Below, one piece after another: positions 1 to 64,000 of a DNA stretch of 64,000 nucleotides. The notes under the pieces were generated by a model. That model searched no databases. It saw only the letters and a list, made by a program, of their open reading frames with translations, and was not told where the DNA came from. The stretch lies in the NCBI GenBank assembly GCA_026770705.1, contig JANJGN010000026.1, positions 36,270,001 to 36,334,000 on the forward strand, read 5' to 3'. The position numbers and the translations under genes were made by a program. How positions within the stretch are numbered: position 1 is the stretch's first letter; each line of letters opens with the position of its first letter. Source of the DNA: Isurus oxyrinchus (taxonomy: Eukaryota).

Positions 1-284
1 GCGATGGGGAAAAGCTTCTTTCTCGGATTCGCCTTCGGTAAAGGCACAGAGCAGGGCCGCCACTTTCTCCCAGTTCCAGACCCGGATTAACGGCCGCCAT
101 TTTTATTGGGGGCCATTTGCAGCAGGGCTCATGCATGGCATCCATCTTTGTAGGGGGCAATGTTATTGAAATTTTTCCAATTACAAAATGTGAACAATTG
201 TCCATCAAGTTGCTTCACACTTTGAGTTACAATGTCTTATTGATGAGGCAGAACAACGATATATGTCCCAAGTCAGTGACAATC

Positions 285-1300
285 ATTTGTATTTATATTG
301 TGCCTTAAACAGTATAAAACATTCCAATGCATTTCACAGAAATGTTACAAAGTAACATTTGCCACAGCCACATAAGGAGATATTAGGGCAGGTGACCAAA
401 AGCTTTGTCAAAGAGGTAGGCTTAAAGGAATATCTTAAAGGAGGAAAATGACGTGGAGAGGCAGAGAAGTTTAAGAAGGAAATTCCAGAGCTTTTGGCCT
501 AGGCAATTGAAGGAACAGTCACTGATGGCGATTAAAATCAGGAATTCTCAAGAGGCTGGAATTAGATGAGTGCAGAGATCTTGGAGACTGTGTGCTGGTG
601 GTGGAGATTGTGGAGATAGGAATGATCACAACCATGGAAGAAAACAAGAATGAGAATTTTATCCTTTTGTCTATGACATCTTTGGCAATCTCTTCTTTGC
701 CTCCACCTATCACTGGCCCTCTATCCAGCTCTACCTGCCCCACCCCCCTCAACCAGGTTATATTTCACCTCATTTCTATTTCTCCTCTGTTGTGATGAAG
801 AGTCATACGAACTCAAAACGTTAACTGTATTCCTCTCCGCAGAGGCTGTCAGACCTGCTGAGTTTTTCCAGCTATTTTTGTTTTTGTTTGAGAATTTTAA
901 AAGTTGGTGCTTCTTAACTGGGAGCATTTGTAGGTCAGCGAGAACAGTGGCAGTGGGTGAACAAGGTAGTGCGAGTAAATACAAGCATCAGAGCTTTGAA
1001 TGACCTCAAGATTACGGGGGTGGAGGGGGCTGGTTTAATGTTGAATGTTGAAGGCCGACTGGGCATGTGTTAGGATAGTTTAGCCTTGCATTAACAAAGG
1101 AATCGATAATGGTTTCTGCAGGAGATAAACTGAGACAAAGGTGGAGTCAGACCATATTACTGAGGTATCTTGGTGGTGATGTGGATATGTGGTTGGAAGC
1201 TCATCTGGGAGTCATCTATGACACCGTGGTTGTGAACAATCTGGTTCAGCTTCAGAGGAAATTTCTGCGCATCCCGTACTTGATGTCAGACAAGTCAGGA
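285..1300 (-). mobile_element. L2-clade LINE 3' fragment, degenerate, split by a Penelope-like insert
   Basis: Minus strand ends in an L2-type tail (..AAGGCACAATATAAATACAAA) and resembles the other L2 pieces in the window; no intact ORF. Confidence 0.55.
662..888 (+). mobile_element. Penelope-like element terminal fragment with decayed hammerhead core
   Basis: Flanked by an 11-bp direct repeat TGAGAATTTTA (651-661, 889-899). Homologous to 55705-55930. Hammerhead core mutated (GTGATGA...AAAACGTT, ~788-827). Confidence 0.65.
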
Positions 1301-1499
1301 TGGTGCGTGACTTGGGTGGGAACTTGGAGGTGCTGGTGTTCACATACCCTGGTCTGTCTAGGTGGTGGAATCTGAGGGTTTGGGTGATTCTGTCAACGTC
1401 AAATTATAGATATCAAATTTTTCTCCTTCACCACCTGCCTCTCCCACCTCTCTTTCTCTCACACACACCCTCTCTCCACCCATAGAACTAGAGTTTTGT

Positions 1500-1790
1500 T
1501 TAGGCCCAGACCAGATTCCCACCCTGAAGGACATTAGTGAACCAGTTGGGTTTTTACGACAATCCAGCAGTTTTCATGGTCACTTTTTCCTGGTGCTGGC
1601 CCCACAAATTACCAGATTTATTCAGCTCAATTTCACAACATACCTTTGTGTCTTCTGGGTTCTGTCTCACTCTCTTTTTCTCTTTTATATCAATTTCACA
1701 GGATATTGGAAGGAAAGGAGTTGCATCCAGGAAGCGGAAACCAAACATCACATTGGGATCTGAACCCACGTCCGTTACCATCTAGAAGGA
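1500..1790 (+). pseudogene. Truncated zinc-finger gene remnant (intron end plus start of the ZNF exon, no fingers left)
   Basis: Inverted paralog of 8400-8700: both translate MNQLGFYDNPAVFMVT..SW and share the TTTCACAG acceptor. Cut off by the SINE-like repeat at ~1783. Confidence 0.6.
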
Positions 1791-2060
1791 CAAGGCAAGC
1801 AGATAGATGGGAACATCGTCTCCTGGAAGTTCCCCTCCAAGCCACTTACCGTCCTGACTTGGAAATATATTACCATTCCTTCACTGTCGCTGGGTTGAAA
1901 TCCTGGAACTCCCTCCCAAACAGCACTGTGGGTGTACCTACACCACAGGGCTGCTTTAAAAAGGCAGTTCACCCTCTCCTTCTCAAGGGAAATTAGAGAT
2001 GAGCAATAAATGCTGGCCTCGACTGCAATGCCCACATCCAATGATTGAATTAGAAAAAAA
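1783..2060 (+). mobile_element. SINE/LINE 3' tail repeat
   Basis: Ends GCAATAAATGCTGGCC..GCCCACATCC..AAAAAAA, the same tail seen at 3278-3540 (minus), 4265-4335 and 26170-26238. Confidence 0.6.
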
Positions 2061-2089
2061 CAAGTGTGAGGAGCTGATGGGGTTTCTTT

Positions 2090-2780
2090 ATAACTATGAT
2101 TAAGACAATCCTATCAACTGCCTCTGCTGCTTTCCTCCCTTCCACTTACACACCGGGTTCAACTGCCTCTCAAGCTGCTCCTTCTCCTAGCCCTGAACTC
2201 ACATATTTCTTATGTTTATCTGCCATCTCTCCTCATGCCCTCTCAGAACTCATCTTGTCCATGAGAACCACCTCCTGCTCCATTGACCCGTTTCTCACTA
2301 ATCTGCTGATCCTCCAACTTCCCCATTTTCACTGACATTGTTAATGGTTCTCTCTCTCCAGATCCTGTTCCTCTGTCCTTCAAATCTGCCATCATCACCC
2401 CCTCTTCAATAAAACCAATCCTTGACCACAACATATTTACAAACTCCCACCCCATCTCCAACCTCCCTTTTGCATCCAAAGTCCTTGTCACTTCCCAAAT
2501 CCATGCCTATCTTTCCAGGAATTCCATTTTTGAATTCCCCCAATATGACTGTTGCCCCTGTCACAGTGTTGAATGAGCTCTTAGGATCACAACTTACATT
2601 CCATGTCACCAAGATGAACTCTCCCTCCTTGTTCTTCTCGGCCTCTCTGCAGACATTGACACCATGAACCAAACCATCCTCCCCCAATGCCCCTCCACTG
2701 GTGCCCAGCAAGATGGGACATCACGCTCCTGATTCCTTTCTTATCAAATTGTAGCCAGAGGATCACCTGCAGTAGCTGTG
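2090..2780 (+). mobile_element. L2-clade LINE RT fragment
   Basis: Frameshifted paralog of the L2 RT at 6215-7200 (ISPHALSELILSM..SID). Confidence 0.7.
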
Positions 2781-2869
2781 ATTATTTGAATAACACTGTT
2801 ATAGGCTCATTCACTCAATAGGTGATCAGGTATCACAACACTTTGATATAAAAATGTTCCATTATCACC

Positions 2870-5610
2870 CTCACTGGTCTGCACAGGAGGGCTGCTTTGG
2901 GGTGCCTCAGAGTGCTTCAGCTGGAGTTTGATGAGAGAGGGACTTTTAAGGGTTAATTTCTATCTAAAGTATAATTTCTTTAATTTAGCAACTAACTAAA
3001 TGTTGTTCTTTGGGTTGGGAGAAGTTGAGTTTTAGTCTAGCTTTAAAACAGGGGTTATACAGGCTCTGCTTGCAGCTGCAGCTAGTTAATTAGTTAACTG
3101 GCTTAATCAGGTTTTCAGAAGCTAGATTCAGGCAGCATAAAAGAATCCATTGATAGTTATGCTTTTATCTTCACTCGAGTGTTGCTTTGGGTTGCAATGG
3201 AATGCTTAAATTGGCATTTGGTAAGAGAGGGACTTTTAAGGATTAATTTCTCTCTAAAGTCTAACCATTCTTTAACATTTTTATTCATTTATGGGATGTG
3301 GGAATCGCTGGCTAGGCCAGCATTTATTGCCCATCCCTAATTGCCCTTGACAAGGTGGTGGTGAACTGTCTTCTTGAACCACTGTTGTCCACATGGCGTA
3401 GGTACACCCACAGTGCTGTTGGGGAGAAATTCCAGGATTTTTATCCAACAACAGTGAAGGAATGGCAACATACTTCCAAGTTAGGATGGTGAGTGGGTTG
3501 GAGGGAGGTGTTCCCCTCTGTCTGCTGCCCTTGTCCTTCCAAATGTTGCTAAAAGTTACTCTTTGGGTTGGGAGAAAGTGAGTTTTAGCCCAGAGCCAGA
3601 TTATACAGGCTCTGCTTGCAGCTGCAGCTAGTCCATTAGTTAACTGACTTATACAGTTAAGTCATGGCAGGCGGCTCGGCCAAGTGGAATGCTCCTCCTG
3701 TGCGATGTGGGAAGTCAGGGAAACTTCAAGTCTCCAGGTGACCAAGTATGCAGGAAATGTCTCCAGCTGCAACTACTCAAAGTCCACGTTTCAGAGCTGC
3801 AGCTGTGGTCGGAGTCACTGTGGAGCAAAAGCAAAGAAGAAATCTTCGTGGATAACACATACAGCAAGGTGGTCATACCACAGGTAAAGAGTACGCAGGC
3901 AGAAAGTGATTGGGTGACTACCAGACAGAGTAAAAGCATTAGGCAGGTAGTGCAGGGGTTCCCTGGGTCAAAGCAAAGGGGAAACAGTAGCGTAGTGGTA
4001 TTGTTGCTGGACGAATAATCCAGACACCCAGGGTAGTGCTCTGGGAACCTGGGTTTGAATCCCAGCATGGAATTTGAATTTGATAAACAATCTAGAATTT
4101 AAAAAGTCTAAAGACCATGAAACCATTATCGATTGTTGTGAAAACCCATTTGGTTCACTAATGTCCCTTTAAGGAAGGAAAATCTGTCATCCTTACCTGG
4201 TCTGGCCTACATGTGACTCCAGACCCACAGCAATGTGGTTGACTCTTAAATGCCCTCTGAACAAGGGCAATTAGGGATGGGCAATAAATGCTGACCAAGC
4301 CAGTGACGCCCACATCTCATGAATGAATTTTAAAAAGTCTGTGGCATCACGAGTGGCTCAGCTGCACAAGGTGGGGAGAGTGCAAGTGAAATATTGACAG
4401 GGGATTCAATCATAAGGGGAACAGATAGACATTTCTGCGGCCACAGACATGACACCAGGATGGTATGTTGTCTCCCTGGTGCCATCATCAAGGATGTCAC
4501 TGTGTGGCTGCAGGACATTCTGGAGGGATGGGTGAACAGCAAGAGGTCACTGCCCATATAGGTACCAATGATGTAGGGAAAAAGAGGGATGAGATCCTGA
4601 AAGCAGAATATAGGGAGCTGGGAATTAAGTGAAAAAGTAAGACCCCCAGGATTCCCCTGGAATCAGGATTACTCCAAGTGCCGTGTGCTGGAAAGATCAG
4701 GAATAGGAGGACATACCAGATTAATTCATGGCTGGAGAGATGGTGAAGGAGGGAGGGATTTAGATTGCTGAGACATTGGGACTGATTCTGGGGAAGGTGG
4801 GACCTGTACAAGGTGGATGGGTTGCACCCCAGGAGGACTGCAACCAATATCCTCACTGGGATATTTGCTAGTACTGTGGGAGAGGGTTTAAACTAGGCTG
4901 GCGGGGATAGGAAACTGAGCAGGAGACACAAGAGAGTGAAACAAAGATTGGAATGAGAGACAGAAAAGTAGAAAGCAAAAGTGGAAGGCAGAGGAAACAA
5001 GGGCTAGCGGTAAATAGAGCCACAGTACAAAAAAAATGTGTAAAAATGTTAAAAAGTCTAAAGCACAGAACATTCGCAATAAGGTAGATGGATTTACAGT
5101 GCAAGTAGATGTAAACAGATACAATATGACTGTGATTACAGAGACATGGCTGCAGGGTGACCAAGGCTGGGAACTGAATGTCCAAGCATACTCGATGTTT
5201 AGGACAGACAGGAAAAATGGAAAAGGAGGCGGTGTGGCATTGTTAGCTAAGGACAAGTTCGGTGCGATAGTGAGAGAGGAAATTGGCTCAAAAAATCTAG
5301 AAGTAGAATCAGTCTGGGTGGAGCTAAGAAGCAACAATGGGAAGTAAACATTATTGGGTGTTGCCTGTAGGCTTCCAAACAGCAGTGATCAGGTGGGGGT
5401 CAGTATTAAACGGGAAATTAGAGATGCATGTAACAAGGGTGCTACGGTATTCAGGGGTGACTTTAAGCTGCATATAGACTAGGCAAACCAAATTAGCAAT
5501 ATTACTGTGGTGGATGAATTCCTGGAGGGTACAAGATTTTTTTTAGATTAGAATGTCGAGGAACTGACTCGGAAACAGGCTATTCTATATTTGGTATTGT
5601 GCAATGATGG
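2870..5610 (+). mobile_element. CR1 LINE 5' half (5'UTR, ORF1 zinc finger plus SGNH esterase, ORF2 APE start), degenerate
   Basis: CSSCAMWEV..VCRKCLQLQLL (ORF1); GDSIIRG..CCLPGA..HIGTND (esterase); ITETWLQGDQGWELN..GKGGGVALL (APE). Interrupted by two SINEs. Confidence 0.85.
3978..4335 (+). mobile_element. tRNA-derived SINE inserted in CR1 ORF1
   Basis: Pol III A box TAGCGTAGTGG (~3988) and B-box-like GGTTTGAATCCC (~4052); shared 3' tail ending GAATGAATTTTAAAAA. Confidence 0.75.
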
Positions 5611-6214
5611 AGAGTCATACACGCACTCAAAATGTTAACTCTGTTTCTCTCTCCACAGGCGCTGTCAGACCTGCTGAGTGTTTCCAGCATTTCCTGTTTT
5701 TATTTCAGACACCCAGCATCTGCAGTATTTTAGTTTTATGCTAGCATCATAAGGAAATCTTTTCAGTAACAAGTGGTAAGAATTTGGAATTCACTATTGG
5801 ATGGATACAGATTCAAAAGTGACCTTCAAAAGGGAATCGGATAAATTCTTGAAGGAGAAATGATGCTGGGATGGGGTAAAGAATGGGGGAGTGGGACTAA
5901 CTGGATAGCTTGCTGAATTTGTCAGCACAGATTCAATAGGCCAAATGGCCTCCTTCTCTGCTGTGGTTTGATGACAATCTGTCATTTATAATAATGGAAC
6001 GATTCATAATAAACATACGATAGTATCTCATAGAGCACGGATGGTGGCCATTCAGCCCACTGTGCCTGTCCTGTCTCTGAAAATGTTACCAATCTGTTGC
6101 ACTTGCCTGCCCTTTTCCGATCGCCCTCAAAATCTTTACTTATGAAGTTGAAATTCAATTCACTTTTGAAAGTTACTACTGAATCTGCTTCTACCAGTCA
6201 TTCAGACAATGACT

Positions 6215-7200
6215 TCAGTCTTCCCAAGGTTTAATTTGAAGAAATTTCTGCACATCCACCACCAGATATCAGACAAACAGTCTGATAATTTACCAAGAGT
6301 GGAGAAGTCGAGAGAGGTGTTGGTGAGGCAGAGCTAGGAGCTGTCAGTGTAAATGTGATAACTGACAGTGTTTTCAGATTATCATTGTGTAGAGCAGGTT
6401 AATGAGAAATAAGTGGAGACCAAGGCTGGATCCTTTGGGGACACCAGCGGTAACTCTGGGATTGGAAAGGGAAGATATTGCAAGTGAGTCTCTGGCTATG
6501 ATTAGACAGAGAAGAATAGAACCAGGATAGAGCAGCCCCATCCAGCTGGATGACAGGGGAGAGGCGAAGGTGCAGAATGATGTGGTCAACATTGCCAAAG
6601 GCTGCAGACAGGTCGAGGATGAGAAGGGAGAGTTTATCTTTGTCACAGTCACATAGGATGTCATTTGTGACTTTGATAAGAGCTGTTTCAGTACTGTGAC
6701 AGGGGCGGAAACCTGACTGGAGGGATTCAAACATGGAGTTCTGGGAAAAATGGGCACAGATTTGGGAGGTGACAACAAGGACTTTGGAGAGGAAAGGGAG
6801 GATGGAGATGGGGCAATAGTTTGGAAAGACACTGGGGTCAAGCATTTGTTTTTTGAGAAGGGTATAATGATCTGAAAGAGAGAGGGATAGTACCTGAGAG
6901 AGAAAACTATTGACATAGTCAGTGGACATTGGGAAGTTGAGTGATCAGCAGTTTAGTGGGAGAAGAGTCGATGGAGAAGGAGGTGGGTTTCATGGATAAG
7001 ATGAGCTCTGAGAGGGCATGAGGGGAGATGGGAGGGAAACTACAGAAAGATGAGAGTTCAGGGCTCAGGTAACAGGGAACTTCAGGGAGGGCAAGTGGAA
7101 GGGAGGGAAGCAGCAAAGGCAGCTGATCGGATTGTCTCAATCCTAGTGACAAAGAAGCTCCATGAGCTCCTCACACTTGTTATTGGAGGTGAGGATGGAG
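6215..7200 (-). mobile_element. L2-clade LINE RT fragment
   Basis: ORF 6399-6929: NYCPISILPFLSKVL..QSGFRPCHSTETALIKVTNDIL..LLILDLSAAF; GVPKGSSLG in the neighbouring frame. Confidence 0.85.
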
Positions 7201-7420
7201 GAGACGGGGAGAGGGAGAGCACTTCAAAAGGAACTAACTTGTGTTAGTGATATTAAAAAGATTCAACATGGTGTGTCTTTAACACAAAACTAATTTATTT
7301 GACTTTTCGCCAGATTAGACCCTGTAAGTGGGCTGTAGTTTATTAACATCAGCGGAAACAGGCCCCAATGAACATGATTCAGTCCTAGATGTGATGAACA
7401 GCAAAATCCCATCACTGTCG

Positions 7421-8385
7421 TTACTTGTGAATTCGCTGGTGTCTCAGCAGGTGGGGTGAATGAGTGAATCTCTTCCCACACTGGGCGCAAGTGAATGGTC
7501 TCTCCTCAGTGTGAACTCGCTGATGTATCAGTAGGTTGTTTGAGGTAGTGAATCTCTTCCCAAACTGAGGGCAGGTGAATGGCCTCTCTCCTGTGTGAAT
7601 TCGTTGGTGTGTCAGCAGGTTGGATGAGGTAATGAATCTCTTCCCACACTGAGGGCAGGAAAACGGCCTCTTCCCACTGTGAATTTGCTGGTGTCTCAGC
7701 AGGCTAGATAACTGAGTGAATCCCTTCCCACACTGGGGCAGCTAAATGGCCTCTCCCCAGTGTGAACTTGCTGGTGTGTCAGCAGGTGGGATGACCAAGT
7801 GAATCCCTTCCCACACTCAGAGCAGATAAATGGTCTCTCCCCCATGTGAACTCGCAGATGTCTCAGCAGGTGGGGTGAATAAATGAATCCCTTCCCACAA
7901 GTGGAGCAGGTGAACGGCCTCTCCCCAGTGTGAATTCGCTGGTGTACAATGAGTTGAGATGATCGCCTGAACCCATTCCCGCATTGAGAGCATTTAAATG
8001 GTCTCTTGTCAGTGTGAACACACTGATAGTACATCAGCTCCCAGGAACTTTTAAAGCACTTCCCACAGTCTGGGCATTTAAAAGGTCTCACGTCACTGTG
8101 AACTTGCTGGTGTCTCAGCAAGTTGCATGAGAGGGTAAATCCCTTCCCACACGTGGAGCAGGTGAACGGCCTCTCCCCAGTGTGACTGCGCTGATGCTCT
8201 TCCAGCTCTGACGGGAATCTGAATCCCTTCCCACAGTCCCCACATTTCCATGGTTTCTCCCCGATGTGGCTGCACTTGTGTCTTGACAGGTCAGATGATT
8301 GGTTGAAGCCTTGTCCACACACAGGACATGTGTACAATTTCTCTCCACTGTGAACGGTACTTTTTCCTTCCATGTTCAAAATCAA
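7421..8385 (-). CDS. C2H2 zinc-finger protein (about 11 fingers, no KRAB), one frameshift near 7735
   Basis: ORF 7696-8385 has tandem CxxCGKGF..HxxxHTGERPF repeats. Four more fingers continue in another frame to TAA at 7421-7423. Confidence 0.85.
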
Positions 8386-10269
8386 ATGATATTCAGGTTA
8401 TGATAAATCGGACGAATGTCAGATTCTGCTGTGATGTTTAGTTTCTGTTTCCCGACTGCAAATCCTCCCCTTGTAATCCCCTGTGAAACTGATTTAAAAC
8501 AGAAAAAAGGGAGTGAGAGAGAATCCACAAAAACACAAAGGCAGGTTGTGAAATCGAGCTGAATGAATCTGGTAATGTGTGGGGCTGGCACCAGGATAAA
8601 GTGACCATGAAAACTGCCGGATTGTCATAAAAACCCAACTGGTTCACTAATGCCCTTCAGGGAATGGAACCTGCCACCCCTGGTCTGGGTTACACAGGAC
8701 TCTGGCCTCCATGGGAGGAAAGAGAGAGGTGGGAGGTGCAGGGGGTGAAGATGTGTTTAATACATCTTCAGCTCAACCAGAACTTTGGCAGAATATCCCA
8801 AACCCTCAACATCCACTACCTAGAAGGACGAAGGTAACAGATGTCAGTGAACATCATCACCTCCAACTCACACACTGTCCTAACTTGTCTGACATCCAGT
8901 ACTGGATGAGCAGAAATTTCCTCCATTTAAATGTTGGGAAGATGAAAGCCATTGTCTCCACTCCCTAACCACCGACTCCATCCCTCTTGCAGCTCTCTGA
9001 GGCTGAACCAGACTGTTCACAACCTTGTTGTCATATTTCAGCCCAAGCTGAGCTTGTGACTACAAATCACTAAAACCATCCATTTCCACCTCAGTAACAT
9101 TGCCCAGCTGTGCCCCTGCCTCAGAGCACAGCCCGGTCCCCATGCTGGCGCTCTGGGTTCCTGTTCTCATTGATAGGGGACTTTCTGACCCACAGGGCAT
9201 TCTGGATAAACCAGCTGTCAATGATACCAATCAGTGAACGGGCATTTTTTTCCCCCAGTTGGTAAAACAGAAGGTCCATGCATGGGGGCGGATATTGGAC
9301 AGGAAGCACAATGAGGGGTTCAGACACTTTATTAAATACTCACAGCAGAAGCACATTAATCTGATCGGAGATCACTTCCTCATGAGCAGCCAGCGGTGTG
9401 CAGCCTCCTGAGATTCCGGGCCCTTTCCAGTCAGTATTTCTAGGAGCTGGGACACAGAAAAGAGTCTCAGTAAATTCAGGGATTTATTTGTTCACTGCTT
9501 TACAATGGGTCTGGGCTCATATTTGAAGTTTGTGCAGCCTGTGACTCCCTGGGATTATTAACCCTCCCCCTCCAGAGCCTTTGGGCTCTCTATTGCTTTT
9601 CAATGTCCTCCTGGCCTTGTTGTATCTGATCCAATAAAAAACCTTCCTTACATCACACAGGGAACAGCTTGAGACATGTTCTGACTTTTCACCTCAATCT
9701 TATTCTGCTGAATGATCTCATTGACCATTCCCTTTCTCTCGATCAGTGCGTCCACCATCTCTTTTCTGGATTTCACTCCTTCTTGTTCCAGGATTTCATC
9801 TCTCTGCCTTTTATTTCTTTTACTGAAGATTCCTGTCCATTGCTGCCTCACAGCCTCGTCCTGTTCCCACATATTCTCCATGTCTAAGTGCTTCTCAGCT
9901 GCTGTGTCAGCCGTGCCCTCTATTCCAGCCCAGTCACCGATCTCTCTCTTCCCTCCACCCTTTTTACTGGTGTCACTATCACAGGGACAATCACAGTGTT
10001 TTCCGAAAACTGCCTTAACATCGGGGTCTTGGCAACTGGGTGGTCACAGTCCACCCATCTCTCTCCCTGCATTCAGACTAATAAGATTCCTGGATAATTC
10101 CCTTATCATCTGAAGATCGCGGTTCTTGTAGATGGGATGACATAGCCTTGGGGATGGGTGTGTGGTGTTCAGGGCACATATTACAGGAACTATTTTAAAT
10201 CTTCTATCACTACATCAGCTTTGTGAGTATAAGTGATAATTAAGCCATTTGTGGGACCGATTTCTTATG

Positions 10270-11290
10270 GCAGGGCAGATTGAGGGGTTATCAGTGAAGC
10301 ATATGGGGTCTTGGCCTTCATAAATAGAGGTACTGAGTACAAAAACAGGGAAGTGCACCAACAGAGAGTTGTCAGGATCTGGAACTCTCTCTTTGAAAAG
10401 ATGTTGGAACCTGATTCTATATCTAGCCTCCGCCCACTTGTCCTAGATTCCCCAACCAGTGGAAATGGTTCCTCTCTATCCATCCTGTCAGTTCCAATTA
10501 ATATCCCAAAAACTTTGATCAAATCAGCTCTTATTCTTATAAATTCCAGGGATTACAACCCTCACAGTGAGGTGAAGACTTTTATCAGGAGGAATAGGGA
10601 GAGGGAAAATATTATTCATGGCACAGCTCTAAAGAGTGTGCAGGGACAGAGGGACCTGGGGCTTCATGTGCTTTGATCTCTGAAGGTGACAGAATGTATT
10701 AAGAGAGTGGTTAGCAAAGCCGATTGGATCTTGAGCTTCATAACTAGTGATATTGAGAACAAAAACAGGGAAGTTATGCTGACTTCTTTATAAAGCTCTG
10801 GTTAGGCCACAGTTCGAGAATTGCATCCAGTTCTGGTCACCTCACTTTAGGAAGGATGTGAAGGTCGTTGAGAAGGTGCAGAGGAGATTTACCAGAATGG
10901 CTCCTGCAAAGGAGGTTGAGGGGAGATTGGTAGAGGTGTACAAGATTATGACTGGTTTAGATATGGGGACAAAGAAAAGCTATTCCCATCAGCTGATCAG
11001 ACAAGGACTCAAGGACAGAGGTTTAAGATTTTGGGTAAAAGGTGTGGGAGATGTGAGGAAGAATATTTTTACACAGTGAGTGGTAATGACCTGGAGGCTA
11101 CTGCCTATGAGGTGGGTGGAAATGGACATGGTGAGCGATTTCAAAAGGAAATTGGACAGAAGCATGAGGGAAATAAACTTGCAAGGATACGGGGATAGAG
11201 CAGGGAATGGGACTGATTGGATTGCTCTACATAGCTGGCATGGACTCAATGGGCCTAATGGCCTCCTCTGTGCCACAATAACTCTGTGAC
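10270..11290 (+). mobile_element. CR1 LINE 3' fragments
   Basis: YKALVRPQFENCIQFWSPHFRKDV, VQRRFTRM, VEVYKIM motifs and a CR1-type 3' end. Confidence 0.8.
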
Positions 11291-12001
11291 TCCTTTGTGC
11301 AATCTCATTCTGTAACTTAACCCTTGGAGCTCAGATCACTCAGGTAAATATGTGCTACACTCCCTCCTAGGCCTTTCTATCCTTCCTGATGTTTGTTGCC
11401 CAGAACTGAACACAGTTCTTCAGGTGTGCTCTAACCAGGATTTGTGTGTCTCGGCATTTTTCCAGTCACACCTGAAATCGTCTCAGAATCACACAGTGCA
11501 GAAGAGGCCCTTCAGCCCATCGAGTCTGCACCAACACGTGAGAAACACCTGACCTACCTACCTAATCCCATTTACCAGCATTTGGCCCATAGCCTTGAAT
11601 GTTGGTCAAGATGTCAAGGCCCACTGGTCCCTAATGAGCCCTACTCTTTCCCTGGTTATCCTCTTCCCATTGGCATTGAAAAAAAATTTAGATCCCTGCA
11701 GTTAAATCTTTCAGAGACTGAATTGTAGATTTTTCACCAAATATCAATTTACGATTGTAGTAAAAGTTCATAATTTTATTGTCAAGGGGTTCCCGCTGAA
11801 AGTTTTTGAAATTAAGGGGAAGGATCACAGATGGTGCTTTTAAAAAGGGACACTGCAACCCTGAAAATCAGTGATATCTCCAGAATATTAAACTCGAGCC
11901 AGTTATACGGTTGTGAACATCAGCAGAAACAAAATATTGCCAGACTATCAATACTAAACAAGCTTACAAGCAGCAAGAACAGCAGGATCCAAACCCTGCA
12001 G

Positions 12002-12924
12002 TCACTTATGAACTTGCTGATGTCTCAGGAGGCATCGTGACTGAGTGAATCCCTTCCCACACACTGAGAGTTGAATAACCTCTTCTCAATGTGAGTGCGT
12101 TGGTGGGTCAGCAGGTTGAAAGATTTTGCAAATCCCTTCCCACACAGCGAGCAAGTGAATGGCTTCTCCCCAGTGTGAACTCGCTGGTGTGCGGTGAGGT
12201 TGGATGACCGACTGAATCCTTTCCCACATACGGAGCATGTGAATGGTCTCACCAGAGTGTGAGTGCATTGGTGAGCAGTGAGGTTGGATGACTGCCTGAG
12301 ACTCTTCCCACAGGAAGTGCAGCTAAATGGCTTCTCCCCAGTGTGAATTCGCTGGTGTCTCAGCAGGTTGGGTAAAACTGTGAATCCCTTCCCACACATG
12401 GAGCAGGCAAATTGTCTCTCCCCAGTGTGAACTTGCTGGTGTAAAATGAGGGAGGATGCCTGCCGGAAACTCTTTCCACAGGAAGTGCAACTGAATGGCT
12501 TCTCTTCAATGTTAATTCGCTGGTGTGACAGCAGGTGGGATAACCCAGTGAATCCTTTCCCACACACAGAGCAAGTGAACAGCCTCTCTCCAGTGTGAAC
12601 TCGCTGCTGTGTCAGGTGGAATGACTGAGTAAATCCCTTCCCACACTCGGAGCAGGTGAATGGCCTCTCCCCAGTGTGAGTGCATTGGTGTACAGTGAGT
12701 GCAGAAGAATGCCTGAACCTCTTTCCACAGGAAGTGCAGTTGAATAGCTTCTCCTCAGTGTGAATGCACTGGTGTGACCAAAGGCCAGATGACTGAGTAA
12801 ATCCCTCCCCGCACATAGAACAGGTGAATGGCCTCTCCCCTGTGTAACTGCGTTTATTGTTTTCCAGCAGATATGAGTAACTGAATCCTTTCCCAGAGTC
12901 CTCACATTTCCATGGTTTCTCCAT
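12002..12924 (-). CDS. C2H2 zinc-finger protein (about 10-11 fingers, several degenerate; late frameshift)
   Basis: ORF 12025-12924 with HTGERPF/HTGEKPF linkers. The last finger is out of frame and ends ..HK* at ~12002. Decayed fingers continue upstream to ~13090. Confidence 0.8.
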
Positions 12925-13093
12925 AGTGCGGGTGTCTTTGTGTCTCTCCAGGTTGAATGATCAGTTGAAACCTTGTCCAGACACAGACCATGTGTATGGT
13001 TTCTCCTCGCTGTGACCGATGTGATGCTTTTTCAGGCTGTTCAGCTGGTTAAAGCTCTTTCCACAGTCAGTTCACTGAAACACTCTCACTCGG

Positions 13094-13114
13094 GTGTGTG
13101 TGTGTGTGTGTGTG
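13094..13114. repeat. (TG)n microsatellite
   Basis: GTGTGT.. run upstream of the ZNF ORF. Confidence 0.9.
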
Positions 13115-13639
13115 TCTCGGTGTTTTTCCAGTGACACTGAAGTTAAGTATCTTTCCCCACGAACAGAACAGACAAACATTTCTCCTTCCACATTCAAAAT
13201 CCGAGGATATTCAGGTTCTGGTGAACCGGGTGACTCTGTCAGAAGATGTTCGGTTTGAGTTTCACATCTGCAAATCCTTCCCTTCTAATACCCTGGAAAA
13301 CGAGTTTATAAAAGTCATCACTGTCAGTCCGGGATGGAAAGGCAGAACAAACAATTCTAGTTTTCGTGGAATATTGTTTTTTCTCTTGTTCCCCCAAAGC
13401 TGTAAATTCACGTACAACACACTCTCCCTCCTCCCTGGGCTGAAATCCAAACCCATCTCCTCCATTTCTTTCCTCCACTCACAATTTTCTCCCTCCGTCT
13501 CCTCTGCCTGGGTTCAATTCTCCAGCTCCTGTCTGCAGACTGACAATAAAATCAATGAATTAATCATTTTCCAAAATCCAGCCCTGTCAGTCCAGGATAG
13601 AAATGCACAATATTCTCTCCTCCTGCTGACAAAGGCAGG

Positions 13640-14125
13640 GATGACCGCGCATGCGCCCTGCTGCACAAGATGGCAGTCGTTAATCCGGGCCTCTCACCGA
13701 GGAAGGCGGATCGGTGCAACTGCCGCCCACAGACACCAGCGAGGAACCGGTAGCTTGTTATTCTGGCTTCCCAACGGCTCAAGGTGTTTCCGAAGCCTGC
13801 ATGTCCACCCACCGGCTGCATTTCTCCCTCAATTCCGCATTTTATCTTACCGGCTGCGGACCGGACAAACCAGCAGCTTTCCTTCGCCCTCACTCACACT
13901 GCGCATGTTCCAAAATCGAGGCGGTATTGCACCTGCACACTGATGTCCAGCTCCAGCAGCCACAATGCGCATGCTCCTATCACAATGCCTGGGTGATTGA
14001 CGGTAGGTCTGAACCAATAGGAAGAGGTAACAGTTCTGCAGGACCAAAGGGGGAGCGGCTGGCCCTCCAGCCAATTGGAGTGAAGGAGGGGCGGGGCTGA
14101 ACCAGGGTCTCCCTCATTGGCTGAA
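13640..14125 (-). promoter_or_regulatory. CpG-rich promoter / first exon of the 12-13 kb ZNF gene
   Basis: NRF1 palindrome GCGCATGCGC 13647-13656 plus two partial copies; YY1-like AAGATGGC 13667-13674; CCAAT boxes ~14014, 14071, 14116; GC box GGGGCGGGGC ~14088; minus-strand donor GTAAGA at 13850. Confidence 0.7.
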
Positions 14126-17009
14126 ACTCTGCATCATTTTGGAAGATGATTTGCCTCAGACGCAAGGAGAAAACCTTTCTGTTTGTGGCTTTAAACAGAT
14201 GAAACCCTGTGGGTGTGGAGCAAATATTTCAACATTTGTTACTGAAATGTGGAAACATGGTGAAACAAGGCACAAAATTAAAGGAATAACTGCCCAGACA
14301 GGGAATTCACCATTAGAACAAGGGGAGTCCTTGGTTTCAATAAATGAACCGGCATGAGTGTTAGGACAGGTCAGGGATAAGTTTAATATTCAGAACAACA
14401 CAGAATGTAAACAAAAACTGATCTCAAAGACAATTTGTTGTAATGTGTGTGGAGGGGATGTGCTGAACCTGGTTTAAAGAGGTTAAACATGTTTTCCATA
14501 TTACACAATCACAAACCTTCAAAGATGAGACATGAAAGCCCTCAACATTAATCATGACAAGTGGGAAGCTAATTGATGATTGATGCATTTGGAAACACCA
14601 GCTGTGGGCAGGAGTTCACCACCACAGCAACATGTTATTTCAGAAACTCCAACACAGACAAACAAGGTGTCAGCAGAGATGGTCTCGCAACACGAGTAAG
14701 GAAAACTTTCATCCGAGGCACTTTCGCCTTTACAGAATCGGCTTGTTCAGCCATCATATGAAGTGCAGCAGATCATCTCATCTGATCTCACCAAAGTTCT
14801 GAGGTTGCATTACCATCATCTCTCACAGATGGACAGATGCTAAACATATCTGACAATCACATTAAAATCTGAAACTCGGATGGTGTTAGGTGGGAAGGTC
14901 TGGATCAATGTCTTACTCCAGGAAGACTTAAAATCAGAATGACAGCATTTCAGAAATTATTCCTGTGATATCAGTGATCCCAGTCCTATCTGTTAGTAAG
15001 ACTGATGGAAGTATTTAGTGGAGACGGTAGCATGCTGGAGGATGATGTACACAAATGTTTTCTGAACTGAGGATAATAGTGAGGGGAAAGGAAGGGATCT
15101 TGAAAAAAAAACAGACTCTTCATGTTGTTACAAAGGACATGGGACCTTGCACTTGGTTTGACACAACACATACACAAACCCACATGGATTCACTTCCTAT
15201 TGATCAGGTGAACCAGGTTATGCCTCACATCACCAACCCAACTACTGACTAAGACTGGCGATAAAGTATCAGTGTCTCTAAGGACCAAAAGGTTATAGAA
15301 ATTCAAGTAAACATCACCCTCCAGGGACTCAAATCAGTTTTGACTATTTAATTCCAGCACTTTCTCTGAACATTAATCTATACTGGACAACATCTTGAAC
15401 AGACATAATGACAAAAAGCTAAGCCACCGATATTAGGTGGTCTATGGCCACTCTGGTGATCAGCCCTGGTGGGAGATTTTAAACAATACAGAACATCTTT
15501 GCATAATTGCAGCCTCTACTTTCCTATTGGTATTCTGGATAATTCCCCTTATATTGATGGTCTCGGTGAAGGTCAGGCCACAGAGCAGAATGGATGAAAA
15601 GATGGCTCCAAACTCCCTCTAAATCTAACCCTCTGATTTCGGTTTTGTAGCCATCTTTCCATCCATCTGCTGCCTGGCCCTTCACTCCACACAGCATGAT
15701 CTTGGTCACCTTGTGCACACTGTTATGGATAACAAGCGGGTTACAAAACAGAAAACAGAGGGAAGAGGTTAAGAGTAACGACTCAGACTGGTAAAAGGTG
15801 GGAATTGATGTTCCACAGGAAGCAATGCTTGAACCACTGTTATTCATTTTTTTATAAACGATTTGGACTCAGAAATCAGAAATCCAATATTAAAATTTGG
15901 GAGCAGGATTACAGTAAATCACTGATAAGAATTCCCAGTTAATTAAACTTTGTTGTACAGTTCATTAAATCTTTAATTCAGAGTGTACAATGACACGAGG
16001 AAGTGATGAACTGATTTATTTATGAATTAATTGTTTATCAAATTGGGAAGCACAGTTGAGGAAGCAAAGCGGAGGAAGACGGCAACAAAATCCTGGGATC
16101 TAACACATATACATCAATATAGCAGGGAATTCTTGGAAACATGGTGTAGGTCCTTCTTTATCTGGAGATCAAATGTCTGTTGTATAATTGTCCCAGGAGT
16201 TTAAAGGATCCTGTGAATTCCTCCTTGTGTTATTTTAATACAGACTTTACACTATTTACTTTTAGCTACGTTTTACTATGTTAAAGGTGCTATTTCAATA
16301 CAAGTTGTTGTTGATATTGGCTAAAAGTAGTGGACTCAGGACTGTCACCAATAAACCTTAAAAACTTCACAGAATAATCACCACAGTCATTTTTAAACTG
16401 GAGACTTATTCCTGCATTTCAGTTTCAGTCAGAAACAGAGCACAGTTTTTACACCAATCTCTGATTTAACAGCACGTTTCCAGACTGCCTGACCCATGTT
16501 GTACAACCACAGTTGCAAAGGAGCCTTCTACTGGGTGCCTGGGAGCTTTGAAACCCAATGATTCCAAACAGAAATCAGAGTGTTAGATTTACAGGGAGTT
16601 TGTATTTCTCCATCCATTCTTCTATGTGGCCTTGGACTCCACAGCCTGACCTTGGTCATCTTTAGGCTGTATGTATTGCACAGAAGTGGTTGTGACACAT
16701 TTTTCACACACCTCAGGATTAATCCACATGTGGGTTTTGCTGTCAGTGAAGAAATATAAGAAAGACCAAAGTGTCATTTGTCGCTTTCAGTATGACCTTA
16801 AAGGACTGTGTCCAGGCTGAAGTTCTGTTCCTGCCGTATGATCCTCCCCTAGATTGTCCTTTCTGAGCTCCAGTCAGCTGATGTTAAACACTCAGGTACG
16901 AAAGACAAAATTATACAACAATGTTTGAAAAGCAAAGTTTGACATGCTATGTGACATGTATCCAGAATATTAAACAGAAGCCCATTGATATGGTTTATCA
17001 ACTTATATA

Positions 17010-18920
17010 TGAACATACGAATTAGGAGCAGGAGTAGGCCACTCGGCCCCTTGGGTTTGTTCCACCATTCAATAAGATCATGGCTGATCTGATTGTAATC
17101 TCAACTACACATTCCTGCCGACCCCGATAACCTTTCACCCCTTGCTTATCAAGAATCTATCTACCTCTGCCTTAAATATAATCAACGATTCTGTCTCAAC
17201 TGCCTTTTGAGGAAAAGAGTTCCAAAGTCTCACAACCCTACGAGAGAAAAATAATTTCTCATCTCTAACTTAAATGGGCGACCCCTTAAAGAGTGGTCCC
17301 TAGTTAAAGATTCTCTCAGAAAGAAAACATCCTTTCCACATCCACCTTGACAAGACCCCTCATGATTTTATGTGTATCAATCAAGTTGCCTCTTACCCTT
17401 CTAAACTCCAGCAGATACAAGCCTAGTCTGTCCAACCGTTCCTCATAAGACAACCCGCCCATTCCTGGTAATGATCAACTCAACCTTCGCTGAACTGCTT
17501 CCAATACATTTACATATTTCCTTAAATAATGAGACCAATGTTACACATAGTACTCCAGATGTGGGCTCACCAAGTGCCCTGCATAACTGAAGCATAACCT
17601 CCCTACTTTTATATTCAATTTCCCTTGCAATGAACGATAACATTCTTTCAGCTTTGCTAATTACTTGTGGTACCCACACACTAACCTTTTGTGATTCATG
17701 CACTAGGACACCCAGATCCCTCTGAATCTCAGAGCTCTGCAATCTCATTCAAATATGCTTTTTTATTCGTCCTGCCAACATGGACAACGTCACATTTTCC
17801 CACATTATACTCCATTTGACAGATCTTTGCCCACTCACCTAACCTATTTGTATCCTTTTGTAGCCTCCTTGTGTCCTCTTCACAATTCATTTTCCTACCT
17901 GTGTGTCATAAGCAAATTTAGCAACCATACCATTGGTTCCTTCATCCAAGTCATTTATATGAACTATAAAGAGTTGAGATCCCAGCACTGATCCTTGTGG
18001 CACACTAATCATCACATTCTGCCAATCAGAAAAATACTCATTTATGCCCACTCTCTGTTTCCTGTTAGCTAGCTAATCTTCGAATCATGTCAATATGTTA
18101 CCCCCTACACCATGAGATTTTATTTTCCACAACAACCTTTAATGTGATATCTTATCAAAAGCCCTCTGGAAATATAGGTACAGTGCATCCACCAGTTCCC
18201 CTTTATCCACAGCACCTATTACTTCTTCAAATAACCCCAATAAATTGGTTAAGCATGATTTCCCTCTCACAAAACCTTGTTGACTCTTCCTGATTACCTT
18301 GAATTTATCTAAGTGCCCTGTTATAACACTTGTAACATTTTTCCTATGATAGATATTAAGCTAACTGGCCTATACTTTCCTGCTCTCTGTCTCCCGCCCT
18401 TTTCTATTTTTCTATCTGATGAGACCTTCCCCGAATCTAGCAAATTTTGGAAAAGTAAAATCAATGCATCAACTATCTCACTAGCCACTTCTTTTAGACC
18501 AGAGGATGAAATCCATCAGGACAGGGGGACTTATCAGCCCGCAGTTCCAACAATTTGCTCAGTACCACTTCCATAGTGATTGTAATTTTCTTGAGCTCCT
18601 CCCCACTTCCAAATCTTGATTTACAGCCATTCTTGGCATATTACTTGTATCCTCTATAGTGAAGACAATGTAAAATACCTCTACAATTCATCTGCCATTA
18701 TTAACTCCCCAGACTCACTTTCTATGGGAGCAACCCTCATTTTGTTAACTCTTTTCATTTTAAAATATCAATATTTACTCTTACTATCTGTCTTTATATT
18801 TCTAACTAACTTTCTCTCATTCTCGACCTTTTCCTTCTTTGTTAATCTTTCAGTTATTGATCTCTTTTTTTAAATTCTGTCCAGTCTTCTGAGCTGCCAC
18901 CCATCTTTCCACAATTATAT
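17010..18920 (-). mobile_element. CR1 LINE ORF2 3' half, degenerate
   Basis: QRDLGVLVHESQKVS..IEYKSREVMLQL (17443-17748); CR1 3' tail near 17010. Confidence 0.85.
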
Positions 18921-19011
18921 TTCAGCAGAAACAAACTCCAGCTGTCAAAATGAAAGAATTCAATCCTGAACAGGATTAACAGCAACAGTAACCAGATTTC
19001 AATCCCCATAG

Positions 19012-19797
19012 TCACTTATGAACTCGCTGGTGTGTAATCAGATCCTTTTCACTTTTAAAGGTCTTCTCACAGTCAGAACATTTAAAAGGTCTCTGATCAG
19101 TTTGAACAAGTTGATGTGTCAGAATGTGGGATGACCGAATGAATCCTTTTCCACACATGGAACATGTGAATGGCCTCTCGCCAGTGTGAACTCGCTGATG
19201 TGTCAACAGGTCAGATGAATTGGTATATCCCTTCCTGCACATGGAGCAGGTGAATGGCCTCTCCCCAGTGTGAATTCGCTGGTGTGTCAGTAGTTTGGAT
19301 GGCCGATTAAATCCCTTCCCAAAGATAAAGCAGGTGTATGGACTTTCCCCAGTGTGAATTCTCTGATGCGTCAGAAGCCTGGATAATCGGTTAAATCCCT
19401 CTCCACACAAGCAACAGATGAATGGATTCTCCCTTGTGTGAATGCGCTGGTGTGTCAGCAGGTAGGATGACTGAGTGAATCCCTTCCCACACACAGAGCA
19501 GGTGAACGGCCTCTCTAAACTGTGAGTTTGCTGGTGCCTCAGAAAGTTTGATGAATGAATGATTGCCTTCCCACACACGGAGCAGATGACTGAACTCTGC
19601 TCAGTGTGAATGTGCTCGTGTCTCAGAAGGTTGGATGAATGAGTGAATCCCTTCTCACACACGGAGCAGGTGAATGGCCTCTCCCCATTGTGGCTGCGTT
19701 GATGAATTTCCAGCTTTGATGGGGAAACAAATCCCTTCCCACAGTCCCCACATTTCCATGGTTTCACCATGGTGCTGGTGTCCTCGTGGCTGATCAT
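19012..19797 (-). CDS. C2H2 zinc-finger protein (about 9 fingers, no KRAB)
   Basis: Open 261-aa ORF: [24 protein letters not shown].. ending HQRVHK*. Confidence 0.88.
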   Translation of the reverse strand: MISHEDTSTMVKPWKCGDCGKGFVSPSKLEIHQRSHNGERPFTCSVCEKGFTHSSNLLRHEHIHTEQSSVICSVCGKAIIHSSNFLRHQQTHSLERPFTCSVCGKGFTQSSYLLTHQRIHTRENPFICCLCGEGFNRLSRLLTHQRIHTGESPYTCFIFGKGFNRPSKLLTHQRIHTGERPFTCSMCRKGYTNSSDLLTHQRVHTGERPFTCSMCGKGFIRSSHILTHQLVQTDQRPFKCSDCEKTFKSEKDLITHQRVHK

Positions 19798-20149
19798 GTT
19801 GGGTGGTTAGTTCAAATCTCATCCACACAATTTGTCCTCGATGTGAATGGTGCAATGCTTTTTCAGGCTGTGCAATTGGTAAAACATTTCTCCTTCTATA
19901 TTAAAGATTCAATGATATCCAGCTCCAGATGTATTGAGTGAATCTGTCAGATTGTGACGTGATGTTTTCTTTGAGTTTCCTGTCAGCAAATCTTCCTGTT
20001 CAAGTATCCTGTAAAAGGAGTTTACTGAAGTCAGTAAGGGATAGAAATTCAGAACAGACAATTCCAGTTTCTTTCCTTTTTCTAATTTGTTCATGTGATG
20101 TGGGTGTCACTGGCAAGACCAGTATTTGATGCCCAGCTGGAATTGGGCA

Positions 20150-20750
20150 TACCATCATTGGCAGAGTTATAGAATATAAAAGTAAGGATATAATGTTGGA
20201 ATTGTATAAAACACTGGTGAGGCCACAGCTGGAGCATTGTGTGCAGTTTTGGTCATCGCATTACAAGAAGGATGCAATAGCTCTGGAGAGAGTGCAGGGG
20301 AGGTTTACAAGAATGTTGCCAGGGTTAGAAAAGTGTAGCTATGAGGAGAGATTGGAGAGGTTGGAGTTGCTTTCCTTAGAACAAAGAAGGCTGAGAGGTG
20401 ACTTGATTGAAGTGTACAAAATTATGAGGGGAATAGATAGAGTGGACAGAATAAAATTGTTTCCCTTTGTGGAAATTTCTGGCACCAGGGGACATAGATT
20501 CAACATAAGTGGCAGAAGATGTAGGGGGGACATGAGAAGAACTTTTTTACGCAGAGGGTAGTGGGTGTCTGGAATTCACTGCCCAAGATGGTGGTAGAGG
20601 CAGAAACTCTACACTCTTTTCTGCAGGGCTATGGCACGGACGCAGGATGGTGGGATTAGAAAGGGCACCTGGGTGTCCTCCGGCTGACATGGACAAGATG
20701 GGCCGAATGGCCTCCTTCTGTGCTGTCACTTTTCAATGGTTCTATGGTTC
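20150..20750 (+). mobile_element. CR1 LINE 3' end
   Basis: LYKTLVRPQLEHCVQFWS..LEQRRLRGDLIEVYKIMRG; TTCTATGG-type tail. Confidence 0.9.
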
Positions 20751-21019
20751 TAAATATACTCCATGAACAGGCCGCGGCCAAAGGCTGCAGACACTGACAG
20801 GGGAGTTGCAGAAGGGTTGCGCAATATTACAGTCAGGCACAGAAACTGCAGTAAAATACATTATGTAAATTGAAGTAAATAAACTTATGAAGGTCGGTTA
20901 TATTATAAATGTGAATTTAAATCATCTAATATAATTCCGCAAGTGTTCCTGACTTTTTCTTGTTGAGTGTTGTGTTTTGCTGTGATCTTTCAGGAATGGC
21001 TCTGTGACTCTCAATGTAG

Positions 21020-22030
21020 CATGAATGGATTTAAGCTGAATTGGATTTAAACTAAATTGGCAGGGTGTGGGGATCCTGAAACGTAGTTCAACGGGGAGAG
21101 AAGCTGCGATGGAATTAGAAGTTAAAACGCTAGTAAGTGAGGCTGGAAGGCAAAGAAATCATAGGCTAGATAAGAAAGAAGAGAGTTTAGCAAGGCTAAA
21201 TGGAATATATTTTAATGCAGGGAGGCTGAGGAATAAGACAGATGAGCTCAGGGCACAGATAGGTACGTGGGAGTATGACATCATAGTTATGACCGAGAAT
21301 TGGCTAAAAGAAGAGCAGGATCGGCAGCTCAACATTCCTGGTTATAGGGTGCTCATACAAGATCGAGAGGGGTTTAGAAAAGGATGCCGGGTCGCAGCAT
21401 TATTCAAGAAATCAATTATAGCAGTGAGGAGGGATAATATCCTGGAAGGAGCATCAAATGAGGCCATCTGGATAGAATTAAAAAAACACAAAAAGGGCAA
21501 ACGTGCTGTTGGGTGTGTACCATAGGCCCCCAAATAGTTAGGGAGCGATAGAGGATCAGATGTTTAATCAAATTTCAGAGCGGTGTAAGAAAAACTGCAA
21601 AACTGGGGGATTTTAACGACCCAAATTTTAACTGGGAGAGTTTGGTGTGCATGTCAGGGAGGGAGCAAAATTCTTAAGTTGCATCCAGGAGAATATTTTT
21701 TGGCCAATATGTAAAAACCTAACAAGGAAAAGGGGCAGTTCTCGAACTAATGTTCGGAAATAAGCCCGGGCAAGCGGAAAGCTTATCTGAAGGGGAACAT
21801 TTTGGGGATACTGACCGCAGCTCAATTCGATTTAGGATATATGGGGAAAAGTATAAGGTTGAGCCGGGAATAAAAGTTCTAAACTGGAGAAAGGCTAATT
21901 TTACAAAGATGAAATACGATTTCGCCCAAGTGGACTGGAAGCAGCTACGAGTAGGGAAAACTGTGTCAGAAGAATGGGAGACGTCCAAGGAGGGAATAGC
22001 GGGAGTACAGGGCAAATATGCTTCCGTAAA
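21020..22030 (+). mobile_element. CR1 LINE ORF2 endonuclease fragment
   Basis: YFNAGRLRNKTDEL..YDIIVMTENWL; LNWRKANF. Confidence 0.8.
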
Positions 22031-22671
22031 GAGAACTTGGATTAGTCACAAAAAGACATATCTGCCGCTGGTAAATTTCCTTCTCGAAGGCTTAACATTG
22101 GCGTGTAAATGATTCCTTACAGCTGTTAGCACATTCGTTTGAAATACTTTAATGGCCCATGTAAATGTGCACCACCAAGTAATGTATTGCACTTTCCGGA
22201 GTTCATTTGTGAACTTTACAGATCTGCAAATCCATCAGATCACTTTACAGTACCCTTCGGTATCCGGAGGAAGGAAGTGGGACAGAGCTGCCTTGTGCCA
22301 GAGAGACAGGGTGAAGATTGAATAGAATGGGCTCTAGTCTCAGAGTTTCGGAGCATGAGAAGTGAATTGCATAGCCCTCCCTACTCCCATTTCTGATGTT
22401 CTTCAGGAGAAACCTCTAAAGGAGGGCGGGACAGGATTAGAGGGACTGATTACACAAGCCTGGCGATCACGAACCGGCTGCGGATTTTACATCCAGCCTG
22501 GTTTTCTTCACTTGACACGTCAGTGAAGCAGGATACAAACTGGTGGCAGGTTGTTTAGAGCCGTTTTACACTACTGTGCAAGATCAATTTCACCCCACAT
22601 GTCAGGGAGAAAAACGTAGAGATAAAAATACACATTTTGACGAGTATCCCAAACTCAAACATGTGACTTTC

Positions 22672-23579
22672 CTAGTTTACTAACTTCAGAATTAGATTCA
22701 CAAGATATTTTGCTGCATTTTTCAGCTCCTCTCTGAATTTTCTCTGGGTCACTGCATAAATACACGTGTTGGTGCAGCAGCTCAGGAGTTGAAGCATGTT
22801 TCCGCTTTCTTGACGAATGAATTTGGGATCATTGAAATTGGAACCTGTAAAATAAGGTTCGTTTGTAATTTTCACATATAGGAAATTTACAACATACGTC
22901 ATCCACAACAAAATGAAGCTTGCCGAGATGGTAAAGAGTAAAACGATTGACTTTCTCCGGTTCTCGATCTCTGGATCACTCTGCTTCTCTCCACTGCTGT
23001 GAGCTCGGAGTCTCCTGCGGGCTCCACTGGCCACGAGGATGTGCCTGACGGTCAGAGCATTGAACAACAGAATCAGAAGGAATGGCAGACCCGGATTTAA
23101 AATACGTGCAAACCAATCATAGGCTGTCCATGCGAATGAAGTGTAGAAGCTTGATTTTACATTACAAAACCACGGTACATTGTTCATTATATAGAGTGGT
23201 TCATACATAAAGTACCAGGGAACACTTTTTAAACAGCTTAACAGACAGACAGTTCCTACAACCACAGCCGCCACTCTCTCGGTGCAATAATTTATTTTCA
23301 GCTTTTGGAAGCAAATGGCAATGTATCGATCAAAGGTGAAAGCGACGGTTAACCAGACAGAACTCTCCGTGGCTGCGTAGATTAGCACAGTACTGAGAGT
23401 ACAGGCTGGAGTCATGGACATAAAACTAACGGGAAAATAAATGCCAATGATCCGATTGAATATCACAGCGCTCACAACAACTAGGAGATCCGTCACTGCC
23501 ATGGACACCAGGTACCGAGCGATGCATTTGGAGAGGCCACACCTTCCTCGGGATAGGATCACAATCGTCACCATGTTAA
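22672..23579 (-). CDS. GPR139/GPR142-like class A GPCR, main coding exon (TM1 end to TM7), open frame
   Basis: VNMVTIVILSRGRCGLSKC..DLLVV..FTFDRYIAIC..LLILLFNALTV..SCCTNTCIYAV. Acceptor TTTTCTCTCAG at 23580, phase 1. Confidence 0.9.
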
Positions 23580-26238
23580 CTGAGAGAAAAAACAAAATTA
23601 ACATTGTAAAGTTCAAGCAGGGACTTGAATGTTACACGCTTTTGATACTTCATCCTCGTTTATAGAAGACAACCAAATCAATGATTAATAGCTTTTCAAT
23701 GTCATCTCTGTTTCAACAAAAACAACACGGATACGCTGCATTTGTATCGCGCCTTTAACGTAAAAAAGTGGCCCAATCGCATGACAGGAGAGTGATACAG
23801 CAAAATTTGACATCCAACCACATAAGGAGAAGTTTTGCCAAATGATGAAAAAGAATGAGAATGATATAGGTTTAAGGGACGATTTAAGGAAGAGAGTGCA
23901 GTAGAGAGGCGGAGTGTTTTAGGGAGTGAATTTAAGAGAGCTTAGGACATAACAGCTGTAGGCCTCGAGGTTACTTGTAGTATTTGGCACTCAACTTTTG
24001 GATGTTGCATCATGTTACAGGGCATTTCCTCTAAACACAGTAGCCATATTAATTATTTTTCTGTTGTTGAAATGTACACTGTGACATCGTTTAAATTGGC
24101 TCGATAGGATTCCACGGGAGGATATTTAGGAAGCAGGATGTGTCGGGTGTATGCAATTGGAGAAGAACCAAATGACTTATGTCTGAAACACTGCTAGTTT
24201 GGAGGCGACATGTCTACGTTTCTACAGTTCGCATTCTGCTGAAGTGTCATGTTTATTCCCCGACGATGAAAGGTGAAATAACTTCGTCTTATATTTTCAG
24301 GGATTTAGAAGAATGGGAGGTAATCACAAGTACGATTCTCAAGGGGCTTGACGGGATAGACATGCGGAGGGTTTTCCCGCTGGCTGGAAAATCTAAAGCC
24401 TCCGGGAACAGCTTTGGGATAAGAGAGCGATCATTTCGGATGGAGAGCAGCAGAACGTTAGTGCATTTCTGGAATTCTATACCCAGAGGTCTGTGGATAT
24501 TTCATTGTTGAGAAGATTTTAGACTTGGATAGACAGATTTCTGACATCTCAGGGAATCAAATGATATGTGGACCCGGCGGAAAGCGGATAGAAGCCCAGG
24601 ATCAGCCATGATTTCATTTAAATGAGGAGCTGGCTCGGCGTGTTGCATGGTCTTCTGCTGCTTCTATCTCTGGTGTTCTTGTACACAAATCTGTCTGAGC
24701 TTCCGGAAAGACATAAATCATACCGCAGCGAGAATGGAGCGCACATGGTGCCATATGCAAATCTGCAGCTGTAAGAGCACATGACCATGTATATATAGCT
24801 TGACAATGATCACCTCCCAGGTCATCACACATCGTCCATCTGGATATGTAAACCAGATAACTTTCAGTAATTTTTTGGTACTCAGTGCTGAGCACCCCCC
24901 TGGATTGGATTATGTATCTCAGATCCCGGTAGCGATGCTACCTGTAAGTGTGGATGCATGACATACTTTAACATTCTAATGACATTAATTAAATCAACAA
25001 GTTGGATTATTGCTGATGTCCAAGGTGATATAATTTGGATTAATAAAATAAAGATGAGGTGATTTTCATGAGTATCACTTGCCTCTAGAGGGCCTCAAAA
25101 TGGGAGGGATAATTTTCAGGCCCTGTGACACCAGTGAAGAGGAGGAGCTACAGTTCGAGGCCCAGAGTAACTCTTGTTTAAAATAATTAAACCGTTAGTC
25201 TGGACCCCCAGATGTAACCAGAATCATGTCCGTTGTTCTTTTCCCACTCTTCACCCCCATTGGCCAAAAGGCAATTCAATACCCCAAGAGAGTCAAACCA
25301 AATATTGGCGCTAAAATTCTTCTTTGGGACAGTGCACAATGATTGAAGAAAACATCCGGCATGGTTTGAATTTTGTTTGGAACCTCTCTCACTCTGAGCT
25401 ACAGGAAAAACGAATTTTATTCCTAACATTTGTCTTCCCTCCCAGATGAATTCTGACGTTTGAGCGGCTGAAGTATAGAGCGTGCCGATCTGTGCCCTGT
25501 AACCGCAATGAATAGAAGATTACTATAGTGGCTATGCACTAAACTATTAATTCAGTAGCCTTGGGTGAATGTTTCAGGGACATACAAACAAACGAATCAG
25601 GAGCAGAGACAGGCCATTCGGCCCATCTAGCTTTCTTCACCATTCAGTAAGATCACGGTTGATCTCATTACGGCCTCAATGCCACATTCCCACCTGCCCC
25701 CGATATCCTTTGATTCCCATGGGGCAGCAACCGTTTTTGGGCCGGATCGAACTGAAGAATCTTTCTCATTTATATCAGTCTGGCAACCCCCAGAGCATCA
25801 AATGGATATCTCAATGCAGGTCACCGATTTTATGCCTCCCTAATATCGGGAACGTTTGGTTCTATGTGAATTTCCCATTCGCCACGTTTCATCTCGCACT
25901 GAGCGGAATGCAAATTTTGCAGCCTATTGGTACATATCTAAGCATTGCCTATCACTAAAACCTTATCATGCTCATTTAGAGCTACACATAATGACAGAAA
26001 CATGGAACTTGCCCATTGTTCATATACGCTCAGGTAGCTTCTCAGGTCTGTTCCAGTGGCGCACAGCTCGGCAGAATGGCTGATTCTCAAGTTAACAGCA
26101 GTTTCGACTTACCTTCCAACTTTCTGGATGTAGGGTTAGCGCTCTAGCCCCTCCTACACCCAGGCCCTTTTTATTCATTCATTCACTCGATTTAGGCGAC
26201 ATTGGAGCAACAGCATTTATTGTCCATCACGAATTGCC

Positions 26239-29200
26239 ATTTTTTTTTCAAAAATATACTTTATTCATAAATCTTCAAAAACATTTCGAACCATTTCAAA
26301 TCACCATTACAAAAAAACAATCAGGTTCAACTTTTACAACATGAATCACAAGGTGTATCAGAGCAAACAATGAATATTTCAATCATTGGCAGGCATTCAT
26401 TTTAATCTGTACAGCCTGAGGGGCTCTTTACAGTTCCCAGCCCCCCAGTGCACTGTGGCAGAAAGGTCTTAGGCAGCGACCCATCCCCATTGCGCCTTTG
26501 CGGTGGCTGCCCCAAGCTTAACTGTGTCCCTCAGCACGTAGTCCTGGACCTTGGAATGTGCCAGTCTGCAATACTCGGTCGGGGACAACTCTTTGCGCTG
26601 GAAAACCAACAAGTTTCGGGCAGACCAAAGAGCGTCTTTCACCGAGTTGATGATCCTCCAGCTGCAGTTGATGTTTGTCTCGGTGTGTGTCCCTGGGAAC
26701 AGCCCGTAGAGCACAGAGTCCTCTGTCACAGAACTGTTCGGGATGAACCTCGACAGAAACCATTGCATCTCTCTCCAGACCTTCTTCGCAAAGACACAAT
26801 CTATGAGGAGGTGAACAATGGTCCCTTCCCCACCACAGCCACCTCGAGGGCAACGTGCAGAGGGGGTGAGACTCCTGGCGTGTAGGAAGGATCTTACAGG
26901 AGGGCCTTTCTCACCACCAGCCAAGCTACATCTTGGTGTTTGTTGGAAAGTTCTGGTGATGAGGCATTCTGCCAAATGACTTTGTCAGTCTGCTCAGGGA
27001 ACCATCCCACAGGATCCACCCTTTCCTTTTCCCTCAGGGCCTTTAAGACGTTACGTGCCGACCACTGCCTATTGGACTTGTGGTCGAAGGTGTTTCCCTG
27101 CATAAATTTTCCCACGAGGGACAGGTGGTACGGCATGGTCCAACTACTTGGAGCATTCCACGGCAGCGTGGCCAGACCCCTCCTTCACAACACTGGGGAC
27201 AGGTAGAACCTCAGCATGTAGTGACACTTGGTGTTAGCCTACTGAGGGTCTATGCACCGCTTGATGCAACCACACACAAAGGTGGCCATCAGTATGAGGG
27301 CGATGTTGGGCACGTTTTTCCCCCTTTATCTAGAGGCTTGTACATCGTGTCCCTGTGGACACGATCCATTTTCGACCTCCAGATAAAGTGGAAGATGGCT
27401 CGGGTGATCGCCACCACACAGGAGTATGGAATGGGCCAGACCTGCACCACGTACAGCAACAGCGAGAGTGCCTCACACCTGATGACCAGGTTCTTACCTG
27501 CAATGGAGAGGGAGCGTCGCTCCCACATGCCCAGTTTCCTTTTCACCATAGACACTCGCTCCTTCCAGTTTCTAACGCGTGTCCTGGCCCCTCCGAAACA
27601 TATCCCCAGCACCTTTAGGCCATCAGCCCTGACAGTGAAGGAGACAAAGGATCAGCCCATTTCCCAAAGAACATGGCCTCGCTCTTCCCACGATTTAACT
27701 TGGCTCCCGAGGCCAGTTCGAAATGGTCACATATGTGGATCAGTCTGCGCACTGACAGCAGATCCAAGCAGAATACGGTGACATCATCCATGTACAGGGA
27801 GGCTTTGACCTGAGTGCCTCCACTGCCTGAGATCGTCACTCTGCTTTTGCCCGGATCCTTCCTGATGGACTCAGCAAAGGGTTCTATGCAACACACGAAA
27901 AGAACAGGTGAGAGAGGGCAGCCCTGCCTGACTCCAGATTTAATAGGAAAGCTATCTGATTCCCACCCATTGATTGAGACTGCACTACTGATGTTAGTGT
28001 AGAGCAGTATGATCCAATTGCGAATTCCCTCCCCAAACCCCATTTTGGAGAGCACAACCACCATGTAGGTGTACGATATTCTGTCAAAGGTCTTCTCCTG
28101 ATCCAGGCTGATGAGGCAGGTATCCACACCCCTGTCCTGTACATAGGCAATCGTAGCCCTGAGCAGCACGAGGCTGTCAGAGATCTTCCTGCCCGGCACA
28201 GTGCAGGTCTGGTCCCTTTCCCCCTTCTGCTTGTAGATGAGGGTGATAATGCCTTTCCTCATGGATTCTGACATACTTCCGGCCAGGAGCATACTCTCGT
28301 ACACTTCTAGCAGGTCTGGGCTGATCCAGTCCCACAGAGCCGAATACAACTCCGCTGGCAAGCCGTCGCTTCCGGGAGTTTTACTCTTCTCGAAGGACTC
28401 AAGGGCCTCAGTCAGTTCGTCAGGAGTTAGCACTTTGTCCAGACTCTCCCGTGTACTGTCGTCTAAGACCTCCGTGACAGAGGACAGGAAAGTCTGGGAG
28501 GCCGTGCTGTCTGTGGGCTTCACGTCATATAATCCAGCATAGAAGGATTTGCTGATCCTCAAAATGTCGGACTGTGATGACTTTACTGAGCCATCTTCTT
28601 CCTTCAGGCTGCTGAGCACAGAGATCTCTCTGTGTACCTTTTGGAAGAAGAAACGTGAGCACGTCTCATCCTGCTCCACGGAGCGGACTCTGGAACAGAA
28701 GATGATCTTGGAGGCCTCCGAGGCAAAGAGTGAGGCTTGCTGGCTCTTCACCTCTTGGAGTTCCTCCTTGACATCGACCCGCATCGACTGCAGCCAGAGC
28801 AGGTTCTGCATGTTTTTGTGGAGTCGGGACATTTCCCTCTGTTCCTTTCTAGCTTTCTGGGTGCCTTTGAGGACGACAAACCTCTTGATGTTTCCCTTGA
28901 TCGCTTCCCACCAGTGTGTCAGGGATTCAAAGAGAGGTTTCACGGTTCTCCAACCTTTGTAATCCCTCTTGAGCTCCTCAATGTTCTCTGGGGTCAGCAG
29001 TTCCACGTTTAGCTTCCATGCCCCCCTGCCAACCCTCTGGTCCTTCTCTAAGTGACAGTCAGCCAGTAGGAGGCAGTGGTTAGAGAATAACACCGGCTTG
29101 ACGTCGGTGGATCTGACTGTGAATGCACGGGACCCAAAGAGGAAATCTATCCTGGAACAGATGGACCCGTCAGGCTGCGACCAGGTGTATATATGCTGCA

Positions 29201-31404
29201 CGCTGTCTGCAGGGTTGCTGAAGACGTTGTGCAGCTTGGCATCCTTTACTGTTTCCATCAGGCATCTGGATGTCGCATCCAATCTGCTGTCAGCCCTGCT
29301 GGATCGTCCAGCCACATCGATGATGCAGTTGAAGTCACCGCCCAGAATGACCAGCCTGGAGGTCGCCAGCAGCAGTGGGAGCTGCTGAAAAACCTCCAGC
29401 CGCTCAGCCCCTTGTGATGGTTGTAATTAACCAGAGTGGAGCATTCTTATACATTACGTCTGCTACGAGGAGGCACCCGCCCACCACCTCCTTAACCTGG
29501 GAGACGGTGAAGCTGTCTCCCCGCAGCAGAATCCCCAGGCCGGAGGAACGAGAGTCGTTTCCTCCCGACCAGATCGATGGCCCATGTGACCACCATCGTG
29601 ACCATTGCCTGTAGGAGCTGAGGTGCGGTATCGCACACTCCTGCAGAAACAACAGGTCAGCTTTGACCTTGGCAAGGTAATCCAAGGTCGCAACACATCG
29701 CGTAGTAGATATAATGCTACGCACATTTATGGATACAATCTTTACACCCATTTTAAAGCAGTTAGTCGCTTACCAAACCCGTTGTATTTGAGAGTTCCAG
29801 ACCATTGGTCTGCTCCTTCATGCCCGTAGTGTGCTCAGATTGCTTCACTTGGGATGGGCTGAGGAAAGCGTCCTGAACCTTTCCATTGGAGATGTTCTGC
29901 TCGGGTGGCATCTGGAGGTCCATGCATTAAGCGGGGTTTGAAATGTCCTCTGTTGGAGAAGCTTCTCCAATCCTCTCCGCCTCTGGGGCGTTGCTGCTCC
30001 CAGCTTCCCGGAGCTGGGGTGCATTGAGCGCCTCACTGTTCCCAGATTCCTGGGGTTGTGGTGCACTGGCCTCTTCGGGTTGTGGGCAAAGTTGGGGTGC
30101 GCTGGTCTCTTCATTGTCTCCAATGTTCTGGAGCTCGGGTGTCTCATCCTCCAACTCCCTAGCGTTTTGCCGCTTCTTCTGTTGGCGCCGCCCTGGCCCT
30201 TCTTCGTCCAAAGAGCTGCTGCTCTTGTCATCCGTGTCGGATAGGAGACGCCTCTTGACTCTTGTCTGGGAAGTGGCTTGGTTTCTTTTTAGCCCCTTCT
30301 TCCTTTTGGCTCTCTTCACCAGCTGCCACTCCCCCTGCTGCTTTCCCACTGCTGCCTCCTCCTCCTCCTGGATTCGCTCTCCTGAGGAGTGGGAGGTTCA
30401 GGGGGCAGTGCTGTTGGTTGGCCGTCTGTTGCCCCAATCTTTTCCTCCACCTTGTCTCTCTCTGTGTCCTCCTTTGTCCCGTTGTTCTCCCTGGGGGCCT
30501 TGGTGGTTGGAATGACGTGAGGCATTTCATCTGCTTCCCCCTCGTTGGCTTTAGCTGCCTGTGCGTAAGTAAGGCAACGTTTGGGGCAGGTCTTGTAGAG
30601 GTGACTTGCCTCACCACACAGGTTGCAGCACTTAGCCAGTTTACAATCTTTTGTCTGGTGCCCTTCCTTTTTGCAGTTCTTGTAGAGGGCGGCACTGCAG
30701 TTGGCCACCACATGACCAGACTTGCCGCATGAGCTAGAAAGTTTGGGTTGCCCAGCATAGACAAGGTACCCATGGCTTCTCCCGATAGCAAATCTGGAAG
30801 TGGGGTGGAAACTGGCTCCCTTACCGTCGGTCTTGAGCATTACATTAACGTGGCGTTTACATGTCCAGATCCCCAAATTATCTTTAACCTCAGTGCAGCT
30901 CCCAACCTTATCGAAGTACCTGATAAGGAAGGTGAGAACGTCAGCGACAGGGACGTAGGGGTTGTACAGATGCACCGTTGCAACCCGTTCTCGTTGCAAC
31001 GGTAGAGCAAAGAGCGGCTCCGCTGTCAGGATTTTCATTTCTGGCAGGTCTTCCTTTTCCTCAAACACCTTCAGGAGTTTGACACAAGCTGCCACTTGCT
31101 TGAAGGTCACATTAAAGAAACCAGCGCTGGGGAAATCCTGTAGGCAGTAGATCTCCACAGCCTCAAAACCACACAGCTTGAATAGGATCCTCTTGGTGAA
31201 GAAGGTCCTATCCATTCCTGTTCCTTGCTCGCTGCCCTTCACCATGACTCAGATGGTGTTAGGTACCCCATGGTAAGGGGTTTGACTGGTTATAGCCATT
31301 GCTCTTTCCCTGGCAGAAACGCAATGAATGTCTCTCCCTTGCCAGGTAAGTATCCAAAAATTGCAAGAAAAAAGAGCACACAACGCCAGGGTATAAGGTA
31401 TAAG
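26239..31404 (-). mobile_element. Full-length Tx1/L1-clade non-LTR retrotransposon, defective
   Basis: 17-bp TSD GTCCATCACGAATTGCC (26222-26238, 31405-31421); AATAAA plus A-tail at ~26240-26265. ORF1 has CCHC knuckles (CGKSGHVVANC, CKKEGHQTKDC, CNLCGEASHLYKTC). ORF2 has APE (SINVRSI..LFLQE), RT (GVRQGCPLSP, LYMDDV) and a C-terminal CPRGGC..HLLIDC. Frameshifts and internal deletions. Confidence 0.95.
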
Positions 31405-33164
31405 GTCCATCACGAATTGCCTTTCAGAGGGTGGTGGCGAGCCGCTACCTACCGTTTGAGTGGTTTTCTGGGTCATTTCAGAAGGCCGTTAATGTTCAAC
31501 CACATTGTTGTGGATCTGGAATCATATCTCAGCCGGAGTAGATGTCCTTCCCTGAAGAACGTTAGTGAACCGGGTAAACTTTATTGTGATGATCTTGTAC
31601 TTGCCTGATCACTATTTCTGGCACTTCAACTTTATTCCAGAGTTATTTATTATCTCCATTTAAATTAATTAGTAGAATTAGAATTGCAACTCATGTCATT
31701 GTCTCAGGCCTCTGGATCATTAATCCAGTGACGTAAGCATGAGCTTCCACTCGCGGAACATAACCTGGTTGGCATGAAAGGTCTATGTTAAATTGTACAT
31801 TCCTTTTCTCAGCCACAACAAATTTTTTGCAAACACGACTGATCTTGGTTATCTACCGGGGATTTTGTCATGTATGAAACAACACAACAGCATTTCCTTC
31901 CTCGCTCAACCAGCTCTGGCCAGAGAAAAATGTTTCAGAACTCAGAGTAGCAAAACCATTACAACAAAGTAGCGGTGCCTCAGTAAGATACGATACAAAA
32001 AGTAAATATTCACCTGGTTTTCTCATGAAAGCGATAAAGAACAGAAACATAACTACTTATGTTAACTTACTCGGTAAGTATAATCATTGACTTTGTAATT
32101 AAAAATATTTGACACCAGTGATTATTTTGATCAGATCTCCGCATTCATTTTTAGACTTCATTTAGTTCATAACTTCATGGCTTTCGTTGTAACAGCAAAC
32201 CCATAAAGAGACAAATTAAAGGGCAATTTTAGCGCAGAATGGGAAATAGTGATTGATTGGCTTAATGTAAAGGAGCCCAAACTCAAAGGGAAGATCACTA
32301 TATTGACTCTAAACTATTAATTCAGTAGCCTTGGGCGAGTATTTCAAAGACATACAAACATACGAATCAGGAGCAGAGACAGGCCATTCGGCCCCTCTAG
32401 CCTGCTTCGTTATTCAATAAGATCTTGGCTGATTTGAGCATGGCCACAGCTCCACACTCCCACCTGCACTCGATACCCTTTGACTTCCATGGGGCAGGAA
32501 CCGTTTTTAGGCTGGATCGAATGAGCTGACAGTTTTACACTTGGTCCGATTTCCAAGCCTCCGATGTCAATGGGACAGAGGACTGCATCGAGTGTAAAAC
32601 TGGCAGCCAGCTTGCTTCACAGCTCAAGATCAATTTCACACCTCAACCATTTCAGGTAGGTGAATCTTAACTTCAGGCAGAAATGTGAAATGGCTGTTAA
32701 TGAATCTGCAGCTCATTCCACATCCGTCCAGAATTGTAATTCACCTGAAAACAATGGAACCATAATTCAAGGCACATATAACAACGGCAATTGCCATTTT
32801 TAGACTAACACAAAATCAAAATCTACCTAAAGTTGGTATCGTTAGATATGTATTCTTCAGTTACTCACTTGTAGAAGGATATCCGTGAACTATCGATTTC
32901 GAAAAGGTTACCAGAATATTACTTTTTAGAAATCAATCTAGCAACCTGTGCAGCCTTCGCATGGGATGGTGGAAAGGAATAGACGCAGAGTTTTGGGTTT
33001 TTCAGAGACTTAATTATTAATGCTTGAGTTTAAAACAAAGGAATATTAAAACGGTGGAAAGTTTGTATATCCCTGATCAAATGAGTTTAAAGAAATGCCT
33101 GAAGATGACTATATCACAATTTTTAATTGTCATTGACAGAACCAGCTTCATACAACAGTGATAA

Positions 33165-33525
33165 AAACAAAAAAAATTGCGGATGCTGGAAATCCAAAAC
33201 AAAAACAAAAATACCTGGAAAAACTCAGCAGGTCTGGCAGCATTGACGGAGAAAAATAAAGCTGACCCTTCAACAGAACTGAGTAAAATTAGGAGATGGG
33301 TGAAATATAAGCTGGTTTAAGGTGGGGGTGGGGGGGAGTAGGGGGAGAGATGTGGTGGGGGTGGTTGTAGGGACAAGCAAGCAGTGAACAAGGCAAAAGA
33401 GAGATACGAAAATCCTGTCGGAGAGAAGAGCAGTACTTGTTCAAGGTAGGCATTTCTTGAAGAGAAGTGGCAGTCAATTAAACACAGAGATAAAAACAAA
33501 AAACTGCGGATGCTGGAAATCCATA
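33165..33525 (-). mobile_element. Penelope-like terminal repeat fragment(s)
   Basis: Homologous to 55705-55930 (GGAAAAACTCAGCAGGTCTG); terminal block CGGATGCTGGAAATCC occurs twice; hammerhead core deleted. Confidence 0.55.
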
Positions 33526-33556
33526 AAACAGTGCTTTGTCCAATTGATGGTTTAGC

Positions 33557-33626
33557 CCGGAACTCCAATAGCAGCAAGAATTGGATAGTAAATGGCATAA
33601 ACTACACCAGATATTCGGCCATGCAT
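33557..33626 (-). CDS. First coding exon of the GPR139-like gene (MHGRISGVVYAIYYPILAAIGVP)
   Basis: Family-typical YYP.LAA.GVP N-terminus. 70 nt, phase 1, matches the exon-2 phase (G+TT = Val). Donor is non-canonical (GC). Confidence 0.8.
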
Positions 33627-33684
33627 TTTCCGAGAAGAGATGTTCTCTGCCCCTGATAGTTGATGACAGAGATTCTCTGTGTTA

Positions 33685-33690
33685 TTTATA
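33685..33690 (-). promoter_or_regulatory. TATA box of the GPCR gene
   Basis: TATAAA on the minus strand ~60 nt upstream of the ATG. Confidence 0.45.
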
Positions 33691-35796
33691 CTGTTGGAAT
33701 TCTACAGAGAGACAATTAGCTTCCATAATTATTTACAGTTACCCGAACAAATAGATTCAGCAATTATTTTTCATGTTATTTTTGGGAGGTAGTAGAATGT
33801 TGGGAGACACTTGGGAGACGATTATCGAGTCTTGATGCCTCATGCAACCCAATGTAGTTTTGAATGTAACTTGTTAGTGCTTGCGCAGATCTAAAATATG
33901 CTTAGTTATGTGGAATGTTCATTTATGGGAGACACTGAAAGAAACATTGTTAGCTATTAGGCCGAAGCCAGCATAGCTCAGTGACGTGAGACCACGTAAG
34001 AATCAGAATGACAGTGACAGTCAAATTGCAAGTTATACCACACAATGGAAGTTATATCCACACAATGCAAGTTATGCCAGCAGCAGCCAAGGAATATCCA
34101 CACAACACAAAGCTTAATCTCACAACATCAACACGCATTTACACACGTTTAACATGTATTATAACATTTTAAAACATTTTAAATGTTACCAAGCGCCTTA
34201 CACGGGCACAATAAAATAAAATTGTGATTAAGTCACATAAAGAAATATTAGGATATTTTTGTATCAGTCCTAGGCTCCTTGATTCTGACGTTAGGCTCTT
34301 TTTCTGTGAATGTTTTAATGGATCCACATTATTTTACACTTCCTCTTTGATTATTACACTAGGCTCTGTCTCTGTTAGTATTCATCCTAATTATTGTTGT
34401 ATTCCCAAGTCCATATACTGTGCTTTAAGAGGATACAGCGATAAACAAGATCCAGAATGTGTTTACTACAACAACATTGCATTGAATTGATGGCAAGTAC
34501 TCCTCGAAAACTATTGTATCTGCATTACGTGTTGACTGTACGAAATCGTTGTTAGTAATTAAAAATAAGCAATTGATGTTGAGCCACCTGACTGAATCAA
34601 TGCATTAAAAAATGTCACTTTCTTCCGATCCATATTTTAACCACTAATCATCCCTCCTAAATACTAAACTTAGCCAAACAGCTCGAAACCCTTTAAGAAC
34701 TGTGGTTTTATCCCTCTTCCAAGGACCGGGTCAAAAGTTACACGATTTACAAGCCGGGCGTTTTAATGCTGGGCGGAGCCTAAAAATACGCCGTCACCTC
34801 CTGACCCCGGATCAAGGGAGAAAGAGCCAATCACCGTGCTGTTATCCTGCTGACAATATTTTGCCCTGAGCCATTGAAAACCGGATGCCAGGTTTCTGTG
34901 ACAGACAGTCGGCCCTGTATGTGAGTGTGTGATACAGCAGGCTGTGCATATCTGACGTGTTTGTAGGTAAAAAGGCTCGATTTATACGAAACATTATATA
35001 AACATTCGGTCTTAATGGACAAAATTGATCGTTTGTCCAGCCGCGAAGGACGATTTTCGCAGACTGCCGCCCGCACAACCTGTGCCACAGAAAGGGGCCT
35101 TCCCAGGCGCATTGAATTGTTGCAGCCGCTTCTTTCCACGCCCCATTCACCAAGGAAGCGAATCGAAAACCAACCTCCTGTTCTTTTTCTCTGCCCTTCC
35201 ACCTATAGAAACTGTTTATTTTGATCTACTCAGCCCAGGGCCACATGATTTTGAGCACCTCTATCAGATCTACCCTGAACCTTCCATTTTCCATGGACAA
35301 CAAACCCAGTTTCCCCAATCTATACAATTAACTGAAGTCCTGCATCCCTGGGACGATTCTGGTAAACTTCTCTGCGCCCTTTCTAAACCATTCACATCCC
35401 TCCTAAAGTGCGATGCCCGAAGTGGACATAATGCTCCAGTTGAGGGGTAATCAGTACTTTCCAGGGGAACAGTAGTATTCCTTTGCATTTGGACTCTATG
35501 CCACTGTTATGATGCCGATAATCCCGGATGTTTTAGCATTATTTCTCAGGCTGTTAGGCCACCTTCAACCATTTATGTCAAAATAGTGCACATCGCTTGT
35601 TCAAGAATGGATAATTGAAAGAATTTTTTTGGCAGGGGTATTGTCGGCGGCTCGAAGTATAAAAATATTAAAGGCTCTGCGGAGCCAGAAAGAATGTGCG
35701 AACTTGATGTCTTTAACGATTTTATTCTGTGCTACAAAATTATAAAGTCAATTGAAAATACATTCGTGGAGTGATTCCCTCCCCCCACTACCCTTC

Positions 35797-35854
35797 TGTG
35801 TGTGTATGTGTGTGTGTTTATGTATGTGGTGTGTGTATGTATGTGTGTGTGTGT
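35797..35854. repeat. Interrupted (TG)n microsatellite next to the RSS array
   Basis: TGTGTGTATGTGTG.. run. Confidence 0.9.
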
Positions 35855-35892
35855 GCTCCTTTCAATTTAAACCCGAAAGTTGACAATTATTT

Positions 35893-36216
35893 GAACTCTT
35901 TCCGTGCCTTCCATTACTGTGTCTATAATCCCACCATGTTCAGGTTTTTGTACAGCTCTCTCCGTGCTCTGTATCACTGTGTGTCTGTTATCCCACCATG
36001 TTCAGGATTTTGTGCAGATCTCTCCGTGCTCTGTATCACTGTGTGTCTGTAATCCAACCATGTTCAGGTTTTTGTACATCTCTCTCAGTGCTCTCTATCA
36101 CTGTGTGTCTGTAATCCCAGCATGTTAAGTTTTTGTACAGCGCCCTCCGGTTTCTGTATCACTGTGCATCATGCTGAGGTTTTTGTACAACTCTCTCCGT
36201 GCTCTATATCACTGTG
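35893..36216 (-). repeat. Tandem array of 23-spacer recombination signal sequences (5 near-consensus plus 1 decayed)
   Basis: Heptamers CACAGTG at 36210-16, 36160-66, 36099-105, 36037-43, 35975-81. Nonamers at 36178-86, 36128-36, 36067-75, 36005-13, 35943-51 (ACAAAAACC x3, ACAAAAACT, ACAAAATCC). All spacers are 23 nt. Confidence 0.95.
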
Positions 36217-36488
36217 CTGTGCGCCAACTCAGTTCACAGTGATAAACTGCGGAGTCGCTCAATTGTAATTTGGAGATCTTCAACTGGCTGATTTTCTCCC
36301 CCAGGCAGCATTTTCTTTATTCTCCTCTCCTGAAATGTGTCCCTAAAGCAGATATTCCAGAGCCTGTCCTGGGGACTGACGGTACCAGCGTACTGTGCAG
36401 AACCCTGAATATTCCATGTTTAAAGTAACGGTGTCACCGATGGCAGAGATTTCTAGAGGCGAAATCCGGGAAATTATGGAACTGGAAT
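36217..36488 (-). pseudogene. Leaderless supporting TCR-delta V (NAR-TCR cassette 1)
   Basis: Acceptor TTTTTATCCTCCAG, phase 1. DSSSIISRISPLEISAIGDTVTLNMEYSGFCTVRWYRQSPGQALEYLL*..[fs]..KISQLKISKLQLSDSAVYHCELSWRT, then a perfect 23-RSS. CDR1 Cys kept; first canonical Cys lost; stop and frameshift present. Confidence 0.9.
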
Positions 36489-39419
36489 CTGGAGGATAAA
36501 AAAATGAACACAGCCAATATTTGTCCAGGAGAATTTGTCAATCGCGTGAATAGCTCTGCTTTTTGCAGTAATTTTATTTGCTGGAAGCCTATTTGAACCT
36601 TGTTCACTGTTATGAAAATATGACCAAATGGGGAATTAGGTGATGTTTTATTTTACATCGCGAGTTCTTCCGATCAGGACTGCACTGTCTGAATTGGTGT
36701 TGGGGATAGATTCAATAGTAACTTTCAAACGGGTAATGGGTCTGTGCTAGAAATGTAAATACAAATATAGAGCAAGGAGAAAATTCATGGGCAGTGGGAA
36801 CAATTGTATTACACTTTTAAAGGGTCAGTGCCTACACGATGGGCCGAATGTCATCCTTCCGTGCTGGATAATTCTATGAATTATATTACATTCCGGTTTC
36901 TACTTTCCTTGGTGAGACACATAGCTGGGGGAGCATTTTATGATCAGTGAGTCAATCAATTTCCAAAAAAAACATGTTTGTTGCAGAGAAACACAGCTGT
37001 GTGGCATCACTGCGCACAGCAAGATCCAACACAAACTGACGGGATTCATCAGCACCGATCGGGCCAAACCGTGAGTGAGCATCTCTTGTGGTGAAAGGTC
37101 AATCATTTACTGCGGTTTAAAACGGCTCGGGAATTTCTATCTGCCATTTGTTCTATTTCTATATATTCTATCAATAGGGTCCACTTTTCTCCAGTTCAGC
37201 TTAATTTCGAACACATGCAATTAATTTCATTTTATTTCTTTAAGTTCACATTCCTTTTATTTCACGTTAATTTTGTGCTGCTTGTGCTTTTTGCAATCGT
37301 GGGAACTTGTCCCAAATTCTCACAGTTGTCGGTTGGGCTCAGTCTGTTCAGTTTCCGCAGCGATTTTAACTGTTACTCACTGGGAACTGCCTCTTCTGGC
37401 TCTCTGACAATTTCAATTCCTTCCGCCCATTGGTTGATTCTCTCCTGGGTTCACTGGGCGGAGTTCTCTCTCAATTTTACATTATAGAGGAAGAAGAATG
37501 CAAAAGAGGAATGGGCCATTCAGCCTTTGTATATAATCAATTCCAGCTTGACCTCACCAGTAACCTAACTGACCATTTCCATCCAGCTCCCTGTGTTGGT
37601 CTGTTCCGTTCTCCCTCCTGAAATTTCAAGTGTTCCAATAAATATATCAATAATATCTGCCCCGACCTCTCCCTGTGGCAGCAAGTTCCACATTCTAACC
37701 TGCCTTTGTTTAAATTCATTTGTCTTAAATGTTTTATTTGTTCTGTTAGTTACTGTCATATGTTGACAGCTATTGCTTTGCACCTCAGCCACAAATGAAC
37801 AATTTCTCCACCATAAAACAGTTCATGATTCAAAAGATTTCTATGGATTCTCCTCTTGGTTCTGTTTTCCAGAAAAAAGAGACCCAGCCTGTTCAATCTT
37901 CGCAAAGAGATGTGGATTGTTGCTGATTTCTTTTCTCAGCAGTGTAAAAAATCAAAGCAGAGAATCCAATCAATAGAAACAGGAGCCCCCATATCACCTT
38001 TCAAACCTGCTCAGCCATTCGGGAATATCCTGGCAGATTTATAACCTCAACGTCACATTCCCCCACTCTCCCCATATCCCTGATCTTTTAGTGTCCGCAA
38101 ACCTATCAAATATTGTCTTCAAAGCAAACAGATACTGAACATCCACAGCCCTCTGAGTTACAGAATACCACAGATTCACAACAATGGTTCTACTGAAGAT
38201 GCTTTTTTCCTTCTCAGTTCTAATGGATGACTCTTTACTCTGAAGCTGTGACCCCGAGTTCTATACTCCTCAGTCTGGGGAGACACCGACCCAGAATCTC
38301 CCCTGTCAAAACCCTTCAGTATATTGTATGTTTTCATGAGATCACCTCTCATTCTTCTAACTCTAGGAAATATAGACAGAGACGACTAAATCTCTTCCCA
38401 TTGGACAATCCCTTCATCTCAGGAATCAGTCTGATGAAACATTGTTACACTCCTTCCAATGCAGATTGATCTCTCTTCTGTAAGGAGAACAAAACTTTAC
38501 ACAGCATTCCGGACTGGAGTCCATTTCAATCCTTCCCTCCATAAACCTCGTCCAACAGCTTGGGGTCGGATTGTACTTTAAAAGGCGCCCAGAAATCATT
38601 CAATCCTTCCCTCCCGTTCGATTCCTTATTTCTTGCTGGTTCTCAATGAACATTCCCACAGTTTCCTTCTGTCCCTATTCTCCTTTATAAGATTAATGCA
38701 TTACCCTGACTCGCTCACTGCACTGTGCTGTTTCAATTCCCAGTAATCAGGGATACAGATAAATTATAGCAATCCCATCTCTCAAACATCTACATTCAAT
38801 ATAGAGAAGTGTCTGCAGATCCAAACTTTCACATTTCAGTCTGAGGGCGGAAAAGCAGGAAAGTGATTCGTTTTATGAAGACAATTGAAAGAAATGGCAG
38901 GCAGAATGTTACTAATTTCAGTCATTGATTGTCCAAAAATAAAAATCCACCTGGACCTACATCAGGGTCTTATTTCTGAAGTCCGTGGTGTCACTCTCCC
39001 GTTTTTCTCCCGGGTCAGGTACTGAACGAGCCGCTGCAGGTATCCGAACTGGCCGAATTTGTGTTGAGTTTATTCACCTGGTGCTTCATTCACATTGCGC
39101 GGCTTGGACTGCAATCTGCTACCCAGGAGACAGCTCTGTGACCCCGCTCCCGAGCTCTAAGGGACAGACAGAGTTCCCTCGGTCACAGTTAACACCGGGT
39201 GTGGAGTCCGGATTGTCAACAATCTGCGCTCATTAAAAGCGATTCAGCGTCTGAGGGTCCATGATGTTGATATTGTCCCCGATGTGCCCGTTAAACCAAT
39301 AATGGCCCAGAATCCATCAACTCCCACATCCCACCCAAACTCCACTGATATCAATAATAAACTGTCTGTGAACATTACCCGGGACAGTCTGTAACGCGGC
39401 GGGGTTTGGAGTCACTTAC

Positions 39420-39511
39420 CGGCTGTGACAGTCACCAACGTCCCGGATCCATCCACATATTTAATACATCACCACAGTGACACCGCTCTCAGTCTCCCCG
39501 GTACAACAACC
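39420..39511 (-). other. NAR-TCR J segment with 23-RSS (cassette 1)
   Basis: Nonamer 39503-11, 23-nt spacer, heptamer 39473-79. Coding 39420-39472 reads (*)CIKYVDGSGTLVTVTA. Donor GTAAGT, phase 1. Confidence 0.92.
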
Positions 39512-39826
39512 GCAGACACCTCACCCTGCTGGGAAATCATTATCAGACAGTAGAAACTTCCCAATTATTCAGCGGATTTAAATAAATAAACAATATTCAA
39601 CGTTCCAAAGTCTCTGTTGGGTCAAACTGTTCTTTGTGAGGCCCTGAGCTCTGAGTATATGGTGCCCAAAACGAGATGTTCGCTTCATGTAAACCGACAA
39701 AAATAAGAAAGAAAGATAACTGAATGGTGGAAATTAAAATCAAATGTAACCAGATTCCATTGATAATAACATTAACCCGACAATTCACTATCCGAGCCCG
39801 GAGAATTTATATTTAAATCATACAGA

Positions 39827-39899
39827 GGTATTTGCTCAGGTCTCTCCTATTGTGACTCCCTCACCCATCCATACAGTGTTACAAGTCAGTATAACGTCC
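39827..39899 (-). other. NAR-TCR D segment flanked by 12/12 RSS (cassette 1), signals degenerate
   Basis: Coding TGGATGGGTGAGGGAGT (39855-39871). 3' RSS CACAATA-12-GCAAATACC; 5' RSS TACAGTG-12-ATAACGTCC (critical first C mutated). Position matches cassette 2. Confidence 0.75.
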
Positions 39900-40239
39900 C
39901 CCGGGTACTTGGGGAGATTTGGGGACATTAGTTAAACAGCAGGGACTGCGGTTCCCTGTACCAGCTGTTAGACCAGGATCACATCTGGTGTTCGAGGTTT
40001 GTAACTGGGATCAGTCGTTCCCAATCCTCACTCACTGACACCAATCCCGGGAATAATATCACCATCCGCACACACTCGGCATTTATAACACTCAAGATGT
40101 TAACAGCAATAATCCAATCTCATTATAAACTAGACTGTGGGGCAGACGGTCCTGTGGGGGAACTGAAGCGGAACTGTGGGGGTTTAACTGCAGACTTCAC
40201 TCCACTTTTCCATTTGTTTCTGTGACAATCTGCAGTGAG

Positions 40240-40717
40240 AGTTTTTGTATCGCGGGAAGCCGAGGCCCATCACTGTGTATCAATAGTATTGAGCTTTACA
40301 GTAATAGGTGGCGGTGTCTTCAACTCTCACATCCCGAATTTCCAGAGAAAATGTCTTTTCTACTTTATTCACCGACGCAACAATTCTCCCCGCGCTGTGG
40401 ATCGGGTCCCACAATGTCCCGGGTTTGTCTGAAGAAATGCCCATTTTTAAAATAATAATAATTATCATTGAAAACACAGGTGATGGTGAGAGACTGACAC
40501 TCCTTCCTGGTCACCGCTGCCGGGGTCTGTACCACTGACTGACTGAAAGAGCCTGGAAATTAAACAGAGAGAGTTTAATGGAGCATCAGAGCCGAACCAC
40601 AGAACTGGTTTAAAACCCCGGACAGTGTCTGTATTTGAGATGGATACGGACAGCTTTGTTTGATCTGCACTCACGGGGTAAACAGACACACAGAGTGAAA
40701 AGAAGGAGGATTCCCAT
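40240..40717 (-). pseudogene. NAR-TCR (IgNAR-like) V gene with split leader and RSS (cassette 1)
   Basis: Leader 40675-40717 MGILLLFTLCVCLP with GTGAGT donor. V exon 40278-40552: SFSQSVVQTPAAVTRKECQSLTITCVF..GHFFRQT[5-nt deletion vs cassette 2]GTLWDPIHSAGRIVASVNKVEKTFSLEIRDVRVEDTATYYCKAQYY*. Extra FR1 Cys, short CDR2 region. RSS CACAGTG-22-ACAAAAACT. Confidence 0.92.
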
Positions 40718-41592
40718 CTGCCTGGAGCTGAGGGTTTATATGACGGGGAGCTGGAGCCTGCAGCCTTGGACTGCACTGGGAGACCGGATCTCAGAGCTGG
40801 ACTGAAATACTTTAGGGGAATCGAGTTAATTTGCACAGGGCAGTTTCGCTGAGATTATTGATGGGCCGCATGGTTCCCGGATAGCTGGCTAAGTGTTGTG
40901 GAAATAAGAGACAGTTTTATAAAAGGAAACTGCAACTTTCTGACCTTTCGTTTGGATAGTGATCCGAATGTGAAAGCCCCTCCCACAATACTCTGGTGTA
41001 CAGGGTTGGGGGAGGGGAGCTTTACTTTCTGCCAGTTGTGCTGCCGCCTTCCTTGCCCCACAGTGGTGAACTGGGAGGTCGGTGCATGTCTTTGTATTGG
41101 GTGGTGTTTGTTAAAGGTGGAATGTGGGCCCAGGACACCGGGAGAAACCCCCCGACCCACTCTTACTCCAACATTCCGGAGATTCTCCCTGTCATTTAGC
41201 CAAATGCATCCTGCACCAGTCCTGCGATGGGTTACATGTAAAATGGCGTTTAATTTCAGCCATGTTTGACTTCCAGATTGGGAAAATTCAGAATTTCTGT
41301 TAGCAGTAAGTGAGATGGAAACGGCACTCGGGAGGACAACAGACCTTGGGGGGCTTTCTTCTTGGGGCTCTCTTTAAAGATGACAGTCACAACATTCTGT
41401 TCTGAAAACTGTTTCTGGTGTATGATTATCTCTCAACCAGCAACAGCAATACTCAATCAAATAAACCCCGTGACAAGGCCGAGGTCAGAGGCTTCACGAA
41501 GCTGACACCGGAGTTCGGGAAAAAGCTGCTCAACGTTGCGGGCAGGTACGGAAATGCCATTAAAAGGCGAAACGGAAATTAAGAACTGCAGC

Positions 41593-41888
41593 ACGTCACA
41601 CAAACATGGCCGACAGGACGTCACAAAAACATGATCAACAGTAAGTCACACAAACATGGCCGACTGTACGTCACAAAAACATGATCGACAGTTTCGTCAC
41701 GCAAAGATGATCTACCGTATGTCACACAAACCTGGCAGACAGCTTTTTCACACCAACATGGCCGACAGTACAACACAAACATGGCCGACAGTACGTCACA
41801 CCAACATGGCCGACAGTACGTCACACCAACATGGCCGACAGTACGTCACGCAAACATGGCCGATAGTACGTCACACAAACATGGCCGA
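41593..41888. repeat. 25-bp minisatellite, about 12 copies
   Basis: Consensus ACGTCACACAAACATGGCCGACAGT. Confidence 0.92.
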
Positions 41889-41989
41889 TGACTTGAGATG
41901 CAATGTGTAAAGTTACAATTTTTTCTGCACGTCCGGCCAACTCCTGTCAGCTTTCTCAACGTGATAAAAATGCTGCTTTGAGAAAAATA

Positions 41990-42900
41990 ATTAGTGTAAA
42001 TCACTGTTAAGGATAACATATATATGTGTCGTGCAAATAAACTTAGTTAATATAAACAGGGATTTGGTCAAGAATAGTAGTAACAAAGGCACGGCCTGGT
42101 GTAACATAAATAGAGGCAGGTTCTATTTCAGTATTAACTGAAGCAAGGCATGGAGTAAGGCAACTAGAAATTGGGTCTTGTGTAATGTAAACAGGAGTTG
42201 GGTTTCGAGCGGGAATAATAAAGAAAAGGCCTACCGAAATATAAGCAGGATCAAGGGTAATGAGATAATAATTCAGACAGATCTCCAGGTAACATGAACA
42301 AAGACATGGTCTAATGTAATCTACAGAGGGGCAAAGGCTATTTAAGTATAATGTGAGTACTGTCGTAGTGCAATATCAGCAGGGACGTGGCCTAGTGCAA
42401 TGTAAATTCAATCATGTCCTAGTGCAGTAGAGCACAGACAATGGCCAGTGTAATATAAACCGAGACAGAATCTAATTCAATAGCAAATCAGGCAGGGCCT
42501 AGCGTCATACAAGCAGAGACATGTCAAATGCCGCAATAAATGAGATTGTGTCTCATGTACCTTAAACAGAGACACAGGTTATTGTAATATAAAGATGTCA
42601 CATTGTCTGGTGTAACACTGAGACAGGATGTTGCTGAACACTAATGGAGATTATCTATTGCAATAATAACTGAGATGCGACCTAGGGAAACATAGAAGGA
42701 TATGCAACAACCTCTTGCAAATAACTGGAAAAAGGGACGAATGCAACATAAAGTGAGTGTCTGGTGTAATATAAACGCAAGCATTAAGATGTTGTAGTCA
42801 GTAATAACAAAAATTGCGCCTGGTGGAACATAAATGGAGGCAATCTAATGCAGTAATAGATAAGACATGATTTACTGTGACTGTCCAGTGCACTAATAAA
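41990..42900 (+). repeat. Highly decayed ~27-bp satellite
   Basis: Recurrent TAGTGTAATATAAACAGAGACAGGGTC-like units. Related tracts at 34260-34480 and 54850-55700 (inverted) and 63070-63290. Confidence 0.65.
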
Positions 42901-42949
42901 TGAGTATTGCTTAGTTCTCGAATACTGGTTTAGAACCAGGCACTGAACT

Positions 42950-44160
42950 CATGCCACTTATCTTCTCACCTATTTTGTGTCATCTGCAAATTTGACGATT
43001 GTATATTCACTTCCCTCATCTAAGTCATTAATATATGTTGTAAATAATTGAGGCTCCAACACTGATCACTGTGGCGCCCCACTAGTTACAGATTGCCATG
43101 CTGAAAATGCCCCCCCCACCCCTTAACCCATCTCTCTGTCTTCTATTAGTTAGCCAATCCTTTATCCATGCTGATATACTACCCCCAACACCGTTATCTT
43201 ATTAAGTAGCCATGTGTGAAGTACCTTGCCGAACGCATTTTGGAAATCAAAATACATTACATCTACTGGCTATCCCCTTTCAATCTTACTTGTTACCTCA
43301 CCAAAAAATTATACTTAATTTGTAAGACATGATTTCTCCTTCTTGAAGCCATGCTGACTCTGCTTCATTAGACTATGTATTTCTAAAGGCTCTGCTATTG
43401 CATCATTTATAATAGACTCCAATATTTTCCCAAGGACAGATGCTAAGCAAACTGGCCTGTTTTTCTACAAACCCCAATTCCTCTGTCAGGGCAGAAATGC
43501 AAACACCGTCCCACTCCACTGCTGATCCAACCAACGTCAAACGAGAAACAGCAGCAAGCACCTTTCCAAAGCACAGGAAAGACAAAAAAGGCCAGAGGAA
43601 TAGAAACATACAAAACTATGTGGGGAGGTGGCCTTGTGCACCGTTGCCTCATGTAAATCTGTCTTCTACCTCTTAGCTTAAATCTCTGTCCCCTGGTTAT
43701 TGACTCCTCTACTTATGGAAAAATTGCCTTCCTATCCACCCTAGCTGTGCCACTCATAATCATATGCACATCTATCAGGTCCCCTTTCAACCTTCGTTGC
43801 TCCAAGGAAAACAACCTGTGATGACACTTTTGGCCCTCTATCACTACCCGCCTGTTTGGGGGCCTATAGTACACACCAAAACTCGTGTTTGCTCTTTTAG
43901 CGTTTCTTGCTTCTACCTACATGGCTTCGTTTGATGACCCTTCTAAAATATCATCACTCCCCAAGATTCCTTGATCAATATTGCAACCCCCCAATCCAAC
44001 TCTTCTAGCCCTCTCTCCACTTCGTCCGAATACCCTATAACCAGGAAGCTGCCAATCCTAGCCATCCTTTAGCCAAGCCTTGGTCATAGCTATGATATCA
44101 TGCCCTTGGTGCCTATCTGTATCCTCAGCTCGTCAGTCTTATTCCTCACGCCCCTTACAA
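42950..44160 (-). mobile_element. CR1 LINE fragments
   Basis: RT piece (~42950-43460) and APE piece (VRNKTDELRIQIG) on the minus strand. Confidence 0.7.
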
Positions 44161-44269
44161 TAATTATATTCAATTTGTGTTCCATTTGTAAATGTTTAAA
44201 ATGGAACATTTGAATGGAACATTTAAAATAGAACATTTTAACAAGAACACCCAGAAACTGATTCCTGCT

Positions 44270-46850
44270 CAACGATGAGTATAAGGGACATCAAATGTTA
44301 GTGCGGGTTGTATATAGACCCGAAACTGTGGTGGTGATGTTGGGACTGGAATTAAACAGGAAATTAGAGACGTATCCAATAAAGAAACATCTGTAATTAT
44401 GGGTGACTTTAATCTGCATATAGATTGGGCAAATCAAATACCGTAGAAGAAGAATTCTTGGAGTGTATACAGGATGGCTTTCTGGACCAATGCATTGAGA
44501 AACGAACTAGAGAACAGGCTATTATTGACTGGGTATTGTGTAATGAGAAAGGAATAATTGGCAATCTAGATGTGCCAGGCCCCTTGGCGATGAGCGGCCA
44601 TAATATGATAGAATTCTTCATCAATATGGAGAGTGACGGAGTTGATTCTGAGACTGGTGTCCTGAACCTTAATACAGGAAACTACGATGGTGTGAGGCGT
44701 GCGTTGGCGATGATGGATTGGGAAACGTTACTTAAAGGGATGACGGAGGTTAAGCAATGGCAAACATACAAAGAGCGCATGGGTGAACTGAAACAATTGT
44801 TATTCCTGCCTGGTGCAAAAGTGAAACAACAAACGTGGCCAAACCATGGCTTATGAGAGAAATTAGAGATAGTATTAGATGCAAGGAAGAGGCATACAAA
44901 TTGGCCAGGAAAAAAATAAAGCAGACCTGTGCATTGGAAGCAGATTAGAATCCAACAAAGGAGGACCAAGGTATTGATTAAGAAGGAGAAAATAGAGTAC
45001 CAGAATAAGATTGCAGGGAACGTAAAACCTGACTGTAAAAGTTTCTATACGTATGTGAAGAGAAAAAGGTTAGTGAAGACAAATGTAGGTCCCTTACAGT
45101 CAGAAACGGGAGAATTTAAAATGGGGAGCAAAGAAATGGCTGACCAAGTAAGTACATACTTTGGTTCAGTCTTCACAAAGAGGACACAAATAACATACTA
45201 GAAATGTTGGGAAACACAGGGTTTAGAGAGATGGAGGAACTGAAAGAAATCTGTATTAGTAGGGAAATGGTGTTGGGGAAATTGATGGGATTGAAGGCCG
45301 ATAAATCCCCAGGGCCTGATAATCTACATCCCAGAGCACTTAAGGAAATGACCCTAGAAATAGTGTATGCATTGGTGGTCATCATCCTAGATCCTATACA
45401 CTCTGGTACAGTTCCTGCAGATTGGAGAGTAGCTAATGTAACCCCACTATTTAAAAAGAGAGGTACAGAGAAAACAGGGAATAAAAGGCCAGTCAGCCTG
45501 ACGTCGCTAGTGGGGAAAATTCTAGAGCCCATTATAAAAGCTTTAATAGCTGAGCACTTGGAAAACATTGGCAGAATCGGACAGTCAGCACGCATTTACG
45601 TCAAATCTATTGCAATTCTTCGAGGATGTCACTAGTGGAGTGGATGCGTTTTAGTTGGACTTTCAGAAGACTATCGACAAAGTCCCACAGCAGAGATTAG
45701 CATGTAAAATTAAAACGTATGAGATTGGGGATAGTGTGTTGAGATGGATAGAAAACTGGTTGGCAGACATGAAACAAAGAGGAGGAATACACGGGACATT
45801 TTCCGAATGGCAGGCAGTGACAAGCCTTAGGGATCGGTGCTGCGTCCCCAGCTATTAACAATAGATATTAATGATTTAAATTAGGGAACTAAATGTAATA
45901 CCTCTAAATTTGCAGATGACACAAAGCTGGGTGGGAGGGTGAGTTGTGAGGAGGATGCAGAGAAGCTTCAGTGTGATTTGGACAGGCTGAGTGAGTGGGA
46001 AAATGCATGGCAGCTGAAGCATAATGTGGATAAATTTGAGGTTATCCATTTGGATGCAAAAACAGGAAGGCAGATTATTATCTGAATTGCTATAAATTGA
46101 GAGAGGGGAATGTGCAATGAGACCTGGGTGTCGTCGTACACCAATTGCAGAAGGTAAGCATGCAGATGCAGCAGGCGCAAAAGAAGGCAAATGGTACGTT
46201 GACCTTCATAGCAGAGGATTCCAGTACAGGAGCAGGATGTCTTGCTGCAATTGTACAGGGCTTTGGTGAGACCACAACTAGAATATTATGGCCAGGTTTA
46301 GGCTCCTTATCTGAGGAAGGATGTTCTTGCTATAGAGGGGGTGCAGCGACCATTTATCAGACTGATTCCTGGGCTGGCGGGACAGACATATGAGGAGTGA
46401 TTGTATCGGTTACGATTATATTCGCTGGGGTTCAGAAGAATGAGAGCAGAATCTCATAGAAGACTATAAAATTCTAATAGGGCCATTCAGTGTAGATGCA
46501 GGAAGGATGGTCTCGATAGCGGGGGAGTCCAGAACCAGAGGTCACAGTCTGTGGATACAGGGTAGACCATTTAGAATTGAGATGAGAAGAAATGTCTTCA
46601 CCCAGAGAGTGGTGAGCGTGTGGAATTCGCTACCACCAAAAGTATTTGATGCAGAAATATCGCATAATTTCAAGAAGTAGTTAGATATAGCTCTTGGGGC
46701 GAAAGGGATCAAAGGGTATGGGCAGAAAGCGGGAGCAGGCTATTGAGTTGGATGATCAGCCACAATCATGATGAATGGCGGAGCAGGCTCGAAGGGCCTA
46801 TGGCCTACGCCTGCTCCTACTTTCTATGTTTCTATGTTTTTATGTTTTCT
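44270..46850 (+). mobile_element. CR1 LINE ORF2, 5'-truncated, degenerate
   Basis: KSPGPDNLHPRALKE..VPADWRVANVTPLFKK..RPVSLTS; SKFADDTKL; TTTCTATG repeat tail at ~46820. Confidence 0.92.
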
Positions 46851-46911
46851 AAACACGAAATATTTATTTTTTGCGAGCAAACACAATTGGGAATATGTCC
46901 AATAGATTTTT

Positions 46912-46923
46912 TGTGTGTGTGTA

Positions 46924-46968
<45 letters not shown>
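46912..46968. repeat. Compound (TG)n(GA)n microsatellite
   Basis: Directly visible. Confidence 0.95.
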
Positions 46969-46969
<1 letters not shown>

Positions 46970-47649
46970 GGGGGGTGCGGGGAAGGGGTGGGGAGAGAGA
47001 GATAGACAGTGACCAGCAAGAATACACAGAACCCGCACACATTCTCGAGGCAAGGTATCGGGGCACAACAGAAGAGTTCAGGGAGACTGCTTGCAGGACC
47101 GCAGGCAGTGCTGATTGTCACAAACTGTGGCAATGATCATAGGCAGCTCATTGAAACTGGGCTTTCAGATAGATGCAGGAAGTGATGGGGGCCGATATGC
47201 TGGCGAAGACAACTCAAAATTCTCCCCCCTCCTCTCCACCGCCCCCTCTCCCCAACTCCATACCCCCCCCCCACCTTGATCCCGAAAGCCTCGACTGACA
47301 GGAGGCTCCAAATAAAGCGCAGGGTCCCAGAGCGGAAATAATGTGGCCAATATATCATCTGAAGTGTTGGCTTTTGGCTGTCACCCAACATTGTTATTTG
47401 ATTGTTTCATTCATTTTTAATTTTCTCTCTGTTTGCCCATTCCAACATTGATTCGACTCTCTTCTATTCATCGATCTATAATTCTAATTGCTTCTCTGAC
47501 AAGCTTTTTATCCCAGTCAGTGTCAGCATGTACATTTATATCTGAAGCTATGTCAATCATCATGTAAAATCTATCAATTTGTTTTTCCTGCTCCTTTGTC
47601 TCCGGAACGAAGAGTCCTTAAATGGCAAAAACGTGTTCTATCTATTTTA

Positions 47650-47993
47650 NNNNNNNNNNNNNNNNNNNNNNNNNNNNNNNNNNNNNNNNNNNNNNNNNNN
47701 NNNNNNNNNNNNNNNNNNNNNNNNNNNNNNNNNNNNNNNNNNNNNNNNNNNNNNNNNNNNNNNNNNNNNNNNNNNNNNNNNNNNNNNNNNNNNNNNNNNN
47801 NNNNNNNNNNNNNNNNNNNNNNNNNNNNNNNNNNNNNNNNNNNNNNNNNNNNNNNNNNNNNNNNNNNNNNNNNNNNNNNNNNNNNNNNNNNNNNNNNNNN
47901 NNNNNNNNNNNNNNNNNNNNNNNNNNNNNNNNNNNNNNNNNNNNNNNNNNNNNNNNNNNNNNNNNNNNNNNNNNNNNNNNNNNNNNNNNNNNN
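47650..47993. other. Assembly gap (344 N) abutting the second RSS array
   Basis: Run of N. Confidence 1.
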
Positions 47994-48180
47994 TGTTTCA
48001 CTGTATCTGGAATCCCCACTTTGTTCAAGTTTTTATAGAGCTCTCTCTGCGCTTTGTATCTCTGTGTGTCTGTAATCTCACCATGTTTAGCTTTTTGTAC
48101 AGCTCTCTCCGTGCTCTGTATCACTATGTGTCTGTAATCCCACCATGTTCAGGTTTTTGAACAGCTCTCTCCGTGATCTA
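47994..48180 (-). repeat. Second tandem 23-RSS array (at least 3-4 decayed units, runs into the gap)
   Basis: Heptamer remnants 47999-48005, 48060-66, 48122-28; nonamer remnants 48028-36, 48090-98, 48152-60. Spacers 23 nt; same linker TGTCTGTAATCCCACCATGTTCA as array 1. Confidence 0.9.
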
Positions 48181-48267
48181 ACCCTGAACATTCACAGCTT
48201 CAAGTAATGGTGTCACCGACAGCAGATGTTTGTAGAAGCGGGCACTAAGACACCAGGGAACTGGAAT
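48178..48267 (-). pseudogene. Supporting TCR-delta V of cassette 2, FR1 stump only
   Basis: Acceptor TTCTCCAG; DSSSLVS*CPLLQTSAVGDTIT*SCECSGL fused directly into an RSS spacer. Confidence 0.85.
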
Positions 48268-49671
48268 CTGGAGAATTAAAAAGAACATTATTTGTTTGTT
48301 TAGCCATTGTTTACCTGGGAGAATTTGTCAATGACATGAAAGGTTCGTTTTTCTAAACTTCAAGCAAGCCTGTTCCATCCGTATTCACCGTCATTGAAAT
48401 GTGATTAAGTGCAGAGATGATAATTTTCTTTTGTATCGAGAATTTTTCCAATCTGCACTGCGTGGTCAGAATGGGTGGTGCGAACGTACTCAGTGGGAAC
48501 TTTCAAATGGCTGATGTATCTGTACTGCAACAGGAAAAATGTACAGCCTCATGAGGAAATACATGCGTTTTGGTAAAAGTTAGATTGCACTTTGAAAGTG
48601 ATAGCATCTCCACGATGGGCCGAATGTCATTCTACCTCTCGGCGTGGTTCTCTGTTGTATATTACATTTCTGCTTCTATTTTCCTTGGTGAGTGACACCC
48701 CGATGGAACAGTTTCCAAAAAATGATTGTATGGGACAATCAGCATCAGCATCACTGTGCGCAGCATGATCGAAATGAAAGTGTTTGTGATTAATCAGCAT
48801 TGATTGAAACTTCTCTCTTCCCCGTTCTAATGGCCGACCCCTTATGCTGAAACTTTGGCTCCCATTTATAGACTTTCCAACCTGAGGAAACTCCCACCTA
48901 GAACCTTCCCTCTCAAGCTCCTTAAGGATATCATGTGTTCTCATGAGATCGCCCTCATTGCTGTAAATTCCAGGAAACACAGGCCCAGTCTACTCAATCC
49001 CTTCCCATAGGACAATCCCTTTACTTCAGGAATCAGTCTGATGAACATTTGTTCCAAAGCATGTACAACCTTCCCTAAGTAAGATACCAGACTTTACACA
49101 GCATTCCAAACTGGAGTCCTTCTCTCCATAAACGTCGCCCACCACCCTGTGCTCGGATTGTACTTTGAACGGCCCAGACATCAACCAATCCTTCTCTCCC
49201 ATTCGATGAATTATTTCTTGCTGGTTCTAAATGAATATTCTCTCAGTTTATAATTTTTTCCTTATGTCCCTGTTCTCCTTTATAAGATTAATGCATCATC
49301 CTCACTCTCTCACTGCACTTTGCGTTTTTAATTCACAGTAATCAGGGATACAGATAAATTACAGCAATCCCATCTCTCAAACATCGACATTCAATATAGA
49401 GAAGTGTTTGCAGTTCCAAACTTTCACATTTCGATCTGAGGATGGAAAAGGAGGAAATGATTGGGTATATGAAGACAATTGAAAGAAATGGCGGGTAAAT
49501 GACCCGACTGTCCGATCATACCCGGTTCCTAAATTGAAGCCTGCAACGGAAAAGGTCCCTTAGAAATCGTTTTTTTTTTAGCTTCGATGTGATTGAAACG
49601 ATGTTGATCACAAAATGACTGTGAACATTATCCGGCACAGTCTGCAACATGCGGGCTTCAGAGTCACTTAT

Positions 49672-49749
49672 CGGCTGTGACAGTCACCGCCATCCTGGAT
49701 CCATCTACATAATTAGCACACCACTCTCAATCTCCCAGGTACAAGAACC
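49672..49749 (-). pseudogene. NAR-TCR J of cassette 2 (heptamer deleted, donor mutated)
   Basis: NYVDGSRMAVTVTA. Donor ATAAGT instead of GTAAGT. Nonamer 49741-49 and 23-nt spacer are present but the heptamer is missing. Confidence 0.88.
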
Positions 49750-50056
49750 ATCGACAACTCAACCTGCCAGGAAATCATCATCGGGCAGTAGACACCTCAC
49801 AATTATACAGCAGGTTTAAATGAATAATCAATATTCAATGTTTCAAAGTCTCTATCTGTTCAAACTGTTCTTTCTGAGACCCTGAGCTCTGAGTAAATGG
49901 TCCCAGGAATGAGATATTCGCTTCATATAAACCGGGAAAAATATCAAAGAAAGATTACTGAATGGTGAAAATTAAAATGAAATGTAACCAGATTGCAACG
50001 ATATTAACATCAACCCGACAATTCACTATCCGGGCCCGGAGAATTAATATTTACAA

Positions 50057-50115
50057 AGTATTTGCCCTACTCTCTCCCACTGTGACTGCCCGTGTAACAA
50101 GTTAGTATAAAATAC
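50057..50115 (-). pseudogene. NAR-TCR D of cassette 2 (5' heptamer and part of the coding end deleted)
   Basis: 3' RSS CACAGTG-12-GCAAATACT intact (50057-50084). Only 7 nt of coding sequence plus GTG of the 5' heptamer remain before the 12-nt spacer. Confidence 0.75.
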
Positions 50116-50247
50116 CCACGGGTACTAGGTGAGATGTGGGGACATTAAACAGCGGGGACTGCAGTTCCCGGTTCCAGCTGTTAGAACAGGATCACATCTG
50201 GTGTTAGGGGTTTGTAACTGGGATCAGTTATTCCTAATCCCCATTCA

Positions 50248-52757
50248 AAAATGAGAAAATAAATTACTGAGTTAGAGACGTATGCAATAAGGGTACAACT
50301 GTAATCATGGGTGACTTTAATCTACATATTGATTGGGCAACCAAACTAGCAATAATACTGTGGAGGACGATTCCTGGAGTCTGTACGTGATGGTTGTTTA
50401 GGCCAATACGTTGAGGAGCCAACTGGAGAGCAGGTTATCCGAGACTGGGTATTGTGCAATGAGAAAGGATTAATTAACAACCTTGTTGTGCAGGGTCCCT
50501 GGGGGAAGAGCTACAATAACATGATAGAATTGTTCCTTAAGGTGGAGAGTGAAGGAGTTGAATCCGAAACTAGTGTCCTGGATCTAAATAAAGGGAACTG
50601 CAAGGTTATGAGGGGAGAGTTGGCAATGATGGATTAGGGAACCTTACGAAAAGAGCTGACAATGGATCGGCAATGGTTAATATTTAAGGAACGTATACAA
50701 CAATTATTCATTCCCGTCTGGCGCAAACATAGTATGGGAAAGATGGTTCAACCATGGATTACAAAAGAAATTAGGGATAGTATTAGATCCAACGAGTAGA
50801 CATAAAAAATTTCCAGAAAAAGCTTCAATCCTGAGAGTTGGAAGCAGTTTAGAATTCAGCAAAACGGGAAAAAAAGACTGATCAAGAAGGGGAAAATGTA
50901 GTACGAGAGTAAACTTGCAGGGAACATAAAAACTGATTGCAAAAGCTTCCATAAATATGCGAAGAGAAAATGATTAGTAAACTAACACTCACAAACGGGG
51001 GAAACTATAGTTGGGAACAAAGAAATGGCATAAAAATTAAAGAGATATTTTGGTTCTGCCTTCACAAAAGGCAACACAAGTAATTTCCCAGAAATGTTAG
51101 GGAACCAGTGAGAGCGAGGAATTGAAGGAAATTAGCATTAGTGAAAAAAATTGTGCTGGACAAATTAATGGCGTTAAAATCTGAAAAATCCCCAGGGCCT
51201 GATAATCCACATCCCAGATTTCTAAAGGAGGTGACGCTGGAAATATTGGATGCATAGGTGGTCACCTTCCAAAATTCTATAGACTCTGGAACAGTTCCTA
51301 CATATTGGGGAGTGGCAAATGTAACCCCATTATTTTAAAAAAGGAGGGAGAGCAAAAACAGATAATACAGAGCAGTTAGCCTAACATCAGTTATGGGGAA
51401 AATGCTAGAGTCTGTTATAAAAGACATGCTAACTGAACACTTGGAAAGCATCAATGGGATTAAACAAAGTCAGCATTGGTTTATGAAAGGGAAATCATGC
51501 TTAACTAATCTACTCGAGTTTTTTGAGGATGTAACTAGTAGAATAGATAAGGGAGAACCACTAAATGTGGTGTATTTGGATTTCAAGAAGGTTTTAATAA
51601 GGTCCCACGTAAGAGTCTAGTGGACAAAAGTAAAGCACATGGGATTGGAGGTAATATACTGGCTTGTATTGAGAATTGGTTGACAGACCAGAAACAGGCA
51701 GTGGGAATAATGGGTCTTTTTTCCAGGTGGCAGGCCGTGACTAGTGGTGTCCCGCAGAGATCAGTGCTTGAGCCCCAGTTATTCACAACATATATAGATA
51801 ATTTGGATGAGGAAACCAAATGCAATATTTCCAAGTTTGCTGACGACACAAAACTGGACGGGGCTGTGAGATGTGAGGAGCATGCAAGAGGGATTCAGGG
51901 CAATTGAGACAAGTTGTCTGTGTGTGTCGGCAATCACATGGCAAATGCAGTATAACGTGGATAAATATAAAGTTACGCTTTGGTGTGAAAAACAGAAAGT
52001 CAGAGCATTATATAAATGGTGATAAATTGGGAAATATGGGTGTAGGAAGGAGTTTGGGTGTCGTTGTACACCAGCCAATGAAACTAAACAGGCAAATTAG
52101 GAAGGAAAATGGTATGTTGGCCTTCATTTAAAGTGGATTTGATTTCAGAAGTAGGGATGTTTTACTGTAGTTGCAAAGGGCCTTGGTGAGAACACACCAG
52201 GAGCATTGCGTGCAGATTTGGTCTCTCTACGCAAGAAAAGATATATTTGCCGTAGAGGGAGAGCAGCGAATGTTCACGAGGCTGATACTGGGCGTAGCAG
52301 CACTGTCGTATGAGGAGAGATTGGTTCAACTGGGCCTGCATTCACTAGAGTTTAGAAGAATGAGAGGGGATCTGATTGAAACACATATAATTCTAACAGC
52401 GCTAGACAGACTAGATGCAGGAAGGATGTTTTCCCTGGTTGGGGAGTCCAGAACCAGGGGCCACCGTTTCAGAATACGTGGAAGGCCATTTAGGACCGAA
52501 ATGAGGAAAATTCCTTCACTCAGAGGGTGGTCAACCTATAGAATTCTCGACCAAAGACGGCTATGGAGTCACTGAGTATATTCAAGAAAAAAATCGACAC
52601 ATTTTTGGATATTAGTGGCATCAAGTGGTATGGACAGAAAGCGGGAATATGGTGTTTAGATCGAGGATCAACCATGATAATATTGAATGGCGGAACAAGA
52701 TCGAAGGGCCGAACGGCCTACTCCGGCTCCTATTTCTATGTTTCTATGTTCCTCTGT
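50248..52757 (+). mobile_element. CR1 LINE inserted between V and D of cassette 2
   Basis: RT motifs (KSCLTNLLEFFEDVT, GVPQRSVLEP, SKFADDTKL) and TTTCTATG tail. The flanks are contiguous in cassette 1 (~40030). Confidence 0.92.
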
Positions 52758-52987
52758 TTCACCAACACCAACCCCGGGGAAGCCTTCACCATCTACTTGG
52801 TAGTTTTAAAACTGAAGATGTTAACGGCAATAATCCAATCGCACTATAAACTAGACTGGGGGCCGGGGGGTGGGGGGGGGGGCGGGGGCGGGGGGGGAGG
52901 GGGCAGACGGTGTGAGGCGGAACTGTAGGCGTTTAACAGCAGATTAACTCCGCTTTTTTACCTGTTTTTATGATAATCTGCAGTGAG

Positions 52988-53491
52988 AATTTTTGTATTC
53001 CGGGAAGCCGAGGCCAGTCGCTGTGTAACGTAGTACTGAGATTTACAGTAATAGGTGGTAGTGCCTTCAACTCTCACATCCCAAATTTCCAACGAAAATG
53101 TCTTTTCTGTTTTATTCATTATTCATTCAATGTCCCCCTGCTGGAGATCCGCTCCCGCTCTGCCCCGGTCTGGGTTTGTCTGATGAAAAGCCCCGTTTGG
53201 AAAATATCCCAATAACCAGCATGGAAAACACAGGTGATGGTGAGAGACTGACACTGCTTCCTGGTCACCACTGCTGGGGTTTGTGCCACTGGCTGACTGA
53301 AATCTCCTGGAAATTAAACAGAGATAGTTTCATGGACCATCAGAGCCGAATCACAGAACCGGGTCAAACCCCCTGTCTGTAATTGGGATGGACCCGGGCA
53401 GCTTTATATGACATCCACATAATGTCGGTTTGTGTGATCGGTACTCACGGGGTAAACAGACACACAGAGTGAAAACAAAGTGGATTCCCAT
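52988..53491 (-). pseudogene. NAR-TCR V gene with leader and RSS (cassette 2)
   Basis: Leader 53449-53491 MGIHFVFTLCVCLP. V exon 53026-53306: DFSQPVAQTPAVVTRKQCQSLTITCVFHAGYWDIFQTGLFIRQTQTGAERERISSRG[fs]MNKTEKTFSLEIWDVRVEGTTTYYCKSQYYV. RSS CACAGCG-22-ACAAAAATT. Confidence 0.92.
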
Positions 53492-55704
53492 CGTTCTGCT
53501 GCCTGGAGCTGGGGGTTTATATGACTGGGAGTTCTAGACTGCAGCCCTGGACTGCACTGGGAGGCCGGACCTCAGAGCTGGACTGAAAGATTTTAGGCAC
53601 GAAAATTAGGCCACGCCTGCCATTTAATTAAATCAAGGGTTCAAAGGGGGCGGAGCTGTTGCACTCAGTCTGTTGCTGCTTCGGAACTCACGACCCCCGA
53701 ATCCGGCCTCGTAACCCCACTGGGTGTCGCGTGACACGCAGTTTGGGATGCCCTGCTTAATGTGGGCTAATGCTGATTTGCAGAGGGCAGTGTCCGCGAG
53801 ATCAGTGGTGGGCCGCACGGATACACGGTCTCTGGTTGTGTGTTGTGTGAATAACTCTCAGGCTGAATGAGGGAAGCTTACAGCTATCTCTTGCTTCATT
53901 GGAGCTGGATGTTAAATCCCCTTCACATTTCTCTGTTGAACAGGGCGGTGTGAGATGGGTGTGGTTCTGTCAGTAGGTGCTGCTGCCCTCCTTCCCCCTG
54001 TAGTAAGGAGCTGGGAGGTGGTTCCATGTGTATTTACTGTGTGGTCTTATTTCCACTCATTGCAATACTGCAGGGAATTCATTAACACCCTGAAGAGGTT
54101 GACGGGATCTGGGTTAAATGCCTGACCTCAGTCCAGCAGCTGATGATCAGCTTGCAATATGATACAGCCCATTGACAACATCCAGGAAGATATATACAAC
54201 ATACGCGAAAAACAACACCCCTCTCTCATTTAAACAAACGCTTCCCTTCTCTGTTTTGCATTTAAAATGATGATTCAATTCAGTGAGGATTGATTTCCAG
54301 TTCTGTAATATTCAGACTTATCATTAACAGTGACAGAGTCTGCGAGTAAAGAATCCAGGACATGACAGAGTTCATGGGAAAGGGACTGTGCAATATTACA
54401 GGCAGACCTAGACATGTCAATAACGGAAAAAACGGGGAATTCCCGATAGCGTCTGGCCGCACAAAAAAGGCTGACTGTGCGGCGCACAAGCAAGGCAGAC
54501 GGGAAGTCACACAGAACTAGTCGATATTCGATATTCTTATTGACATTCCAGCAAACAGGGCGTCCGCAATGTCCAAATATTTACCCAAATACGTGACTCT
54601 CATCATAGTGCCCGTTGTTTACCATTTTGTGCTAATATCCACCAGGTTCGTTATAAATTGGTTACTGTTTTATCTCTGGGCAAAACAACTGCTTATCTCA
54701 AATTTTAAATACCCGTTTTCCTGCCGAGCGATTTACAGATCAGCATGGAACTTACCAGAGAAGTCATAGCTTTAGGCATTTGCGCAGAAACTAAATCGTG
54801 AGATTAAACTTGCAATGAAGTTTGAGCCTCTGTTCGTGTTTCAACAGGTCCGGATTATAATTGTACTAATCCTGCCCTTGATTGTGGCACGAGACTCTGC
54901 CTCTGTTAGTGTGTTGCCTGGTCTTGATTATTATTTTCTGCCATTTGTCGTTGATAGATAGACATCGGTGTGACTCTGATAATATTTGGCTAGACCCTGT
55001 TTATTATTTCATTAGTCCCTGTCTCCTCGATTACCACATTACTTTCTGCCTGTGGTTATGTTTCTACAGACCCTCACTATTATTTCATTAGTCTCTGGCT
55101 CCTTGATTATTACAGTATGCTCTGTCTCATTTACTGTTTCACCAGGGCCTGATTATGATTGTTCTAGTCCACTACTTCTTGATTATAAAATGGCCATCTA
55201 TCCAAGTAATCATTGCACAAAATTCTATCTCTGGCTGTATAACAATTGACCCTGTCTCAATTGTTATTGCACTCGATCTTGTCTCTGTTTATATGACAGG
55301 AGTCCCTTTCTATGTCTATGTCGATGTCTATGCGGTTGTTTCCATTACGCTAGACCTTTTTTAAGTTAGTACTACTCCTCTAGACAATGTCATTGTTCAT
55401 CTTTGTTACAGTGTATATTACAACATATCATATCCCTGTTTATACTACACTCAATCCTGCGTCTGCCAACATTAAGCTAGACCATGTCATTATTTAGATT
55501 GCACCGGTTATTAAGTTATTACTGCATTGGGTGACGCATATATATCACATTGACCCTGTCTCATTTACTGCTGCATTCTTCTAAGCCATGTCCAGTAATG
55601 ACTTGCCGAGATCACACCATTCATAGTATTATATTAGACTCCCTCTCGGTTGTCATTGCAGGAGGTCTTGTCTATAATCCTATAAGACATCAAGTGTAAT
55701 ATTC

Positions 55705-56260
55705 CAAAACAAAAATAGCTGGAAAAACTCAGCAGGTCTGACAGCTTCTGCGGAGAGGAACACAGTTAACGTTTCGAGTCCGTATGACCCTTCATCAGAA
55801 CTAAACAAATATAGAAATGTGGTGAAATATAAGCTGGTTGAAGGGTGTGGGTCAGGTACAGTTGGGTAGAGGCCAGTGATAGGAGGAGGCAAAGAAGAGA
55901 TTGCCAAAAATGTCATAGACAAAAGGACAAAGGGGTGTTGACGGTGGTGATATTATCTAAGGGATGTGCTAATGGGGACAATAAGGGTAGAAAGCAGGAC
56001 AAGTTAGTGGCAGATGGCCCTAGTGGGGTGGGGTAGGGGGAAGGGATCGAAATGAGCTATAAGATGGAGATAAAACTATAGATCGAAATAAATTTAAAAA
56101 TAGGTGGGAAAAGAAAAATATATTTAAAAAATTATAAATTATTGGAAAAAGGCGTTCAGAAAGTGAGTGGGGATGGAGGAGAGAGTTCATGATCTGAAAT
56201 TTTTGAGCTCAATATTAAGTCCGGAATGCTGTAGATTGTCTAGTCGGAAGATGAAGGCGG
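55705..56260 (-). mobile_element. Penelope-like element 3' fragment (end of GIY-YIG ORF plus terminal repeat)
   Basis: Minus strand encodes FIFRLDNLQHSGLNIELKNFRS*, a typical PLE C-terminus, followed by the hammerhead-bearing repeat. Confidence 0.8.
55763..55803 (-). ncRNA. Minimal type I hammerhead ribozyme within the Penelope-like repeat
   Basis: UAGUU-CUGAUGA-A-GGGUC auacg GACUC-GAAA-CG-UU-AACUG: stem I, stem II, conserved core and palindromic AACGUU stem III. Confidence 0.75.
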
Positions 56261-56793
56261 AGGTTATTGAAACCCAGACGTTGCCGAATGGGGCCCGATG
56301 TAGATCAGCGAGCGTAGGGTTAATGGACGGATGGGATTTGGTATGAATGTGGGTAACTCTTTCGAGTACAAACCCATTTCCATCTGTTTCAGATGAAGTT
56401 ACATTGTTTCATGGTTTTGCCATTGTGAGATTTGAACTCTTGAGGTTACAAACCCAGTACCATAACCACTTGGCTATTTAGGCCAAGCATGAATGTGGGT
56501 ATCGGCAGCTGTCTCAGATGAACTGAAATTGGATAACTAGCCTTGGGCTGACTCAGTGACGAGAGAGCTGAGATTGTGGTGGGAACGGATTGCAATGCCT
56601 TCTGGATTGACACACGTCTAATCCAGAATTGGATGTTTTACAATTACCAATGGCTTTTGAAGATTTGTGGTCTAGAGATGGCATAGGGACGGATTAGGAG
56701 GGGATCAGTAACTGATTGGATAAGGCAGTAAATGGTGTTTGCAGTTCACTCGGTAACATCTCACTCTTTTTATCCCTCACGTTCATCTATCAG

Positions 56794-57695
56794 CTAACGT
56801 AGTGGTGATCATAATCCTATCCCGAAGACAGTGTGGACTCTCCCGGTGCATCACCTACTACCTGGTGGCAATAGCAGTGAGCGATCTCCTGGTCATTATC
56901 ACTGCCGCCATCCTCAACCGGATTGGCCGGATCTACTTTCGTGACAGTGTCCTGTCGACCACCCCAGCAAGCGCAGTCAGCATCATGCTGGTCTTTGCCA
57001 TGCAAGATGGCTCAGTCTGGCTGACAGTCGCCTTCACCATCGACCGTTTCGTGGCCATCTGCTGTCAGGGCCTAAAGACCAGATACTGCACCGAGAAAAC
57101 TGTGGTGCTGGTTATAGGAGTGGTCAGTACCCTGAGGTGCGTCAAGAACGTCCCTTTGTACTTCGTCTGCCAGCCTTTGTACATCCTGGACGGGGTGCCC
57201 TGGTTCTGCGACCTCAAATCCACCTATTTCACTTTCCTCGCCTGGCAGGCCTCATACTAGCTGGACCGCATCTTAACCCCATTTCTCCCTTTCTTCCTCA
57301 TCCTGCTGCTCAATGTCCTGACCGTAAGACAGATCTTAGCGGCCAGTAGAGCCCGCAAGAGGCTCCGGGGCGCCGAGAGTCACAGAGACCCTGAGATGGT
57401 CAATCGTAAGTGATCCATTATCCTGCATTTTGCGATTGCACTCAGCTTCCTCCTCCCGTGGGCCACCTATGTTGGACATTTTCTCTACGTGTGGATTACA
57501 AGTAAGGGCTGCTTCAACAGCATGAACTTCAATGACCCGCAGTATATCCTCCAGGAGACAGCCAACATGCTGCAGTTAGTCAGTTCCTGCAACAACGTCT
57601 TCATCTATGCGGTGGCCCAGAAGAAGTTCCGAGAGGAGCTGAGGAAGGTTTTGATGTGGCCGGTCACCACGTTCACTGGCTGGTTTAAACGGTAA
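56794..57695 (+). pseudogene. GPR139/GPR142-like GPCR main exon with two nonsense codons
   Basis: ANVVVIIILSRRQCGLSRCITYYLV..FTIDRFVAIC..SSCNNVFIYAV. In-frame TAG 57258-60 and TGA 57411-13. CAG acceptor 56791-93. Exon 1 not found. Confidence 0.9.
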
Positions 57696-58259
57696 ACAAA
57701 CGTTAAAACTTCTTCGTGTTATTTCACTTCCATCAGAGTAGTTCAATGTGTAGCACACTCTCTCTCTCCAGAATCAGAAAGTGCTGGGTTCTCGCTCCCG
57801 GATCTGTGAGAATTCAGGCCCATACTCCAGTGCCGATAGTCCCCCTGTGTCCCTGAAGGAATACTGAACTAAGACAATTGCTGCGTTTCTGGATGAGATG
57901 TTAAACCACTGTGAGCATCTGCTCTCTTAGATCGATGTAACGACCCACGGTCGGAATTTCAGAAATGAGCAGGAGGAGCTTTCCCCAGCTTCTTACAATA
58001 ACTGCCCCTCATTTAAACCAGTTGAAACCAGCTATCTGAGTACTTTTCAATTACATTTGTGGAATATTGCTCTGCACATTTGCTGAAGTATTTCCTTCAC
58101 TACAATGGGAAAACACTTAATTGGCAGTAAAGCACTTTGGGAAAATCCTGTAGTCGTTCAAGGCTCTCTCTTCTTTCTTTTTTTCTTTCTTTATCTCATT
58201 CTTTCGTTCTCCTGCTTCACTGTGACTCTCTCCCCATCAACATTAATCTTTCCACTTAA

Positions 58260-61200
58260 ACAAATGTATTTGATGAAATGGGATTTTTCCCCATATTATA
58301 TTCCATTTGCCAGATCTTTGCCCACTCACTTAACCTCCATAAGCCTCCATAAGTCTTCTTTGCCACTTACGTTCTTACCGACATCTGAGTCATCAGCAAA
58401 TTTGGCAACCATCCCTTCAATCGCTTCATCCAAGTCATTCATATAAATTATAAACTGTTGAGGTCCCAGCAATGATCCCTGTGGCACACCATTCGTTACG
58501 TGCTGCCGACATGAAAAAGATCCATTTATGTTTACTCTTTGCTTCCTGTTAGACAGACAATCTTCTATCCATGCCAAAATGTTACCCGCTACACCATGAG
58601 CTTTCATTTTCTGCGATAACCTTTGATGCAGCACTTTTTCAAATATCTTCTGGAAATCTAAGTACAGCATATCCACCAGTCCCTCTTGATCCACAGCCCA
58701 CGTCACTTCCTCAAATAATTCCAATAAATTGGCTAAGCACGATTTCCCTTTCACAAAACCATGTTGAATCTGCCTGATGAACTTAAGTTTATCCAAGAGC
58801 TCTGCTATAACTTCTTTAATAATAGTTTCTGACATTTTCCCGACGACAAATGTTAAGCTATTGGCCTGTGGTACCTTGCTTTCTGTCTCCCTCCCTTTTT
58901 GAATAATGGAGTTACATTTGCTATCTTGCAATCGAATGGGACTTTCGCAGAATTTTGCGAGTTTGGAAAACTTCAACCAATGCATCAATTATCTCACTAG
59001 GCACTTCTTTCAATACCCCAGGATGAAGTCCATCAGGACCCGGGCTCCTGTCAGCGCACAGCTCCAAGAATTTACTCAGTACCACTTTTCTTGTGACTGT
59101 AATGTTCTTGACTTCCTTGGCCACTTCCATTTCCTGGTTTATAGCTGCTTCTGCGATGTTACTTTTATCTTCTGTAGTGAAAACTAATGCAAAACACTAG
59201 TTTAATTCATCTGCCTTCTCCGTGATTTCCTTTATCAATTCTCCAGAGTCACTTTCTATGGGACCAACGCTCACTTTGTTAACTCTTCTCTCTTTTAAAT
59301 ATTTATAAAACATGTTTTATACACTTTTTATAATAATTTTAAACACTGCTTTTATATTTCTGGCTAGCTTTCCCTCATACTCTAATTTTCTCCTCCTTAG
59401 TAATATTTTAGTCATTCCTTGCTGTTTCTTGCATTTTGTCCAATCTTCTGGTCTCCCACCTATCTTGGCACAATTCTATGTTTTTTTTCTTTGAGTTTGA
59501 TGCTATATTTAACCTTTCTAGTTAACCATGGATGGTGTGTCCGTCTCCTGGGATTTTTCCTACTCGTTTGAATGTATCTATTCTGTGCATTCTGAAATGC
59601 CCACTTAAATATTAGCCGTTGCATCTCTATTGACCTATTGCTTAACCTAATTTGCCAATTCACTTTAGCTAGCTCAGCTTTCATGACTTCGTAATTGACC
59701 TTATTTTAAGTTTATAAACTTCATCTCAGGTCCACTCCTCTCTCCCTCAACCCGCCTGTACAATTCAGTTATATTTTGGTGGCTGCTACCTAGGGGTATC
59801 TTCACTATGAAGTCATTAATTACTCCCATTTTATTACTCATTACCAGTCCTAGTATAGCCTTCTATCGGATTGGCTCCAGAACATGCTCCTTTAAGAAAC
59901 AATCCGAAAACATGCAATGTGCTCCTCAGCGAGCCAATCTTTGCCCATTTGACTTTTCCCATCTATATATAAATTAAAACCTCCCATGATTATCGGCGTG
60001 CCTTTCTGTCAATCTCCAAATATTTATGTCATTATGGTCAACTCTACCAAGTGGTTACTGTTAGGGGTCCTGTGCACAACTCCCAGAACTTCCTTAGTGC
60101 CTTCACCATTTCTCATCTATACCCAAACCGTTTCCACACCCTGGATTCCTGAACTTAAGTCCTCATTATTTATTGTGCTAATACCATCATTAATGAACAG
60201 AGTGAGCACTCCACCTTTTCCACGCTTCCCGTCCTTCCTAAAAACCATGTACCCTTCAATATTCAGGTCCCAATCTATGTCTTCCTGCAGCCATGTCTCT
60301 ATGATGGGTATTAAATTGTAATTATTTATGTCTATGTGCGCTCTCAGTTCATTTGTTTTATTTCGAATGCTACGTGCATTCATATACAGAACTTTTTTGT
60401 TTTATCCTTTTATTCTTCCTATAGCCTCTCGCTTCATCTGCTGATTTACTGTGAGATTTGTAGTGTCTATCCCTTCCTATTTTTCATTTCCCATAATAAT
60501 ACCTTTCTCCTTTGTCTTGTCTCTGCTCCTTGACTTATCACCTTTTCCCAAATTTGATCCCTTGCTCCCACTATTTAAGTGAAACCACTTTATACTTCCC
60601 TTGTTATGCGGCTCACAAGAGCACTGGCCCCAGTAGTGTAGATCATTCCAACGGTGCAGATACCACTTTCCCCAGTACTGATGACAGTGCCCCATGAACC
60701 GAAACCCACTTATCCCACATCAGTCTGTGAACCGTGCACTCATCTCCCACATATGATTTGTCCTATGCCAATTTGCACGTGACTTAGGTAATAATCCAGA
60801 GTTTATGATCTTTGAGGTTCTGCTTCTTAAATTGGTGTCTACGTCCTCATGCTGACCATGCAGAAACTCCTTCTTTGTCCAGCCTATGTCGTTGATACCT
60901 ACATGGACCACGACGACTAGGCCATCCCCCTCCCGCTGCAAGTCCCTCTCCAGGCCTGAGCATATGTCCCGCACCCTCGCACTGGGCAGGCAACAGAGCC
61001 ACCTGGACTCACGTACGTTTCTGCAAAAAACGGTGTCAACTCCTCTTACTATACTATCCCATACTACCACTACATTCCTCCCACTTGAATGGCTTCCTGT
61101 ACCATGGTGCCATGGCCAGTTAGCTCATCTACCCTTCAGCCTCCACTCTCATCCAAACAAGCTGAAAAATCCTCAAACCTGTTGGACAATTGAAAGGGAC

Positions 61201-61560
61201 GAGGCTCCTGCACTCCTGCCTTATGAGCCTCCTTACTTCCTCACTCACAGTCACACTGTCCTGCCTCTGACCACTGACCAAATCAGATGAGCCTGTCCTA
61301 AAAGGTGTGTCTGCCTCCTGGTACAAAGAATCCCTCGCTGATGTGCTGCAGTGTCTGTAGTTCGGCCTCCAGCTCACAAGCTCGAAGCTGATGCTATTCA
61401 AATTTCAAATACTTATTGCAGACGTGTTTGCCCTGGATCATACTGGCATCAAGGAGCTCCCACATGCTGCAGCTGTGCCACATCTCCTTTCCTGGCATTC
61501 TTAATGTGTTCTAATTAACTATTAAATTATTTCACACAATTACATAATTTGTTTTTCTTT
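58260..61560 (-). mobile_element. CR1 LINE, ORF1 esterase plus ORF2 APE/RT, degenerate
   Basis: DSIVRG..CCLPSARVRD..VHVGIND (ORF1); NARSIRNK..ETWL (APE); GVPQGSLLGP..KFADD (RT). Confidence 0.92.
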
Positions 61561-62379
61561 TTATATATTTGATCAACCTTACCACCAGTTGCTAGACTAT
61601 TTTGAAATTTAGGAAATTTAGAAACCTTAGTCACTTGCCAGATACTCACCAAGTAACTAGCTTCTTCTCCTGTGGTAGAGTACAACCACCTTCTGAAGGC
61701 AGAGATTGGTCGAAAGCAGAAAGTAAAAGAGCAAAGCTTTCCCTTCTTCCCCTAACTCCCTCAATTACCCAACTCCCAGCACCCTATTCTACGTTGCAAT
61801 TCTTGCAGTACAGCACCTTCAACAGTTGAATTCCCACTTAAACCAAATTCTCAAATAAACTCACTCAGCCTCTGTCTCACTCAGGCCGAAATCTCCACTC
61901 ATTGATTTCTGAAGTTACTATGGCAGCATTTTGTTAAGTACAAGCAAGTGTAAGTAACTGGGTTGTTCTTTCAGAGGCCCAGAGGCCCATTCAAGTGGGA
62001 GGAATGTAGTGGTAGTATGGGATAGTATAGTCAGAGGAGTTGACACCGTTTTTTGCAGAAACGTACGTGAATCCAGGTGGCTCTGTTGCCTGCCCAGTGC
62101 TAGGGTACATGAGACATTTTGTTAAGAACAAGTAACTGTAAGTAGCTGGGTTGCTTTCTCAGAGGCCCAGAATACATGCTGCGTCCATTAGGTCTGCACC
62201 TTTGCTTTATGGTTATAAACAGCGCTATTCGCAACTACAGGCCACACGACCAGTTTTTCTCGGTGGATAAAGAGCTTTTTGAGAAATGGTGCAGCAAATG
62301 TATGCAGCGGTCGATTCTTTATTGCTTCCTTATCACTGAAAACCACCCATTTCCTCATCGTTGCTTGGGATGAAGGTCT

Positions 62380-62875
62380 TATCTTATTTAGAAGTCTTGA
62401 ATAGTTTGGGTCAATGTCCAGTTGATTTTAGAAGATTGATAAGTAATTTAGACATGCATGATCCTGAGGTGGAGGGGGATGGGGCGGCGGTTGCGTCTTG
62501 ACAGCGTAGATACAGGGCGGATATTTCCACTTGTGGGAGTGACCAGAATTAGGTAACAGAGTTTAAGAATAACAGTGCTACCTTTAAGACGGAAATGAAG
62601 AGATTTGTTTTTCTCTCAGTTGTTCCTTCGTTTGTGGAATTCTTTTCCCCAGGAAGCAGTGGAGGCTGGTCAATAAATTTATTCAAGGGTGAATTATGTT
62701 GCGCTAATACTAGCTAGATTTTTTTGTAGACAAGGGACTCAAGGGGCAGACGGAAAAGTGAAGTTGAGACCACAAGCAGATCAGCCATGAACGTATCGAA
62801 TGGTGCATCAGGCTCTAAGGGCTGAATGGCCTACTTCTGCTCCATGGTCTCATGGTCGTATTTTTATATGTTTCA
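62380..62875 (+). mobile_element. CR1 LINE 3' fragment
   Basis: Homologous to the CR1 3' ends at 46400-46850 and 52300-52757. Confidence 0.65.
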
Positions 62876-64000
62876 CGAGAGAATGTGGATGGTTGTGAGA
62901 GGTTTGAAACACAGAATGACAATGTCGTGATCTGGTGTATTATAAACAGCGACATGGGATGGCCGTGTGTGACAGGAACTAAACAATTGTCTGGTGAAAC
63001 ATGAACCGCGCCAAAATATGTTCTGACATGATCGCCGAACATGATCAAATCTCATGAAATTTGATGCGATTTAATGTAATATGGACAAGATCCAATAAAT
63101 TAATAACAGAGACAGGGTCTAATCTAACATAAACGTGGATATTTTCCCCTTCAAAGAGAACTGAGACAGGGACTTGTATTACGTAACAGGTCCAAACTCA
63201 AATACAATAATAATTGAAAACGGATTTTGTGTGACGTCAACAAAATCATTGCCTTGTTCAGTATGAAAAATGTAAAGATCTAGTGTGGCATTGCCAGGAC
63301 TTGCATTTGCATACATTCAGAATGATGTGTTATGTGCTTTGCATGCACATGTGCTGCACAAACGAAATACGCAAACATGCATAGTACAGCATAGTATATG
63401 GTTTACATACATACACACACGCACACGTAATTGGTAGGGCATAACACCACCCTGAATTAGTAAACTTTCACATTACACTTTTTGCCCTTAAATGTGCAAC
63501 GTACGGTGCTGACAATTAGTACCACCCTTCAATCCTGCTTCCCCCTCGGAGTTACAAGGTTCATCCGAACTTTTCAACGAAATATTACGTCCTCAGGGTC
63601 TCAGGAAGCTTTAAGTCTGAACTTGTTTTCAAGCATAGTCGATATTGTAATGCAGGAAATATTAGTTCCACAGAGGGAAGCGGCAATGTGAAATTATTTG
63701 CCAGAAAGATTTGTCAATCTGAGTTTAATGGGAATAAAGGAATGGCGGGATTCAGGCACTTCTGCAAAATTTCAATTTGTGGCCAATAATAATAACAATG
63801 TCATTAAGTTACAAAATTATCAGCATATCCCAGTATCTCTTTATGAAACATTGACGAACCAATTTGGATGAAAGAAAAATGCCCCTCCTTTTCTTCGGGC
63901 AATCAGGTAGCATTGGACCATGAAATACAATGATTCCCAGAGCTCACTGTTTAATATTCCTTTGCCACAACACCTACATATTATGTACAAGCACTTGCGC

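Follow-up and report, generated by a model that had tools for sequence, protein, structure and literature searches.

The window, by which we mean the whole 64-kb stretch of DNA analyzed here, almost certainly contains two tandemly duplicated, pseudogenised shark NAR-TCR cassettes lying among the scattered V genes of the TCR alpha/delta-IgH complex, in which hundreds of kb to Mb normally separate such genes from the constant region. The supporting V-delta of these cassettes bears a tandem 23-RSS array, which is very probably old and common to sharks. Judged from its sequence, the array is a putative aid to the capture of the cassette in long-range joining to D/J-delta, a reading to which we assign a probability of roughly 0.45. 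That the array is a selected, shark-wide recombination ladder, never described at any vertebrate V gene, would be rather unlikely.

NAR-TCR is a doubly rearranging TCR-delta (Criscitiello, Saltis, Flajnik 2006, as cited in the portions covered of PMC1845163, PMC6795676 and PMC12227049). In the covered part of PMC1845163, it is defined by a NAR V with a leader, a Cys in the a-b loop and no WYRK Trp, and by a V-delta that lacks a leader and has a Cys in CDR1. Both cassettes of the window lie on the minus strand, in the order leader, NAR V, D, J and leaderless supporting V-delta. The features of cassette 1 are as follows.

40675 to 40717, minus strand: leader exon, MGILLLFTLCVCLP, with a phase-1 GT donor; 13/15 residues equal those of the shark NAR-TCR model P0012
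40278 to 40552, minus strand: NAR-TCR V exon with an FR1 Cys (RKEC) and no FR2 Trp
40240 to 40277, minus strand: RSS of the NAR V, single copy, 22-nt spacer, heptamer at 40277, 1 mismatch in total
39827 to 39899, minus strand: D (17 nt, 39871-39855) with a degenerate 12-spacer RSS on each side
39420 to 39511, minus strand: 23-spacer RSS (39511-39473) and NAR J (39472-39420), DGSGTLVTVTA, with a phase-1 GT donor
36217 to 36488, minus strand: leaderless supporting V-delta pseudogene with a phase-1 acceptor
35883 to 36216, minus strand: tandem 23-spacer RSS array, heptamers at 36216, 36166, 36105, 36043 and 35981, decayed sixth at about 35921

The splice from J to V-delta keeps the frame in cassette 1, and no leader match was found upstream of either V-delta. 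The NAR V is 76-80% identical to its 8 best-matching shark models and is frameshifted by a 4-5 nt deletion near 40420. The supporting V-delta retains the CDR1 Cys (SGFC), has lost the first canonical Cys, and carries a 2-codon deletion, an in-frame TAG and a frameshifting deletion of about 28 nt. A possible extra exon at 38900-39360 was rejected; all three minus frames hold stops there, and 39 Ig-type queries gave 0 matches. Cassette 2 survives as remnants.

53449 to 53491, minus strand: leader exon
52988 to 53306, minus strand: NAR V (53306-53026; RKQC) and its single 22-spacer RSS
50248 to 52759, plus strand: LINE-type insertion of 2.5 kb between V and D, with breakpoints and decayed reverse-transcriptase-like ORFs
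50057 to 50115, minus strand: D remnant retaining its 3' 12-RSS; a 14-nt deletion takes most of the 5' heptamer and the D core
49672 to 49749, minus strand: J remnant with AT, not GT, as splice donor; a second 14-nt deletion takes the J heptamer
48180 to 48267, minus strand: supporting V-delta, 5' third only, with stops inside
47994 to 48179, minus strand: RSS array remnant, comprising a half unit, units at 48128 and 48066 and a partial unit at about 48005, followed by a gap of 344 N

The NAR V of cassette 2 has a frameshift and a stop near 53130, and about two thirds of its V-delta is deleted, including the position of the CDR1 Cys. Cassette 1 has no LINE-type insertion at the place matching the V-D interval of cassette 2. 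The initial annotation had described both cassettes as dead, with a Cys in FR1 of the NAR V and, in cassette 1, in CDR1 of the supporting V. Frameshifts, stops and deletions across all four V exons, together with RKEC and RKQC in cassettes 1 and 2 and SGFC in cassette 1, bear this out. Its layout of L-V(22RSS)-(12)D(12)-(23)J followed by a leaderless V-delta held for cassette 1, whereas in cassette 2 the (12)D(12)-(23)J part is recognizable by homology only; the proposed match of a phase-1 J donor to a phase-1 V-delta acceptor likewise applies to 1/2 cassettes, the J donor of cassette 2 being AT.

Several lines of evidence identify the cassettes as NAR-TCR. The V exons are preceded by leader exons and have the a-b loop Cys (RKEC/RKQC) and GHFFRQ/GLFIRQ in place of the WYRK Trp; the NAR-type V motif was present in 37/39 homologous models and the CDR1 Cys in 35/39. 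Cassette 1 has its own D and J with 12/23-compatible RSS and a J in frame to the V-delta, and cassette 2 is a damaged homologue. Shark NAR-TCR models matched the V pieces at E values down to 1e-29, and 4/6 V pieces gave Pfam V-set matches at E<=0.1. Identity to shark gene models is 69-80%; among these are great white models that bear the label NARTCR in PMC12227049, and the matches include great white LOC121270138, listed as NARTCRdV in Table S1 of that paper. In a tree without an ordinary V-delta outgroup, the V-delta was placed, with unstarred support, among supporting V-deltas, nearest to basking shark P0024. An IgNAR cluster, requiring three D and IgNAR constant exons after J, was rejected, as each cassette has one D and a V-delta after J; all Ig-like tblastn matches in the window, from queries without IgNAR constant sequences, fell on the cassettes. 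The NAR-TCR architecture claimed earlier is thus backed by the layout of cassette 1, the two extra cysteines and the matches to labelled NARTCR genes. A link between the two V domains via the extra cysteines is an old proposal.

We then analyzed the array, which the initial annotation had overlooked. Its units are by sequence 23-RSS (CACAGTG, a 23-nt spacer and a ACAAAAACC-like nonamer), with 5/6 cassette-1 units at 0-1 mismatch. These five units have CACAGTG heptamers and nonamers with 0-1 mismatch, and the sixth is decayed; the linkers measure 11, 22, 23, 23 and 21 nt, and the period is 61-62 (62, with 86% matches, in repeat analysis). The cassette 2 array has a period of 62, 2.9 copies and units with 3 mismatches each. 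The window holds 7 RSS with <=1 mismatch, compared with a mean of 0.04 and a maximum of 1 in order-2 Markov simulations (n=100), and 5/7 of these belong to the cassette-1 V-delta array. An array is present in 2/2 cassettes and, among the cassette segments, solely at the supporting V-delta, the signals of NAR V, D and J being single, which counts in favor of a role in capture. In the window, an in-frame TGA in the first array heptamer stops the V-delta reading frame.

Other identities of the array were considered and rejected. An assembly artefact is contradicted by units that differ from one another (29-37/39 identical) and recur in other species; the cassette 2 copy ends at the N gap. D-delta segments would each be flanked by a 5' 12-RSS and a 3' 23-RSS, as described in the covered part of PMC3457774, and there is no opposing 12-RSS inside the array. 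Nor does the array extend CDR3 by read-through, as the V frame ends at the first heptamer both in the window and in 18/27 unspliced models; open read-through models are overrepresented because of annotation bias. A search of the window against Rfam gave 0 matches. The G-rich core of the array linker presumably resembles vertebrate D-delta cores. No account of RSS repeated in tandem behind a V gene was found in the literature covered, outside which lay the NAR-TCR papers of 2006 (PNAS), 2019 (J Immunol) and 2021 (Immunogenetics).

To follow the array beyond the window, we examined 39 homologous models, of which 18 end at the first heptamer, 10 run into other exons, 4 have a brief read-through and 2 have no V-delta. 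All models whose read-through was long enough (5/5: whale shark P0010, epaulette shark P0031-33 and sawshark P0037) contained a second RSS unit. The sequence past the first nonamer fitted linker plus RSS better than 1000/1000 shuffles in 4/5 of them, and better than 992/1000 in P0031. A profile of the array, searched against 1.84 billion representatives, gave 2 matches, the shark records P0160 (5 units, with 5/5 heptamers compatible with CACAGTG) and P0161 (3 units), both supporting V-deltas with a period of 61; having come from the array profile, they were left out of the 5/5 prevalence. All non-window arrays are deduced from protein, not DNA. With 1-2 deduced changes, the second heptamers of whale shark, epaulette shark and P0161 appear broken, so that several orectolobiform-type cassettes manage without intact outer signals. 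The ESM Atlas returned nothing informative for the P0160 tail (best score 0.76).

In the planned tests, excess conservation of heptamer plus nonamer over spacer (with or without linker) was not significant in the window (p=0.11 for cassette 1; 0.26 for both cassettes). For downstream units, p was 0.12 and 0.50 in the window and 0.56 for the five foreign proteins counted, with 0.09 for P0160 alone. P0032 and P0033, which nearly duplicate P0031, do not enter these totals, and a spacer indel restricted the count for epaulette units 2-3 to the first 22 nt. A pooled p of 0.011 was post hoc, used the two best arrays only and treated related units as independent. Post hoc as well, 0/47 downstream heptamer sites and 19/166 spacer sites were changed in the window and P0160 arrays. 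The full heptamers of cassette 1 are 5/5 perfect despite decay of the V-delta (terminal branch 0.24 vs. a median of 0.073). Between the cassettes, the array was not better conserved than its surroundings (85.7% identity vs. 81-86% in most flanks).

When a cassette is functional, its NAR V, D and J join locally (22/12 and 12/23), the 23-RSS of the supporting V-delta serves for joining to the distant D/J-delta, and J is spliced to V-delta. Several strong signals might raise the chance that the cassette is captured by RAG at a distant D/J-delta center in either orientation; in two species, cassettes have been placed at Mb distances and in either orientation (PMC12227049 Table S1), which counts for this role, as do the intact heptamers of cassette 1 and P0160, the recurrence of the array in other sharks and the behavior of mouse Igk and TRBJ signals. 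If an outer signal were taken first, the join would be non-coding, as the first heptamer holds an in-frame TGA, and would bring the cassette beside D/J-delta with the inner signals intact. The first signal could next make a second, short-range join with a D-delta or J still present, which would complete the gene. A further effect of the array may be to load RAG close to NAR V-D-J, whose rearrangement must occur far from the usual center. Such a ladder requires a spare downstream 12-RSS, which we counted against the capture aid, as we did the non-significant conservation tests, the broken second heptamers, the flank-level identity of the array and the protein-only basis of the foreign arrays.

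Much of this evidence also bears on a neutral minisatellite, which is a real but doubtful possibility. An ancestral tandem duplication including the RSS would have been copied with every cassette, and unequal exchange would expand, shrink and homogenise it; the first signal alone would matter, with chromatin or RAG scanning rendering the others harmless. The variable copy number and linker length (2 to 6 units; unit length 59-63 nt), the non-significant selection tests, the decay of outer signals in three orectolobiform-type cases and a between-cassette identity equal to that of the flanks all fit this explanation, and the slow evolution of shark genomes (PMC12227049) keeps neutral DNA recognizable. 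It accounts less easily for two lineages (the window and P0160) in which 5 or more units have intact heptamers, and for the post hoc contrast of heptamer and spacer changes; moreover, cleavable extra signals should cost productive joins, hence plain neutrality would not be the default. Alternatively, the outer signals might be decoys by which the joining of V-delta is wasted or postponed, holding down the frequency of NAR-TCR or letting NAR V-D-J go first. An in-frame TGA in the first heptamer would indeed render any join of an outer signal non-coding, and double rearrangement presumably needs some ordering; however, weak signals are a simpler known means of limiting V use (covered part of bioRxiv 2020.01.20.913046), and a decoy would not be terminal because inner signals remain usable after an outer join. 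We regard this brake or timer as improbable.

The surroundings of the cassettes bear on a further explanation, that they moved from the TCR alpha/delta complex to an unrelated GPCR/ZNF region and died for want of a constant region. No TCR constant domain was detected in the window with 5 shark TCR constant-region queries (best tblastn E 0.21 or worse). Among J-like motifs in all six frames only the cassette-1 J was found, and an RSS scan found no 12/23-flanked D-like pair besides the cassette D, D-delta being too short to exclude by similarity. No other antigen-receptor segment was found in the 64 kb. Downstream lie three C2H2 zinc-finger blocks, LINE-type elements and an intact two-exon GPR139-like gene.

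33558 to 33626, minus strand: exon 1 of the intact GPR139-like GPCR gene, 87-91% identity, 2.3 kb downstream of the array
22672 to 23580, minus strand: exon 2 of the GPR139-like GPCR gene

The domain, J-motif and RSS scans thus confirm the earlier description of the 35 kb downstream as GPCR, ZNF and repeats without recognizable D-delta, J-delta or C-delta; its view of the absent constant region as unusual did not stand, as published great white and stingray cassettes sit Mb from C in either orientation. In the great white, 7 NARTCR models (3 plus, 4 minus, one marked pseudo??) occupy 8.43-17.12 Mb and a TCR constant-bearing model 8.20-8.35 Mb, and in the stingray 3 NARTCRV models lie 2.1-2.5 Mb from the delta-constant model in the opposite orientation (PMC12227049 Table S1); overall, the distance of cassettes from the constant region is 0.1-8.8 Mb, in either orientation (PMC12227049). 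Because published cassettes lie so far away, the absence of C-delta from the 35 kb is expected and no sign of an orphon, and neither the cassettes themselves nor their separation from C-delta is out of the ordinary. An orphon origin is consistent with the death of both cassettes, the 64 kb free of other antigen-receptor segments, 16/49 horn shark GPR139-like matches on other contigs and a list of 120 matches in which no GPCR comes from great white or basking shark. It is nevertheless improbable: cassettes in their native place are commonly Mb distant from C, and some of them are pseudogenes (PMC12227049), and the closest GPCR relatives among the matches listed are on contigs equal in size to NAR-TCR-bearing contigs of horn shark (33/49) and whale shark (1/1). 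These equal-sized contigs show that GPR139-like and NAR-TCR genes share a scaffold, not that they are finely interleaved. Between the orphon and the interleaved locus offered by the initial annotation, the contigs in two sharks favor the latter; no paper describing GPCR/NAR-TCR interleaving was found in the literature covered.

A conserved array of consensus signals at the segment that makes the long-range join offers a handle on two V(D)J reactions per allele from cassettes scattered over megabases. The ladder, if true, would explain how two rearrangements on one allele are coordinated, would lead one to expect a distinct class of excision circles and, in the supporting domains of NAR-TCR, CDR3s poor in D, and would mean that signal copy number, besides strength, can tune V(D)J recombination. 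If neutral, the array would still mark NAR-TCR cassettes, and tolerance of cleavable extra signals would be a puzzle. For annotation, repeat masking and single-RSS pipelines conceal the array.

Compared with known shark NAR-TCR, the cassettes share a leader with NAR V, their own D and J and a leaderless supporting V-delta with a CDR1 Cys, and known cassettes are scattered far from C-delta in both orientations; in contrast, both window copies are pseudogenes, and the 23-RSS array after the supporting V-delta is unmentioned in the portions of NAR-TCR texts covered. IgNAR shares the NAR-type V, and the top single-domain PDB matches include VNAR chains (E 2e-9); however, the same query gave 80-89 bits on NAR-TCR models and 41 bits on the best VNAR (in different databases), and there is one D here as opposed to three in IgNAR (PMC4279169, in part), with a V-delta rather than constant exons after J. 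Mammalian TCR-mu likewise has two V domains per chain with a supporting V, but it derives from antibody VH, has its own constant region per cluster and is of convergent origin, with no array described in the covered part of PMC3457774. According to the covered part of PMC6857471, RAG uses an additional signal at mouse TRBJ1-7 and TRBJ1-2, some tens of bases away from the gene border, and germline RSS DNA is thereby retained in the coding joint; there it is a single, dissimilar cryptic 12-RSS at a J, whereas in the sharks the V is followed by 2-6 regularly arrayed, homologous 23-RSS of consensus type, across shark orders. Mouse Igk faces the same problem of V capture over Mb in both orientations, and its strong RSS allow diffusion-based capture and dominate later short-range secondary joins (covered parts of PMC11153149 and PMC13190342); whereas Igk relies on a single strong signal for each V, the solution proposed for sharks would be to multiply the signal.

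The window carries two homologous cassettes, both on the minus strand and 71-86% identical to each other depending on the region:

40717-35883, minus strand: cassette 1, with leader, NAR-type V bearing RKEC, 22-spacer recombination signal (RSS), D, J, V-delta and RSS array
53491-47994, minus strand: cassette 2, with the segment order of cassette 1 and heavier damage
36216, 36166, 36105, 36043 and 35981, minus strand: perfect heptamers of the cassette-1 array (RSS scan)

The leader-V-D-J-V-delta layout reported for both in the initial annotation was complete in cassette 1 but only damaged in cassette 2. In cassette 1, a single D is flanked by degenerate 12-spacer signals, and the J, preceded by a 23-spacer RSS, terminates in a phase-1 GT donor; the leaderless V-delta, 2.9 kb beyond, has a phase-1 acceptor. 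This phase match did not extend to cassette 2, whose J donor reads AT. The extra cysteines were present as described (RKEC in the NAR V and SGFC in the V-delta of cassette 1). In cassette 2, a LINE-type insertion of 2.5 kb separates V from D, one 14-nt deletion runs through the D 5' heptamer and another through that of J, and the V-delta survives as its 5' third only. Frameshifts, stops or deletions were observed in all four V exons, confirming that both cassettes are dead. Seven RSS with no more than one mismatch were found in the window, against 0.04 expected (maximum of 1 in 100 simulations).

The paired 14-nt lesions (50085-50094 at D, 49705-49720 at J), each of which removed one heptamer, may be a coincidence or may stem from RAG acting in the germline. 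Both copies of the NAR V signal (40240-40277 and 52988-53025) are built with a spacer of 22 nt, a length that is therefore ancestral to the pair and no lesion. Identity between 36401-36916 and 48180-48692, the V-delta 5' part with adjoining intron, was only 71-73%, compared with 86% for the arrays and 81-86% elsewhere, suggesting that one of the cassettes was probably pieced together from two paralogues. A 25-nt tandem repeat of twelve copies (41589-41888) precedes the cassette-1 leader by 0.9 kb, and by eye a stretch near 54450-54520, upstream of cassette 2, resembles it.

The window is shark DNA: all named protein matches in the cassette V and GPCR searches came from sharks or rays. For the cassette-1 V-delta piece 10 of 20 candidates were matches, as were 36 of 46 for the NAR V piece. 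Each named match is a shark model carrying either tandem V domains or a NAR V; one is great white LOC121270138, labelled NARTCRdV in Table S1 of PMC12227049. The window cassettes show the traits that define NAR-TCR in the available portion of PMC1845163, namely an a-b loop Cys, no WYRK Trp and a leaderless V-delta with a CDR1 Cys. In a tree, the models closest to the cassette-1 V-delta were those of basking shark and great white, a grouping that lacked starred support, and its branch was long, as is typical of pseudogenes; a lamniform source is likely. The cassettes belong, as pseudogenes, to a family already known, and their setting is of a known kind too. In all five Scyliorhinus supporting V-deltas (models P0002, P0008, P0018, P0025 and P0030), Trp stands at the position of the first canonical Cys; three of them have lost the second Cys as well, and the CDR1 Cys remains. 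In NCBI models P0003, P0005, P0006, P0007 and P0024, the J-RSS spacer and heptamer are translated as if exonic (AVSLW...), an annotation artefact corresponding to window 39486-39421.

The initial annotation had missed an array of RSS repeated head to tail directly 3' of the cassette-1 V-delta. Its spacers measure 23 nt, its nonamers deviate at 0-1 positions, and a sixth unit is decayed. Of the cassette-2 array there remain half a unit, then two damaged units and part of a further one, up to an N gap. Unlike this array, the signals of NAR V, D and J are single copies. A period of 61-62 shifts the translation frame from each unit to the next, and read-through gene models therefore betray the array; outside the window, arrays were deduced from protein only. 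Among 39 homologous models, 18 end at the heptamer, 10 run on into other exons, 4 show brief read-through and 2 have no V-delta, while each of the remaining 5, one from whale shark, three from epaulette shark and one from sawshark, contains a second or third unit, with significance against shuffles; shuffles scoring as well, of 1000, numbered 0 for whale shark, 8, 0 and 0 for epaulette shark and 0 for sawshark. An array-tail profile searched against 1.84 billion representatives gave two matches, each a supporting V-delta. P0160 has five units with a period of 61, and its V-delta is identical to Mustelus models at 87-88 of 100 residues; P0161 has three units. Since it occurs in sawshark and several galeomorph orders, the array is older than the split between them, which dates back over 200 million years.

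The heptamers were consensus-compatible in 5/5 P0160 units and perfect in 5/5 full units of cassette 1. Pooling of the two long arrays gave 3 changes in 107 signal sites versus 19 in 166 spacer sites (p 0.011), a post hoc comparison that ignores relatedness. No significant difference between signal and spacer conservation was observed in the planned tests (p 0.11, 0.26; 0.56, 0.09, 0.12 and 0.50), the second heptamers look broken in whale shark, epaulette shark and P0161, and the arrays of the two cassettes were no closer to each other than their flanks. A neutral minisatellite, the rival on which these figures bear, is a serious though secondary possibility. We tentatively favour a capture aid (probability roughly 0.45): more signals would bring more capture and more local RAG, which would help a NAR V-D-J located at a distance from the normal recombination centre. 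Stepwise use of the signals is a doubtful elaboration, in which an outer signal would be captured by a D-delta 12-RSS, the intervening megabases would be deleted or inverted, and the inner signals would be left beside D/J-delta, where the first could complete the gene. An in-frame TGA lies in the first heptamer, in the window and most models, which shows, as judged from the reading frame, that a coding join would be possible there from the first signal only. That the array instead serves as a brake is improbable.

The constant domain was searched for in the 64-kb window and, as first stated, none was found, nor any further J. This absence, previously considered unusual, proved ordinary, because published NARTCR models sit far from the constant region in both orientations. 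In Table S1 of PMC12227049, great white has its constant-bearing model at 8.20-8.35 Mb, and its seven NARTCR models, some on each strand, are spread over 8.43-17.12 Mb; in the stingray, three models are oriented opposite to the delta constant and 2.1-2.5 Mb away from it. That the cassettes are orphons, moved out of the TCR alpha/delta complex, is very unlikely, a question separate from the role of the array.

An intact two-exon GPR139-like gene starts 2.3 kb downstream of the cassette-1 array and belongs to a very large elasmobranch family (2524 matches among 4244 candidates). Among the matches listed, a 59,489,666-base contig, the size given for four horn shark NAR-TCR models, carries 33 of the 49 from horn shark as well as the relatives ranked second and third, and the sole whale shark match shares an 11,734,621-base contig with two whale shark NAR-TCR models; the 120 listed included no GPCR from great white or basking shark. 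These data support a chromosome shared by GPR139-like genes and NAR-TCR (horn shark, whale shark) but not the gene order suggested earlier, and no description of GPCR interleaving was found in the literature. Zinc-finger clusters near shark immune genes have a precedent at MHC-Ia-like genes in the part of PMC10751288 available. Another GPR139-like gene precedes cassette 2 on its upstream side (56757-57695, plus strand) and has in-frame stops, 55-59% identity to relatives and no exon 1 that could be found. The 10-kb intron of the intact GPCR holds a near-complete LINE (26400-31248, minus strand), with an ORF1 carrying ZCCHC3-type RNA-binding and zinc-knuckle domains and a 603-aa endonuclease/reverse transcriptase stretch. 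Three C2H2 zinc-finger blocks of 7-10 fingers (7421-8397, 12025-13031 and 19012-19900, minus strand) each span two frames and so may be frameshifted.

The array appears to be new, the cassette family and kind of setting being known already. It is not described in the available portions of PMC12227049 (including the whole of Table S1), PMC1845163, PMC6795676, PMC5931798, PMC3457774, PMC4279169, PMC3149040, PMC4315296, PMC6857471, PMC2996982, PMC10751288, bioRxiv 2026.09.05.749481, PMC11153149, PMC13190342 and PMC3964593 (one off-topic supplement), nor in a wider literature search, and the primary NAR-TCR papers may hold an earlier mention. As for known systems, excerpts of PMC11153149 and PMC13190342 describe strong signals at mouse Igk that make capture possible in either orientation and prevail in secondary joining over short distances, and at mouse TRBJ alternative signals are used with germline DNA retained (PMC6857471, in the text available).

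Follow-up and report, generated by a model that had tools for sequence, protein, structure and literature searches.

The window, by which we mean the whole 64-kb stretch of Isurus oxyrinchus DNA that was analysed, contains two paralogous antigen-receptor cassettes (cassette 1 and cassette 2; Table 1), and all antigen-receptor segments in it lie on the minus strand. The cassettes are ~81% identical over 2,852 aligned columns. Cassette 1 consists, in order, of a leader, a NAR-type V, a 22-spacer signal, a D flanked by 12-signals, a 23-signal, a J, a supporting V-delta and five tandem 23-signals; cassette 2 repeats this segment order from 53491 to 47994, except that a decayed LINE-type element separates its V from its D. 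The leader exons of both NAR V segments are 43 nt long.

Table 1 Antigen-receptor segments, signals and deletion sites in the two cassettes, with the retroelement inside cassette 2
Feature	Position	Strand	Description
Cassette 1 NAR-TCR V	40240..40717	-	leader 40675-40717; exon ~40278-40552, frameshifted; 22-spacer RSS 40240-40277
Cassette 1 D with both 12-RSS, comparison copy	39827..39899	-	D itself 39855-39871
Cassette 1 J with 23-RSS, comparison copy	39420..39511	-	J 39420-39472; 23-RSS 39473-39511
Cassette 1 supporting TCR-delta V	36217..36490 (approximate)	-	stop and frameshift
Cassette 1 array of five 23-RSS	35943..36216	-	periods 50, 61, 62 and 62 nt; first linker 12 nt short
Cassette 2 NAR-TCR V	52988..53491	-	leader 53449-53491; exon ~53026-53306, frameshifted; 22-spacer RSS 52988-53025, heptamer in place
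Decayed LINE-type retroelement between cassette 2 NAR V and D	50272..52759 (approximate)	+	RVT_1 matches, E 3e-6 and 7e-5, below Pfam cut-off
Cassette 2 D 5' 12-RSS remnant	50092..50115	-	CAC of heptamer, 12-nt spacer, nonamer 50107-50115
Cassette 2 D remnant	50085..50091	-	7 nt, against 17 nt in cassette 1
Cassette 2 D 3' 12-RSS, intact	50057..50084	-	consensus heptamer 50078-50084; normal partner of the J signal
Cassette 2 J 23-RSS remnant, heptamer gone	49725..49749	-	16 spacer bases and nonamer 49741-49749
Lone 7-mer GTGGTGT at J deletion	49718..49724	-	two similar 7-mers in cassette 1, one on each side of the heptamer and spaced by 14 nt
Cassette 2 J coding segment	49672..49724	-	53 nt, as in cassette 1, if the 7-mer 49718-49724 is the J start; donor mutated at 49671
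Cassette 2 supporting TCR-delta V, 5' remnant	48180..48269	-	
Junction of the deletion of at least 195 nt	48179..48181	-	supporting V CDR1 joined to RSS spacer; cassette 1/cassette 2 alignment
Cassette 2 tandem array of 23-RSS units	47994..48179	-	runs into N gap 47650-47993; at least three units

Protein matches and diagnostic residues support the NAR-TCR identity that the earlier note had given these cassettes. VNAR structures rank among the top PDB matches of the cassette 1 NAR V, a fragment of which matches 25 proteins at 57-78% identity; 24 of the 25 are named shark gene models, most with two V domains. NAR-TCR, the doubly rearranging TCR-delta of cartilaginous fish, is characterized by a leader-bearing NAR-type V with an a-b loop Cys and without the Trp of WYRK, followed by D, J and a supporting V-delta with a Cys in CDR1 (PMC1845163). 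The segment order and these residues are found here: the loop Cys is present in both cassettes (RKECQSL and RKQCQSL), the Trp is absent from both (GHFFRQT and GLFIRQT), and the CDR1 Cys is present in the supporting V-delta of cassette 1 (YSGFCTV), the cassette 2 deletion beginning just before that residue. In tblastn, the two-V paralog P0010 matches NAR V, J and supporting V in that order, and in cassette 1 a V-D-J set carrying 23/12-12/23 signals precedes a second V-delta that bears an RSS. Paralog models splice J directly to the supporting V, upstream of which a leader-like exon lies on the opposite strand. No constant exon or third cassette was found in the 64-kb window by tblastn with all 25 proteins, and two exact-match scans for cassette motifs returned 0 loci in metagenome contigs.

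Frameshifts and stops interrupt the V exons of both cassettes, and the J splice donor of cassette 2 is also mutated; the base of an intact donor at 49671 is present in other copies in the read/contig comparison. Judging from their sequences, these are pseudogene members of the NAR-TCR family only, neither expressed nor rearranging. They differ from known NAR-TCR in that both copies are pseudogenes and that cassette 2 is without the J and D 5' heptamers and most of the supporting V. The parts of the NAR-TCR account consulted (PMC1845163) mention neither tandem 23-RSS arrays nor a leader-like exon in inverted orientation, and a literature search, outside which most primary NAR-TCR papers lay, found no RSS arrays or inverted leaders at NAR-TCR. 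The leader-like exon is 73 nt long with a GTGAG donor and lies on the plus strand ~350 nt upstream of each supporting V (36839-36911 and 48615-48687). It is open and hydrophobic in cassette 2 (GRAVY 1.13), has one stop in cassette 1 and is gap-free between the copies, which are 77% identical there and 69% in the V-side intron; the supporting V may have lost its leader through a small inversion.

Alignment of the cassettes confirms that cassette 2 has a 14-nt gap at the J signal and another at the 5' signal of D. The gap at J floats between 7-nt direct near-repeats, with eight placements tying at 13 mismatches and losses of 0 to 9 coding and 5 to 7 heptamer bases. The intact spacer and lost coding end of the earlier description are only one of the eight placements, and the paralogs favour a full-length J. 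In cassette 1 the spacer ends with GCGGTGT and J starts with GTGATGT, and the single GTGGTGT of cassette 2 matches each at 6/7; measured on the longer copy, microhomology is 0 exact and 5/7, and the repeat match becomes 6/7 only if the ancestral first J codon was Trp, as in cassette 2 and 5/5 informative paralogs. The earlier note had seen a GTGGTG microhomology near this deletion; the 7-nt near-repeat would explain the product.

Read-through of the J signal in frame occurs in 5 of 26 paralog junctions, all five of which have six residues, from W, before DGSG. J length is conserved, because the same six-residue spacing is found in cassette 1 (*CIKYV, with a stop at the Trp position) and cassette 2 (WCANYV) as well as in these five informative paralogs. 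A shorter ancestral J, which had been raised as a caveat, is rejected on this conserved length. We favour the simplest reading, in which cassette 2 would have kept the whole J and lost the heptamer with 7 spacer bases, no extra substitution being needed. The alternative, in which the spacer is intact and the coding end lost, may also apply and needs one CpG transition; such transitions are common, with TG in cassette 2 at 10 of 69 cassette 1 CpGs. The best-supported placement has one breakpoint at most 1 nt from the cleavage point.

At D and its 5' signal, cassette 2 is 14 nt shorter than cassette 1, with the 12-nt spacer and nonamer in place, as previously described. Three placements of the gap tie, removing 4+10, 3+11 or 2+12 heptamer and coding bases, so that the loss of CACA and ~10 coding nucleotides in the earlier note is one of three; the cassette 1 heptamer reads TACAGTG on the plus strand, not CACAGTG. 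With one more mismatch, 1+13 or 0+14 are also allowed, the latter a purely coding-side loss. Microhomology at this gap is at most 1 nt. Within ~115 nt around D, cassette 2 is without 8, 14 and 4 nt, and only the 14 touches the cleavage point. Judged against cassette 1, the sole intact D that could be read, a shorter ancestral D seems unlikely, because it would need a 3-nt D and three heptamer substitutions.

The third deletion, which the earlier note had placed near ~48178 and described as removing a V/heptamer border, is real and measures at least 195 nt. It extends from CDR1 of the supporting V through the first heptamer and removes, with the heptamer itself, 184-185 coding bases of V and 3-4 of the spacer; microhomology is at most 1 nt.

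To tell whether these gaps are germline or somatic we aligned 4 of 21 listed runs to cassette 2 at 80% likeness (best share in the run search 0.53 for organism A and 0.05 for organism B); the read/contig comparison covers 24 of about 1,500 pieces. Organism B contig X7-15 spans 49898-50147 with one inserted and one deleted base and 10.8% substitutions, and this contig therefore lacks both the 14 nt of D and the unrelated 8 nt nearby; control contigs that carry the 8 nt show gaps of 8. Because it is common to two species, the D deletion is inherited, not somatic, which bears out the germline presence that had been proposed. The J gap is probably also common to organism B: contig X9-21 aligns over 49409-49923 with 12 bases inserted and 2 deleted, too few for a 14-nt insertion, and another contig, ending before the J gap, already has 11 inserted and 2 deleted bases. 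For the V deletion the evidence is suggestive: contigs X7-10 and X9-17 run unclipped for 5 and 6 bases beyond the junction, a stretch in which cassette 1, with its intact V, differs at 6/6 positions but which is shorter than the 31-base bridging rule asks. Each bridge is a single contig.

That the deletions stem from somatic events in lymphocytes, or from misassembly of the reference, is scarcely credible. None of the organism A pieces listed (24 of about 1,500) bridges the gaps, and an N gap adjoins the array; against this stand the bridging of the D gap by a contig at 10.8% divergence, which nearly refutes an artefact there, and the flanks of cassette 2, which are collinear and diverged like those of an old paralog (16% substitutions from cassette 1). 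From D to J the depth is ~50 reads per bin, compared with 6 for the lowest bin, and up to 23 contigs carry a variant at one place; our rough guess is a family of tens of cassettes, read depth being no copy number. Contigs of both organism B runs contain a joint 48125->50164, from an array heptamer to DNA upstream of D, with an unreliable short side of 22-29 nt; either a germline deletion or a 12/23 signal joint could account for it. The joints 49713->49800, 49713->49832 and 50051->50123 were rejected as further deletions, starting as they do at alignment breaks, with intervening sequence not known. Among the genome-derived protein models, P0004 and P0025 have D-length extra residues between the V end and a heptamer-like read-through, and P0007 has a repeated in-frame CDR3; all three might derive from NAR-TCR segments joined in the germline. 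RefSeq models also contain in-frame stretches resembling CDR3, which we do not take as proof of germline joining, at least 5 of 26 being read-through of the J signal.

A further loss lies in the cassette 1 array, whose first linker is 11 nt long versus 22-23 nt in the other three. The missing 12 nt (36166-36177) end exactly at the intact heptamer at 36166, without microhomology; this is the textbook shape of an open-and-shut or signal-end join and a cleaner candidate for a RAG-like event than the three gaps of cassette 2. Of the six linkers in the window one shows such a loss, which sustains the RAG reading; three raw organism A reads have a similar short array unit. Joints that step back by the length of an array unit also occur in raw reads and contigs of organisms A and B, and a CACAGT match in the flanking sequence beyond the last unit could give slippage a starting point. 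The extra array signals might serve as decoys or for repeated rearrangement. An isolated degenerate 23-RSS with 3 mismatches lies ~1 kb beyond the cassette 1 array (34891-34929, minus strand), with no V-like frame beside it.

The aligned blocks contain 46 gaps in the 2,852 columns, 28 missing from cassette 2 (16 of them at least 4 nt) and 18 from cassette 1, all unpolarised, and ordinary gaps of 4-26 nt are common in cassette 2. At the 24 gaps of at least 4 nt, exact microhomology never exceeds 3 nt when scored on the longer copy. We placed the observed gaps at random and counted distinct gaps spanning the five functional borders of cassette 2, leaving out the 49-nt array-unit difference. Three of the five borders are hit, with P from 0.003 (cassette 2 gaps) to 0.011 (gaps of both cassettes); with a 3-nt slack, used because breakpoints float, P is 0.022-0.064. 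For the two short border-spanning deletions the values are 0.012-0.035 and, with slack, 0.062-0.155, and three short hits among all 17 heptamer borders of both cassettes, arrays included, have P 0.010-0.045. From 0.012-0.035 per cassette, two short hits would occur somewhere among 50 equally decayed cassettes with probability 0.45-0.83. Border placement is only nominally enriched, in a pattern chosen post hoc from one cassette pair in a family of tens of copies.

Cleavage by RAG falls precisely on the heptamer-coding bond and yields signal ends that are blunt and coding ends that are hairpins (PMC2193825), and open-and-shut joints rejoin the same two ends (PMC2213516). Such joints may lose signal bases, signal-end loss that blocks later use is an acknowledged outcome, and chromosomal cleavage is coupled to 12/23 pairing (PMC2193590). 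Among 48 RSS-end insertions from mouse thymocytes, which are non-standard joints, 26 had RSS ends shortened by 1-12 nt (PMC2118463). Germline RAG activity is documented in sharks, where germline joints are trimmed, may contain P bases and reflect little TdT activity (PMC2193156), and one germline hybrid-joint inversion is described in horned shark IgH (PMC2193153).

Measured by this yardstick, the best placements at D, J and V all cover or touch the heptamer-coding bond, with collinear flanks. The D gap, with 2-4 signal and 10-12 coding bases trimmed, appears to fit an open-and-shut joint. The J gap seems to fit poorly or ambiguously, the heptamer being gone and up to 14 signal-side bases lost where a 7-nt near-repeat suffices; microhomology repair of a RAG break there would look the same as a RAG-free repeat deletion. 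The V gap, with ~185 coding bases lost, also seems to fit poorly. The earlier note had suggested looking for N or P bases at the breakpoints; no P bases were found at the J, D or V junction and none are needed. At J the coding end may be intact; at D and V, where it is lost, none are expected. Their absence is compatible with RAG, P bases being optional. Nor was any D-J coding joint found among the joints listed (15 of 20, from four runs), a weak argument that germline RAG activity on the NAR-TCR family is rare.

The cassette 2 deletions resemble three known kinds of change, each incompletely. Like germline-joined shark Ig (nurse shark NS4 and horned shark IgH), they are an inherited change at RSS borders in an antigen-receptor cluster, but in those genes the segments are joined, the RSS cleanly excised and P bases possible (PMC2193156, PMC2193153). 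In cassette 2 the V, D and J lie apart, with the D-J intervening sequence present and collinear (this is not a germline-joined gene), and the signals are damaged in place. Like open-and-shut joints, bases are lost across the heptamer-coding bond without rearrangement; such joints are described in lymphocytes and substrates, whereas here the J loss is mostly or wholly signal-side and repeat-flanked and the V loss largely coding. A literature search that covered few of the primary NAR-TCR papers found no report of germline open-and-shut scars. Slippage or MMEJ makes microhomology-mediated deletions in pseudogenes, and the J gap, which removes one of two 7-nt near-repeats and the heptamer between them, is like these; the D and V gaps, nearly free of microhomology, are not.

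The central claim of the earlier note, one paired 12/23 cleavage at D 5' and J with both ends resealed without rearrangement and fixed together, fares badly, and we consider it very improbable. The spacers are indeed 12 and 23, chromosomal cutting is coupled to such pairing (PMC2193590), and both gaps appear older than the split from organism B; that shared age is not specific, however, since the unrelated 8-nt gap is also common to organism B. The two signals obey 12/23 but face the same way, both 5' of their segments, and are not normal partners, so their joining would be inversional and would pass over the consensus heptamer of D 3', which lies at a distance of 17 nt. The normal partners are both unscarred: the D 3' heptamer of cassette 2 is consensus, and the NAR V keeps its heptamer in a near-consensus signal, with a 1-nt gap ~5 nt inside V, although precise resealing at these partners would leave no trace. 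The equal 14-nt sizes have no mechanistic basis, and the missing P bases, the repeat that explains J and the commonness of ordinary gaps also weigh against a paired event. That one or more junctions are instead separate germ-cell RAG cuts, rejoined in place with base loss by open-and-shut joining or microhomology repair, is unlikely but better founded, D 5' and the cassette 1 array linker being the best candidates. It would account for the nominal border enrichment, for the trimming of D without microhomology and for a linker loss that stops exactly at an intact heptamer; the 1-12 nt lost from signal ends in mouse thymocytes offer a precedent (PMC2118463), and, with little TdT in shark germline joints (PMC2193156), missing N bases are no objection. 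It requires, on the other side, 14 nt off the signal end at J, beyond the 12 of PMC2118463, or a CpG change, and at V the loss of ~185 coding bases, and it leaves no P bases. Coding joints are expected to be commoner than open-and-shut joints, so the failure to see a D-J joint among those listed also counts against it.

RAG-initiated scars of either kind are possible, if rather doubtful, and no diagnostic sign favours them. Were germ-cell RAG cuts resealed in place as fixed open-and-shut scars at D 5', J, the supporting V and the cassette 1 linker, which we also regard as a minority prospect, germline RAG would not only pre-join cassettes but also kill and remodel them, and would have contributed to building the tandem RSS arrays. 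The deletions would then be fossils of abortive RAG cleavage in germ cells at a TCR locus, adding gene-killing to the known germline joints of shark Ig clusters, and deletions at heptamer bonds, counted over tens of cassettes, would be a genomic signature of how often RAG acts in shark germ cells. A reading without RAG-type junctions would have ordinary deletions favoured by selection, stopping RAG from cutting a cassette unable to make a receptor. It would explain the border enrichment, and three signals are destroyed in one dead cassette, but cassette 2 keeps its consensus D 3' heptamer and near-consensus V signal, cassette 1 is also dead and yet retains its V, J and five array signals, and in a family of many copies little would be gained per cassette; we find it quite improbable.

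We conclude, with a probability of about 0.64, that the three signal-removing deletions of cassette 2 are ordinary germline mutations accumulated during pseudogene decay, and not RAG scars; the odds are a judgement from the tests above and from a low rate of open-and-shut relative to coding joints. Ordinary decay is favoured because gaps are frequent, J is repeat-flanked, the normal partners are unscarred, and neither P bases nor a listed D-J joint were found. Cassette 2 is a broken NAR-TCR V-D-J/supporting-V cassette, inactivated in many places, whose J deletion likely arose by slippage or microhomology repair between the two 7-base repeats flanking the heptamer. The deletions would have arisen independently, without RAG, and drifted to fixation, and their landing on cleavage points would be a low-probability coincidence picked post hoc from tens of cassettes. 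Against decay stand the three of five borders hit in the strict test, the three short hits among all 17 borders, the germline RAG activity documented in sharks, the D and V gaps with next to no microhomology, the cassette 1 array loss ending exactly at an intact heptamer and the best J placement with its breakpoint near the cleavage point. As ordinary decay, cassette 2 is another NAR-TCR pseudo-cassette, of little wider import.

Several other elements lie in the window. A second decayed LINE-type copy (44364-46847), 70% identical to the one inside cassette 2, is situated between the cassettes. Near the cassettes are three 84-nt tandem arrays (7408-8378, 12009-13040 and 18999-19802), which have the period of C2H2 zinc-finger repeats. 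The window also contains a 25-nt minisatellite (41539-41913), a degenerate 27/76-nt repeat tract (54874-55657) and a 131-nt inverted repeat of 94% identity with an 894-nt loop (60962-62117).
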